Source: Haplodiscus bocki
Lineage: Eukaryota
Assembly (NCBI GenBank): GCA_965655095.1
Contig: OZ296651.1
Coordinates: forward strand, 36,890,001-36,954,000
DNA length: 64,000 bases
Direction: 5' to 3'
Part shown: one piece after another, positions 1 through 64,000 of the stretch
Numbering within the stretch: the stretch's first letter is position 1
Layout of the letters: each line of letters begins with the position of its first letter
Notes under the pieces: generated by a model
Told to the model about the DNA's origin: nothing
What the model saw: only the letters and a program-made list of their open reading frames with translations
Databases searched by the model: none
Translations under genes and position numbers: made by a program

Positions 1-3000
1 GCACTCGCCTCTCCCGGCTACATTTCGAGGATATATTTTTTCTGAAATTCGAGTAAATTTTTATTGTCTTTTTTCCATTTCAACAAATTTGTTTCAATTG
101 TTTCCGCGACACCTTTTCGTCAGGGTTTCCCAAACAGATCTCTACGTGCCAGACGATCATTTCGAGGAAAAATATTTGGTATGAGAATTATGCTTCAAAA
201 CGTCAACCGTGTCTGGAATTGAGCTAAAAATTTTCAGAACCCTGGCGACAACTGTTCGGCAACGTTATCAAAACTGCGGTCTTTGTGCCAGAGGGACAAA
301 TTGAGGAAATTATTGTTTTGAAAAATTGTATAATATCATAACAATTTAGATCTTTAACCTAGTTCGTTTTGGACTTTCGGCGGGAATTTTTGGTAGTTTT
401 GTTATATTTGCATTTTATGTATCGAAAATAACGTTCTGGGGAAACAACCTCTTGATTAAAAAAAATCATTTTGAACAATCGTCTCCGGACTTTGAGCAAA
501 ATCTGTTCGGACATTTGGCGAGAAGTTTTGGGCAAGTTTTTCAGAAGTGAATATACGTGTCCATGAAAACTTCTTCGTGAAACACATTTCAATTAATAAT
601 TTCTTTTATTTTCGGACATTTCGAGCAACTTTTCGGAATTTTGGAGGAACATATTCCTGCGGGGTTGTTAAAACCGCTTTTTACGTGTCGAGAAGAACAT
701 TTTTATCATAAACAATTTTTTCGAAAAAAAAGTACTCATTTAATTGTTTTCGGACATTGAACAAATTTTTTTCAAGTTTTGGCATGACATTTTGACAGGG
801 TTGCGAAAACTGCATTATATGTGCTAGAGGAACCTTACGAGGAAAAATTAGTTGTTTTGAAAAAAATTTTTTTCATGAACTTCTTTCGGACTGTTAGCAA
901 AAACTATCGACCGGGTTGTTATTGTTTTAATTTTCCAGGAAAAAAATATCGTAACAAACAATTCTTTTGAAAAAAAATGTCGTTTCTGGACTCCTACGGA
1001 ACCTTTTATCAATTTTTGGCAGAAACTTTTTGTCAAGGTGGTCAAAACTCTATTGTAGGCATCGAGAGGTACTTTTTTCTTGAAAAATTTTGCTTTTGAA
1101 AAAAATATATATATTTTCAAGCTCGAAAATTAAACATTTTTCTGTAATTTTGCTGAATTTTTCTCGGCAGCTTTACAAAATTTCCATTCTACGTGTCCAC
1201 GTGAACATTATGAAGAAAAAACGTTTTCTTTTTTAACAAATTCCTTTTTTCTCGTTCTCGGAATTTGACCTAGTAATTTTTGAACCTTCACACAAACATT
1301 TTTCGTCAGTTTGGTTAAAACTGCAGTTGAAATATCCAGAGGAACAATTTGATCAAAAGTAATTTTTTACGAAACATAGAAATGTTCCACCACTTTTCGG
1401 CATTGAATGAAAAATCTTCTGACTTGTTGGTGAAAAACTCCGGCACTTTTGTCAGATTTGCACTCGTTTGTCCCAGCTACATTTCCAGGAAATCTTTTTT
1501 CTGACATTAGAGTAAATTTGGTTGGTCTTTTTTCGATTTCAACGAATTTGTTTTATTTTTTTCCGCGACAATTTTTCGTCAGGGTTTCCAAAACTGATCT
1601 CTACGTGCCAGATGATCATTTCGAGGAAAAATATTTGGTATGAGAAATATGCTTCAGAGCGTCAACCGTTTCTGGATTTGAGCAAAAAATTGTCAGAACC
1701 CTGGCGACAACTGTTCGGCAGCCGTATCAAAACTGCGGTCTTTGTGCCAAAGGGACAAATTGAGGAAATTATTGTTTTGAAAAATTGTATAATATCATAA
1801 CAATTTAGATCTTTAACCTAGTTCGTTTTGGACTTTCGGCGGGAATTTCTGGCAGTTTTGTTACATTTGCATTTTATGTATCGAAGATAACGTTTCGGGG
1901 GAAAAATCTGTTGATGAAAAAAAACGATTTGAATAATCGTTTTTGGACTTTGAGCAAAATCTGTTCGGACATTTGGCGAGAAGTTTTGGGCAAGTTTTTC
2001 GGAAGTGAATATACGTGTCCATGAAAACGTCCGCGTGAAACACATTTCATTTATGAAAGAAAACTTGTCAAACTTTTTTCAGTTTTTAAGTGGAAATTTT
2101 TCAGGTTTTCAGCAAACGATTTCTATCAGAGTTGTCAAAATTGCTTTTTTAATGTTCCGAGCAACACTTCATGGAGAAGATTGCAAAAAAGAAAAATTGT
2201 TTTTTTTTACTTTCCGACATCGAGAGAACTTTTTCTGAGTTTTGGTGGAACATATCCCTGCGGGGTTCCTAAAACCGCTTTTTACGTGTCAAGAAGAACG
2301 TTTTCATGGTAAAGGGTTTTTTCGAAAAAAAATAGTACTCATTTAATTATTTTCGGATTTTTAGCGAATTTTTTTCGTGTTTTGGCAAGAGTTTTCGACA
2401 GGGTTCCTGAAACTGCATTTTATGCGCTAGAAGAATCTTATGAGGAAAAAATGTTAGCCTTGAAAAATTTTTAATTCAAGAACTTTTTTCGGACTGTTAG
2501 CGAAAATCTTCCGGCCGCGTTGTTATTGTTCTACTTTTAACAGAGAAATATTCGTAACAATCATTTCTTTTGAAAAAAAAAATCGTTTTCGGACATCTAC
2601 GGATTTTTCTCGATCTCTGGCAGAAAGTTTTTGTCAAGGTGGTCAAACCTGTATTCTAGGCAACGAGAGGTACATTTTTCTTGAGAAATTTTGCATTTGA
2701 AAAGAAATAAATTTTCTGTCAAGCCCGCAAATGAAACATTTGTCTGTAGTTTTGCTGAATTTTTCTCGGCAGGTTTTCAAAAATGTGCGTTCTACGTGTC
2801 TACAGGAACATTCTGAAAAATCAAACGTCTTCTTTTTTAACAAGTTCCTTTTTTCTCGTTCTCGGAATTTGACCGAGTAATTTTTGAACTTTCACACAAA
2901 CACTTTTTGTCAGTTTGGTCAAAACTGCGTTCGAAGTTTCCAGAGGAACGATTTGATCAAAACTTATTCTTTTGCGAAACATAGAAATGTTCCACCACTT

Positions 3001-3800
3001 TTCGGCATTGAATGAAAAATCTTCTGACTTGTTGGTGAAAAACTCCGGCACTTTTGTCAGATTTGCACTCGCCTGTCCCCAGCTACAATTCGAGGAAACC
3101 TTTTTTCCGAAATTGGAGTAATTTTTTTGTCTTTTCTGGATTTAGGCGAATTTGTTTTTATTTTTTTCCTCGACATTTTTTGTCAGGGTTTCCAAAACTG
3201 ATCTCTACGTGCCGGAGGATACTTTCGAGGAAAAGTATTTATTGTGGGACAAAAATTTAAATCTTCAAACGTTGTCGGATTTGAGGAAAAACTGTCAGAT
3301 TTTGGCGACAACTGCTCGCCACAGTTGCCAATACTGTACTCTATGTTCCACAGGAACGTATTGAGGAAAAAAATTGTTAGAAATTGTAATTCCACAACAA
3401 AGTTCGGACTTTAGGTGAGAGCGTTTGGTACTTTAGGCGGGAACTTTCCACAGTGTTTTCAAATTTGCATTCAACATTTCCAGAGAAACGTTATGGGGGA
3501 AAATATGTTTTAGTGAAAAAGGTGTTTTTTTGTCGTTTTCGGACTTTTAGCAAAATTTTCTCGGAGTCCTGGGGAAAGTATTGGGCCCGTCTGTTAGAAC
3601 TGCCCTTACGTGTCCAGACCGACATACCAAGAGAAAACAATTTATTTTGAAAATTTAACAATTTTTCCATTTTTTCCGGCTTTGAGAGAACTTTTTTTGA
3701 CTTTTGGAGAGAAATTTTTGGCACGTTTGTCAAGGCTGCATTCTACGTGTCCAGACGAACATTTTAGCGTTTTGAAAAAATTTTCCAAACATCAGCGCAC
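1..3800. repeat. Higher-order tandem repeat (satellite): ~135-bp diverged monomers grouped in ~1.46-1.6-kb units
   Basis: GCACTCG...CCC.GCTAC unit starts recur at 1, 1460 and 3065 with long high-identity stretches (e.g. 121-560 vs 1580-2040). A TCTACGTGTCCAGAGGAAC-like core recurs every ~130-140 bp (141, 281, 413, 551, 680, 816, 1053, 1188, 1330). Confidence 0.85.
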
Positions 3801-4620
3801 ATCTGTGATAACGTAAACGCAATTGGAAAACATCTAGTAGAAAATTCACCATTGGAGTGGATGATTTTGATTCGATTTGATAAATTTGGAGCAAAATAAA
3901 AAACGCACCAATTGTGTGGAGGGTTTGGCTTCCATATTTTGAATATGGCGCAAAAAAGTAATTCTAAACGAATAGCGTGAGTCAACTGCGCGCATTGCAA
4001 TTTCGTTCAAAAGCACATTCGGTTAGTGTGCCGTTCAATTAACCGACCGCTTCATCATCCGAATCTGCTAGTGAACGAATTTTCATGTATTTCATTTCCG
4101 CTCATCGCCGGGAAATCTTACGTACACGAACCTAGGTAGCTCAGCTATTAGTTTTTGAGAAAAACTCTAGATTCGGCCAATCGAACAATCAGTTTATTGA
4201 GTAGTCCGCTAGTTGATACGTTACCGATCGGTTATCGTGGTTGGCTCTTTGAAAGGCACCTTGTTGATCGTCCCTGGTGACGAATGATTGCTCTCGCTTA
4301 ATGCGTAGAAGCAAATACAAAAAACTATACAGAAAACTAAAAAAACTACAACATATACGAAAAACGGTTTATACAAAAAACTACAACATATTACGACAAA
4401 ATGATGCCAAGGCTGTCGCTCACTTTTTATTCTGCAAACTTCATCTTTTGATATAGAATCATTTTGCAATGATATACTTTCAAAATATAAGTTACCGGCA
4501 ATCACAGATAACTAATTGTACCGGCAATCAAACCAGATCACGACTGAATTCTTTCGCCAAAAACAAAAGTAATTGCTATGGTTTTCACAGTAGTTAATTA
4601 GCTTAACAGAGCAACATAGT

Positions 4621-6569
4621 TGTCGCAAGCTGCCAGTTGTGACGGCCTGACGTACACAGTCAAAAATGGCAGTCAATGCACGGGCACGAAAGCCAATCCA
4701 TTGCCCCTATTTCAAGATTAAGGCATCCTTGAAGTCAAATTTGGATATATGTTTGAGGAGATAGATAATAAGTACCCCCTTTTACAAGATTAACCCCACC
4801 TACATATAATCCTACAAAGATATACAAACAAATTTTAGCTTGATAGTTTGTACGTGATGAAATCCATACTATCAATGAACACGCTAGTAACAACAGGGAA
4901 ATCAGGCCAAACAAATCATTACAGTGCTTAGTAGACACGCAGTATTGTACTTAAGTCTGACTGGTCCAAATACCTAATTCCGCCAATTTTCTGACCAACT
5001 AGCAGCATTACATAAGAGAGTTGTCGAAAGTTGGTCACTAAGACCTACTTTAGCCTAATTTGCTCAAAGCAGACAGTCGCCTCAAATAAAGGAGGAAAGA
5101 CGGTAAAAAGAGGCAACGAGGACCAGACTTTGGTCACCAAAACTTGAATGACGCTATCAATGCTGTAAACATATATACTATTGACGCATACAACTAAATA
5201 TTTTTCTTTGCCGAGCCAACCAGTGCTTTTTACTAGTACTCTCTAGCGACAACTTTAGTTGGTTACAAGGCGGTACTAATAACAGCCTTATAATCACCAA
5301 ACATTATTGTTAACCCAATCCCAAGACCAAAGTCAAATGATACCATTTGTGTCAAGACTGTCACTTCGCAGTACTATACAACTCATCTGAGGAAATACCT
5401 TCGAACGTATGTGAAAATAAACAGGTAGTAGCGACACTAAAATTCTCATTGACACTTTAACCATGCTAATCGATATAACATGTGCTTGCACAGGTCAGTG
5501 TGACCAAATAAGTGAATTACCTCACTCCTCGTATTCAATTGAAGTTCCGGGATTGAGGTTCCATTGATTTTCCATAAGAACGTTCATGCATGCAATCACG
5601 TTCCATAATGTTTTAGTTTTTTATCTTTCGCTTCCTGTAGGACTTTCATAACTAGATTTTGCTTTTCATGATTTTTCTCGGCATTTTCCTCTTGATGCTA
5701 CGAACAGTTGCTATTTTTTGAGAGACATAATAACGACGTCAAGTAAGGAGCGGCATTTTTTTTATCTTTTGATCTCTAATGCAGTCGTCGTTTCAGGTAT
5801 GACTCAACAAGCCAAGTACCCGATTGGTTGCCGAACAAAATTTCAACAGAGGAATCACGACCTGACGTTGACCGGAGGGTGAAATCAGAATCGAAGAACG
5901 CATCTACAAACCAGTAACCTTAGACCAGCGGTAGAACCGAAAATTTCCAACCTGAATGGTGGTATTGCTGGATTGCCATTTCAATTTAAACTTTTTTCGC
6001 TTGTTTTGTTCGTTTTCATTAAAAGTGCAATTCACTTGTTAAAATCAATATAGTTTCAACTCGAAGGAAAACGCAGCAAAATAGAAAGCGCCTGAGCCAA
6101 TCAGACGACTTTGATCAAGACGTTATCATTGGTGACGCTGTATTCAGCGGACAACAAAATTTTATAGCCAATAACAGTGGATCTGTTGACCGCACGTTTA
6201 CTGTGAGTAACAATGACGGTATTTCAAGAGCTAATGAAAATACGGTAAATGTTCTAAAATGGGAAAAATTTCTCATTGACAGGATTGTTACGAATTGGGT
6301 AATTTTTTTGAAATGCTTCAGGATAGAATTCAGAACGCGATCTTGGTTCAACACATGCATCCTCTGGACGGGATACTGCTAGTGTTACAGCGAATTCAGA
6401 ACGTGGGGAACATATAGGAATTACTGCTTCTTTTGAAACTTGTCCGAAAGGAACAATTCATTTCATGAATTAGATGAGAATGATGCGACTTGAGGGAACA
6501 TCCCAGACGAGGTAAGTGAAAATTCGGTCTCATGAACACACTGTGACGGGCAACCACACACTCGTCACA
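4621..6569 (+). mobile_element. Old solo LTR of the coding-LTR Gypsy family
   Basis: Starts TGTCGCAAGCTGCC (cf. TGTCACAGGCTGCC at 22931) and ends CACACTCGTCACA (cf. CACACTCATCACA at 24770). Internal homology to 23280-24770 includes a decayed VSTRRK..DDFDQDVIIG ORF at ~6050. Flanks ATAGT/ATTGT are a 4/5 TSD match. Confidence 0.8.
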
Positions 6570-7017
6570 ATTGTTGGTATGTTTATATCTGTACGAATGC
6601 ACCATTTTAATTTATGTAACGAACCAAAACCAATCATTTTTCGCTCGCATGTCATTCAGCTTAAGCGTGGCTCACTCTTTTTGCTCATCAGAATGTCGTG
6701 TCACGACCAATGACTGTTGAAAGACCAAATTTTTGTTTTCACTGACTTAATATGGCTTCTTTAAATCATTGAACCATTTTGTAACTTGGCATACAAAGCT
6801 TAACAAAGACTTTTAGAAAATATTTTTTTCAGACAGAAAGTTTAACGACTGTGCCAGAAAGCCAAAATTAGGAGCGAAAACATATAGACCAGTGTGCCAG
6901 TGATAAACTTTCGCTTTCTTTCAGGCTGGACGATTTCATTTCATTATAATAATTATGATTACACCAATAAATAACTTATAACCAGCAGGTTACTAAGACG
7001 GAAGTTACCAATCCGCA

Positions 7018-7222
7018 ATGGCTTCTACAGTAGGTGCAGACGGGACCAATATTGTGAACTGTGTGGTAGCGGGCGATAGAGAAGTTGGGAAAACTCATTT
7101 GTTGTGGAGCTTTACCAAAAACGAGCTCTCCGGTAATTACGTTCCTATAGTTTTCGACAACCAAAATGTAGTTGTACAGGTCAATGGCCTCGAGGTTATC
7201 CTCAATCTGCGGGACTTATCTG
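7018..7222 (+). CDS. First coding exon of a divergent Rho-family (Rac/Cdc42-like) small GTPase
   Basis: NCVVAGDREVGKTHLLWSFTKNELSGNYVPIVFDN...VNGLEVILNLRDLSG aligns without gaps to Rac/Cdc42 [35 protein letters not shown]...VDGKPVNLGLWDTAG. It ends at a phase-1 donor G|GTTAGT (7223) inside the DxxG Gly codon. No downstream exon identified. Confidence 0.8.
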
Positions 7223-8330
7223 GTTAGTTAGTTAATTTAACAACAAATTATTGAGCCCAGATATCAAAACGTATCAAATACCGAATCTCCTTAAAACTCT
7301 CCCATCAAAAAGTGGAAAACTGTTTTTGAAAATATAGACCCCGTGCAATGTAAACAATTTTTACAAAACGCAGCCCTGTTGATTCAATTACCGTAATGAA
7401 GAAGAGAAACTTTGCCAAAACCGGAAGTGATCAACTCGTCTCGAGATGGAAGGGTGGAAAACTCATTGAAAGCAACTTGCAAAAATATAGGAGCGGAAAA
7501 AGTGTCGCAATTTTGACACCCAGTGTCATGCCCGCATGTGGAAATAATGATTTATCTATATAACCCTAAGTTTACGCCATGTTTAACCTGTATGAAACTT
7601 TTTTTGTAGTTAGGAGTTTAATTTAAATTCTTAGCCAAATACGCGATATACCCATGAACAATAGTCACAAGTTTTGTTCAGCCAAATGTATACCGTTACC
7701 TGCCAAAAGCAATAATCTTTAGAAAAAACGCAACGCGGAAGGGTGATATTTTCCCACTGCTGCAACCTACAAGTACTAAAAGACTAACAGACTTGTGTAG
7801 GTTTTAGCCGGAAACCGCAAGAATATCACAAGTGCCCTCAATAATGTTCCGCTGAATGAATCTTTATAGAACCCGGTATAAAAAGTAAGAGCACAACGTC
7901 GAAAAATTTCCAGCGGATGTTCAAAAGAAAAAACAGTCCATTCCTTCTGACAGCACATGTAAATGGTATGGCACATAGATATAACGAGTAACAAACAAAA
8001 AAGAGAAGTTTGGGCGCAACATGAACAGACACGGATTTCCTAGAGCCCAAATTAAAGAAAGGTGATCGTACATCAATCACATGGGTTTATTGAAATAAAA
8101 GAGTTTTCAAATTACCACTTCTATTTAATTTATGCAGTAATGTCAGTATAAATTGGATAACGTGATCGTAGCCATCGTCAGATACGGCGTAATTGTGTGC
8201 CATCATTTAAGAATCATTTAGTTATCTAAAGTATAAGCCAAGGAGATCTCTTAGTTGGAAAGAAAAACTTTTTGTTCATCCGTCACCTGACTAGATGCGA
8301 ACTGTCACAATGCGAAAACACTGATATCAT

Positions 8331-8437
8331 CCCGGGTTGAAGTCCCAGAGCAAATCAGCGCTGAACAGCGCTGTTTCAGAGATTTTATAAATTTCAGAGC
8401 TGTTCAGCGCTGGTTTTCTCTGAGACGTCAACCCGGG
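8331..8437. mobile_element. 107-bp palindromic MITE
   Basis: Left arm CCCGGGTTGAAGTCCCAGAGCAAATCAGCGCTGAACAGC matches the reverse complement of right arm GCTGTTCAGCGCTGGTTTTCTCTGAGACGTCAACCCGGG; AT flanks both ends. Confidence 0.75.
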
Positions 8438-11400
8438 ATCAGTTTAAATAAATCTACAGGCATAGCTAACATACCAATAGTTTAGCTCTGTAAAACCACG
8501 GCATATTTATAATATTCTTTGATCCAGATTTCATAAGAACCTAAACCACAATGAACAAAGACTAAGATGAAGTCCTCAAGACTTGTTTGCAAGTTTGGTT
8601 TTGAAGTTAAGATTTCAAAAGACAGTAAAACCTACATCAGTAAACAGGTGATTGAAAAAAACAGCGACGAAGACGACCGAACAGAATACCGACACTGCAA
8701 GACATTCTGAAACTGAGAACAAAGAAAACCTAATTTTTTAGGCTTCGACCTATGAACATTTAGATGACAAGACCAAGGCGTATATAACTGCCATTTGACG
8801 GCAAATTACAGGATTTAGGAGATTTATACTTGTCCTTATGTCCAGGACCGCTGGATCAAGTAACTCAACGTCGAATTCAGGTTCGCCCCCCCCCCCCCCC
8901 AATTCCCGGAACCTTGCACGGCAGTCAGTTTATTGCAGAAGATCTTCGCGTGGTTTAACTTCTTAAATCAAACGTTGTCGATCATTGGAATAATATGCGG
9001 TTAATAAGTAGGTGGTTTAACTGAGTGTGCATGGGACTCAATGATGTACTTCATTTTTTACTTTTTATAAGTCTATTTTCGATTCAATGAAAATCAAGAA
9101 ATCTAAAGGCATCTTTTATATTCTTATTCTTCCCGATCAAAAAACTGACCAGAAGGTACCAATTTGACCTGATCAGGTGACCATTATATCAGCAATCTTT
9201 AAAAAAAATTTTCAAACAATTAGTTTTTAATTGCGGCATCAACTACTTCTTAGATCCAAAAATTTTTGTCTGGAGTTGATTTGGCATCTAGGTAGGAATA
9301 TTATTTGAGAACCCAACATCTGCAAGTGTTTCAAAGCTAAACAGAACCATTTAACTGAGAATAGTACAATTTTTGCCATTAAAACTGATAAAATTTTGGA
9401 TGATCATTCAAACTATCCTCTAATTAACTCTATAATTAAATGAATATCACTGATTGGTTTCTCAACCGAAGGCTTGATATTTAGAATCTTAATAGGGTCA
9501 TCGCCTTGCCTATCTCCAAGTACAGGAGTTTAATAACGGCACACTAATGGAAGTCAAAACCACAGGGTCATGTAAAGAAGCTTACTGAGCGGCCGTAAGA
9601 AAAATCTTCGCAGTCCAATTGGTATGCATATACAGGCAAAACGCTCTACCTAAATTTAAATTTATCAGCGCACGCGTAGTGTCTTACTTTCAAGAAGATT
9701 TTCTGAATTTTAAAGCGACTTATGCAGAAGCAACAGATTTCACTCCAAAAAATCCAATCAAAACATATCGCTTCAGTTTCATTACACCAGACTGATTCGA
9801 AAACGTACTTACCAAAAACCCCTTTTCTCTATAAAATTGCGTGGGTGAACACATCCGTCGGGTCTTTTCCAGAATCTCTTTCTGCCTAATGCGAAAAAAA
9901 TTATTTCCCCCTTCAACAATTACATTGACAAATTTTTACTTCATCCGTATCTCTAAAAAACTTTTTATGTTATGGGTCATCCTAAGATGTCAAAAAATAG
10001 TTCAAGAAATCGTAATAAGTGAGTCATACCATTATGAAGATAAATTTTGAAGGATATCAATTGTTGGTGGGAAAACCTGCACGGAGGTGTCATCAAAGAA
10101 AAATGGCGCTTGTTAGATTATGTAAAAAATGGGATGTCTTGAAAATCCTCAATCTTTTCTACCACAGTCTTGGAGGCTCTGCCTCAAAACGGCGTTCAGT
10201 GTTTTGGGTCATCTATCCCAGACCATCATCCTGCGGCATTACACCAGTCCAGTCTGAAGTAAAGAATTTTTCGTCAAGGTGGAGGGCAAGACTATGTAGT
10301 GACTACATCTCGTTAGGGTACACTCCCAATATCCACAATGGACCATACAGTTGGCTCATCATATGGAAGGCTAAATTTGGAGATGACAAGCTTGTTGTAT
10401 GGTTGAAAACAATTAACTTTTGGCGGACTATGGAGACGAAGAAAAGTGATCGGTTGTTCTAATATCAAATGAAGACTTGAGGGAAAATCTGAGAATAATT
10501 TTTAATGTAGGTTCACTGTAATTTGACACTGTTGCGCTTGCTGTTAATCCGATTTTGTGGAGCTTTGGTGTTCTTGTTGTTGTTTTTGCACGTCCTCTAC
10601 TTGAGGTCGCTGTTTCGGATGTTCTTTTTGTTCAAATTCGCTATGTAATGCTTGCTTGTGTTCCTGATCTTCTTGTTTGAAATGGCGCTGAAAGTCACCA
10701 AGACGTATAACTAAAGATTATTTTGTTTGAAGCTGTGTATCTTGAAGATTATCGGGTTTTTTGGGTAAAATCTGTTCAACACATGAAGACAGACGCTGAC
10801 TCCGGCTATTCAGTGTAACTGGTAAGCAAGATTGAAGTTTAGATGAATCCATGAGATCATCCTTCGTAAGAGTATTCTGCTTTTGCTAAATGAACGCTTC
10901 CCAGGAGACATTGTATTTGTGTTGAGCGGCTTTTCCAAAAGCGATTGGATTTCTCACTCTAGCAATTATCAAGACACCTCTACTCCGGTGTAGTTCAATT
11001 GAAAACATTTGGAAACTTTCAAAAGTGTGCACTAGATAGAGATCGAGTCCTAACATTGCTGTTAGCATGGTGCTTTGTCAACTCTTGGGCGAAACTTTTA
11101 GTGCGTTACCTAAGAGCAGCGCTACTTTCCATGGCAGAATGAATGAATGTTATTCCATTGCGATGACAATGTTCATCAAAATGGCCAATTTCCCGCTCCT
11201 CCACTGTGGAAGCTGCATCACCTGGCTCTTCCACCGTTTGGGCAATGAGAGACGTTTGCAGTGGTGAGTTGATTGTTGCATCCAGAGTTAGAAGAGAGCT
11301 TCCTGATCAATTGGTAACTGTAATGCATTTATGTCTCCGGCAATCAGATACATTCAGATTTTTGGTTTCGAAAACCAGATTAAGGTTTGTCCATTTTCAG

Positions 11401-12539
11401 ATGCAATATATTCAACTACTCATTCAAGAAGCTATGACTAAGCTCATTGCAATTTGGGTAGAGAAGTTGCTGGAAGAGATAATCTTCTCGGGAAAGATAG
11501 TGCAAATGACTCCTTTTGGTTTTGTATTTGACACACTTGATTCAGTCATGCAAATTTTTGACTATTTTAAATTTACGGATGTCTTCACAAAATTTCTGTA
11601 ACGAAACATAAGCAATGTTTTCATTTCAATAGAGCACAGTCCTTTGAGATCTTGGATTTCTGGAATTCTATTTCATCTTAGTTTTTTTTGAAAGAAAAGA
11701 ACGTTTTTGTCAATTATATATCTTCTGGCACACTTGGCCATTCCAAATTACTTCGTTTGTCAAACTACCAACGAAAGTTTTGTTATCTAGCTGCAGTAAT
11801 CTGCAGCTGTTTGATTCCAGATAACAGGCAAATGGGCTATGAAACTACCGTCCATGTTAGAGAAAGAGACCAGTCTCCATTATAAAAAGCACCTATCTGA
11901 AATAATGTGTAATTAACCTGGATGGAAACGGTTTCAGTGTCGACTGAGTTTTTATTATTTGGGAATTGGTAATTCTAACTTCACACAGAAAATCAAAAGT
12001 TTTAGAATTCATTCAATTCAAATTGAGCTTTTTCTTCTTTTTCTCCCACACGATAATTTTTTCTCAAATTTTTAATTAATTTTTTTATAATGGAACGTTT
12101 TTGGAACTACTAACTCAAGATTCTTTCAAATTTGTGTGAAAACTTTTGGAAATCTTTTTGTTATGCATCTGAATTTCAAATTGAATTGGAACAAGACACT
12201 CGACTACCACCGGGGTATTCTCAAACTCCAATTTTTTCAAAGATGCTTTTCAAAAGTATGAAAGCGTTACTTTTGGAAAAAAAACTCTTCATCAAGTTCT
12301 CTAATTTTTTGCGAAACCACATTTTACGTGGAGAGATGACATTTTAAAAAACATATCGTTGGATTCTTCAGCAAATTTGTCACCTTTGCCCCTTTTGAAA
12401 AAAAATCAATATTTTTTCTCAAAAAACCAATGTCTTTTTTCAACAAAATCCAAATATTGTACCTATTTGAGAAATTTTATTTCAGCTCTACAGTAACTTT
12501 GATATAATTCTTTACGAGGTTAAATTAACCTTTGTACAT

Positions 12540-15500
12540 ATAGGAACAGCACCATGTATAAAATCAACAAAAAAATAAAACGCAAGAAAAAAATATGAAG
12601 AGAAGAGTAGTCTCCATCCATAGCTTGGGTTTGTATAAATTTCGTCAGCATATTTGGGCATTTGAAACCGCTATAGATCTATCCTCCATGTTGGGTGGTC
12701 TGATTTTCCCTAATCCTCTAATGCACAAGATTGTTAAGCGTGCAACAAGATTGCTGAGTTGGCTATTTAGCCAGGATTTCGATTCCGAGAAACAAATGTT
12801 TCGTTTTTGAGAGATCAATTTGGCAAGTTGATATATAAATCTGGATGTGAGCTGAGAGTGATCACCGTGTGTACTAAAAATTAATTGTGTGAAGCTCCCG
12901 TGCTCCACATTAACGATTTTATTGTTGTATTGTCGTGCTTTTTCTCTCTCATGATGACTGAAAGTCTCCTCGATATTCCTGCTAATGTTCGACTGCGCAT
13001 TATCATTGAAGACGCGAATGTCGAAGAACGCTCGCTGGCTGGATCGCCAAAAGTCTCTCGCCGCGATATCCAGTCTAGCCGCATCTTCTCTATTCGTCGA
13101 TGTTGTTTCGTCTTCTGTTACCTGGACAAGGTGAGGTTCGATACTGACATCTGCGCACTCTTGATTCAGCAGATGTGCCAAGTAGTCCCGAACGTCATTA
13201 TGTCGCTTGATTTTAAACCCTCCAGTTGCACAAATTAGAGCATGATTGATTGTGTAATCCTTACTGCAAACACATGTCAGAAGCATGTTCTCTAGAGACA
13301 GGAGGTACCGCAGTCTTATCAGATCCCGAAAATCAGACTTGAATAGATGCAGATCGCTTTCCTTCAATGGTCTTGCTGAGAGCCACGAGGAAGCTCCTGC
13401 TATCGACAAGTGATCGAGCTGCCTTTTCAACAGTTGTGATGCCTCGGAATATATTGTCGCCCTGAGTGACTGGTGATGAGCCTCTTTTCTAGTCGTGTTT
13501 TTTCTATTTCTTGCTTCTGTATTTGGGGCATGTATTTGGGGCATGTACTCTTGTTGCTGATTGATTAGTAGCTGAATATGTCGATCACACACTTTTCGTG
13601 TTCGTGATGCTGCTTAGTTTGTTCTTGCAGTGTCTGTGGGGTCGTGAATACCCATTCCGCCCATCTTCACAGGAAGTCAAAAAACTTTGCACAACTCGTC
13701 ACTTATATCGCATCCAAACAGAGCTGTAAAAAACTTGTTTCTGATGGTCTCTTCAAGTGGTTTCCATGTTTGTTCCGATGGAGGAGCAACCTTTTGTACA
13801 TAAGTATAAGTGTGTTGGAACAGTGAGACAAAATAGCTATAGGCTGCAGGCGGCTTGGCCTTGGCGAGTTCGCTTAGCTTTTCCAGGTCGGTTATCAGTT
13901 TGCCAACTTTTCCTTTCGTTAGTTGATCACATGTCTCCCTCGGTTCGACGTATCCTCCTAAAAACTTGGTTGCGTCTGTAGTCACATTGACACCCGACCC
14001 TGCAAAGATTTGAAGGACCCGCTCATACTGCTCCGATTTGACAAGAAGTATTGTTTTCCTCGCATTCGGAAAATATCCGTACTTCGGTCCCTGCGCTAGG
14101 AAAGATGTCCACCATTCATGTACCGTTTCAAATTTCCCTGCCCCTGCTCCATTGTCTGCAATAGAAGGATTTTTTGGTGTTCGTCTCGTCTTCGTAGACC
14201 ATTGGTTTAGTCGCAATAGAATACATTTGCATCGCTGCAACATCCCCTTGCGTTGTTCCTTCCCAAGACATAATAACATGCTGTTTGATGTACAACGGGG
14301 TCGGGCTTTTGAATACATTATTCAAGAACGTCGAAATTTCAGGACAGATGAATGATATGTTGTGTAGTGCCGCCTGACGGTTGAGACTGTTGAACGCGTT
14401 GTCTGCATCAACGAATAGTATGCCTTCCGTTGTGCTGTCATCAAAAAATCCAGACATCGTATGTACTGCTGCTTCAACTCCGTTTCGGGCACCTGCACAG
14501 GTCTGCATCGGACCTGTTGCATTTTGTGTTTCGCCCCTGAAGTTCTGTATTAATGCTGCAGTCACGATTCTCCTGAATATTTCGCCTATTCCAACTGGCC
14601 GTATACCTGGATTTTTGTCCAACCCTATCATTCTACACGATAGGAAAGGCAGGATTGGTGCACTCTCGATCTTTGCGCTGGCGAACTTGCAAGCAGTTCT
14701 TGCCAGGGCTCCACATAAGTCGTTGCACCGATTTCCAAAACTCTCAGAGCACAGGATTATTTTGCCACTTGTGCATTCAAGCCACTTGGTCCGGCGCCTC
14801 CAGTACACTTCAGGGCCACTTTTCTTATGTACTCACCGATTAGCTCTGCATGGAGACTCTCCGGGACGGACTCTGGTGTGCCTTTTATGAGAGTTTCCGA
14901 GTTGGCTGGCTCAGCAGGAGGGTGTTTTTTTCAGCTGGTTGATAAATTCTGGAGTCGCTTCCAGATATGAACTCATTGTGCCTTCGATTAGTTTTCCGGC
15001 CAGTCCTACGTTACCTGATGTGACAGCATTTATGAAATTTCGTAATAATGTATTTTCAGATATGTTGGATATTCCCTTCGACATTCGTTTCTGCAGCATA
15101 TTAGACTCCTATATGAGTTCCCTGACATTTCCCTCGCACCAGAGTCGGAATCTGAGCTGCAGTGCATTCACATTGTCCTTGGTTTTACTGTTTTTAGATT
15201 GTTTTTGCAACATTAAGGCGGGTAGGATAAAAAAGGCGTATATTGCATTCTGCGATCCATGAGTGCCATCAATGTATATGTTCAGGACTCGGGTCATTTC
15301 GTCCAGAAACCTGTTCCCAGCTCTTCCCGTTGGGAGTCTGAAGAGGATGTGTGACATACTTCTGATGACCCCGTAAGCTTTCTCGAGTTCCTTTGCCGCA
15401 ATCCTTCCGCTTGCTACTGGAAATGTTTGTAATCCCTCGGATTCGCTGAGCTGAGATAGTACTCCTGATGCTTGTTCCGCTGGAGTAATTATATGGTCTC

Positions 15501-16140
15501 CGGAAATCGCTAGCTCACTCATCATCTGTGTGGCGCCTGTATGGCCAAGGATCTCTGCATCCGTCATTGTGTTGGGTGCCTGGTTCGAATGATTTAATGT
15601 CAGTCCTGCCATTGTTTGGCTTAGTGTGGAAGGGCTACGGGTGGACATGGGCTGTGGAGTATGTGTTTCATCTGCCAGCGTCTCTGTGTCAACATCATTC
15701 AGGTGCAATTTCGTCATGTGTTGTGTTAGTCCAGTACTTGCATTGTTCAGAACAGAGTCTGGTGGGAAATTTTCTGTATCTCTGTCATTTAGGCTCATTT
15801 GTTTGATCAATTGGGACAGGCCGGAAGAAGGATTGTTCTCCTCCAGTTCTTGTACCCGTGAGGGTCACTTGCAACGCCCACAGACATAGCCTCTTCGCCA
15901 GTCCTTTGCTCTATTCAATCCTGCGCTGCACTTCACATGGACTCTCGATTGGCCCAGGGTGCTCCTACAGAAGCTGCACTTTCTGTGTTCTGGGGATCCT
16001 GTGCGTGCTTCTGAGCAAGCGACCTGGCTGTTTATGGGTCGACTTTGCATTTCCTTGCATCTTGTGGTGCCCCAGTAAGGTTTACTGTAGTCGTGGCGGG
16101 GGGAGGGTTGATGTTTCTGAACTTTTGAGTTTTTTTTACC
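12540..16140 (-). mobile_element. CRE-clade non-LTR retrotransposon (RT + restriction-like endonuclease), frameshifted
   Basis: RT motifs GIRPVGIGEIFRR, FVDADNAFNSLNR, EGTTQGD and GPKYGYFPN; C-terminal CVC..HALIC..RHNDVRD, RLDI, FFDIRV and EREKARQY (RLE domain). Boundaries approximate; no TSD identified. Confidence 0.88.
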
Positions 16141-16143
16141 CAT
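12645..16143 (-). pseudogene. CRE element single ORF (Zn-binding N-terminus, RT, RLE endonuclease), split over several frames
   Basis: ORF pieces 15865-16143, 15109-15810, 14911-15099, 14128-14808, 13677-14318 and 12645-13592 join in the expected domain order. Confidence 0.85.
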
Positions 16144-17839
16144 ATTACATAATGGGGGCTATCGGGTTTTTTATCCGGAAAGGAGTGTAACTTATTTTTC
16201 ATCCATAAATTTGGAGACAAAATTTCGAATATTTTTAATTCAGATTTACTAAAAAATCGCCACAAAAAGCACGTGCAACCAAAAACTTGAATACTTTGCT
16301 ATTATTTGGTGATAAATGTCTTCCAAATTCAGAACAGTCGGACATCGGTCATTTTCAATTGGCAAGTAAACGTAAAAAAACGCACGCGTTGAATGGATGA
16401 TTTTCTTTACATATTTATATATGGGCGGAAAATAATAAATAAGTGTCTGAGGGGAAAAGAAAAAATTTCCCAAACTGATTGCTGAAAATTACCCGGAAAT
16501 GGGACGTACTGTGCATTATTGTGCACAAAATGCTTGGATCAGTCGGATCCCACTCTATGTTCGTGCCAGACGAAATGGTTGAATGCCATTTCAACACATT
16601 CAACATATGCTTATTCAACATATGCAATTTCAATCTGTTGCAGATTTAGCCTTCTAAGAGAAAATTTCGCGCTGAAAGATTTGATCGATAAATTAGATAA
16701 TTTAGTGAAATGAATAAAAATCAAAACCAATTCTTTGGTTTCATATTGCCTCATTTCTATAGCCAATCATAAGAAACTTCCACAGTAATTTAATTAAAAT
16801 GGTCGAAATGGGCCCATTTGAATCGAAGAGTGGTAAAAAATTTTGAGAATGCAGTTAAGACACCGTAATTTTGAGAGTTGATGTTAGCAAATAAGGTGAT
16901 GCAGCCTTCGAGTCACCCTATATTGCCTGGTAGTCAACAAAATTGACACCATCAGGTCAGCCGCAAGAGTGAAAGTTACTTTTCACTTCAGATTTCATAA
17001 GTCGTCCAGACTTAGTTGAACTGAATGATACAATTTTTGCTTTGATTTTTGAATTACGATTCTTATGGTACATCTGCGACTGTGTGACCCCAAACAAAAC
17101 GATACGATTTGGGTATAACAAGCTATGAAAGATCCGAGCAAACTTCAACATTTTGCAATATCATGCACGTAAAATTTTAATTTAATAAGCTATACGTGAC
17201 TCGTTTGATTTGAAATATCTTGATATCTACGAGAGCTTAGAAACATACAAAATACTGAAAAGATCAGAATGCCAAATTGTTGGAACTTCAATAGGTTGAT
17301 TGGAAGTGTGAAAACTTGGCATGGCATTGGCTGGAAGCGTCAAGCGTCAGGCGGAAGTTCTTGCGCAAGGAATGACACGTAACTCTAAGGACCGTTGAGA
17401 AATCTAGCTCCACAGTCGATCAATCAAATTGTTCATTTATTGAGACTTCTACAAGCTTGTTGGGCTCGATGAAGGAAAACAAAATCACAACAAAAGTCAA
17501 CACAAAAACTTTTCAATTCAAACAAGCAAGTTGAATTGGACTTGAAACATTAACATGCCTGGCCCACCAAAACTACTCTCAACTGTAACCTTCAACTTTG
17601 ACAACATGTAACCAAGAAATGAACACCATGTCAGAAACTAAATTTCTTCTATGAATTGAAATCTCAAACCTCGAACTGAACTGGTATAGATGCTCGGTTT
17701 TTCGATTTCAAATCCTTGATTAAACTAACTAAGCGCTTTTAGAACGAAGACGGCTTGTTTCTGGATAGATTTAGTACTAGGCGAGTTTACTTTTCCTTCA
17801 GAGTCCTAATTGAATCCATGAGATCAAGTTTTTTGCAGT

Positions 17840-18220
17840 TGTCGCAGGTTTCCGCCTGTGACGGCCAGACTTATACAATAAACCATTGTCGCAGCGCATC
17901 TGCTGAGCCTGCGGGCAAGCCTTGCCGAGACAAGGAACATCCCCACGCCCTCAAGAGAATGAATGAACTGCAAAACAAAATAGCAGACTTTATCTTCATG
18001 TTTTCTTTTTATTGCATTTTTTTATACATAAACATATACGGATCACAAAACTGGCCTGATCCAGACTGGGACGGAACCGCTATGAGCAAACAGAGTAACT
18101 TAACCTGAAAGGTGCTAATTTTATTAAATCAACCTTTCAAGTGTATCAAATTGATTGACGTGCAGTATTTACTAATTTGAAACAAGTGCTGTGCAAATTA
18201 ATTCATTTAGCTAAAAGCAA
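17840..18220 (+). mobile_element. 5' fragment of a diverged LTR of the same family
   Basis: TGTCGCAGGTTTCCGCCTGTGACGGCCAGACTTATACAATAAAC is the LTR start motif (SQVSACDGQTYTIN). Right end uncertain. Confidence 0.55.
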
Positions 18221-18799
18221 CGCGACTTTAATACAACGTGAAAGACTCTACGAGTGAGTATTTGTTCCGTACGCGTTCCGTCGCTAATAGTCTGCTGATG
18301 TCACAACCATTCCGACTAATAAGTTGTGCTACAATGCTGTGACGTAAATGGAAAGTATACGTATTTGCTCCGCCTCTCCGCTCAGCTGGAAAAATTAAGT
18401 TGTCGCTACTAGTAAATACGGAAAGTCTCCGGAGCATACTAGTTGATACTCGTCTAAACAAGGAATAAACTAGTATTGAATTCATTTTCTCCTCATTTCG
18501 GATAAAAAAATCCCAGTAATCTTTTACTACGGTACCATACATGAAGAAGACAAAAAAAATAATTTTTCATTATTTTTACTTTTTAATACACTGTTGCTTA
18601 ACTTTGATAAATATTCTCATTTCCCATTTCAGGAAGTTTTTCAATTTGTGACAAATTAATCATTTTGATGTCGATTTCCGAGGTATTAAGTCCGTCCAAT
18701 TTTCATCGCAAGATGGAAAAGACGCGTACTATGAGGAACAAAATTGGGTAAAGGCTGTTCATTTCTCACCAGACTTGCCATTTTTACTTTGTTGTGTTT

Positions 18800-19838
18800 A
18801 TACTCAAAGTACTTTTCCCTATTGGTAAATTGACTTGGCCTATAATTATTTATGTTTGCCGCCAAACCAAAGGTGTACGTAGGAGAAAATAAAGTACCAA
18901 CGGACAGAACAGTAAAAATTGTGCCAATAATCAGGAGCAGTGATTTTGTAATTTCTTTGAATCTGACTGTTTTATTTTTCCGACCGGATTTTCAAAAAGA
19001 AGTGTTAATTCAGTCTTCAAGGCTCTATGATTGTTGTATTCTTCAAAAGGCTACTCTGGGGAACAACAGAAAGCAAGCAGTCTTGAACAGGGAAATTTTG
19101 CTAAGGAAGTTCGAGGAGTAAACAGTCACGGGACACAAGTTGAAAAGAGAGTTAGAAGAAAGTTGTCTCAAGAGTTCAGAAGGAAAGATAGTTGTTTTCC
19201 AGACGGTCTGTTCAAATCAGACGAGTTCCGTCTGAACCCACAACCTCAGATGCGCTCCGCTATTTCGGCGACATCCGGAAGTTCTAATGGAGAAAACCAA
19301 AAAACAAATGAAAAACCTTTCCCAGAATGCTCCTCATCCTGAGGTAGGTGTCTCCCTCAGTCAATCTCCTCGAAATGTTGACCCAGACGAGACATCTCAG
19401 AAGGTGAGAGCAGTTCAGGAAGAAATTCCATACTGCTCCCCTGGGACGTCTTCAGGCAAGCAAAACGAATGTGGGCTGTACCAGTCAACCGCAATTTCCT
19501 CAGCAGCAATACCGCTGCGACGATTGGAGCAAAACGAATCTTTTTGGCCCTTCAACAGTTGGCGAACAACAGAAACTCTGCTAATATCAATATAGATCCT
19601 AAAAGAAATTCCATAAGTCCGAAGTTAATAACAACAACAACACCCACCTTCGGCGGATGATCCGAGAAATTTTTAACTGTTTGAAGAGTTTTTTCCAAAC
19701 AAGTCTCAAGATTACACAATCAGCTAACTGAAGACGACAAAAAAACTATTTTTATTATCTCATGCAAATTGATGTGTTGCAGACGTTCAAAAAATCAGCA
19801 GTCGCAACCTGAGACAATCTGGGAGAAGAAATAGCAGT
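18800..19838 (+). pseudogene. Decayed gag fragment of a related Gypsy element, running into the assembly gap
   Basis: TTPTFGG*SEKF*LFEEFFQTSLK..HNQLTEDDKKNYF aligns with TIIFDGKNEKFELFEDLFHT..EMTQAMKINHF of the gag at ~25040-25150. Confidence 0.65.
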
Positions 19839-20038
19839 NNNNNNNNNNNNNNNNNNNNNNNNNNNNNNNNNNNNNNNNNNNNNNNNNNNNNNNNNNNNNN
19901 NNNNNNNNNNNNNNNNNNNNNNNNNNNNNNNNNNNNNNNNNNNNNNNNNNNNNNNNNNNNNNNNNNNNNNNNNNNNNNNNNNNNNNNNNNNNNNNNNNNN
20001 NNNNNNNNNNNNNNNNNNNNNNNNNNNNNNNNNNNNNN
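19839..20038. other. Assembly gap (200 N)
   Basis: Run of N. Confidence 1.
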
Positions 20039-20099
20039 AACATGCATAAGGTATGGAAACAATACAATAGTGAAACTTGAAAATTTTTAGAATGAATTG

Positions 20100-21900
20100 A
20101 GGAGAAAAAGGAAATTCAGATCTAGAATTACAGATTAACTAGTAATTTTAGATGTCGAACAAGCCAAATGTTCCAGCTACATTTTTTTCAAACAATTTCA
20201 AACTTATCAAATTGCTGTGCTGCTCACTAGAAACCTTCCGGAAAAGGATAAATTTCCATTGAACGGAAGAGTGAAACGTGAAATAATTGAAGCGATTTGT
20301 CATTTTGATCATACTTTTCCATGCTCCGTCTTAAGTCTTCTAAAAGAGATTCAAATGATAAAGTGTTTTAATTGTATCAATTTACGTTCTATGCTAGCAA
20401 GAGATAATCCTTCAAAAGGTAAAAAAAATTCATTCGATCCTACTTCGTACCAAAGTTTAAGGCTCATCATTTAATGAAGCTCAAAAGCTTCAAAGGTAAA
20501 CAAATCCTCTTGAAGACTTACCTCGTTCACCAAGTAGGCGTGGCTCCTTGAGCCACTATAAATTTGAATCACAACTGCAAATAAATTGTTCCAAAATTAG
20601 TTTTTCCCAACCAAAAAAAGCTGGCATCGTATTTTCTTATTGCATGTAACAAGGCAGAATTAAATAATACTCATATCTTTAAAAATACTAATTCCTATTT
20701 TTTGATTGCTTTTCTGGTTAAAATTTTGTAAAGTTTTTTGAAAACTATATATCTTCATATTTGTGATAAAGTTGTATTAAATAGGAAAAAACGCTTTTTG
20801 TCTACAAACCCTTTTTTGAAACTCGTTAAAGATATAAGTAATATTCATTTTTTTGTGGTTTCTGAGATACGTATGCTACTAAAGAAAGCTGCCATTACTT
20901 TCAAATAAATCATACCAGAAATGTGAAAAAACACTCCAAAGAAAGATGAAAACCCTAATTTTATTGTTATGAATGTAAAGTTTATTATAATGCAAAGACG
21001 GTTAATAATCACTTTTCAACAATAGAGTTATTACTTTATACAAAAAATTTCTATGAAATTAGGAGCATATGAATATTTTCTCAGTTGTTTTAAAAGTCAA
21101 ATATCTTTTTACTAGTCGTTCTTTTTCCTTTTTAAAAAGATAGATAACCATAATCTCAATTTTAATTCTTTCCGAAGATGCTTCTTACCTCCGGTGACGT
21201 TTTCATAAACCATATTTTCCCTAACAATAATATACAAATCTTTTTATATATCTATTTCATCTAGAGTTTTTTTCTATAAAAATTGATAAAACTGGTAAGT
21301 CTAATAGTTTTTTCTCAGAATTGATTTCCATTGTAAATATCACTTTCTACTTGAAATTAGATTGATGAATTCTTGAAAAGTATTCTTCACAAAGTTGCTT
21401 AAGCATGGAGTTGATAACCGTCCGAACTACAAACAAGCCTTCCTTAGAAGTTTCTATTGAAACAGAAGCATAATCAATAGTAGACCATGGGGATAACAGC
21501 TTCGTATAATATCATTCAAAGACAAAAGAAAAACGACTGACTTAAAAGTGGTTTTTCCTGTCTCGGCTATCGTTACCAATTATAAAAGAAAACAAGAAAT
21601 GAACGTGGTTAATAGTTTACGTAATATTGAGATACAAAATTTCTCTGCCTCATGTAACCCATTATTGCTATGCTCTATAGAATTATCGTACCATAAAAAT
21701 TTTTACAGATTCTGCAATTTTTTTCTAACTTGTTTTATAAAAAGTGTAAAAAAACTTTTAATGTATTTGGTAAAAGTAATTATTCGAAATTGAACAACAG
21801 ATTTCACATTTTACTTTTTCACCTGATTAAATTGAATGAGATTTAGATATCAGATGTTTATTAATTTTTTCTTCTGAGAAATAATTACATATATCAAGAA
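20100..21900 (-). pseudogene. Highly decayed LINE-type (L2/CR1-like) reverse transcriptase remnant
   Basis: Minus strand near 21300 reads LLDLPVLSIL*KKL (cf. RPISLLPVLSKIFEKL), followed by KYG-like and (K)xFD-like remnants. Many stops; boundaries approximate. Confidence 0.4.
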
Positions 21901-22388
21901 GTTTAGTATTTGCTTTGGCTTCAAATAAGTTTAAAAAGGTCATCACAACCGTCTAAAATTGTGACTGTTGCTAATATTCAATTTACTTTTTCGGGAATAA
22001 GATGTCACTGGCTAACTAGTATACTTTCACTCTTCCAATTGTCTCCAACACAGCACTCCTGGTGAAACTCCACCTTTATCACATCAATTCTCTCAAACCG
22101 ACCAACTCATACTTCCTGCTATAGCAAATGCATATGCCAGAGACTGGGGACGTTGGTTGGAAGTGAAATCAAACAATCAAAAGGCTTTCGTAAGGCCGTA
22201 GCTTTACCACCAATCAATTTACCCCTAAACTATAGTGGACGAAAATGAATGGGCATTAAGTGATTTATTGTTATCATTTTTAGAATTGCGTATGACTTTC
22301 GTCAATGAAGCTTTTTGTGAAGCGAAATTATAGCACATAAGCGGTCGAGATATTTCGTTCAAAAACAGTAGTGTTTAAATTTTTTTTA

Positions 22389-22676
22389 AGATCACGCATT
22401 TTTGAGACCTAAACTTTTAATACTTTTCTTCGCATAGATTGGGAGCGTTGTGGAGAAGCTTCACAAACTAAGTAAGAACCTTACGTTTACATTGATATAA
22501 TTTTTTTCGAAATTGATTATAATATTTATGGACATATATCTAGACATTTTAATAGATTTTTTCTGTTCCGGAAGGTATATGTAAACTTTTGATTAGCTTG
22601 TTATGCTTTTTCATAACGCTCCCAATCTAATGGAAGAAAGGTACGAAATTTTAAGGATCTCAAAAAAGCTCGATCT
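22389..22676. mobile_element. Foldback MITE (~290 bp, ~100-bp imperfect arms)
   Basis: TTTTTGAGACCTAAA...TAGATTGGGAGCGTTGTG is inverted at CATAACGCTCCCAATCTA...TTAAGGATCTCAAAAAA. Confidence 0.7.
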
Positions 22677-22930
22677 CATTGGAAAATACACACAATATTA
22701 ATCTCGAACTTTTGGAACGGTTGCTTTCTCATAGCTAACTAAGAAAGACCATAAATTAATTACATCTGTAAAAACTAGCTAGTAAGTCAAGACAGTCTTC
22801 TTCTCCAATGCAGTATAGGTGTACCATCTAAGTAGCCACCGTGAAAAAACAAACAACAGTTCCATTTTGAGCTAATTCTATCTGTAAATATTAGGTACGA
22901 CTCTCGTGAAATTTCAATTGAGGCCGCTGG

Positions 22931-24770
22931 TGTCACAGGCTGCCGCCTGTGAATGCCTGATCTATTCTGTCAATTACAGCGGACACAGCCCCCGCATACA
23001 GGGATACTCGCTGCCCCTTTTTGAGAATTACACCGACAAAACTCCCATTAAATGCTTTACTGGATAAATTTCCTCTTCCCTCATTTCTATAAAATTAGAT
23101 ATAAAACCATATATACATATATATTAACCTACGCATATTTATCTATGTACAGAGTCCACACCAATAGCAAACAAGGTAGTATCAATCGGGAGCTTATATA
23201 AACAAATATTTATATTGCTCAATCAAATCGCAGTCTAATACTCTTTTCCGATTGATCAAATCAAGTATTTCCATCTAAATTTTGACCAAACAGCAGTATG
23301 GCTGGAGAGTGGTCAAAAAGCTGGTCAAAAGGACTTACTTTTGACCACTTTGCTTAAACAAAGTGGTCGCTTCTGAGCAAAAGGCGAACTACGGCAAAAT
23401 GAAGTCGCAAATACTAAAAAATGACCATATATAATCAATAGACTCTGCTATGTAATATTTTTAAGTATATAACTATTTATTATGTGATGCTAAATTGTCC
23501 ATTACTCAATACCATCGAATCTGAAGTGAAAAATATTATTTGGTCAAAAGACAGTCAAAGTGCCCATCTTTTGACCACCATACATTAACTTGAAGCCAAA
23601 CCTGTGCATGAAGCCTAATAACAAAATTTTTGTCATATTTAGTACATTATAACGACAAATTGACCACATAATGAAGCCTAAAATTATAATGTAATTTTTA
23701 AAATTCCCCTTTGTTGTATGACCACCTACACCTCCGTTACTCCAACCATACCCAGCAAGAAGAATTAAAACCATTGAACCAGGACTTCTATGATGTAAAT
23801 CTTACATGCAAACATGCTTTTCCTGATCTCGAGTATTTCTCCATGTTTTCGTATCAAAAATTTGCTTCTCATAAGTTTCCGGCATTTTCCCCTTTGATGT
23901 TTAATTTTTTGCTGTTTTTAAAATGTTTTCAAGATGACAATATGCAAAATGCGGGATAGGCCCTCTGATGTACTAACTGAAAATAGAGATGCTGATATGA
24001 CGTCAGTGGATTGGGCCACCCGATTGGTCAACGAATGTGAGGACAAAAGAAGGAAAAGGTGACCCACGACTGAACGAAGGCCTAAACTAGAAGAAAAAAC
24101 CATCCTGTGAGACAGTTCCCTAAAACATTCGTTCAAATCTTCATCACGTTCTTGTTTTATTGTTAATGTTGCGATCTCAAGTACAAATGTCTTATTAAAA
24201 CAAACATGGTTTCTACACGTAAGAAGAGACAGTCAAGCAAATGGCTCCTCCGCCAATTAGATGACTTCGATGAGGATGTCATTATTGGTAATGTTGCTAG
24301 TGCAGAAAGAGAAAATGTTGTAGTCAATGAAGGTAGTAATGACCAAGATTTTACCGTTGGTACCTCCAGTGGTAACTTAGTGACTAATGAAAACACGGTG
24401 AATCTGAAAACCTTGGAAAGTTGTTTTAATGAAAAGACTGACGGGGAAATGAGCAATATTGTTGATACGGTTGAAGACAGAATCCAGAAAGCATTTTTGA
24501 CTGCTATCGATAGCATTGGTGCTCCTAAGATTGAATTAGCAATTAGGTCAATTAACGCGTCTTCTGGACGAGATGCGATCGGTGTTGCAGCAAATTCAGA
24601 ACGCGGGAAACATGTAGGGATTAATGCCTCTTTTACAAACGCATCTGGAAACAACAATGTACTACATCTATCAAACGTAAAGGATGAGACTTGAAATAAT
24701 ATTAGGGACGAGGTAGGTGAGTTTTTTGTCCCAGAAACACGTTTCGACCGGCAAAAACACACTCATCACA
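22931..24770 (+). repeat. 5' LTR (1840 bp)
   Basis: Starts TGTCACAGGCTGCCGCCTGTGA and ends CACACTCATCACA, where homology to the copies ending at 53806 and 6569 stops. Confidence 0.88.
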
Positions 24771-25912
24771 TTGTGACAGGACAAACAACCCAAATAAATC
24801 AAATCCCTGAGTTCTTTACTGGACGCATTCTAACACCACGCAACCCACCATCAGCCCAACATCAGAATCTGTCAACAAAAGTATCACAGAACAACAATTT
24901 ACCAATGGTTCAACAAACACCAAGAAATCAAAACTCAAAGACAAACGTTTCCATTAATTATGTAGCTCATGCAATTGCCGGAAATGCAACCCAACAACGA
25001 CCACAAGCAGCTACAATGCTAAAACCAGTATCTACAAATACAATAATTTTTGATGGGAAAAACGAGAAATTTGAACTTTTTGAAGACTTATTTCACACTC
25101 ACAGCTCAAAAGGCAACCAGAGATGACACAGGCCATGAAAATTAACCATTTTCATGCCCATTTACGAAAAAAAGCAGTTCAAACATTTGGAAATATAAGT
25201 CTATCAAACAAGAAAACTCTCGATGACGTGCTAATTGTGTTTTGACGGAAATATGTCAAACCAGAATCACAAGCTACAGCTAAACACAAATGGCACAAAC
25301 TCACGTTCAACCCCAAAACAAAATCACTGTCTGACTTCATAGAAGAGCTGAACTAATGTGCTGGAAGAGCGTTCGGTGACACCGCCCGACATTTGATCGA
25401 AAATTTACTCTACGCAAAACTGCGACCACATTTGAAACGATCACTCAACTTAGCTTACCTGGAAATGGCAGATACAATCGAATTGTTGTGCATCTCGAAA
25501 AAGAGTTAGAACTCAGTGGTTTGGAAAACAATGGGGAACTGACAATACCCACAATGACAGCCGTACCACCCACTTATAATCAATAAAGCACTGGACAAAC
25601 TAAAACTGTATGCCATTATTGTAAAAAACCAGGCCACGTTATTGGAGATTGTCGGATGAAAAAAAGAGGAGCAAAGAAATGATCCCTCGATCCCAAACGC
25701 AAATTTTTTGACATCTAAATCATTTGCATCCTGTCCTAATTGCCACGGGACAAATCATTCTCGAGAAAAAATGTTCGACCGGTCCCAATGCCGCTAATAG
25801 ACCCACACGGTTCAAACGGGATCATCCTGCAGACAATCGAAATGATGGGCAAGAACAAGGAAACTTGACCCATGCAGGACCTTTTTCAATTCTCAAAAAC
25901 CCTTTAAACTAA
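24206..25912 (+). pseudogene. gag: gag (starts inside the 5' LTR; CCHC zinc knuckle)
   Basis: ATG at 24206. The TGA at 24692 is CGA in the 3' LTR copy, and the frame continues into ORF 24773 (offset 567 nt). CHYCKKPGHVIGDC at 25611, plus a second CPNC..H..C motif. Confidence 0.85.
25903..25909 (+). promoter_or_regulatory. Putative -1 ribosomal frameshift heptamer T TTA AAC at the gag-pol junction
   Basis: CCT TTA AAC TAA: X XXY YYZ in the gag frame, immediately before the gag stop. Confidence 0.6.
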
Positions 25913-28900
25913 ACAAAAGCCACAACTCCAATGGGCAGATTACACATTAGTGAGACAATATGTTAAACCTGACCCACACACCATAGCATACCACTCTCAG
26001 CAAACATTTAACACATGAATTCCATCAATTGTCTGGCAGCAACAAACGGAAAAGACCTACAATCAAAGATATAATAATATGCACATGATCCATAAAATAC
26101 TTCCAACATACGAATACGTTTACACAGACAACTTCGACACACACTTTACACCTCTTCCAGATGTTGTTGCATACGACACGTACTTTGTTGACCTTCAACA
26201 CGGACTTGACCCCTATTGGGGTGAAGATTTATATGATCAAGACAAATTAGAGTACAAAGATATTTACAACAAACTTAATAATCAAATTGAAAGTGACAAC
26301 CTAATTACGGATGCACATGCATCACACGCACTACGATAGGCATTGATAGATTTGTGGACAGTAAATCCACATTAACCTGATACATCGTCATTACCAAACT
26401 TTCAGCCGAGACCAAAAACCAACAAAGGCAAAAGGAAGTCACTGACGATCAAAATTTACCACAACACCAGGTAACACCAGATGGACTCACAAGGTTTCTC
26501 CCACCACCGACAAACTTGCCATTGAAAAGTATACGCAAAAAGCTATATTTTCCAATGGACTTCGGGGAGTTAAATACCGACGGGCTCATGAACACGGGTG
26601 CTTTGTCAGGCGCCATTCCGGAAGCCGACTTGCGCAAATTTCGACTACTGGCTCCACATACAATGTTAAGTTAAGGCCCTCCATCTGAGTTCCAAATTAT
26701 GGTTGCCAGTGGACAGTTAGAAGCACCTATTGCAACGGTAAAATTGCAATTCGAAGTCGTTGACATTACGCTCAGAGAAAAATTCATAGTCATGACAAAC
26801 CTTACAAGCCCATTGATTGGTCTCTTATTCCAACAACGCAACAGTACCATGCTCGATATGCGTCAAAGATTCTTGAACTTTCCCTTCTTTTCAATGCAAT
26901 TTAAAAACGTCGATCGGACATACCCAAATGTCATTAAACCCGTACTAAACTAGTAAAAACCATACTGCAGTCGGGAAAACGAACCACAATTTCAATAGAG
27001 TCACAAATTTACACAGACAACGAAGCGACCGGAATAATTCAACCTTCGCCACTTCTAGAGAATGATGAAGATCTTCTTATTTGTCCCGCACTTTCGTCAT
27101 CTCAAAGAAACAAACATTTAACCCAAATTAGGAATTTTCTGGACCACCCTTACACGCTTTTGAAGTGAATGCACATAGCGAATTTCTCGATATTGACTCC
27201 TGTACAAACAAAACACATTCGACCAGTCAACCCTACCTCAGTGAGGCACCTTTTGAATAACAATCATAACGACGCTATTTACTGTAAATATAGCCTTTTG
27301 AAAACGTCGAAAACCGATTTAAAAAAAACGAAACCTACTGGTTCCCAACGCCACAAAACACAGGCAATGAGAGAGAACATACGCCCAGTCAGACACGTAT
27401 TCTCAATGAATTACGGGAGCCGGAAAAATTAGAACAACTAAACCCACTACACGATATATACTCCCGAGATCAATTTTTATCTAATTTCGATTGGACAGAC
27501 TCTACTTTACAACCGGAAGCCACAAAGGCCGTTGAAGGCCTACTCGTGGAATTCAAAACATTTTTCCACGGCGTCGCTTTGACATTGGAATTAACACAGA
27601 GTTCAAAGTACAACTCACACCTTTAGACGACAGGCCTGCTTATAGCCAGAGCCTTCCGGCGCCAATGAAGCTCAAAGAGGATATTGTCGTGAAACTAGCC
27701 CTACTACACATAAACGGCATCATTACGACTTTACCTTTTAGCAAAAACGTTAGACCAATTTCGCACAAAGGAAACCGAATGCGAAACTACGCCTATTGGT
27801 TGACTTCCGGAAAAACACACTCTCAATACAGACAATTACATTGATCAAAACCATCCAGTAATTACATTAACGGATGCAGTACAGCATATGACTGGGAAAA
27901 ACTTGTTCTGTACGCCTGATTGTTCCCAAGCGTATCACTGCTTTCAAATGGCCGACCAGCAATCAATTTCAACTCCTTGCATTCAACTTCACAAGTAGAA
28001 CATTCGCATACCGAAGATTGGCACAAGGACTTAGTCGTTCCCTGTTGGCCTTTTCGAGCTTCATACGCGATTATATCGATCCAGTCATCAAAGCCGATCA
28101 ATGTGCTCTATACGTCGACGAAGCCGCCATTACCCTTCAACAATTGATCAAAAATCTACGAGCAGTCTTTCAGTGCCTAAAGAAAACTGGCCCTACACTC
28201 AGCATGGCGCAATGCCAATTTAAGGTAAAAGAAGTAGATTTCCTTGGACGTATCATAACAACCAAGGGAGTAGCCCACAAAAGCAAAAGATCGCAAAAAT
28301 CTCAAAAAAATCAAATTTCTACAAACCAAGAAAGCACTTCAACGACTCAACGGATTTTTGGAATACTATCGAAACTGTATACTTAGATTGGCAGAACCAC
28401 TCACTCCAATTTTCCAACTACTCAAAACAACGGATTCCAAAGCCAAAATTCCGATAAACCCTGACATCATGAAAGAATTCAAGGAATTAAATGAAGCCTC
28501 AGGCCGATGTTGCCAGCCGGCACTACGTCAGCCACTACTCGGTAAACTTCTGGTTCTCACGACCGATGCATGTTTTCAAGCAGTCGGTTATGCAGTGTTA
28601 ATCGAAGACAATCCAAACCAAAAGTACACTTCAACACGCAAAACTTACGCTCCTTTAGCCTATGGCTCAAAGACATACACGTCATCCCAAATCAAAAAGT
28701 CCATCTACGCAAAAGAAATTTCAGCCATTTACCTGGCCTTCATAGAATTTGGACATATACTTTGGGGTTCCACCATACCAGTGATTAACCTGACCGATAG
28801 CAAATCAGTCACCAAATTCTTTTAAACAAAAATGATTCCCCCACCCCTATGGAATGCCTGCGATTTTGTACTGCAATTTACTTTCACCATTGTACACATT

Positions 28901-31052
28901 CCAGGGAAAATGAACACCGCAGCAGATTTCTTATCTCGTTTAGAAATTGATCCTTATGAAAAAACAATCTTAAAAATCAGAAAAGACATTCCAACGAAAT
29001 CGATTGAAGTGAACATTGAATCTACACGCATTGCACAAGAGAACACGGTCTTCTCTGTTACGACTGACCAACAAGAGACCACAGAAAAACAACTTTGGAA
29101 ACGTAAAGAAGAAGCACGAAATGCCATACCTAACTATAGTCATCACATTGCCGTGTTAATATGCAAAGGACCTACACAAAGAAACAGCATTTGTGAAATG
29201 GCAAAATTAACAAAACCATCACGTATACTCTACGAACAAGATTCAGATACAACATTACTAAATTTCAAGCGCGAAAAGTTGGGACTACCATTTGACGAAC
29301 AATTTTCATTAAATGATGCATGTTATTTGCATTATTCTAGAAACATGAAGCGTATTATCATCAAAGATGATATACACTGTCGACAATGCTATAACGATCT
29401 TGGCGGGGTTAGTCACCTACAGGTACTTTTGCCTGGACAATTACTCAAAGTGTTACTACAATCTTTACATGGAACAGCTGGCAAACACCCAGGCATTTCT
29501 TAAATGATGCAAGAAATTCGAAAAAAGTAATACTTCCCTTCAAACGCAACATACGTCAGAAACTGGGTTCGTGATTGTGAAATATGCATTCAAACTAAAC
29601 GCCTAAATGACAAATCAATCACTCCTGATATAATCAAGATGCCGGAATATGGTCTTGGACCAGAAGATCTTATAAAAATTGACCTATTGCCAGAATTACC
29701 GCCAAGTGGAGGTTACGAGAATATCATTACGGCATTTGATGTAATTTCGAACTATGCATTTGCGTAACCAGTTTCCAACCCCACGGCAGTAAACACAGCG
29801 AAACTCATTATAGACATTAAGACAAGACACGTCTACTTACCTACGCTCATTATAACAGACAAAAGAAGCCTTTTCCTCACCCACGTTATACATGAAGTAG
29901 CCAAAATACTGGGCATAAAAATGAAACATGCCACAACAAACATGCACAAACCATCGGGGTCCTACGACGGGCCCACGCCAAAATCAAGATGTCCTTGAAA
30001 AAGGCATCAGGCGGATATAAGAAAAAATGGCACGAGTATTTACCCTTTGCAATCCTGAAAAAACAACACGACATACCATTCCAGTATCGATTGTAAACCA
30101 AGCCGAGTACTTCAAGGCAGAGTCCCACAAAAAATTCTAGATCACCAACTTGGACTACGATTTAATCCCAATATCGCACCTACTGCAGACTTTGCAGAGA
30201 AATTATTCCGCAGAGCCAAAATCGTATATGATAAAACCAACAATAATGTCATGCATTTGTTCATCAAATACAAGAAGTATCACGACAAAATAGTAAAAAC
30301 TTCGCCTTTAAAACAGAAAGATGACTGTTTCGTACTTCAGCTAGAAGCCGACCACCAAGAGTCAAAAATACTGTTCCGTGACTTCCGTTGGATTGGACCA
30401 TATCTAGTAGAAAAAGTCCTACCTAACGAAAACTACATTGTGCGATAACTCAATACTAACAAAACTGAAATCTTGCACAGAATCCGCCTTCTAAAGTACA
30501 ATCATGAAAAACATCCTTCAGACAATCATCAGGAAGCTCATTGGCAGATTGACCATTTTGTTATTCCACAAAGTGATTTATACACCCTGGCATGGGAAGC
30601 CGAAATTAGATGACATCTATTTGACATTCCTATCATATGTACTGATCCCAATTCAATGGGGTTTGAAGAAAGTCAAAAACAGGGAACAGATACTGTTATT
30701 GTCCCGCGCCTCCATTTTCATGATTCAAGCGATGGTCAAAACCGGGAAACTTGCCTCACTTCTGACATAATTTTAGTGCATCCGTCAAATCCTAAATCGC
30801 ATGGTCAAAGTCAAGACGTTGAGACTGCTACAGACAACAATATAATGACAGTTCCACACGAGCATTTGAGTCAAATACGGACATTAAAGTTGCATATAAA
30901 CCTATGCAACAACCACCTATGTGACAACCCTTCAACGCTTGAGATCAACGATCCTACTACCAATTCAGCAAAATGAACCTAGTCCTTCTAGAGGCGGCAA
31001 AAACACCTTACGCCCGAATCCTAACCCTAATTACTCAGAAATATACAGATAA
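25903..31052 (+). pseudogene. pol: pol (protease, RT, RNase H, integrase with GPY/F motif), many stops and frameshifts
   Basis: LMNTGA (DTGA), RLAQGL..ALYVDE (YVDD), LTTDA..YAKE..LTDSK..NTAADFLSR, H..KHPG..CEIC, IDLL, ITDK, WIGPYLV. Confidence 0.92.
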
Positions 31053-31244
31053 TGATGTGTGCAAACTTTAATTTTCAGCCCCTTCAGTGTGCAATCTCCA
31101 CTCTCTACTTTTAGTATTTTCATTCCTTTTACGCACACATTCTTTTTCTATTTTGGAGGCAATCCCATATAAATACTAATCATCAACAATTAAACAACAG
31201 CATAAAACAAAGTCTAACATGCATACAAAACAGTCCTGATAACT

Positions 31245-33538
31245 TCACTCATTGTCCTCACTAAGCTTCTTGCGCGAACGTAGGTTGCTCACCAACACGG
31301 AAGCAGTACCAGCATGACTTGTCCTTGAAAAGTCAATTTTGGGCGCTTGAACCGGAGTGCGACGTCGCATAGCTATTTTTCCAGGACTCTGCAAAATTGT
31401 ACTCATGGAACTGGTATCCACGTCACTAGCAACACGGACAGCTTTGTACGATTTTGAAAATTCCTGTACAATGTCAGCTCTCCCACGAAAGTTGACACTC
31501 ATCCTGCTTCGAGCGCCTGATCCCTAAAATTATCCACCAGCTTCACACATCTTGGAAATGACTCTGGATCGGTAAATAAGTTATTGGCCAATTCACCACA
31601 TAACAAATAACTTTGTAAAGGCTCAATTACCGATGATAAATCAAAAATCTTTATGCCACTCATCAGATAACTGAGTCCCATGGATGGTAATACTGGACAA
31701 ATATGACCAAGACACAAACAACATAGTTTCAATACGTACAGAATGTATGTTCTTTGAACCAGCTCAGGGCAGTGTGCAAGGGAAGTGACCATATCATCGA
31801 CCACTGGTCCACTAATTACATTGTACAAAAACACATGGCGCAAATCGTCAATAAATTCCACATCGTCATCCATATGGACATTTTTCAATTCCTTTGCTAA
31901 TCTCCCACGGGAATTAAAGCTTTGGAACAGATGACAATAACATTCAAAAGCCTGCAGATGAGGCAATAAGAAGAACGTCGAGTAATTGAAGCACGGCATA
32001 CCCATTACCAAATCTGATTTGAAAGATGGGTGCTTAATTAACTCCTTTGCAACATACCAGATGTATGTTCGTCCAGTACCAAAAAATGGATTAAAGGTGG
32101 CCCCAATTACAGGACGTGCAACATCTTTCTATGGTTTCTGGCGTTTCAACTTTTCTCGTTCTACGTCAATTTTTATTTTTGCAACGCTGAAAGACGGCTC
32201 TCCATGAAAGACGGCACATCTAAGAAGAATTTTGTCGAAATAAAGTCATACCGCCGCAGCGTTTCCCAATCACTCTGATCAGACAAAGTGTCACGTTCAA
32301 AAATTCGTCGCAACAATCGGTGCAGAAAATCCGACATCTGCCCACACAGAAGGAAACCTTGGTCACGCCTTGGACATGAAGACCGCGTGAATGCCTCACG
32401 GTAATCCTGCACGATCACCTTGAACATTTCTAGTCTGAATTCGAAAAAAATCGTTTCCTGTTACTTGCATATCGAAAGCTTGACCCCGAAACATCATCAA
32501 TGCATATGTCAAACCATACAAACAGCTCCGTAGCAACAATATAATTAAACTTAACTGCCCTTGAACATTCTGAAATTCTTGCCGCTGGCCAATCTCACTA
32601 ATATATGGCAAACTGGGCCCAATGATTCAGCATTTCCTGCACCACAAGAAACACAGAATGCAAATCCCGGCTGGCATCTTCAAGAGCCATACACACACAA
32701 CTACCATTTAACCCAAAGGACATTAACACATGGTTAATGAATTTCGTAGCAAAAAACATAATTTTTCTCAAAAGTTGAGTCCACTGCACCCAGGGTTCAT
32801 CCAGCATTCCAGAAAAACGTACTAACAGTGTCCTCGACATAGAGAACATGTCTTTTTTCCCCATAACACTGAAACTAGGTTTATGCAAAAGCTTCTCCAC
32901 TTGGACCGAACTCAAGGTGAAAGAGTACTGCACTCCAGCTTTCCGTGTCGGATTCTGTCAAGGGCCTTAATGAAATCGATGTCCGCACCACCACAACACA
33001 CAGCGGTAGGCCCCGTTGACACGATACTCAGCAATAGGGCAACTTTTGACACAGTGCCCTTCACCAGAGGAATATCCCTACTACAGTGAATCAATGCCAT
33101 CATCACGAGATTCTTCCCCTTCCAGAATCACAAACTTAGGCTGCGACGAACTGCTGAACATCTGACATCAAGGGAAAGCACAACTTCTTTACCAACAACG
33201 TCTGCAATGTGTCTCATCAGCTCGATAAACAAATGATGAAGAATCGCCCGAAAGAACACAGCCCAAATAGCAACCAGAAAACTTGCTTTTCCCTCGGAGC
33301 GAAAATTATTCATATGAAACACTAAATCAAAACACCTCACACTAACCGATATATGCAAAGGACTCCAATGAAAGTCAGCGGTTGCGGCTGAATGCCCTGT
33401 TAGCACACCAACTTGGGTCCAATAAGCATCAAGAGCCCACAATTGGCCACCACTATTCAAGATTATCAGCAAAAGTTCCATCTGGATACGAATGCGAGTA
33501 GACTCTGTTGTGAACGTAAATGGTTTTTCCTGAATCAT
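31245..33538 (-). pseudogene. Antisense accessory ORF B of the Gypsy element, function unknown
   Basis: Seven abutting minus-strand ORF pieces (33128-33538, 32912-33106, 32598-32933, 32396-32611, 32173-32427, 31499-32011, 31245-31502) tile 2.3 kb, as expected of a decayed ~750-aa ORF. No motif recognised. Confidence 0.6.
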
Positions 33539-33541
33539 ATC

Positions 33542-34070
33542 AGTAGTATATGTGTGAGCAGTGTTGACGGGGGGTGGAAGTCCCTATGTATTAAGACAGG
33601 CTATCGCGAGCCAACTCGAGCCGAGAAGAGACCTCCACCCGAGCCTTGAGCTCTCGGGTGACGTAATAATCCATTCTGATTGGCTGACGACTCGGGTGAC
33701 GTAATACTCGATTCTGAGTGGCTGACGAATTTTAAGCGTCCTTTCGTGCTCGACTGTGATTGACTGACAACAATTTTTCGGTTTTGGACACACGGCGGCA
33801 ATGTGTAAACATAGGGAATGGGCTGAATGACTCATTTTTGGCACTGTGCGACAATTTTTGGCACTGTGAGTCTATTTCGAAAAAAAAATTTCGAACTGAT
33901 TTTTTCTTGCGAGCTCGCCCGCGCGTGTAATAATTACGAAAGCGGATAATTAATACGCCTGCGGATAAATTATTAGGCATGCAGATACTGATATGACTTA
34001 ATGCTATTTAAGAAGATTGTGTAATATTTTGAAAAAATTGAATAGAATGTATAAAGGTGGACAAAAACAT
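33542..34070 (+). repeat. Polinton left TIR
   Basis: AGTAGTATATGTGTGAGC..ATGTATTAAGACAGGCTATCGCGAGCCAACTCGAGCCGAG matches the reverse complement of 50120-50219; the inner part matches 49537-49770. Confidence 0.85.
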
Positions 34071-34089
34071 AATATAAATTGCACATTTT

Positions 34090-34485
34090 CATACAAAGAT
34101 TGAAAAATAACATATAATTAATTATAAAGGAGAGTACATTAACATCGTGAACTCTGTAATTTCTTCCTTTCGAAACTTGAAGAGATGAAAAGCTGCAAAT
34201 ATTGTATAAAAGCCGCATACACTTGGGTGAGACTGTAGGGGTGCTGGCATTATCCGCTTGTTGTGCTGGTTGTTAAGAAAATTGTACCCTTTACATGCAA
34301 GGGAGTCTGCAAAATACAAATCATGTCGGAAATTTGCAATCATGATCCTATGACCCCCCGGCACACTTTTGGATTGCGTGTTGATAAGGCAAAAGTGGGA
34401 CATAGTCGGAGGGTAACGAACCGAGGTATCAAAATTTGAGCAGAGGTATACGGTTGATAATTTGTTGCTTAGCAAAATTATCCAC
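34090..34485 (-). pseudogene. Adenain-like cysteine protease (PRO)
   Basis: INTQ..PGGH(W/R)I, YFADSL and LQSHPSVCGFY give the His-Asp-Gln-Cys catalytic order. Confidence 0.85.
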
Positions 34486-34487
34486 TT

Positions 34488-35838
34488 TTACACATTCTTT
34501 GCAACAACACCAAACTTGTCAACTGCAACCGACGACATTCGTTCACCCATTACAATGAGTTCAGTAAAGTTTTCAATAGGGTGGGTAAAATTCAGTTCCA
34601 GCCTCAGTGGTTCTCTAACAAGTTCAGGATAGTGACACTTTTCAGTAGCGTCTTGCCTTGAAGTCAAGTCAAAGACCAGTACACAGTGACCTTTAAGTCA
34701 TCAATGGGGATTGAGGGAAAATCATCCTGAAAGTTCACTGCTTTCATGGTAGTCACATATAGACAACAATTGTCAGCAGTATCAAAATCGACAATTAGTT
34801 GTTCCGCTCTGAGTATTCTAATTTGTCTGAGATCAAATTGTTGATACCAGAATGAGTTTTCAGTAAAAGAACCAGTGAAGGCAGAGTTTGTGTTCATTGC
34901 AATTGCGACTCAACGAATGGGAGCATTGTTGAAAATGTTTCCTTGAACGAATTGGTTTTGTCTCGCAGGTATGATGAATGTCTTTGCCAAAGTCTCCAAT
35001 TAATTGTATTTTAAAGGAGCATAAGCAAGCATGTCCATTCATTTTTTGTGATAATCATCCTTGAGAGCAATACGACGAGTGTAAAGTCGAATCCACAATT
35101 CCAAGACTAACATTGGGGTTGTCGCTAATTATGTAAAAAATTGGTGTAGCTCTAATTAGTTGCAACCTGATTTTCATTTTTGGATAGAGGAGTTCAGAAG
35201 TTCTAAAAAAATCAATCCCCAATTTACCATACAACATGAAACCGTCGGGTCTACTGAACAATTTCATTCTCCTTGTAAAAACAAGGATCAGATAGGGGGT
35301 TACTAATATCCTCAGGATCTTTTCATAGTCATAACCTTCACAATGCAAAACTCCCTTGTATTCAGAGATGGCTGTCTTAAAGTTAATTGAAATGTAAAAC
35401 TTGTGTGCGTAGCGTCCATTGGAATTGTAAATCTGCTGATTGTTAAAGTACACTTCAACATTTGAAAGAATTGATTGCATTATGTTGTTTACATAGGTAA
35501 CTCGAGCAACTTCTTCTTGTTCTTCTTCGTCTCTTCCTGTTTCAGTGAAAACAACAGACTCTTGTTTGTGCTCTTTTTTCTTTTCCTTAATCTTGTATGT
35601 ATCGTAGCTACGTCCTCTGACAAATTTGAGCTTCAATGCTAAAAAAAGACTGTCTCAAATCAACGTAATAGTTCCGATCCGTCTGAAATTCAAACTCTAT
35701 GCAGTTTGCATCAAGTGAGGTAGTAGGATAAATTTCTTGTTCATGCGAGGACAGGACATCGTCAACAATTGGGACTTTCCTTCCAAGATTTCCAGACACT
35801 GCCGCAAAAGGATGGTACCGAAAACTGTTGTTTGACAT
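34488..35838 (-). pseudogene. Major capsid protein (double jelly-roll, hexon-like)
   Basis: IYPTTSLDANCIEFEF..YYVDLRQ, NNIMQSILSNVEVYFNNQQI, GKLGIDFF..LLYPKMKIRLQLIR and AFTGSFTENSFWYQQFDL are typical of Maverick/adintovirus MCP; position between protease and penton fits. Confidence 0.8.
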
Positions 35839-35840
35839 GA

Positions 35841-36195
35841 TCAACGAGAAATGTTTGTAAAAATGTCTCTTCGCGACCAAGTGGATTGTTTAGTAAATTT
35901 TGTTGGAAAGATTTTTTTCTGTTTACTACCGCTACCCATTTGTTTTTCTCAGAGTTTGCTTTCCCACACTCTTTGCAGCAGTCTTGAAAGATTTTCTACC
36001 GCTAATAACGTCTACAATCTCTGGTGCAGCAAACTCCAACATGTCAGCACTATGCGTTTTGCCGCTTGGACAAAAAAATTACGCAAAAAGGTAATTGCTG
36101 TTCTCCCAATAGCTTGTGCAAGAGCCCCAAATCCCCTTCCCCTGTTTTCCAACCGCTCTATAGTATGGAATTTCTACTTGTCTTGATGCAACCAT
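35841..36195 (-). pseudogene. Small basic virion protein with GxG/FGAL amphipathic helix (core or membrane-lytic-like)
   Basis: With frame correction reads MVASRQVEIPYYRAVGKQ..GFGALAQAIGRTAI..AAKR..GRKSFKTAAKSVGKQTLRKQMG. Confidence 0.55.
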
Positions 36196-36213
36196 CTCGT
36201 AGTTTTGTATGTG

Positions 36214-37018
36214 CTAGAAATGAATGTTGGACACTTTTCCAAACATCAGTAGAAACCGAGTGATACCGACAGATACAAGGGGTATTTTTTCACCAGATGT
36301 GTCTCTCAGATCAATATGTAAACTATGAAAACATTTCTTGAGCAGAGGTCTAAACTGTAGGTTACTGAATGTCTGATAGTTCATGTACTGTCCAGTTGTT
36401 CTAAAGTCTCCTCCCTTTAGCTTTGAGATAAAGGGAAAGCAACGTAGCAAGGGAGCTTTTGTGTCTCCAACAAGGTTGTACTCTACTAGATCGCTGTAAG
36501 TCTTCAGCGAATGGAGACGAACAATGTCGTACGCAAATTCGGGTTCATGAGGACCTTTTCCTATCCTCAGTACCCCAAATTCGTTTCCCACATTGTTACC
36601 AAAAATGTGACCCAATTCGGTGCTACAGAATGCAAGACCAGAGGTATCGTTTGCAAGCATAGTTACAAACTTTTGCGTTCTGCGAGCAAACTTGACTGTT
36701 ATGCAAGTTTCGTTGTGGTTGTTTCTCTCTTGAATAAGCATTTTCATAGCTTACACAATATCTGTGATGGAAGTGTATAGACCAGGTTCTAGATTGTAGC
36801 TCGTCGTAGATTTTGAAAGTTTCTCGTCAAAAAACTTGAAATTTCCCTCCGTTATTTTTTTGGTACATTGATGGGTAGGATATCTCCGAAATTGCAACCT
36901 CCCATTGACTCTCCAAGTTTACTTGCTCTGGTAAAAAGTTTGTAAAAAAAACTGAGTGTATTGTCTGAAAACATTTCTCCAGAAGCGTTGGAAAGCACTC
37001 TATTGTAAACGAATCCGT
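36214..37018 (-). pseudogene. Minor capsid protein (penton-like)
   Basis: FTNFLPEQVNLESQWEVAISEISYP; YSDLVEYNLVGDTKAPLLR; IDLRDTSGEKIP. Confidence 0.85.
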
Positions 37019-37020
37019 TG

Positions 37021-37958
37021 TTAAATGACTTTAATCAGCTCTTCTTGACAAAAGTTGCCTTGAATAACCTCATCCTGCTCATCCTTCTTTGTGTATGTTG
37101 GTGGTATTCTTGTTGCAATTGCTACAATTTCAAAAGCTTCGCTTGTAAACTGTCTGTGGTCTTGTAACCTTTGCAAAAAGGCAAATCATACTTTGAGATT
37201 GGCACTCTATCACCAATTTTGAATGTAGGTTTTTTGTATTCTCGTTAAGGTTTACTGTGAAGAATAAAAGTTGCAATTCTTTACGGTATTGGGTCTCGTA
37301 TCTATCGAACTGTTTCTTCTAGAGATTAAGGTAGTGATAAATTGAGGTAGTTTGTGTATACACTTGTATCTATAATCTTCCATGTAACGGTGAAGTAAAT
37401 TTTCAAATGATCGTTTTGTACGTTCAGCAAAAGCCGCCTTATTCTCACTCATAGTAGAGTAAACTTGTATCCCCTCGGCAGCACAAAACTTTTTAAACGC
37501 TCCAGCAAATTCAGTTCCCTTGTCAACCCAAATCTTTTTTGGTCGATTCCTTTTTGTAATCATGGATGAAAAGGCTTTTACAGTTTCTTGTGAGTCTTTT
37601 GTTTTCATTCCTTTAGCATTTACAGTTCTATGAAACAAGTCTTGACGAACTAGTAAGCACTTTACACCGTTATTCTTTTTTGCCAATTTATCAACGTAAG
37701 CAAGATTCACGCACCAAATTTCATTTCTGAATCTAGCACAAGCCCTCATTTTCCTGAATTTTCGTGTTGCCAAAGTAAAGTCTGCATAAGAAGCCTTTGT
37801 ATATAAAACTGTCTCACCTTTGATACTGGTAATCTGCTAGCTTTTGCCAAGTTGTGTACAGAACCGTAGGCAGCAGCACCTGGCATATACAGTCTTTGCA
37901 GCTTCTGACTTTCAAACTTTGAAATGGACCCAGCTTCCTCTATCTTTAGCTCTGGCAT
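37021..37958 (-). pseudogene. Retroviral-like (rve) integrase of the Polinton
   Basis: AYGSV, NEIWCVNL (D mutated), PKKIWVDKGTEF, KAAFAER, FKIGD. Confidence 0.92.
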
Positions 37959-38322
37959 TCTGGTTAAAAACTAGAGAGGATTATATTCCAGCAGCGTCGA
38001 GTAAAGTAAAGTAAATGTCTGGAATGTTTACGTTTTTTTGACGCAAATGTAGAGTAAAGTCTGAGATTAACACTCCAGTATCAAAACCATCTATAATTAT
38101 TGTTTGCGAATTTGGAAGTTTGATGCCAGAACAGGATAAAATCTTGTCTATTAGGATGTCTGCTTTACCAAACAGTCTCTTGTTGATGTCTGTTTTTGGA
38201 AAATCAATTTGGTACGTGGTAGGTTGTTCAGTTTTTTATTTCGGAAGTTCCTGCTTTGTAACAGATTGCGTAGTCACACTCTTATTATACACAGAAACTA
38301 GCACAAGAACAAACTGCTCCAT
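37912..38322 (-). pseudogene. Polinton ORF of unknown function between ATPase and integrase
   Basis: MEQFVLV...IPDIYFTLLDAAG..NQNARAKDRGSWVHFKV*; single frame with two internal stops. Confidence 0.5.
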
Positions 38323-38323
38323 A

Positions 38324-39288
38324 TCAAGAGAAATGATTAATGACGGGAAGTGTAATGACGGCCAATAGTTGCAATCCTTTTTTGACGACAAAACGTTTCT
38401 TCTTTGATTCCAATTTGTTTTTTTTTAGCAATAGTAACCAAACTTCGTCTCGAAACATTACCACGTGAGTCTTTTTATGTCCTGCGAGTTTCTTTTGAGC
38501 AGATTTACTATGCATTGGCATAAAAACCGGATAAACTCTTTTGGGCAAGACTGAGTAAAGTGGCCTTTGCATTTGCGGGAAAGCGATTGGAACACATGGA
38601 GAGTAGAGAGATTTTGTGTGTTCATTGTCCAAAATCCTTAAGTGCTTTTAACGTTCGGGAATATAAAATTTCGACGGAACAGATCCACTGTTTGTGCAAT
38701 AACGTAATCTATCGTCTCTCCGCGGAGACAAATCAACCAACAAATGACCAAAAGGAACAGACGTTGCATCTCGATACCAGTTAACTAGCTCTGAACCAAG
38801 ACCCAACTGTGTGCTAAGGGTAGTTACTTGCATTAGGTCACGGGGAAACTTGAAGTGAACAATGTGAGTGTTTTGTAACTCAACGTCTCTTTCTAGTTTG
38901 CTCTGGTGAAAAAGGTTGTGTTTAATGTAGATTGTGCTCAGACCCCGATGTCTTCCAGCGGTGGCAATGTCAACAAAAGCTTTTGATTTGCAAATTTTTT
39001 CACAAGAGGCGTCAAAAATTAACAAGTAATTTGTAATTTGTACCGTTGTTTTTTAACGAATCAACAAATTCGAAGTTTACTCACTGCACAAACTCGAGAG
39101 TTTCAGTTTCCTTTCCCATAACATCCTACAGATGTTGGGAATGTTGATAAAAAAAGTAATTTTTGTCAAACTTTTTGTTCAATTGGTCCAACATTCAGCC
39201 AATTGTAAACAAACTGCGATTTTGCAGTTTCGGAAGGAACAACCAATGAAATAAAAACTAGATTTTTTGTAGAAATTAAGTTATTCAT
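38324..39288 (-). pseudogene. A32/FtsK-like genome packaging ATPase
   Basis: Degenerate Walker A VPSETAKS (GPSETGKS), Walker B LLIFDAS, ATAGRHRGLSTIYIKHNLF, PFGHLLVDLSP. Confidence 0.88.
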
Positions 39289-39593
39289 AATCTTGGTGAT
39301 GGTAGAACGTATCCTGCCCCAAACAGTTGATTCGTCACAGGTTTTTGAAAGGTGATTTCTGCAAAAGCAACCAAAGATAATCAACAAAATGACAAAAGTT
39401 GGGACAGAAACACAATCAGCGATCTGGAACAGGTTTGTCCCAAACAGGACCACGATTTCCTCTCTTGATTGTTGTCGTCAAAAAAAATTCTACCTAGGTT
39501 AATATTATCTTCCAGTTCAATGATCTGTTCCATAAGCTCAATTTCTCAAAATGAATGCTATTGAAAAAATCATGTCGAGTTGAAGGAAGTAAA

Positions 39594-40088
39594 TTAGTAG
39601 TAAACACAAATACAATAAACACGTACAAACCTTACAAATGTTGCAAAGCCCATTCTCAATACACCTTTGCTTTCCTTCTCGGCACAGTGAAACCTTGTTT
39701 TGTGTCGGAAAGGATAACTAGAGGAGATCCACGAACTGTCCGTTTTAACAAAATCTTGAATTTTAAGGCAATCATAGTCATACAAATTTTCTACATTTTG
39801 TCCGAGGAGTCTGGTTAACAGTCTACACTTTTCGAGTCCTTTAGCAAACACTTCTGCATTCATTACCTTTATGTCATAAAAGACAGCAAACAACTTGACA
39901 TAATCCAGCTTTCCACTACTTCACGCAATTCCTTGTAGATGACTTATAATCCATATTGTCTGTTTATTAGGTTTAAAAGTCTTTGGCGGACACAATGAAA
40001 TTCCTTGCAGAAAACCATCAATAAAAAGTCCCAGTTCCCTAATTATGTTTTTCTCAGTTAGCTCTATATCTACTAAAATCAAAGACAT
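39594..40088 (-). pseudogene. Possible DEDD-type exonuclease-like accessory protein
   Basis: N-terminal LVDIE..IIRELGLF, HLQGI.W..G, AKGLEK and C-terminal HCA resemble DEDD ExoI and downstream motifs. Confidence 0.45.
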
Positions 40089-41269
40089 ACTGATTCAAAA
40101 GTCAACAGAATTGAAAATGGAGGGTGCAAAGAATTTTACGTAAAGACAGAATAGTAGCCCAGTCACATGACCAAGCAAGCAAGTGTTTGGTCCTCGCCCA
40201 ATCATAAAACAGTAGCCAAGTCCTTAGCCAGTTTGTGATCGAACAGCTCCAGCAGCATCATGCAATATTGCAAGTAGTCTAAAAACTTTCGAGTAACATG
40301 ATATAGAGTCCAAATAAAATTTTCCATAACCAATTTTTGTCTTCCCTCTTGAACACCTTTAGTTTAATATCCAAAAAGTTGGAGTCATTTTTGGACCAAG
40401 AAAATTGTCCGAATCTTTCTTGACGCTTGCCAAAGTCCACATAGTTGGTGCAAGACAGTTTATCCAAGGTTGCTGTAGTATTGTAGGCCATGGGTGAACG
40501 ACATAGAATGCTGGTTGTTGAAAGAAGTGATTCATTTTTGTGAATGAAAGCTAAAGAATGATTTTGGAGCTGCATTTCGTTACTTATATACGCACCGTTT
40601 TTATTCATTGTCACGTGACATTCCATAAAAGGAGATTCTTTCCATTTCTGGTCATTGTCACATGACATTTCCATATATGGAACCTCTTTCTTTTTTTGGT
40701 AGGTTTGTACATAAAGTAATAGAATCTTCTTTTTTTTCAGACTCATTTTGTCAATTTTCATAGCAGCATTCAGATAGCAGCCATTATGTTACAAACGATC
40801 ACCAGCTTTTACACAAAACTCTCTGAAAAAATTCTTTTCTGCAAATACAAGTGGAAAATATATTGTTTGTAAAGACTACTGCATCGCCCATCACGACGAT
40901 ACGACGTGTTTTTTACCCGCTTGTAAATATGATATTATACTACTTGGAAAGGTTGAAGAGCTACTAAAGACGTTGGATACATTTTGCTTCACCTATCAAC
41001 CCGTGGTTGTCTGTATACACTATTCAAGTATCGATTCAGTGCAAAAGTTATTGCAAAGAGTGGACAAGTGTTTCATAACGTGCAGCAAGCAGTTGACTTT
41101 AACCAGAGAAACAAGGGAGTGGACAGAGTGCCGAGCATTGCAAAGAAGAGCCTCTTGCCGAAAGAGTTCAAAAACACTTGTTCAGCTCCTTTCAGAAGAC
41201 AAAAACAACGCAGACCAGCGGATCAGTGTTTGCAGAAAGAATTGAACAAGTCAAAAGACTAAATTCGAG

Positions 41270-41566
41270 TTAGAACTGATAAAAATTGTACATTGTTTTC
41301 TCGATGGTCTGGGTAATTATGATAGTAATATAACATCTCGTAAAAATAAACTGACCAATTTCTGAAATCCAAAGGGATTTGTTTGAATCAATCGGTAGTG
41401 CAAATGATATAGTCATCATACTCATCAGGAACCCAATTGCCATAAAGAAGGCAATAACCAAAAAGATAGTACCAAACGTGGGACAAACACATGCCACACA
41501 TAAGAAATCTTTTAACCCCAAGCCATCGTCATTTTCCAACAAGTTGCTTTTTGATTTTGGTAGCAC
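41270..41566 (-). CDS. Small membrane protein (Polinton accessory)
   Basis: Long hydrophobic stretch FLCVACVCPTFGTIFLVIAFFMAIGFLMSMMTISF. Confidence 0.4.
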   Translation of the reverse strand: MLPKSKSNLLENDDGLGLKDFLCVACVCPTFGTIFLVIAFFMAIGFLMSMMTISFALPIDSNKSLWISEIGQFIFTRCYITIIITQTIEKTMYNFYQF

Positions 41567-41599
41567 TTTGATAATATTTCAACGAGAATCTGAAACGAT

Positions 41600-42170
41600 G
41601 GTTTGAAAAGCAGATTTTGAATAAAAAAATTTTCAACGCGTCAGATTTTGAATGAAAGTTTTTACAACGCGTCAAATTTTGAATTAGAAATTTTACAACG
41701 CGTCAGATTTTGAAGATAATTAATTTTTAAAAAAGCATGACCTTGAAAAAAAATATATTTTTAAAAAGCACGATTTTGAAGAAAATATTCTTTTTAAGAA
41801 GCAGGTTTCGAAAAAAATTTTGCACACAAGAAATCACGTTTTGGTTCAGTTTACCCCGTAAAATGCGCGCAAATTTTGCCATTTACGCGCAATTTTGATA
41901 AGCACCGTTTCAGAAGGAAAAAGTTTTTCAAAAAAGCATGATTTTGATAGTAAAATTTCTTCTAAAAAGCAAGATTTTGAATGAAAACGTTTTTGTAAAA
42001 AGCACAATTTTGAATTAAATTTTTTTCGTCTTGTCAGATTTTGAATTAAGAGTTTTTCGTTTTGTCACCTTTTGAATGGAAATTTGTACAACGTTTCAGA
42101 TTTTAAATCAACTTTTCACAATGTGTAAGCTTTGCTATCGAAAATTTTACGCGTCAGATTTGAAAGAGGA
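41600..42170. repeat. Short-motif array inside the Polinton
   Basis: CAACGCGTCAGATTTTGAA variants (~41633, 41665, 41696, 42088, 42149) interleaved with AAAAGCA(T/C)GATTTTGA variants. Confidence 0.7.
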
Positions 42171-42185
42171 ACAATTTACCAAAGT

Positions 42186-42440
42186 TCACCACATGTACTT
42201 CTCAAATCGTTTTCCTCCGTATAACCATGTACAGTTAAAGGCTACAATATCTTCATCAACTAGATAACAGCATTCGCCACCGTTCAAAAAATATTTCTTG
42301 TACTCTTTTTCGCATGGACTTTCACTTTTGATTCCGCTTTGGTCTCCGACTTTCTTCTCTGAATTTACTTGATTTATGCAAAAACCAGTTGCTGCTAATA
42401 TTGAAACTGCAACAGGTAATACATTTTTAATCTCACACAT
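42186..42440 (-). pseudogene. EGF-family growth-factor-like protein (hydrophobic N-terminus + one EGF module; 3 Cys mutated)
   Basis: C-x7-[F]-LNGGE-C-x10-[F]-N-C-TWLYGGKR-[F] has EGFR-ligand spacing CX7CX5CX10CXCX8C; each F is a TTT codon, one base from TGT. Confidence 0.8.
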
Positions 42441-42523
42441 GTCTGACTAGTTCTTGAAAAAAAGATATGATAAAATGAAACACGGTAATTATAATTTATA
42501 TCAAAACACAAACACGGTAATAC

Positions 42524-43175
42524 TTATCGAAACAATTTTTTAAAAACATAATCGGGTACATTTTCTATTCCTGCTCCAAAAGTGCAACTTTTCTGCAACC
42601 TGGGAGGTTCCGTGGGTCCGACAGACTTGGGTGTTGATGGACGAGCATTTTCCTTCTCTTCTTTTTTGTCCAACACAATGGTTTTTTCAAACTGATGATC
42701 TCTCCATCGATAAATCGTCAAATGTAGTTGGAGAAAAGGGGGTGTCTACGCCTGGTCTGAACACTGCGTCCATGTCGAATTGTGAATTTTCCCTGTTGAA
42801 CTCTATGTCTTCCAGATTGAATACTTGATAGCTGCTAGTGTCCAAATCTTGATCCCCCACACTGGAGAGTACTTTCTCTCTCTTCTCCATTGGTCCCTCT
42901 TGGTTCTGAGTGATTGGCATTCGTGACAGAGGATTATCCAAGAAATCTTGCTTTTGAGACATCGGCAATTGCCAGGCAGCTAGAGGTATTTTTTGTGAGG
43001 TGATTGTTTTATTTTGAACGAGATCAATTACTGCAATATTAACAGAGTCGGGAGCAAAATTGAGAGTCCACTGGATTCCGTCGTTGGAGACTGAGAAAAT
43101 CATGTTGCTTTCAGGTAGACTGAAAGTGTATAAAAAGATAATGTAAACGAAGTTTTGGTTAAATGTATCAACCAA
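42524..43175 (-). pseudogene. Polinton accessory ORF, unknown (frameshifted)
   Basis: ORFs 42687-43175 and 42524-42721 overlap and appear to be one gene with a low-complexity acidic/Pro-rich C-terminus. Confidence 0.4.
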
Positions 43176-43191
43176 TGAGGTGTCGACACGA

Positions 43192-44109
43192 TTATGCCAT
43201 AAATGGAATAACTTCTACCTTTTTTGGTTCAGGTTCGGATGTGCTTGGTTGTGATTGACGGAAAAATTTCTTCAAAAATGGAGATGGCTTTTTATTTTCG
43301 TAGTCGCGGCTCAGCTTTCTTGCAAGACAATGTGTACCACCACCACCAAACAACATAAGTGTCGGTTTCTGGCCCTTGAAAGGAATATTCAAAACATGGC
43401 AGCAAGCTGTGCACTTTTTACATTTGTAGAAACTAGTCGTTTTATTGGATGAAAAGTAAACACACTTTTCAGTTCTACATGTTGGACAATACACATCTCC
43501 AATAATCTGTTGTACTTTGTTGTCCAGACACAATTGTTTCTTTCTAAATTTGTTTGATTGAAATGGGACATTAGGTATCAATGGTCTGTTGGGTACCAAG
43601 TTCCTCTTTTTTTACCAAAGAAAAAGCGTGTTTTGTCTGCTTTTGTCGTCTTTATGTGCTCCTGTAATATAGAAGGAACTTTGTGAACAACCAGGCTCCA
43701 CACATTCCATAACCATAAATGAATCTCGGAGTTGTTACGTAACCGTCAAGAGATTCGCATTTCTTCAACTTGCCATGACAATACACATCTCCCATAACAT
43801 CTTGAATTGATTTTGGAGTCTTTTGAAAAATATAAACCACTTGACCAAGCAACAAGGAAAAGGAAATTGTTTGATCTTCAAAAGGAACATTGCGCACCTG
43901 ACACACAGATGCGCATTGCGGCATTGAGAATCGTTTCTGCCCAGAGATTGAAAAGTCTTTTTCTGCAGGCAAAGTTTGCCCGAACACTTTGTAATTGGAC
44001 AATACACGTCCCCAAAGAGAATAATAGTGATATTGTCATACCAATAATCAGGAGTGATTGCGCTACACATCGTAATTGCTCTCAAAAATGTCACACCTGA
44101 AAGCAACAA
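43192..44109 (-). pseudogene. Cys-rich repeated Zn-ribbon-like ORF(s) with GDVYC motif
   Basis: FGDVYCPITKC, MGDVYCHG..C and IGDVYCPTC..C..CKKC..C occur three times. Confidence 0.55.
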
Positions 44110-44695
44110 AAAATCGATTCTTGTAGAGATGTTTGATTTCAGGGTAACTCAGGTTGACAACTTCTGTGAGAATGACTTTATCACCGTGATGTTCAAACTT
44201 TTTGACCGAAAAGACGCAAAGATTGTTCATTTCAAACCGGAACAATATTCGAATTTGTCTGTTCAAATGCTCAACTATATCCTTGTAACAATGACTGAAC
44301 AGTTCGTATTTTGCTTTTGTAAATCCAATCTCAAATTTATGTGTGGGTAATGGAATCTGCGATACTTTGTTGGCTTGATGAGAAGCTTTGAGAAATTCAC
44401 CCAAAGTGTCGAGTAGAGACTCAAGTTCCCTTTCGCAAATGCTGGCTTCTTCCCTGAGAAAAAATCGCTGCTGTATCTTTGAATCGCAAAATTGAAACAA
44501 TTTCAATGCAAAAGATTTTTTCTTGGAACCTTTGCCTTTGCCAACTCGAACTATTCGGTGGTGTTACTGTAAAATGTCCAAAATGTTGTGATAAAAACAA
44601 CTATAAATGTTCGTTTTGTCCAAAAAATCTTCTGGTATTTCTTTGTATACTGAATAAAGTTTGCACAACCAGGAAATTCGTTTTTTGGTAGACAT
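44063..44695 (-). pseudogene. Polinton accessory ORF, unknown
   Basis: 147-aa open stretch plus a frameshifted upstream part; first gene of the leftward gene block. Confidence 0.4.
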
Positions 44696-44844
44696 TAACT
44701 ACTTACAAATGGGAACAGATTGTAAAATGAATTAAAAAGTAGTGTAGTGGTAAAAAAAAATGATCACTTTGATGGTGAATACTAGAATTTTCTAGAATAA
44801 ACCAATAAACAGTCATAAAGTTTTTAACCACTGCGCTAATTGTG

Positions 44845-45232
44845 CGTATATATAAAAACAAAAGGTATTCCTTTTATGGTTTGGATTGACACTTGATAAA
44901 AAGATATTTTTGTTCCACCTGATTACTTTTCGCAGTCAGAGCGTCTACTCGTCAGGGGAATTTGTTCCGTTTGGTTAAATTTCTCAGCCAAACTGTCTAC
45001 TTATCAGGGGGAATTGTTTCACTTGAGTAAATTTCTCAGACAGTCTGTCTACTTATCGAGGTACTTGTTTACTTTTCTCAGACAAACTGTCCACTTGTCG
45101 GGTGATTCAAGCTTACTTAATAACGTTGTCAGATGTTACGACTAAACATGAAAGGAGTGATTGACAGCTCCTTTTATGGTTGGCATTTCCTTTTATGGGA
45201 GGTACTTCCTTTTATGGTCTGTCTATATATGA
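44845..45232. promoter_or_regulatory. Putative divergent promoter with four CArG boxes, TATA-like elements and four ~50-bp repeats
   Basis: CCTTTTATGG at 44870, 45170, 45189 and 45208; TATATA at ~44847 and 45224; TTTCTCAG.CA..CTGTCTACTT.TC repeats at 44928-45102; lies between oppositely oriented gene blocks. Confidence 0.6.
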
Positions 45233-45346
45233 TAAAATAGATTAACGTATAGTGTACTCGGTTATCTCCATTTTTCTTTTCCATTGGTACAATCAAGTTG
45301 CTAAAATTGTTACGACAAGTTTCAGATTATTCTGCTTATTACAAAA

Positions 45347-48300
45347 ATGCCTTCCTTTATACGAAAAAAAAAAGTTGCTTGTGAACATTGTGGAACCCAA
45401 GTTACAAGAAACAATATTGTACGCCACGAAAAGAGATGCTAAGCTGGAGCATTATTTTGTACCCAATACCCCAACTTTTCAACCTTGTACCGGGATGATT
45501 TGAATTATCATACAGCCAAGAAACTTAATGTTTCAAGACCTTCATTAACATACAAGTTCATACTATGTCATGCAGAATTTCCCGGCTTTTATGCTCTACG
45601 TCAACACAAAAACACTAAACATGGAACACAAAATGTATTCGGAGCGAACAATAATGATGTGGGGGACATAGCGGGAGATGTTGAAAGTTTGAGAGAAGAA
45701 TTGGAATCTTGCAAACACTTTTTGACAGATACTGAATAGGAGAATGTAAGACACAGAGTCTTCAACTTTGCCACGTCATCCTTCGACATTCCATTGTTCA
45801 ACGATAAACTGGATTATATATTAAACGAACTAAAATGTGCTGCAAAAGTCAACTTTGCATTTGATTTCGTTCTGAAAAACATTGATGATGCCATGTGTAG
45901 ATACATGTACGCTCACGAGAACAATAATATTGTGGAAATATCTAAACTTGTGTGCACACAAACTGATACGACCAACTTGAAAGACAGAATGCAAAAAAAA
46001 GAACATTGTTGATAATTGTACCCAAGAAAGAGCCAATACAAAGTGGAAAGTTTACAAACTTACAAATTTAACATTTTTTCTTCTTTACTCAAAGATGTAC
46101 CCATGGGCTGTAAAGATACAGTCTTACCTTAACCACTTCTGAGAAACCATAATGTGAATTGTCCTACTTTTGAGAGAAATACAATAAAACCCTACAATGA
46201 TTTTCTCTGTTTGTTTAGAGCATTAGCTCTACAATTGCACGGTAACAGAAAATTAGAGGAGGAGACGTCGAGAATTTTCAACCTTTTCCTCAAAAACAGT
46301 GAGGAAAGAGAGGTCTCAAAATTCCAAGGTGTTCATTTGAATGACATTCGAAAAGTTGAAGACTTGTTGCAACTCAATATCCTCCTTTAGGACATTGATT
46401 TTGTAGATGGAGAGCTGATTGGTGAGCTCCGTCGAAGAAGTATTCAAAAGTATGAAAAAAGTGTCCAGCTCTTACGCTACAACAATCACATTTGCTACAG
46501 CAACAACATCAACGCATTGTTCAAAGCGTTCCGGTGTACTACGTGTGATACATTTTTCTCAAAGATGGGGCATTTGGATCGACATTTGGTTACCTGTAGT
46601 GATCGTGTTAAACATTTTTACGCAAAGAATGTTTACGAACTGTGAGAAACGCTTGTTGAAAAGTTGGATGCATTGAATATCCCATATAGAAATGAGCAAA
46701 AACTGTTCAAGAATTTGGCAATAAATGACTTTGAATCCATTTGTGTCAAGGAAACAAACTCATTCAAGCAAACTGAGACTACAACTTGGGTCAGGAAGCA
46801 TGTGCCCACATCAGTTTGTATCTCGTCAAACTTGATCCCGGAGCCCATTTTTCTCAACAAAGCCAATCCTCATCATCTCATCTCGTCTTTTATCACTGCT
46901 CTCGAAGATTTAGCAACACAAAGCTCAGATGAAATTAAATTTTATTGGAGTAGAGCCTGCAATCAAGATAAAACTGTGTGCTATACTGGAACAACTCAAC
47001 CAAAGACGCAACCCAGTGGAAAGGGTGTCAATATTTGTAGATGATTGTATCGTTGAGGAGGAGGAAAAGGATTTATCTACACAATTCCTGGAACTGCAAA
47101 AGAATCAATTAATTGACTTACAGGAGCATTTTGAGTGTTACTCCAACGTTTTACCATTCTTTGGATTCAACAGCGCAAAATACGATATTAAACTGATCAA
47201 ATCGTATTTGTTACCAATTCTTGTAAAAGAGCGAGATATTGAACCGACAGTTATGAACAAAGCTGATCAGTTTGCTTCTTTCAAGGTTGGAGACATTCAA
47301 TTACTTGACATTATGAATTTCCTCGGTGGTGCCACCAGTCTTGACTCTTTCCTCAAAGCTTACAAGACCAAAGGGACAAAAGGTTTCATTCCGTACGAAC
47401 GGTTCGATGGCCCAGAGAAATTGAAGGAATTCATAGCTTCCTCCCTATGACTCCTTTTTTAGCATTAAGCGCAAAAACAACCCCATGGAAAAAGGTTGCA
47501 ACGACTTTCAAAACCTTGTTAACAATGGTTTAACAACAGAGCAAGCAGTAGCCAAGTTACGATTGGATAGAATACCTCCGACTGGTGCTGAAAATTATTC
47601 GTATTTGCAAAGCGCCCGGGAGAATAAAAAACTGCAATTTTTTTCAGTTTTCCTCAAGTGGTATAACAATGAAGATGTTGTTTCGACACTAGAGGCAATG
47701 CAAAAATTGACTGAGTTTGACCACAACAACGGAATTGATATGCTAAAGCTTGAATGTACACTACATAATTTAGCCAATATTTGTTTGCATAAATCGACAG
47801 ATTCAAAATTTTATCCCTTCACAGACTCTGATAAAGCTTTGCTTGAGAAGATACGAGAAGATATGGTTGGCGGTCCTTCTATTGTCTGTACACGTAAAGC
47901 TGTAGTGGATGAAACCTTTATACGCAAATCACCAAACTTGTGCAAATCAATTCTTGGTATCGATGCTATTCAGCTTTATTCCTACTCAATATGCCAACCA
48001 ACGCCTACTGGATTTTATAGGTGATGGGAGTACGTTTCTGAAACTAAGACATTCACAGCTTGCCAAAACAAATCTCGCTCCCTTTAGAATATGGTTCTGT
48101 CATACTTTCGACAAAGTCAACCAGATTGCAAAATTGAGAGTAATGTTACTACTGGTAGACAAAAGAAAATTGATTGCTTCAAGGTAGATGGAATTTGTTA
48201 TCATTGTAACACTGTCTTTGAAGCAATGGGTTGTTATTTCCACTACTGTCCATGTCAAGAAGCTCGCCCATCATTGACTGACAACGAAACTATGAGAGGG

Positions 48301-49517
48301 ATATAAAAGAGAGAACAAGACCAAATGCGCAAAGAATATATCCAACAAGAAGGACACAAAATTAATGAAAGGTGGGAGTGCAATTGGTGGGAATTATACC
48401 GAGTTTATGCACCAGTCGAAAGTTATCTTCGAGCAAATTTCCCCTATAAACGTCCTCTCATCGAAGAAAAACTCTTGCAAGGACTTATCAATGGGCAACT
48501 CTTTGGTTATGTCCAATGTGATATTGAAGTGCCTGAACACCTGCGCGACTACTTTTGCAACTTTCCACCAATTTTCGAAAACACTGTTGTAAGTAGAAAC
48601 GATATCGGAGATTTGATGAAAGAATATGCAGAAAAAGAATGGATTATGCCACAACCAAGAAGAATGCTCATATCGAGCTTTATTCTAACAAATGGCACCA
48701 TCATAACTCCTTTGCTTTTATTCTATTTGAACTTGGCCTAGTTTGTAAGAAGATTCACCGGTTTGTTCAATACAGTCCCAAAAAATGTTTTGACAATTTT
48801 GTGCAGTCTGCCGTGGATGCACGACGACAAAGTCTTGAGAATACAAATTCCAGTGTTGTTGCCCAGACTATGTAACTACTAGCTAACAGTTTTTATGAGT
48901 ATCAGATCATGAATCGCAGTCGACACACAGTGACAGAGTATCTGACCGATGGAAAAACCCACAGTGCAATTAATAGTAAAACGTTCAAGCGGTTTAATCA
49001 CATGACTGATCTTTACTTAGTCTTGTACGAAAAAAAATTGGAAGATGTTATTCTTCCCAAAAAACGAGCGGAATGGGACCAGTTACGTTCTAAAGATTGC
49101 ACTGATAACTTTACTGCGAATGCTACCGACAATATTTTCCCCAGCACTTGCTGTAATGTCCACAAGAAACATGATAAGAGAGAGCCGGATCTCTTCAAAG
49201 AGGAGCGTAAATGTGCAGAAATGTTGTGTCTCTGTAGCAAAACATATTGTTGTGATGATAAACAGATTAACAAGCACAACTTTAGCAGCAAAGGACTCAA
49301 TAAAAGAACAATAGAAAAGTGTGGCGATGGTGGACCAATGTCAAAATATCGCAAATTCTTAGAAGAGGCAGTCAACGTTACTTCAACCAATCGAATATTT
49401 CGAACGATTCAGCATAGTGTTGCTACGTATGAACAAGCAAAGAAAAGACTCTCTTACCTTTATCTGAAAAAGTTAGTAGAAGAAGATGCAATACACACAA
49501 AACCCTTACATTTGTAA
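45347..49517 (+). pseudogene. Protein-primed family B DNA polymerase (pPolB) with N-terminal zinc fingers
   Basis: NDFES (ExoI), FFGFNSAKYD (ExoII), YNNEDV (ExoIII), VGGPS, IDAIQLY (motif A), LLANSFY (motif B), SKTY, SSKG. Motif C (DTDS) deleted; many stops. Confidence 0.93.
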
Positions 49518-49536
49518 GTTCTGATTGTAGTTGTAG

Positions 49537-50219
49537 TTGTTTGTTCATTTTCATACATTCTAATTATATTTTTCAAACTATTGCACAATCTTTTTAAATA
49601 GCGTTAAGTCATATCAGTGTCCGCACGCGTAATAAAATATCCGCAGGCGTAAAAATTATTAAGGAGCGTCAGCGGACGGCAGCACGGGCGGGCCTGCAAG
49701 AAAAAACAGTTCAGAAAAACCTTTTTCGGAATAGTCTCACAATACCGAAAATTGCCTCACAGTACCGAAAGTCCATATAATTATACATTGAGACGAACTA
49801 TAGCCCATGCATTACCGAATGCTATTGCCTATCTTAATACATGCATCGCCTATCTTAATACATTGAGTCTTCTTTCGGCTCCATATCTTAATACATGCAC
49901 TGCCTATCTTAATACATTGAGTCGGCTTTCGACTCCCGGCTCCATATCTTAATACATTGAACCGACACGAAAGGTCTCGACAGCTAATCACAATCGAACA
50001 CCCTCGGCAGCCAATCAGAATCGAGTATTTCGTCACCCGAGTCGTCAGCTAATAAGAATCGAGCATTACGTCACCCGAGTTGTCACCCCAGAGCTCTCGG
50101 CGCCTGGAGGTCTCTTTCCGGCTCTCGGCTCGAGTCGGCTCGCTATAGCCTATCTTAATACATGGGAACAAACATCCTCCTCCCCCCCCCCTACTTGATC
50201 AGCTCACACTCTTACTACT
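49537..50219 (-). repeat. Polinton right TIR
   Basis: Ends CTCACACTCTTACTACT; inverted homology to 33542-34070, with an extra TATCTTAATACAT array. Confidence 0.85.
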
Positions 50220-51495
50220 GGCACACTAGACAAGGCCTCGTCAACCTGACGGCCAGAACATGTTTTCTGGGAAACCATAGCCACTTGCTCACTCTTCGTC
50301 GACTCTGTTATGGTTGGCAAAGAATACACAGAATGAGATGCCACTCTATCTCCAACACTTGTCCCGGCCTGACTAGAGAACACTGACCTACTGGACGACT
50401 TTCCTCCACCTCTACCTCTACCAATTAGATTAGTTTTCAAGAGGAGGTCCTACAACATCTCAAATGACGCTAAAGACACTTCTAAACCTACAGCTCTGGC
50501 AAATTGTATAATCTGGTCTGAACTAAAGCTTGTTGTCTAATGTGTCGCATCCAAATGAATAGGAGGGTTATGTTCAAAAAAATCCTTCAATAAATTTTTC
50601 AATAAACTTTGGGATAGTATTTTGTACGAACAGCACCAATATCCGGCGGCCCTCCAAAGAAACCTACTGTAGGCACACGCACCATTCCATCACTCGACAC
50701 TACATGGGAACCAGGCCCCAACTCACCAGCATTTGCTCTAGCCATCATTTCCAACTCCGACAATCCGAATTCAGTTGAAGTTCTCTCTGGACAGTCACTG
50801 CTAAGTCATGACTTCACTGCATTAACTCTCCCAATTTCAATTCGCAATGCCACACTTTCTTCGTCGCTCCCATCTCCAAGTTCAAAGGTAACAATCTTTG
50901 GATGAAGCACACTTCCCAACTCAACCTCGGATCCAATAGCTTTCCGTTTACCATTAACACGAACAGCATTGTTTGATGTTGTCTAAGTCCGAATGATTCT
51001 CTCCAGGTAGACGGCATTATCCAAAAAGGTCACGTTTTCCGTAAACTGACCAGTAGTAACTCCTCTAACATCAGCTGTAGACCGTTCTTCTTCCAATACA
51101 GTCCCGAACTCTACTGGGGCATTTTCGATCAACTGCCGTAATTCACTGTCATCTAGCACGTCTAAGCCTTCACCAAGTAAATGACTCATGATAATATGAC
51201 TGTCATCACGAGTATCATCCTGAACGCTCTCAACAACATTGATCAAGTTAGGTACAATGACCCTCTCGGCGGACTCCATGTGGACTTCACCAACTGGCAT
51301 AAATTGCAAATCAACTATTCTTTTCTCGGTGGAGTCGTAACCACCACCACATTCCAAATCCGATTCGCTTCTTTAGGGAAGGTCTGGGAAGTTCTCAGTC
51401 CCTTCGGTGCTGCTATGCTTCAGCTCGTTGGATTCGTTCTCTAAACAAGGGAATCTAATAAATTTAGGTGGCAATTCGACAGCAAATTCGCCCAT
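50220..51495 (-). pseudogene. Antisense accessory ORF A of the Gypsy element, cut by the Polinton
   Basis: ATG at 51495 (MGEFAVELPPKF) is in frame with ORF 50983-51357 and continues through stops and a frameshift to 50204-50440 (..FARAVGLEVSLASF..); acidic, Ser-rich. Confidence 0.55.
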
Positions 51496-52432
51496 TTCGA
51501 AAACCGGACATCAATAAGCGGAAGCACGTGTTCATTCAAACTCAATTCAATCACGTGTTATCCTACTAGTGGAGAAAGGAAAATTTCTCTGGCCAAGCAA
51601 CTAAATTGCCCTCAGTTATCAAGTTGTTCTTGAATCAACATAATCTAACATAACAAATTGCATCAAAAAGCAACACTCAGCCAATTGTTAACAGCGACAA
51701 ACTCTTCTGACTCTCCACAAAAACCTGGTTTTTCCTCAGTCTACTCCAACACAAATTGACAGTCGCAATACTCCAAAACAAGTCCAACACAAACAATTAA
51801 CTAAACAAAAAACAATTCAAAAACAAAGTACAATAACAATTCAAATTCCGTCATTTTCTATAATATGAGATTCGTGGCTGTACGATATGGATTTTGTCAC
51901 AATATAGTCATTATTCATACTATATTACCTATCTAACAATATCTAAAAATTTACTATTTAGGTCAACTTCTGCCAGAGTTGCCTAACATTTGACCTTCCG
52001 TAATTCCGTTTTTACATCCTACATTAAAGCTTAATTCAATTTTTTTCATTTTTCCTCAAATTATTCAGGCTTCATGCTGATTGACTCTTCCTGTTACAAA
52101 AAGTGAGCTTACACTCACCAAAGTGAAGTGTCGCTTCACCTTCATCAACAGGGTCACTCGTGGTTATTTATGGCCACTCAAAACTGGAGTGTTACTATTG
52201 ACATTAAAAAAATTAGTTACAATCAAACATGAATCCTTTTAATCTAACCGCCTTAACCCAAGCAACCTGCTAAATTCAACGAAAAGCAAAATCCCGCAAA
52301 ATTTTCCACACGAAAACCCTCCAAAACTTTACCCAGCCTTCATTCATAGTTTCAACTTTCAACCAAACCAGTTGCTTCAATTCAAACAAACTTTCTTCAA
52401 TCACAGCACTACGATTTTTCTAAAAGAAAGCA

Positions 52433-53202
52433 ATGGCTGAAATGACCCCAATTTTCCTATTAGAAAAGATGAAGAACCGATGGCCACGGAGCCGATATAC
52501 CTCCTTTGCGATGAGAGCGAATACTCAACCCCCCATAAAACTCCTAACCATCATCATGAAACCATTTATCCTGATTCTATCAACCAACTACTAGCGTCAC
52601 AAATAGAACAACGGTCAAACTTGGGCACAGAGACCGTATTTTACCCACCGACCCCAAATACGTCTATGATATCTGACGATGAAGAACAATCGAATCTCAC
52701 TCCAATAATTGAAAACCCTGAACAAAATACATCGCAGATTCCGTGACGACGAAACCACCCAATACGAGTTTGCCAACATTTGCAGCCTGTTACAGACACG
52801 CCGGAATCGCCACCTCCAGAAGATCAAAGTCACAGAGACATTTTCCGTACCTACGATCTACCTAACCCATCGACATCAGCATCATATAGCAACCTCCCCA
52901 ATATCTCGACAGTGGCTGATGGGTTGCAAAATTTGACATTGCACGCCCATCCGGAACGCAATGAGTGGGTGAAGGGGTGTTTGGTCTGCGGAAAATCATA
53001 TGACCAGGTTATAGAAGAAACTGTTGCAGATTATCGCACCCAGACAGCTGAGCCAAGTGAGACAGTACGAGAACGTCAAATCAGAAGAAATGCTTTCATT
53101 GATTGTGTTCAGAGTGGAGTATTCACTTTTGTCCACCTGGGAGTGTCACAGGCTGCCGCCTGTGATGGCTTGATCTACTCTGTCAATTACAATTATTGTT
53201 AA
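52433..53202 (+). pseudogene. Sense accessory ORF3 running into the 3' LTR
   Basis: ORFs 52480-52746 and 52780-53202. The C-terminal domain WVKGCLVCGKSYDQV..FVHLG|VSQAAACDGLIYSVNY crosses the LTR boundary at 53144. Confidence 0.7.
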
Positions 53203-53806
53203 TGTTGCGATCTCAAGTACAATTGAGTTTTTAGAACAAACATGGTTTTTACTCGTGAGAAGAGACAGTCAAACAGAAGGCTCCTCAGCCAATTAGATGA
53301 TTTCGATCAGGATGTCATTATTGTTAATGTTGCTAGTGAAGAACGAGAAAATGCTGTAGTCAATGAAGGTAGTAATGACCAAGATTTTACCGTTGGTACC
53401 TCCAGTGGTAACTTAGTGACTAATGAAAACACGGTGAATCTGAAAACCTTGGAAAGATGTTTTAATGAAAGGATTGACGGGGAAATGAGCAATATTGTTG
53501 CTACGGTTGAAGACAGAATCCAGAAAGCATTTTTGACTGCTATCGATAGCATTGGTGCTCCTAAGATTGAATTAGCAATTAGGTCAATTAACGCGTCTTC
53601 TGGACGAGATGCGATCAGTGTTACAGCAAATTCAGAACGCGGGAAATATGTAAGGATTAATGCCTCTTTTAAAAACGCATCTGGAAACAACAATGTACTA
53701 CATGCATCAAACGTAAATGATGAGACTCGAAAAAACATTCTGGACGAGGTAAGTGAGTTGTCGGTCCCAGAAACACGTTTTGACCGGCAAACACACACTC
53801 ATCACA
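53144..53806 (+). repeat. 3' LTR with ~1.18-kb internal deletion (663 bp)
   Basis: 53144-53191 matches 22931-22978 and is joined directly to sequence matching 24157-24770; followed by TSD GCTGG. Confidence 0.9.
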
Positions 53807-53814
53807 GCTGGTAA
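53242..53814 (+). CDS. Intact LTR-encoded Gag N-terminal ORF (190 aa) in the 3' LTR
   Basis: Uninterrupted paralog of 24206-24770; stops 8 nt past the LTR end. Confidence 0.55.
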   Translation: MVFTREKRQSNRRLLSQLDDFDQDVIIVNVASEERENAVVNEGSNDQDFTVGTSSGNLVTNENTVNLKTLERCFNERIDGEMSNIVATVEDRIQKAFLTAIDSIGAPKIELAIRSINASSGRDAISVTANSERGKYVRINASFKNASGNNNVLHASNVNDETRKNILDEVSELSVPETRFDRQTHTHHSW

Positions 53815-55393
53815 CTTTACTTTTGGTTGCCTTTTCCAAAAAGTGGGCGTTATTTTTGCCTGCCATCAAATAGACCGCAGTCAAACGTTGTTTGGTGTCA
53901 CAGATCCCGAGAAAGTGACCACCTTTCGAGTTTTTAGAATTTTTGGAACTGAATCGAAGCACTTTTCACTTTGATTTTAAAAACAAATTCCACATTTTAC
54001 AGTAATTGACAAGGAAGGCAAGAACTTTTTGAAGCCTTTCCATTTGCTATGTACTAGTAACCTTCATTTTGGGAGCGCCGAATTCAAAACATGTCTTCTC
54101 GTTCTTTTGGGTCACCTAGAGCTGTAGTGCTTTTGAACAAACGGTTGACTAACAGTTGCCCTCCTAATTCAACTACCTCTGCGAGAGTGTTATTCAATAA
54201 TTTCCAGGATCTCCTTTTTCCGGAAATGCATTTTTTGGAATTTTGCATACCGTGTAATTTGGGTTAGTTTGATGTTTTTAATCACCATGCGTTGCGAAGT
54301 TCCACTTCGCCTCTCTGTTGGTTTTTCTGGAAGTGAGCAGTCGAAGGATAGGACATTTTTTAAAATGAAAATGACGAAAATCTGATGCTGTCTACCAAGC
54401 TTCAATATTGACGGATGGCAATTCAATTCATTTCTAAGTTTTTGCTAGAATTGATATCTTCGGAGAAATTACCTTCCACTGGCGATTATTAGCAAATCCT
54501 GGTAGTGGTAATGTACCGACGATGTGTGCCATTTTCCTGTTCTTAGTTTCAGTTAGTTTGTCTTGAGCAGTTGATTCAAACATTTCAGATTTTATTGATT
54601 GCTCATTTCCGTGCGAACATTGCGTGCAATTGCACCGTTTGTGGTTGCAAATAGCTGCTGCATGAACAACAAACTCAAGCCCAACTACACTGTAAAACTG
54701 GCGCGTGCAAAATTGCCTGCAAACGCAGGTATATTTACCTTCAGTTCGCAGGTAAAAAGGCCCCACACGCAGTTTACCTGCGTTACATGCAGTTTACCTG
54801 TAAAAAACAAGTAAATTTACCTGCGTCGACGCGGCAGGCACCTCGCACAGAATACACGCAAATTGCCTGCAGGCCCATGTAAATTTACCTGAATACCACG
54901 GGTTTTTTACAGGTAATTTTACATGCGGAACTCATACAAATTTGCCCGCGACTAGCATGCAAAATTGCCTGTTTCTGCAGGCAAAAATACATGCAATTTG
55001 CCGGCAAAAACACTAAAATCACAGGTAAAAATACCCGCCAAGCGCAAGCAAAAATAACTGCAAACGCCAGAAATAATACCCGCACAATCGCAGGTAAAAA
55101 TACCTGCAATTCCACACAAAATTACGTGCAATTGCAGGCAATCTGCTATCACACCGGGGGTAAAGTCAGCTGCAAATTGCAGGTAAATTAGCCAGTATCC
55201 TGCATGTGAAGTTAGCTGCAACTTGCGTGCTTTATTAAGTGCTATCGCGTGTATTCTGTGTGAGGTGCTTGCTGCGTAGAAGCAGGTATACTTACGTGTT
55301 TCTACAGATAAACTGCATGAAACGCAAGTAAACTGCGTGTGGGGCCTTTTTACCTGCGAATTGGAGATAAAGTTATCTGCGTTTGCAGGTAAT

Positions 55394-58300
55394 GCAATCG
55401 TGTCAAAAAACTATCATTAGTTGCGGGAAAGCTAGAATGCAAGACGCAAAAATATAGGAAGTAAAGTTGCAATGCATTGCTAAAGCTCAACAATCGATAT
55501 TACAAAATCCTATGGCTAAAAAGTACAGGCAGATTTGAAGAACAGACCAGAATACCCCTCAAACTGGCTATCGAAAAGATTTGATGTCGTCAAAAAAAAT
55601 TGAGCAATTCTTGCAGATTTCAGTCCATACAGATATGAAGTCAACAAAAAAAACCAAATTCCAACAAAAAAAAACAAAATCAATCCATTTGAGATCAAAT
55701 CAGTTTTGTAATCTAATTGCAAACGTTTCCGTAAAGGTGCAATACGAGGAAACTTCAACCTAAAACCTGACCCACGGATGAAAAAAAACCCATTTTTAAA
55801 AACGACGAAACTATATTCACCAATACAACGAAGTAAAAGAGAAGCTGTATATCAATTCCTTCATTTATGTCTGAACAAAATTTGAGCACCAGGTCAAATA
55901 CATGTATGCTTCTCAAAAAGTTCAAACTTTTTCCAGTTTCTGCCAACCAGAAAAACATTTCCCGCACCAACTGTATTCACCAATTTAATGAAGTGGAAGG
56001 GAACCAGAATCAAAATTCCTTCATTTAAATCTGAACAAAATTTGAGCAGCAGCGGTCCAAGACATGTATGCATCTAAAATTGTTCAAGTTTCCTCCATTC
56101 TTCGCAAGCCAAAAACACACTTCTTCCGGCACGTGCAGGGCGGCCAACGATGAAGTGCAATGACAGGCTCCATTAACAGTATTCAAAACACAAACAATAC
56201 AGCACACGAAGTATAACATCAAAAGACAATAAACAAAAAAACTTTGAAAACAGACTAAGTGGTTTTCAGAAGTTATCAAAGAGTTACAACATCACAACTC
56301 GAGGAAACACTAGACCGCAAGACGCGCAAAGATCGGAAATAAATTTGCATCGAACTAAAAGGACTTCTCGTTGTGCATCGGATACGAGTCCTCCTTGGGC
56401 CTTTCCTTCTCCAGTTTTTTGTTGACGATGTTTTAAGTTACGTTTTGTTTTAGTCCAATAAGATCTTTTACTACGTTTTTTCTTCTTCAAGTTTTGACTC
56501 CACGAAAATGCACCTTCTTGATTCTAACAAAGAAACAAAACCTCACCTGTACATTGCCGTTCCATTTCTGAAAGACGTAGAAAACTTCCTGCCGAAACAC
56601 TTCAGTACTATTTGGTCACTCCTTCACTGAAAAACTGGATTTTGGAACTATTAGGAAAATTTTTCCCTATGAGAAGCGTTCTTCCGCGTCCTTCCCCTTC
56701 AATAACAATCCAAAGTTTTTTTAAAATCCAGCAGTGTTAAATCTGATATAAAATGCACTCTTTTTCAAGTGGCATTGAAGATGAAGCCTTACTTTGCCTC
56801 ACATCATTTTTTCACTCGAGAATTGTGAAAGAAGTCAAAAAGTGACAACAGCCGGTTCCCAATCATTTTGGAGACAGTGAAGAAGTTTTTATTGGAATGT
56901 TTTTTCTGGATGACACATTGAAAAGCCAACATTGAACATTCCAATTTTCTTTGGAACATAATCAGTTTTTAAGGGTTTACCATTGACCTCAAAGGCAGCA
57001 AATGCTTACATTGGTCAAAATGTTAGGTGCTGGATAAAAAAAACATCCGTAGGTTTGAAAAAAGCCTAACTGACAGGAACAAAAAGGACTTCACGTAATT
57101 TAGCTGCGGGCGAAGGTAAATTTCTACCAGTTACCTGCGGAAACCCCAGGTAATCGTTACCTGCGGAGATTTTTGCCTGTATCCGCAGGTAATTTTACCT
57201 GAGGATCAGTTTACCTGCAGCCTTCGCAGGTAAATCTGCACGCACGTTTTACAGTATATGTACACGGCGGCTTGTACTTTTGATGTTCCACTTCGTGTAC
57301 TGTAATGTTTGTGGTTTGATTGATGTTAATTAGTCCTGTTATTTCGCATGCTCGTTGGTGGCCCTGGTGATGCAAGAAATTTTTTTCTGGTCTGCGGAAG
57401 CTAGAAAAAGCTAGAACGTTTTGAGATTCAAACACGTCCTTGACCTGGCGCTGAAAAGTTGCTCAGATAAAAAAGAGAGAAAATTGATATTTTCTCGTTT
57501 GTTCCCTTGTATTTTTAGTTATGGTTGCGTCAAACATTTTATTGAGTTCTGTTTTTCTTTGGGTCAGGTTTGAGATAGGAGTTTTCTGGTTTTGCAGTGT
57601 TACGGAAACGTTTGCAGTTGACCTCTAAAACATAGTTGTCCACCTATGATTGAGTTGTTGTTAGAAATTTTTGTTAAAGTACGACTCGTTTCGTCAATTT
57701 CATATCTGCATGACCTGAACTTTGCAAAAAATGCTCGTTTGCGTTTCCCTTTTGATGACTTGAAGTCATTTTGAAAAATAGTTTGAGACCTATTCTGGTC
57801 TGTTTTTTAAATTTGCCTGTATAATTTAGTTGTAGGTTTCAAATGTCGACCGATGAATTTAAGCAATCCTTACAATTATACCTCCTATGTAGGCGTGTCT
57901 CTGATTGCAAATTTCTCGCAGCTGGTAATGGACTTCTGGCTTGGTGACAATATCTGATATGGATGCGCAGGTGGAAAGTTTTCTTGGGTCAAAAAAGGGA
58001 AAATGTCGGACAACTCGAACTGTAAGCTTTCAACGCGCACGCATGATAAAAACTTAATTTTTTTCTGCCAACGGTCGTCTAATTATGCCTATAGTTTTAA
58101 TATATTACTTTCTTGAATTCTTTCTTTTTAACTCCGTTGCTGCGAAGCTTGCTTGAAACGTAAGAGTGCGAAATTTATGAGCAATATGGAAATATAAGCT
58201 TCTTAGCTAAGTTGAACCATCGAGAAATTCCAAGACAGCATTGTTTTGGAAAAGCATCGTTCTTATCTATTTTTGTGTTTTTAGATTGTATCAGTCTCCA

Positions 58301-58993
58301 CAAAAGCCGGAAGAGACGACTTTGAAATAAAAATTTTAGAAATCTCGCTGCCAGCAACAATTGGCGTCATTTCAAGAACCAAAAAATCTTGCTGAACAAC
58401 TAACTGTTCTAAATACCAGAAACTTTAGATTAACAGATGTCCTGAATTTATTTGGGTTGCAATGGAACTTGACTAAACTTTTAGAGCCAATTCAATGTTC
58501 ATCTTTTATGTTGCAATGGAACTTGACTAAACTTTTAGAGCCAATTCAATGTTCATTTTTTAGGTTCCAGTAAACAGAACATACACATTGTGTTTTTTGT
58601 GTATCAGGAGTGCAGAAAAGATCAAAAAGTGTTCGCTTTGAATAACGCATATGAAAATGAAGTTTCTTCAAAGACAACAAATATTTGGAAAACGAACCGT
58701 TGACAACGGTTGAAAAACATGAAATAATTTTCATTAAACTGAAAATGACGTAAATCTGAACGCAAGGCAGTCTTCTGCTCCGACGGGTACTTGACTTTAA
58801 CCAACAACATCATATAATTTCAAAACTTTCTATTTTGATGTCTGTCTTTCAAATGTGCCACAAGTTTTTAGCCATAAGATTTTCTAACATCATTTGTTGT
58901 GCGTTCGCAAACCGATCAAACTCTGCTTCCTATGTAAGGATGTCTACCATTGTAGCTTGCATGCAACAAATGATAGTTTTTCGACCTGATTGC
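55394..58993. mobile_element. Non-coding element with long TIRs nested in the foldback cluster
   Basis: GCAATCGTGTCAAAAAACTATCATT at 55394 vs AATGATAGTTTTTCGACCTGATTGC ending at 58993; an additional inverted copy at ~57540-57960. Confidence 0.55.
58456..58556 (+). repeat. Tandem duplication, period 54 bp
   Basis: GTTGCAATGGAACTTGACTAAACTTTTAGAGCCAATTCAATGTTCAT at 58456 and 58510. Confidence 0.95.
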
Positions 58994-59597
58994 GGGAGAT
59001 TTTAAACTCAGATTGAGGCATGTGAAAAGGCCGTACACGCAATTCACCTGTGGGATAAGCACCTGACGCAGCATTCACGCGACCGCAGGTAATGAAGAAA
59101 CCAAGTTGCGTTTAGCTTCGTCTGCAGAATGCAGGCTAACTTACGTGCAATTTCCAGGTGAATTTAACTGCGGTGTCATAGCAGATAGCCTGCAATTTCG
59201 GGTATATTTGCCAGAAATTGCGAGTACTTTTGCCGGCAAATGCGAGTTTTCTGCCTGCAAATTGCATGTAATTTGTCTGCAAATCGCGGGCAGAATTGCA
59301 TAAGTTCCGTATGAAAAATTACCTGTGAAATATCCGCTGTTTTCAAGCAAGCGAATTGCATGTAATCTGCACGAGGTGTTTGCCACGTAGACATGGGTAA
59401 ATGTACTCGTTTTGACAGGTAAACTTCAAGTAACGCATGTAATTGCGTGTGGTGACTTTTACATGCAGTCCCCAGGCGAATTTACCTGCAATTGCTGGTA
59501 ATTTTGCACACGTCAGCTTAACATTGTCGCTCATCCAAAAAACCGCATGAAAAGGGTTGGCACTGGAAAACTACTTTGCTTTTGGCTGAGTCATCGT

Positions 59598-62500
59598 TGT
59601 CACACGCTGCCGCCTGTGAGGGCCTGATCTACATAGTAAACTACGGCAGTCCCTGCACGGATCGGAGACTAAATCTTTTTGGTTTTTTCAAGACTAAATA
59701 TTGGCGGATTGTCAATGTGGAAAGACAAAAACGGAAGTATAAAATTTTGAACTCTTGTAAACACAAAATTTTCCCCATTTTCGTAACTCTGTAAGATTAC
59801 AACACTGGCAAGTCTGTCCCAATACAAAATTTACATTTGTTCTCTACTGAGCAACCTCAAAACTGAAAAAGATTGGTGCAACGGTTTGATTCTCTAACTT
59901 TTGCTCAACTCGTTCGAGTGAAATCTCAGCGCTGTAATGTTAGAGTTGTCAAACCACGTCACTAAAACCTAGTTTTGACTAATTTGGTCAAATTGACTGA
60001 TTGTCTCACTGCATGAAGGTAAAGACAGCAGAGATTGGTCGTGGTGACCATAGAGTTGCAAAAGTCAGTGAAAGTTGCTACGTATGCTTTGCATTTATAT
60101 ATTTCCATGAGACTACTTTATCATGGGAGAGTATATAAAAACAAACAATTTACTAAAATGCCCAATGAACCATTACTACAAATCAACAAGCCTTACAAAA
60201 TAGAAACATATAACTGAAGACAAGTCACAAAATAGGTCCTGGTGATCCACTCACTACCTTCGTTTCAATGTCCTTCTTGATTCAGAGCATATAGATCAAG
60301 TAAGGTGACCAAGGCCATAAGCTTTACATAGCCATAACATAACATGTCAAAGAGACTATTTTATTTAGAAGTGGATATGAACGGAACGCTAAGACTGAGG
60401 CTGTAACCAGTTGTCATTTACAGATCCTTAAGAATGATCACAAGGAAAATTGATTTACACATACACATTTTTGTCAAAAACGGAAACATTCTGCTATAGA
60501 ATAACCATTAAAGTCAACATTCAGAGCCAACTGAAAAAATAGCAGCCTTAACCTGTCCATTCGACTACGCTGGTACGATGAATGTGAGCCATACAGGGAC
60601 TGTCTTTGTCACATCATCAAGTGTCTGAGTTTGATTTTCCACTGAGAATGCCAACATATGAAATCTTGCTGTCGCAGAGCATGTGTAGTTAGAAGGGAGA
60701 GATTGAAATTGGAAATATTATTCGGTTCTAATTTTCTCTCTCGCTCAAGCGCTATTAAAGCAGCTGCCATCACAATTCAAACAGAAGTTTTGCTAATAAA
60801 CAGAAAGAGTCTCTAGAGCTTTTATCTCTCTATTTTCATTGCCTTGCTAGCTCCGCGAACAAAGATTGCGTAAGTTCGATAGCAAGGACTTTATGAGCGA
60901 CGAAAGGGAAAGAGAAAATGAATATAATCAATTATTCAGTCAGCCGAGGAAATCCAATATGTTCAAGTAAAAATGAAAGAGAAACAGCCCGAAATGGGAA
61001 CTGAGTCATATCTCAGTGCAAGTAATGCAGGTGGGGTAAGGGGGAAATCAGTATCTATTCCATATCGTTCGCAACAGCGGTCTCCTTATAGATTTACAAT
61101 TTCTTCAATCCAAGGATTTATCCCTCCATAGCTATTTTATCCCCTATTTTGTAAATAGTCCTGAAAATTCGTCGGCTCTACAGAAATTTATCCAAAGTAA
61201 CAAAAATACAAAATCATCAGAAATCGAGAACAAAGATGATCGAAATTAGGACGCTAACACATTTAAAATAGAAATCTTGAAATAGAATAATCATTTATAA
61301 AATTTTACAAAACTTCGGAATAGATAGAATCCATCCGAAATGCAAATAACATGAAGAATTCCAAAAAACCAAATTGTAAGTTAATCTCTAAAAAAACTCC
61401 CAAATATTGTTGTGTGGGATGCATTCAACGCAAGATAAAGTAATACGGGCAATTATTTTTCTTATTTGCGCCAGGCAGGAGACTTTGTTCTCCGACTTCT
61501 CTAGCACTGTTTTTTTTTTGTTTTTTATGGTTGGTTTCAATTTTTTGTTAGTTTTACTTTTTCTGTTGTTAAATTTATGTGATATATAATATCTTATCTT
61601 TTAGTCTACACTCAGTACTTGCGTTAGCATAGCAACTAATTCAGGTAGCTTAATTTTCCTCGAACTTTCCAAACCGTCAATAAATCACCGGATTTATTGG
61701 CGGGGTTTGATCTGTTTTAAATTTTGTCTATTACTCAAGTAAAAGCTCGCTTTCTGGCGTCAACCTGGTGATGTTTTTTTAGTCCTTTTTCCTCCGACCG
61801 AGATTTTTGCTCGGACTTTACGGATGGAATTTTTTAGAATATTGTAAATTGTCAGAGAGATATACTCTTTCTGAAGTAGAAAACTCTTTAGCTAACGGAT
61901 ACCTTTGATGGAGTCGGACGTTCTGCTGGTAACTCGGGGACTCTCCTCTTGTAGATTTGACTTGCGAAGGAGCTGAATAGGGAATTTCGAATCAATGGAG
62001 AGAATAGAATTGTTTGAATGTTACAAGGAAAAAAGACTTTTTCTGCATATTTAATCCATATCTCGGAGTTGAGAATGACTTCTAATACCACGGAAGCACA
62101 CGAGGTGAGATTTGATATTTGTAACGTCATTTCTCTTTTCCTAGAAAACTTTTGAGGGTCGTACAGTTTAAGATCCACTCATGCGTCAGAACCCGAGTTC
62201 GTCAGCGGAATCCGCACACACTATTACTGAAGTTGGCGTTAGTGGACACTTTTTAGACTCCAGCGGCAAGAGTATAGAATAAATAAAAAGTTGTGCAATA
62301 TAAGATTCACTCTTGTTTCAGAACCAAAGTTCATCCACGATATCAGCACACGCCAATGCCGCAGCTAGTGTTGGTGGACACCGTTTAGACTCCGGAGGCA
62401 ACAGAATAGAATTTGTAGGCAGAAAGAGGGAAAATTTTCTAAGTCAGAAAGAAAATGGGACTTAGAATATTTTTGCGAGATTGGAATGATTTTGCGATGG

Positions 62501-64000
62501 AGACAGAATTTGGAATTGTCTCAGAATATTTTTGTGGAATTGGAGTTGAACTTAGAATATTTTTCCCGAAGAGAAAAGAGAAGAGAAATTGGACTTAGAA
62601 AATTTTGTCCAAAAAGCAAAATGGAGAAAGGGAGTTGGACTTAGAATAATTTGTCCAAGTAAAAGGAAGAAGAAGTAAAGTGAAGCAAGTCAGAAGCGGA
62701 GTGAGGAGTCCCGTCCGCTAAGCGGGAAAGAGGATAATGATCAAGTTTGATTCCCAGATCGACTCCAAAAAACCAGCATGCTGCCATTTCATGCAACCAA
62801 TAGAAAAAAGGCTTGTATCAGCCATGGTTGGCAGCAGGAGCCAATCGAAAAATAGCTACCGTTAGATTTTTTGTAAAAAAAACTATGTACAACTCCAATG
62901 GTTTACTTATTCCATCAGCTTTTATATTCTTCTTACCTCTATTCCGCCCTCCAGAAACGTTAGCTTTAATTAATCAATCATGTTCAATTATTAACGTTTA
63001 AGCGTTATGTGTAACGCGATAATGCACTTTAAACAAAAACTTCGGCAATACAGATGCTTTGATTTCTTCCGCAACTCTGTTTTCTTTGTCAAGATTTGTC
63101 GTCTTTTATAATTCTGGTTTTTGACACAGTCGCTCTTTTCAGGAAAACAACATAATGACGTCAATACACGATGATCGTATGATTATTTTGACCTTGGTTT
63201 GAGTTGTTGGTATAGTTTTCGGCACAGGTATGAAATGATCGAGGAAGAACACCGGGTTGGTGCATTAACCTAGAGGTACACCGATGGAAACCCAAGGTTA
63301 GAAAAAGAACCCTCTGAAAAGATTACCAGATATAGTTGTTCTGAAAAAACTGGAAATATGTCAACTACTTGTTCCGATCAATCAAAGCCTCCTTGTCTAA
63401 CTCCTTCTTGTTTTATTGTATGTTGGATTTTAGTGACTGTTTTGTTGGATGATAATGACTTCTTAAATCACACAATGTCTTTTCTGTAAGGAGAAACAGC
63501 ATACCAGAAAAATTCCTAACCAGTTACAAGAGATGTTGTTATTCGTAATGTTGCAGGTAATCAGAGGCAAAGTGAAGAAAATGAAAACGGCCAGGTTGGC
63601 GTAGAGTTATTTGCAACAATAACGATGGTGCTAGGTCAAAAAATGAGGACACTCAGACAAACAGATTTTATAAATCATTCTTCAAAACAGGATTACAAAG
63701 GAAGTGCTGAATGTAGTTGAGACGGTTGGAAGTGGGATACAGAATGCAAATTGTACCGCAAGGAATAGTATTCTTGCGTCACAACATCGGCAAGCCATCT
63801 GATCAACGAATGCGCCATTATTACGCCAAGGCGAGATGTCAGTAGTGTGGTGGTTCGTTCTGAATGTTCGTAACAAATAAAAATTACTAACCCTTTTGCA
63901 AAGGCATCCAGCAGAAACAATAAAATCCAAGAAGACGATTTGAACAGTAGGACTACGAGATAAAATCCTCACAAGGAAGGTGTCCTCAATCACAAGGACA
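59598..64000 (+). mobile_element. Diverged LTR of the same Gypsy family, interrupted by ~2.5 kb of other sequence and running off the window
   Basis: Starts TGTCACACGCTGCCGCCTGTGAGGGCCTGATCTAC. 63520-64000 encodes QDVVIRNVAG..VLNVVETV..IQNA..RDVSSV..ASSRNN, homologous to the LTR Gag N-terminus. Confidence 0.65.
62230..62660. repeat. Short direct-repeat array
   Basis: GTGGACAC..TTTAGACTCC.G.GGCAA..(A/G)TAGAAT twice (~62242, 62375) and (GG)ACTTAGAATATTTT-like motifs about five times (62458-62652). Confidence 0.6.

Follow-up and report, generated by a model that had tools for sequence, protein, structure and literature searches.

Extra open reading frames are common in Ty3/gypsy elements and, to our knowledge, hardly any of them has a function. 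The closest described systems are compared here on the basis of those parts of the cited sources that were available. In plants, extra ORFs between pol and the 3' LTR comprise gene23 of Grande, TRP28 of Retand and the env-like frames of Athila and Bagy2, the gene23 product being nuclear and its gene having its own promoter (PMC7264820, PMC11963269). In retroviruses, U3 is coding in the case of HIV-1 nef and MMTV sag/rem, and tas/bet of foamy viruses are expressed from an internal promoter (PMC12789967). LTR retrotransposons of bdelloid rotifers carry third ORFs that encode env, GDSL esterase, DEDDy exonuclease, transmembrane (TM) or coiled-coil proteins (PMC5408684), and planarian Burro carries accessory domains (PMC6431247). 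Phospho-SIM motifs, finally, are found in cellular and viral proteins (ICP0, LANA, K-bZIP, BGLF4; PMC12751080).

ORF3, the gene that we report from a Ty3/gypsy element of Haplodiscus bocki, resembles these accessory genes in layout and is a member of none of the groups. As in the plant elements, the region between pol and the LTR is long and contains additional conserved ORFs without known function, some of them antisense as in Retand and Grande. Here, however, the antisense ORFs adjoin a sense ORF that diverges from them and continues into the LTR, there is no TRP28 or TM match, and a SIM is not reported for the plant ORFs in the available parts of PMC7264820 and PMC11963269. With nef, sag and tas the gene shares coding within U3 of the 3' LTR, a small size and 3'-end position, and possibly an internal promoter. 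The first-pass annotation had compared it with nef, bel or sag, which is borne out for U3 coding but not for homology to Nef, Tas/Bel or Sag: in the searches made, ORF3 matched them neither in sequence nor, by Foldseek at E<=0.001, in fold, and its element lacks env and has the pol order of Ty3/gypsy. Moreover, Sag is a membrane protein, unlike ORF3, and the viruses concerned keep a purine tract where the ORF3 element has five purines and hairpins. The rotifer elements and Burro are likewise invertebrate, gypsy-like and equipped with non-canonical coding capacity, but their ORFs are recognisable captured domains, whereas ORF3 extends into the LTR and matched nothing in Pfam, PDB or the fold searches. 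The phospho-SIM proteins share with ORF3 a low-complexity region in which a hydrophobic core precedes Ser and acidic residues; the likeness is a motif match only, and ORF3 has no RING or kinase domain. No description of the ORF3 protein or its junction was found in the literature searched (which included few subscription papers and was without Repbase, GyDB and supplements).

The window, i.e. the whole stretch of 64,000 nucleotides analysed (36890001-36954000 of contig OZ296651.1 in the 1.5-Gb host assembly), contains the element at 22931..53806 (+), with two LTRs, TG...CA ends and a 5-bp TSD (GCTGG at 22926-22930 and 53807-53811). Its 5' LTR (22931..24770, +, 1840 bp, TG...CA) holds the ORF3 tail in its first ~100 nt and the gag start in its last ~565 nt. 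The primer-binding site (24771..24781, +) is an 11-nt match complementary to the 3' end of a tRNA-Leu that is encoded in the host genome, with one mismatch in the window copy. Gag and pol (24185..31049, +) are degenerate here; the domain order of pol is protease-RT-RNase H-integrase, as is typical for Ty3/gypsy. Antisense ORF remnants follow at 31407..33751 (-), including a weak zinc-finger-like part, and at 50225..51531 (-), the latter divergent from ORF3 and separated from it by a low-diversity region (51532..52432) that is a candidate internal promoter or leader. ORF3 itself runs from a conserved ATG at 52433 to 53192 (+), and the 3' LTR (53144..53806, +) carries a ~1.18-kb internal deletion at 53192/53193, with the gag start codon at 53242. 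The window element also contains a stretch of ~16.5 kb (33752-50224) that matches none of the element's proteins; an integrase-core frame (37252-37836, -) and 31-33-nt tandem repeats (41583-42107) are seen in it. Copies elsewhere in the genome measure ~14-16 kb, and six of them have the layout LTR (~1.8 kb), gag-pol, long antisense ORFs, sense ORF3, LTR.

Some further repeats were observed. ORF3 matches lie ~14 kb apart at C1:59909380/59923072, C2:73877980/73892082 and C11:45526829/45540925, the C1 pair being tandem elements with a common LTR. Matches to the 3' end of a tRNA-Leu, the one that fits the primer-binding site of the element, form an array with ~424-nt spacing at C1:161094516-161168975; there are 751 matches genome-wide, and one match outside the array (L302) was verified as a tRNA. 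In the window we noted a second degenerate element bearing a reverse transcriptase (12645-15864, -; RVT_1 E 0.00028), tandem units of ~1.46-1.6 kb that are 70-90% alike (1-3616) and a long imperfect inverted repeat of ~70% identity (54687-59527).

The five LTR starts that had been listed with their peptides are indeed present, at 4621, 17840, 22931, 53144 and 59598: a 25-nt start pattern derived from the copies matched four of them with at most 3 mismatches, against none in 100 shuffles. ORF3 lies upstream of 53144 alone; the other four starts are preceded by unrelated DNA. One of these belongs to a diverged related LTR (4621..6569, +; flanks ATAGT/ATTGT), probably solo, with both the ORF3 tail and the gag start; the starts at 17840..17864 and 59598..59622 (both +) are likewise diverged and without ORF3 upstream.

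The window's own ORF3 is broken, and 52433..53202 is not the single ORF as which it was first annotated: the frame shifts near 52466, two indels near 52686/52692 offset each other, and a stop interrupts the frame at 52744-52746, leaving only 52747-53202 open. Where their right parts can be compared, the two LTRs agree at 573 of 614 nt, so decay of this copy has been under way. Its stop at 53200-53202 results from the deletion in the 3' LTR. Nevertheless, the idea that ORF3 ends inside U3 holds for the family: counted from the Ser of SQAAAC, the stop comes after 32 codons in 54 of 89 copies, after 35 in 6 and after 26 in 7. The overlap arises because the gene crosses the 3' LTR junction. A protein search of the host genome returned at least 3465 candidate matches, and many of the 150 that were scored have open frames of 320-345 codons. 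Read from the ATG at 52433, the protein is ~270 aa long in other copies, and distant homologues also have their start close to this position. An in-frame ATG further upstream (52229) is unlikely to be the main start and was rejected: dN/dS is 0.77-0.83 over its 68-71 codons, 150 nt of the stretch are absent in 5 of 89 copies, and it is missing from the distant homologues. The frame between 52229 and 52432 is nearly stop-free across copies (0.3-0.5%) despite a dN/dS of about 0.8, and its synonymous diversity is low.

Selection was measured with pairwise NG86 on 89 natural copies (30 loci plus 60 more stretches out of the 150 scored matches), projected on one copy with indels masked with N and two near-duplicates dropped; intervals are bootstraps over codons, and the copies are related. 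For 88 copies picked by protein score, dN/dS is 0.13 (0.10-0.18) in the core (aa233-305), 0.32 in aa72-150, 0.44 in aa151-232 and 0.23 (0.15-0.34) in the LTR part (aa306-338), against 0.59-0.78 in non-coding controls, which fall below 1 because NG86 ignores transition bias. As these first copies were chosen by protein score, the test was repeated on 30 copies chosen by upstream DNA, with similar outcomes: 0.16 (0.11-0.22) for the core, 0.28 (0.17-0.42) for the LTR part and 0.56-0.69 for the controls. With rare alleles masked the value for the core is 0.05-0.07, which is comparable to pol (0.07; 7 rows). The mirrored frame on the opposite strand always has a higher dN/dS (0.31-0.52) and 3-6% stops; with transversions only, 4-fold sites of the core differ at 0.178 and second positions at 0.026; stops make up 0.2-1.4% of in-frame codons compared to 3-8% in non-coding controls. 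Selection thus shows that the Ty3/gypsy family has a genuine accessory gene in ORF3.

The tail inside the LTR is the weakest part of ORF3, and selection on it is moderate. Codons 314-338 have a dN/dS of 0.27 (0.16-0.40) against 0.56 (0.32-0.98) in a control past the stop. Among 42 diverged LTR starts the stop codon keeps its position in 27, with dN/dS of 0.49 (0.35-0.65) over codons 9-32 and 0.65-0.80 past the stop. A transversion test with rare alleles masked leaves a small contrast (0.041 against 0.025). In 11 of 89 copies a common LTR deletion of ~225 nt replaces the last ~14 ORF3 residues, and the core of this subfamily is still at 0.32 (0.05 masked; 10 rows). The subfamily consists of L022, L027, L124, L127, L136, L137, L140, L143, L145, L150 and L166; in five of these the 150 nt before the conserved ATG are absent as well. 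At the other end of the LTR, gag begins ~565 nt before the end and reads through the primer-binding site, which places ~188 of its codons inside the LTR (24185-24770 and 53242-53806). As the ORF3 tail (0.23-0.28) and the gag start (0.21-0.25; 34 rows) are both under selection, the LTR is coding at both ends, as the first-pass annotation had suggested. The gag start presumably resembles predicted proteins of acoel flatworms. In one predicted protein (P0087) the core of ORF3 is joined to the beginning of gag, probably as the result of an internal deletion.

The long antisense ORFs, which are also present in L111, L112, L113 and L119, are under purifying selection too: dN/dS amounts to 0.17-0.20 (5-6 copies) for those at 31407..33751 and to 0.23 (3 copies) for that at 50225..51531. 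Their zinc-finger matches are weak (PF18658, E 0.014), and they may resemble a hAT-type transposase remnant. TRP28 (PF04195) was not matched by any of the 11 antisense-region frames scanned, and a search for longer homologues of one antisense ORF found none. A SIM-like motif also occurs in one antisense ORF (3 of 8 stretches scanned).

The conserved core of the ORF3 protein (52930..53143, +) consists of the CxxC motif (52978-52989), confirmed to be in frame with SQAAACDG, and a predicted helix pair. With 39 sequences as input, AlphaFold predicts a CxxC knuckle and two helices with confidence (pLDDT 86-96, residues 81-120) and a tail below 50; at a mean pLDDT of 36.6, the model of the full-length protein is of no use. 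The CxxC suggests that the core may bind zinc. The core has a net charge of -1 to -5, and this lack of basic character speaks against direct DNA binding and against an activator that would work in this way. Counted from the conserved ATG, the N-termini are acidic, and the N-terminal region is probably disordered and rich in Ser and Pro; each protein has 3-10 Ser/Thr-Pro sites. No ORF3 family was matched in Pfam (with 0 of 39 members matching Nef, Sag or Tas families at E<=0.1), in NCBIfam, among PDB sequences by profile (best E 0.46, unrelated) or by Foldseek against PDB and predicted viral structures at E<=0.001. The ESM Atlas gave unnamed clusters at 0.90 only and otherwise no usable match, and the best VIA-align match (Z 5.2, rmsd 2.6, 48 aligned) concerns generic helix pairs. 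These results show absence of a match; they are no proof of a new fold.

Homologues of ORF3 do exist, as the profile search proposed at the outset shows: 499 representatives were found at E<=0.001, of which 150 were listed, and a search with P0243 yielded 91 proteins. The best host-genome match of P0243 is only 42%, hence its family comes from another genome. Distant homologues are 260-285 aa long at 30-45% identity and keep a fixed order of motifs: the N-terminal hydrophobic-Ser-acidic motif, HPI-x-x-C...DTP-x-SP, CxxC, the helix pair and, at fixed spacing, SQAAACDG. DNA of distant homologues was found in none of the viral contigs, and a metagenome protein scan was also blank. A motif scan returned six loci (three chance matches in GC-rich DNA, one LTR start, one own-type and one distant locus, L248), and a pattern search for diverged 3' junctions returned one solo-type start.

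The N-terminal motif provides the most concrete lead to function. It occurs in 47 of 62 own-type proteins (as IYLSSDE) and in 24 of 27 distant ones (for example IICLSSDEEE and VIISSDDEE), the 27 being related to one another and 0.16 being expected from their shuffles. The 10-codon block has a pN of 0.02, the lowest in the N-terminal 230 codons, at a pS of 0.66; in the window copy its position (52495..52521, +) is degenerate. A hydrophobic core followed by Ser and acidic residues is how SIMs are defined (PMC12751080), so the motif fits the description of a phospho-SIM and is putatively SUMO-binding. It is a lead, since SIMs are loosely defined and our pattern was drawn up with the sequences already in view. 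The host has a SUMO-like gene in a single open frame at L299:1462-1758 (-).

The conservation of this motif, which had escaped the first-pass annotation, points to SUMO-dependent regulation. Judging from the sequences, we consider it about an even chance (roughly 0.5) that ORF3 is a soluble nuclear regulator, not an env, that acts through SUMO and is likely anti-silencing or activating. Transcription would start from an internal promoter in the low-diversity gap, common to the divergent antisense ORFs; the protein would enter the nucleus, dock on SUMOylated chromatin factors via its SIM, and relieve silencing or activate the LTR, in trans on all copies. In Drosophila, SetDB1/Wde is recruited to transposons by SUMO-SIM contacts when piRNAs guide silencing (bioRxiv 10.1101/533091), and SUMO is put to use by SIM proteins of viruses (PMC12751080); together, these observations make a trans-acting transposon SIM protein plausible. 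The transactivator that had been proposed earlier is a plausible reading too. The SIM could equally serve repression or targeting. In the literature searched, a retrotransposon-encoded SIM antagonist in SUMO-dependent transposon silencing was not found.

Codon-structured conservation is found in the core and more weakly in codons 315-338, but not in the junction block (53125..53169, +; codons 300-314). Here pS is 0.03, whereas the other windows of 15 codons have a median of 0.44 and never fall below 0.14; synonymous differences in the motif are suppressed and not enriched. The first 24 nt of the LTR (53144-53167) form a stem of 9-10 bp with a 4-nt loop. This hairpin is part of the minimum-energy fold in 9 of 9 sequences (shortened in 4621, weak in 59598), with folding z from -4.7 (L248) to +1.3 and modest values for own-genome copies (-2.7 to +1.3). 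As it is palindromic, the opposite strand also reads SQAAACD. Across 197 oriented starts every stem pair is kept in 165-191 and the loop letters are fixed in 184-193; on the sense strand the two imperfect pairs take the form of G-U (172 and 161 starts), and two-sided compensatory changes are nearly absent (3 cells). The starts were chosen by motif likeness, which makes this count partly circular; the frozen third positions are not. Val before SQ is never replaced by Ile (0 of 65), as a TG start requires; this is no more than suggestive, because Ile is absent from one other Val column too.

ORF3 had also been said to read through the polypurine tract, and no proper tract is present. The LTR is preceded by a pyrimidine run and a small stem that ends in the purine run (GGGAG in the window); this run is 5 nt in 126 of 145 ORF3-bearing junctions and never exceeds 7. 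The tract length is given as 8-49 nt (PMC7264820), more than any junction examined offers. A small hairpin would thus replace the normal polypurine tract and, with the LTR-start hairpin, make up ~45 nt of junction. The same junction is found in diverged families within the host genome (loci L281-L298, 18 of 147 matches). At L248, TG stands at the same place behind GAGGGGA (7 purines, one base before TG), the hairpin is the same and differences preserve pairing; its sequence ends 79 nt past the motif, so its LTR is not proven. Its third base is the same in 4.5 of 7.5 motif codons and in 9.1 of 23.3 core codons, which lends weak support to nucleotide freezing. Rfam has no match at the junction. 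These ~45 nt also serve as a cis signal under nucleotide constraint, and may act in plus-strand priming or in recognition by integrase or RT. For codons 306-314 it is quite probable that DNA/RNA signals rather than protein function account for the conservation: a hairpin or att site, the alternative that the first-pass annotation had itself named, explains SQAAACDG, and not the gene.

Such a junction is what might be argued for ORF3 as a replication or integration cofactor, which would bind the junction hairpin or cDNA ends, aid plus-strand priming in place of a normal polypurine tract or direct the pre-integration complex towards chromatin rich in SUMO. In every family seen, gene and junction go together and the spacing from CxxC to SQ is fixed, the polypurine tract is reduced to 5 purines, and targeting would suit a SIM as well. 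On the other hand, the core lacks basic character, overlap requires no functional link, and similarity to nucleocapsid, integrase or chromodomain folds is lacking. We regard this cofactor role as doubtful, yet worth keeping in mind. The anatomy that suggests an anti-silencing regulator would also fit a SUMO-linked self-repressor that controls copy number by recruiting silencing instead of blocking it, as the SIMs of SetDB1/Wde do; strong purifying selection along with at least 3465 candidate matches is presumably easier to explain by a benefit to transposition, which leaves self-repression unlikely. Somewhat more improbable still is a Nef-like adaptor whose targets in the host would have nothing to do with chromatin (trafficking, degradation or cell survival). 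Disorder, short linear motifs and the many Ser/Thr-Pro sites would agree with it, and overlap with U3 is common to Nef (PMC12789967), but ORF3 is without N-terminal Gly or membrane segment and none of the 39 members has a Nef-type Pfam match.

That there is no functional protein, and conservation stems wholly from DNA/RNA cis signals, describes the junction block well (low pS, a hairpin, a palindromic peptide) and might seem to agree with the broken window copy; it is refuted for the core and, with high pS and very low pN in the ORF3 frame of both core and SIM block and homologues recognisable as proteins, we give it very little credit for ORF3 as a whole. An env-like fusogen, which the sense position between pol and the 3' LTR might suggest, is contradicted and hardly credible: the N-terminus is acidic, no env family or predicted viral structure is matched, and, as had been noted from the start, none of the 8 ORF3 proteins inspected has a hydrophobic stretch of TM strength (maximum Kyte-Doolittle 19-mer 0.93-1.44).

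Returning to the SUMO-acting regulator, a wider scenario can be sketched that we hold to be rather speculative. An animal Ty3/gypsy lineage might have arrived independently at the organisation of complex retroviruses: a bidirectional internal promoter would drive antisense genes together with a SUMO-binding anti-silencing protein that disarms repression of the piRNA/SUMO/SetDB1 type, and the plus strand would be primed without a normal polypurine tract, via hairpins in the last codons of ORF3.

It is unusual for an LTR to hold coding sequence under selection at either end, and a near-absent polypurine tract with conserved hairpins in its place challenges a feature held to be standard for LTR elements. 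The phospho-SIM-like motif of ORF3 offers a concrete handle on SUMO-dependent transposon silencing, and the gene is a testable candidate for explaining the very high copy number that LTR elements may reach in an animal genome.
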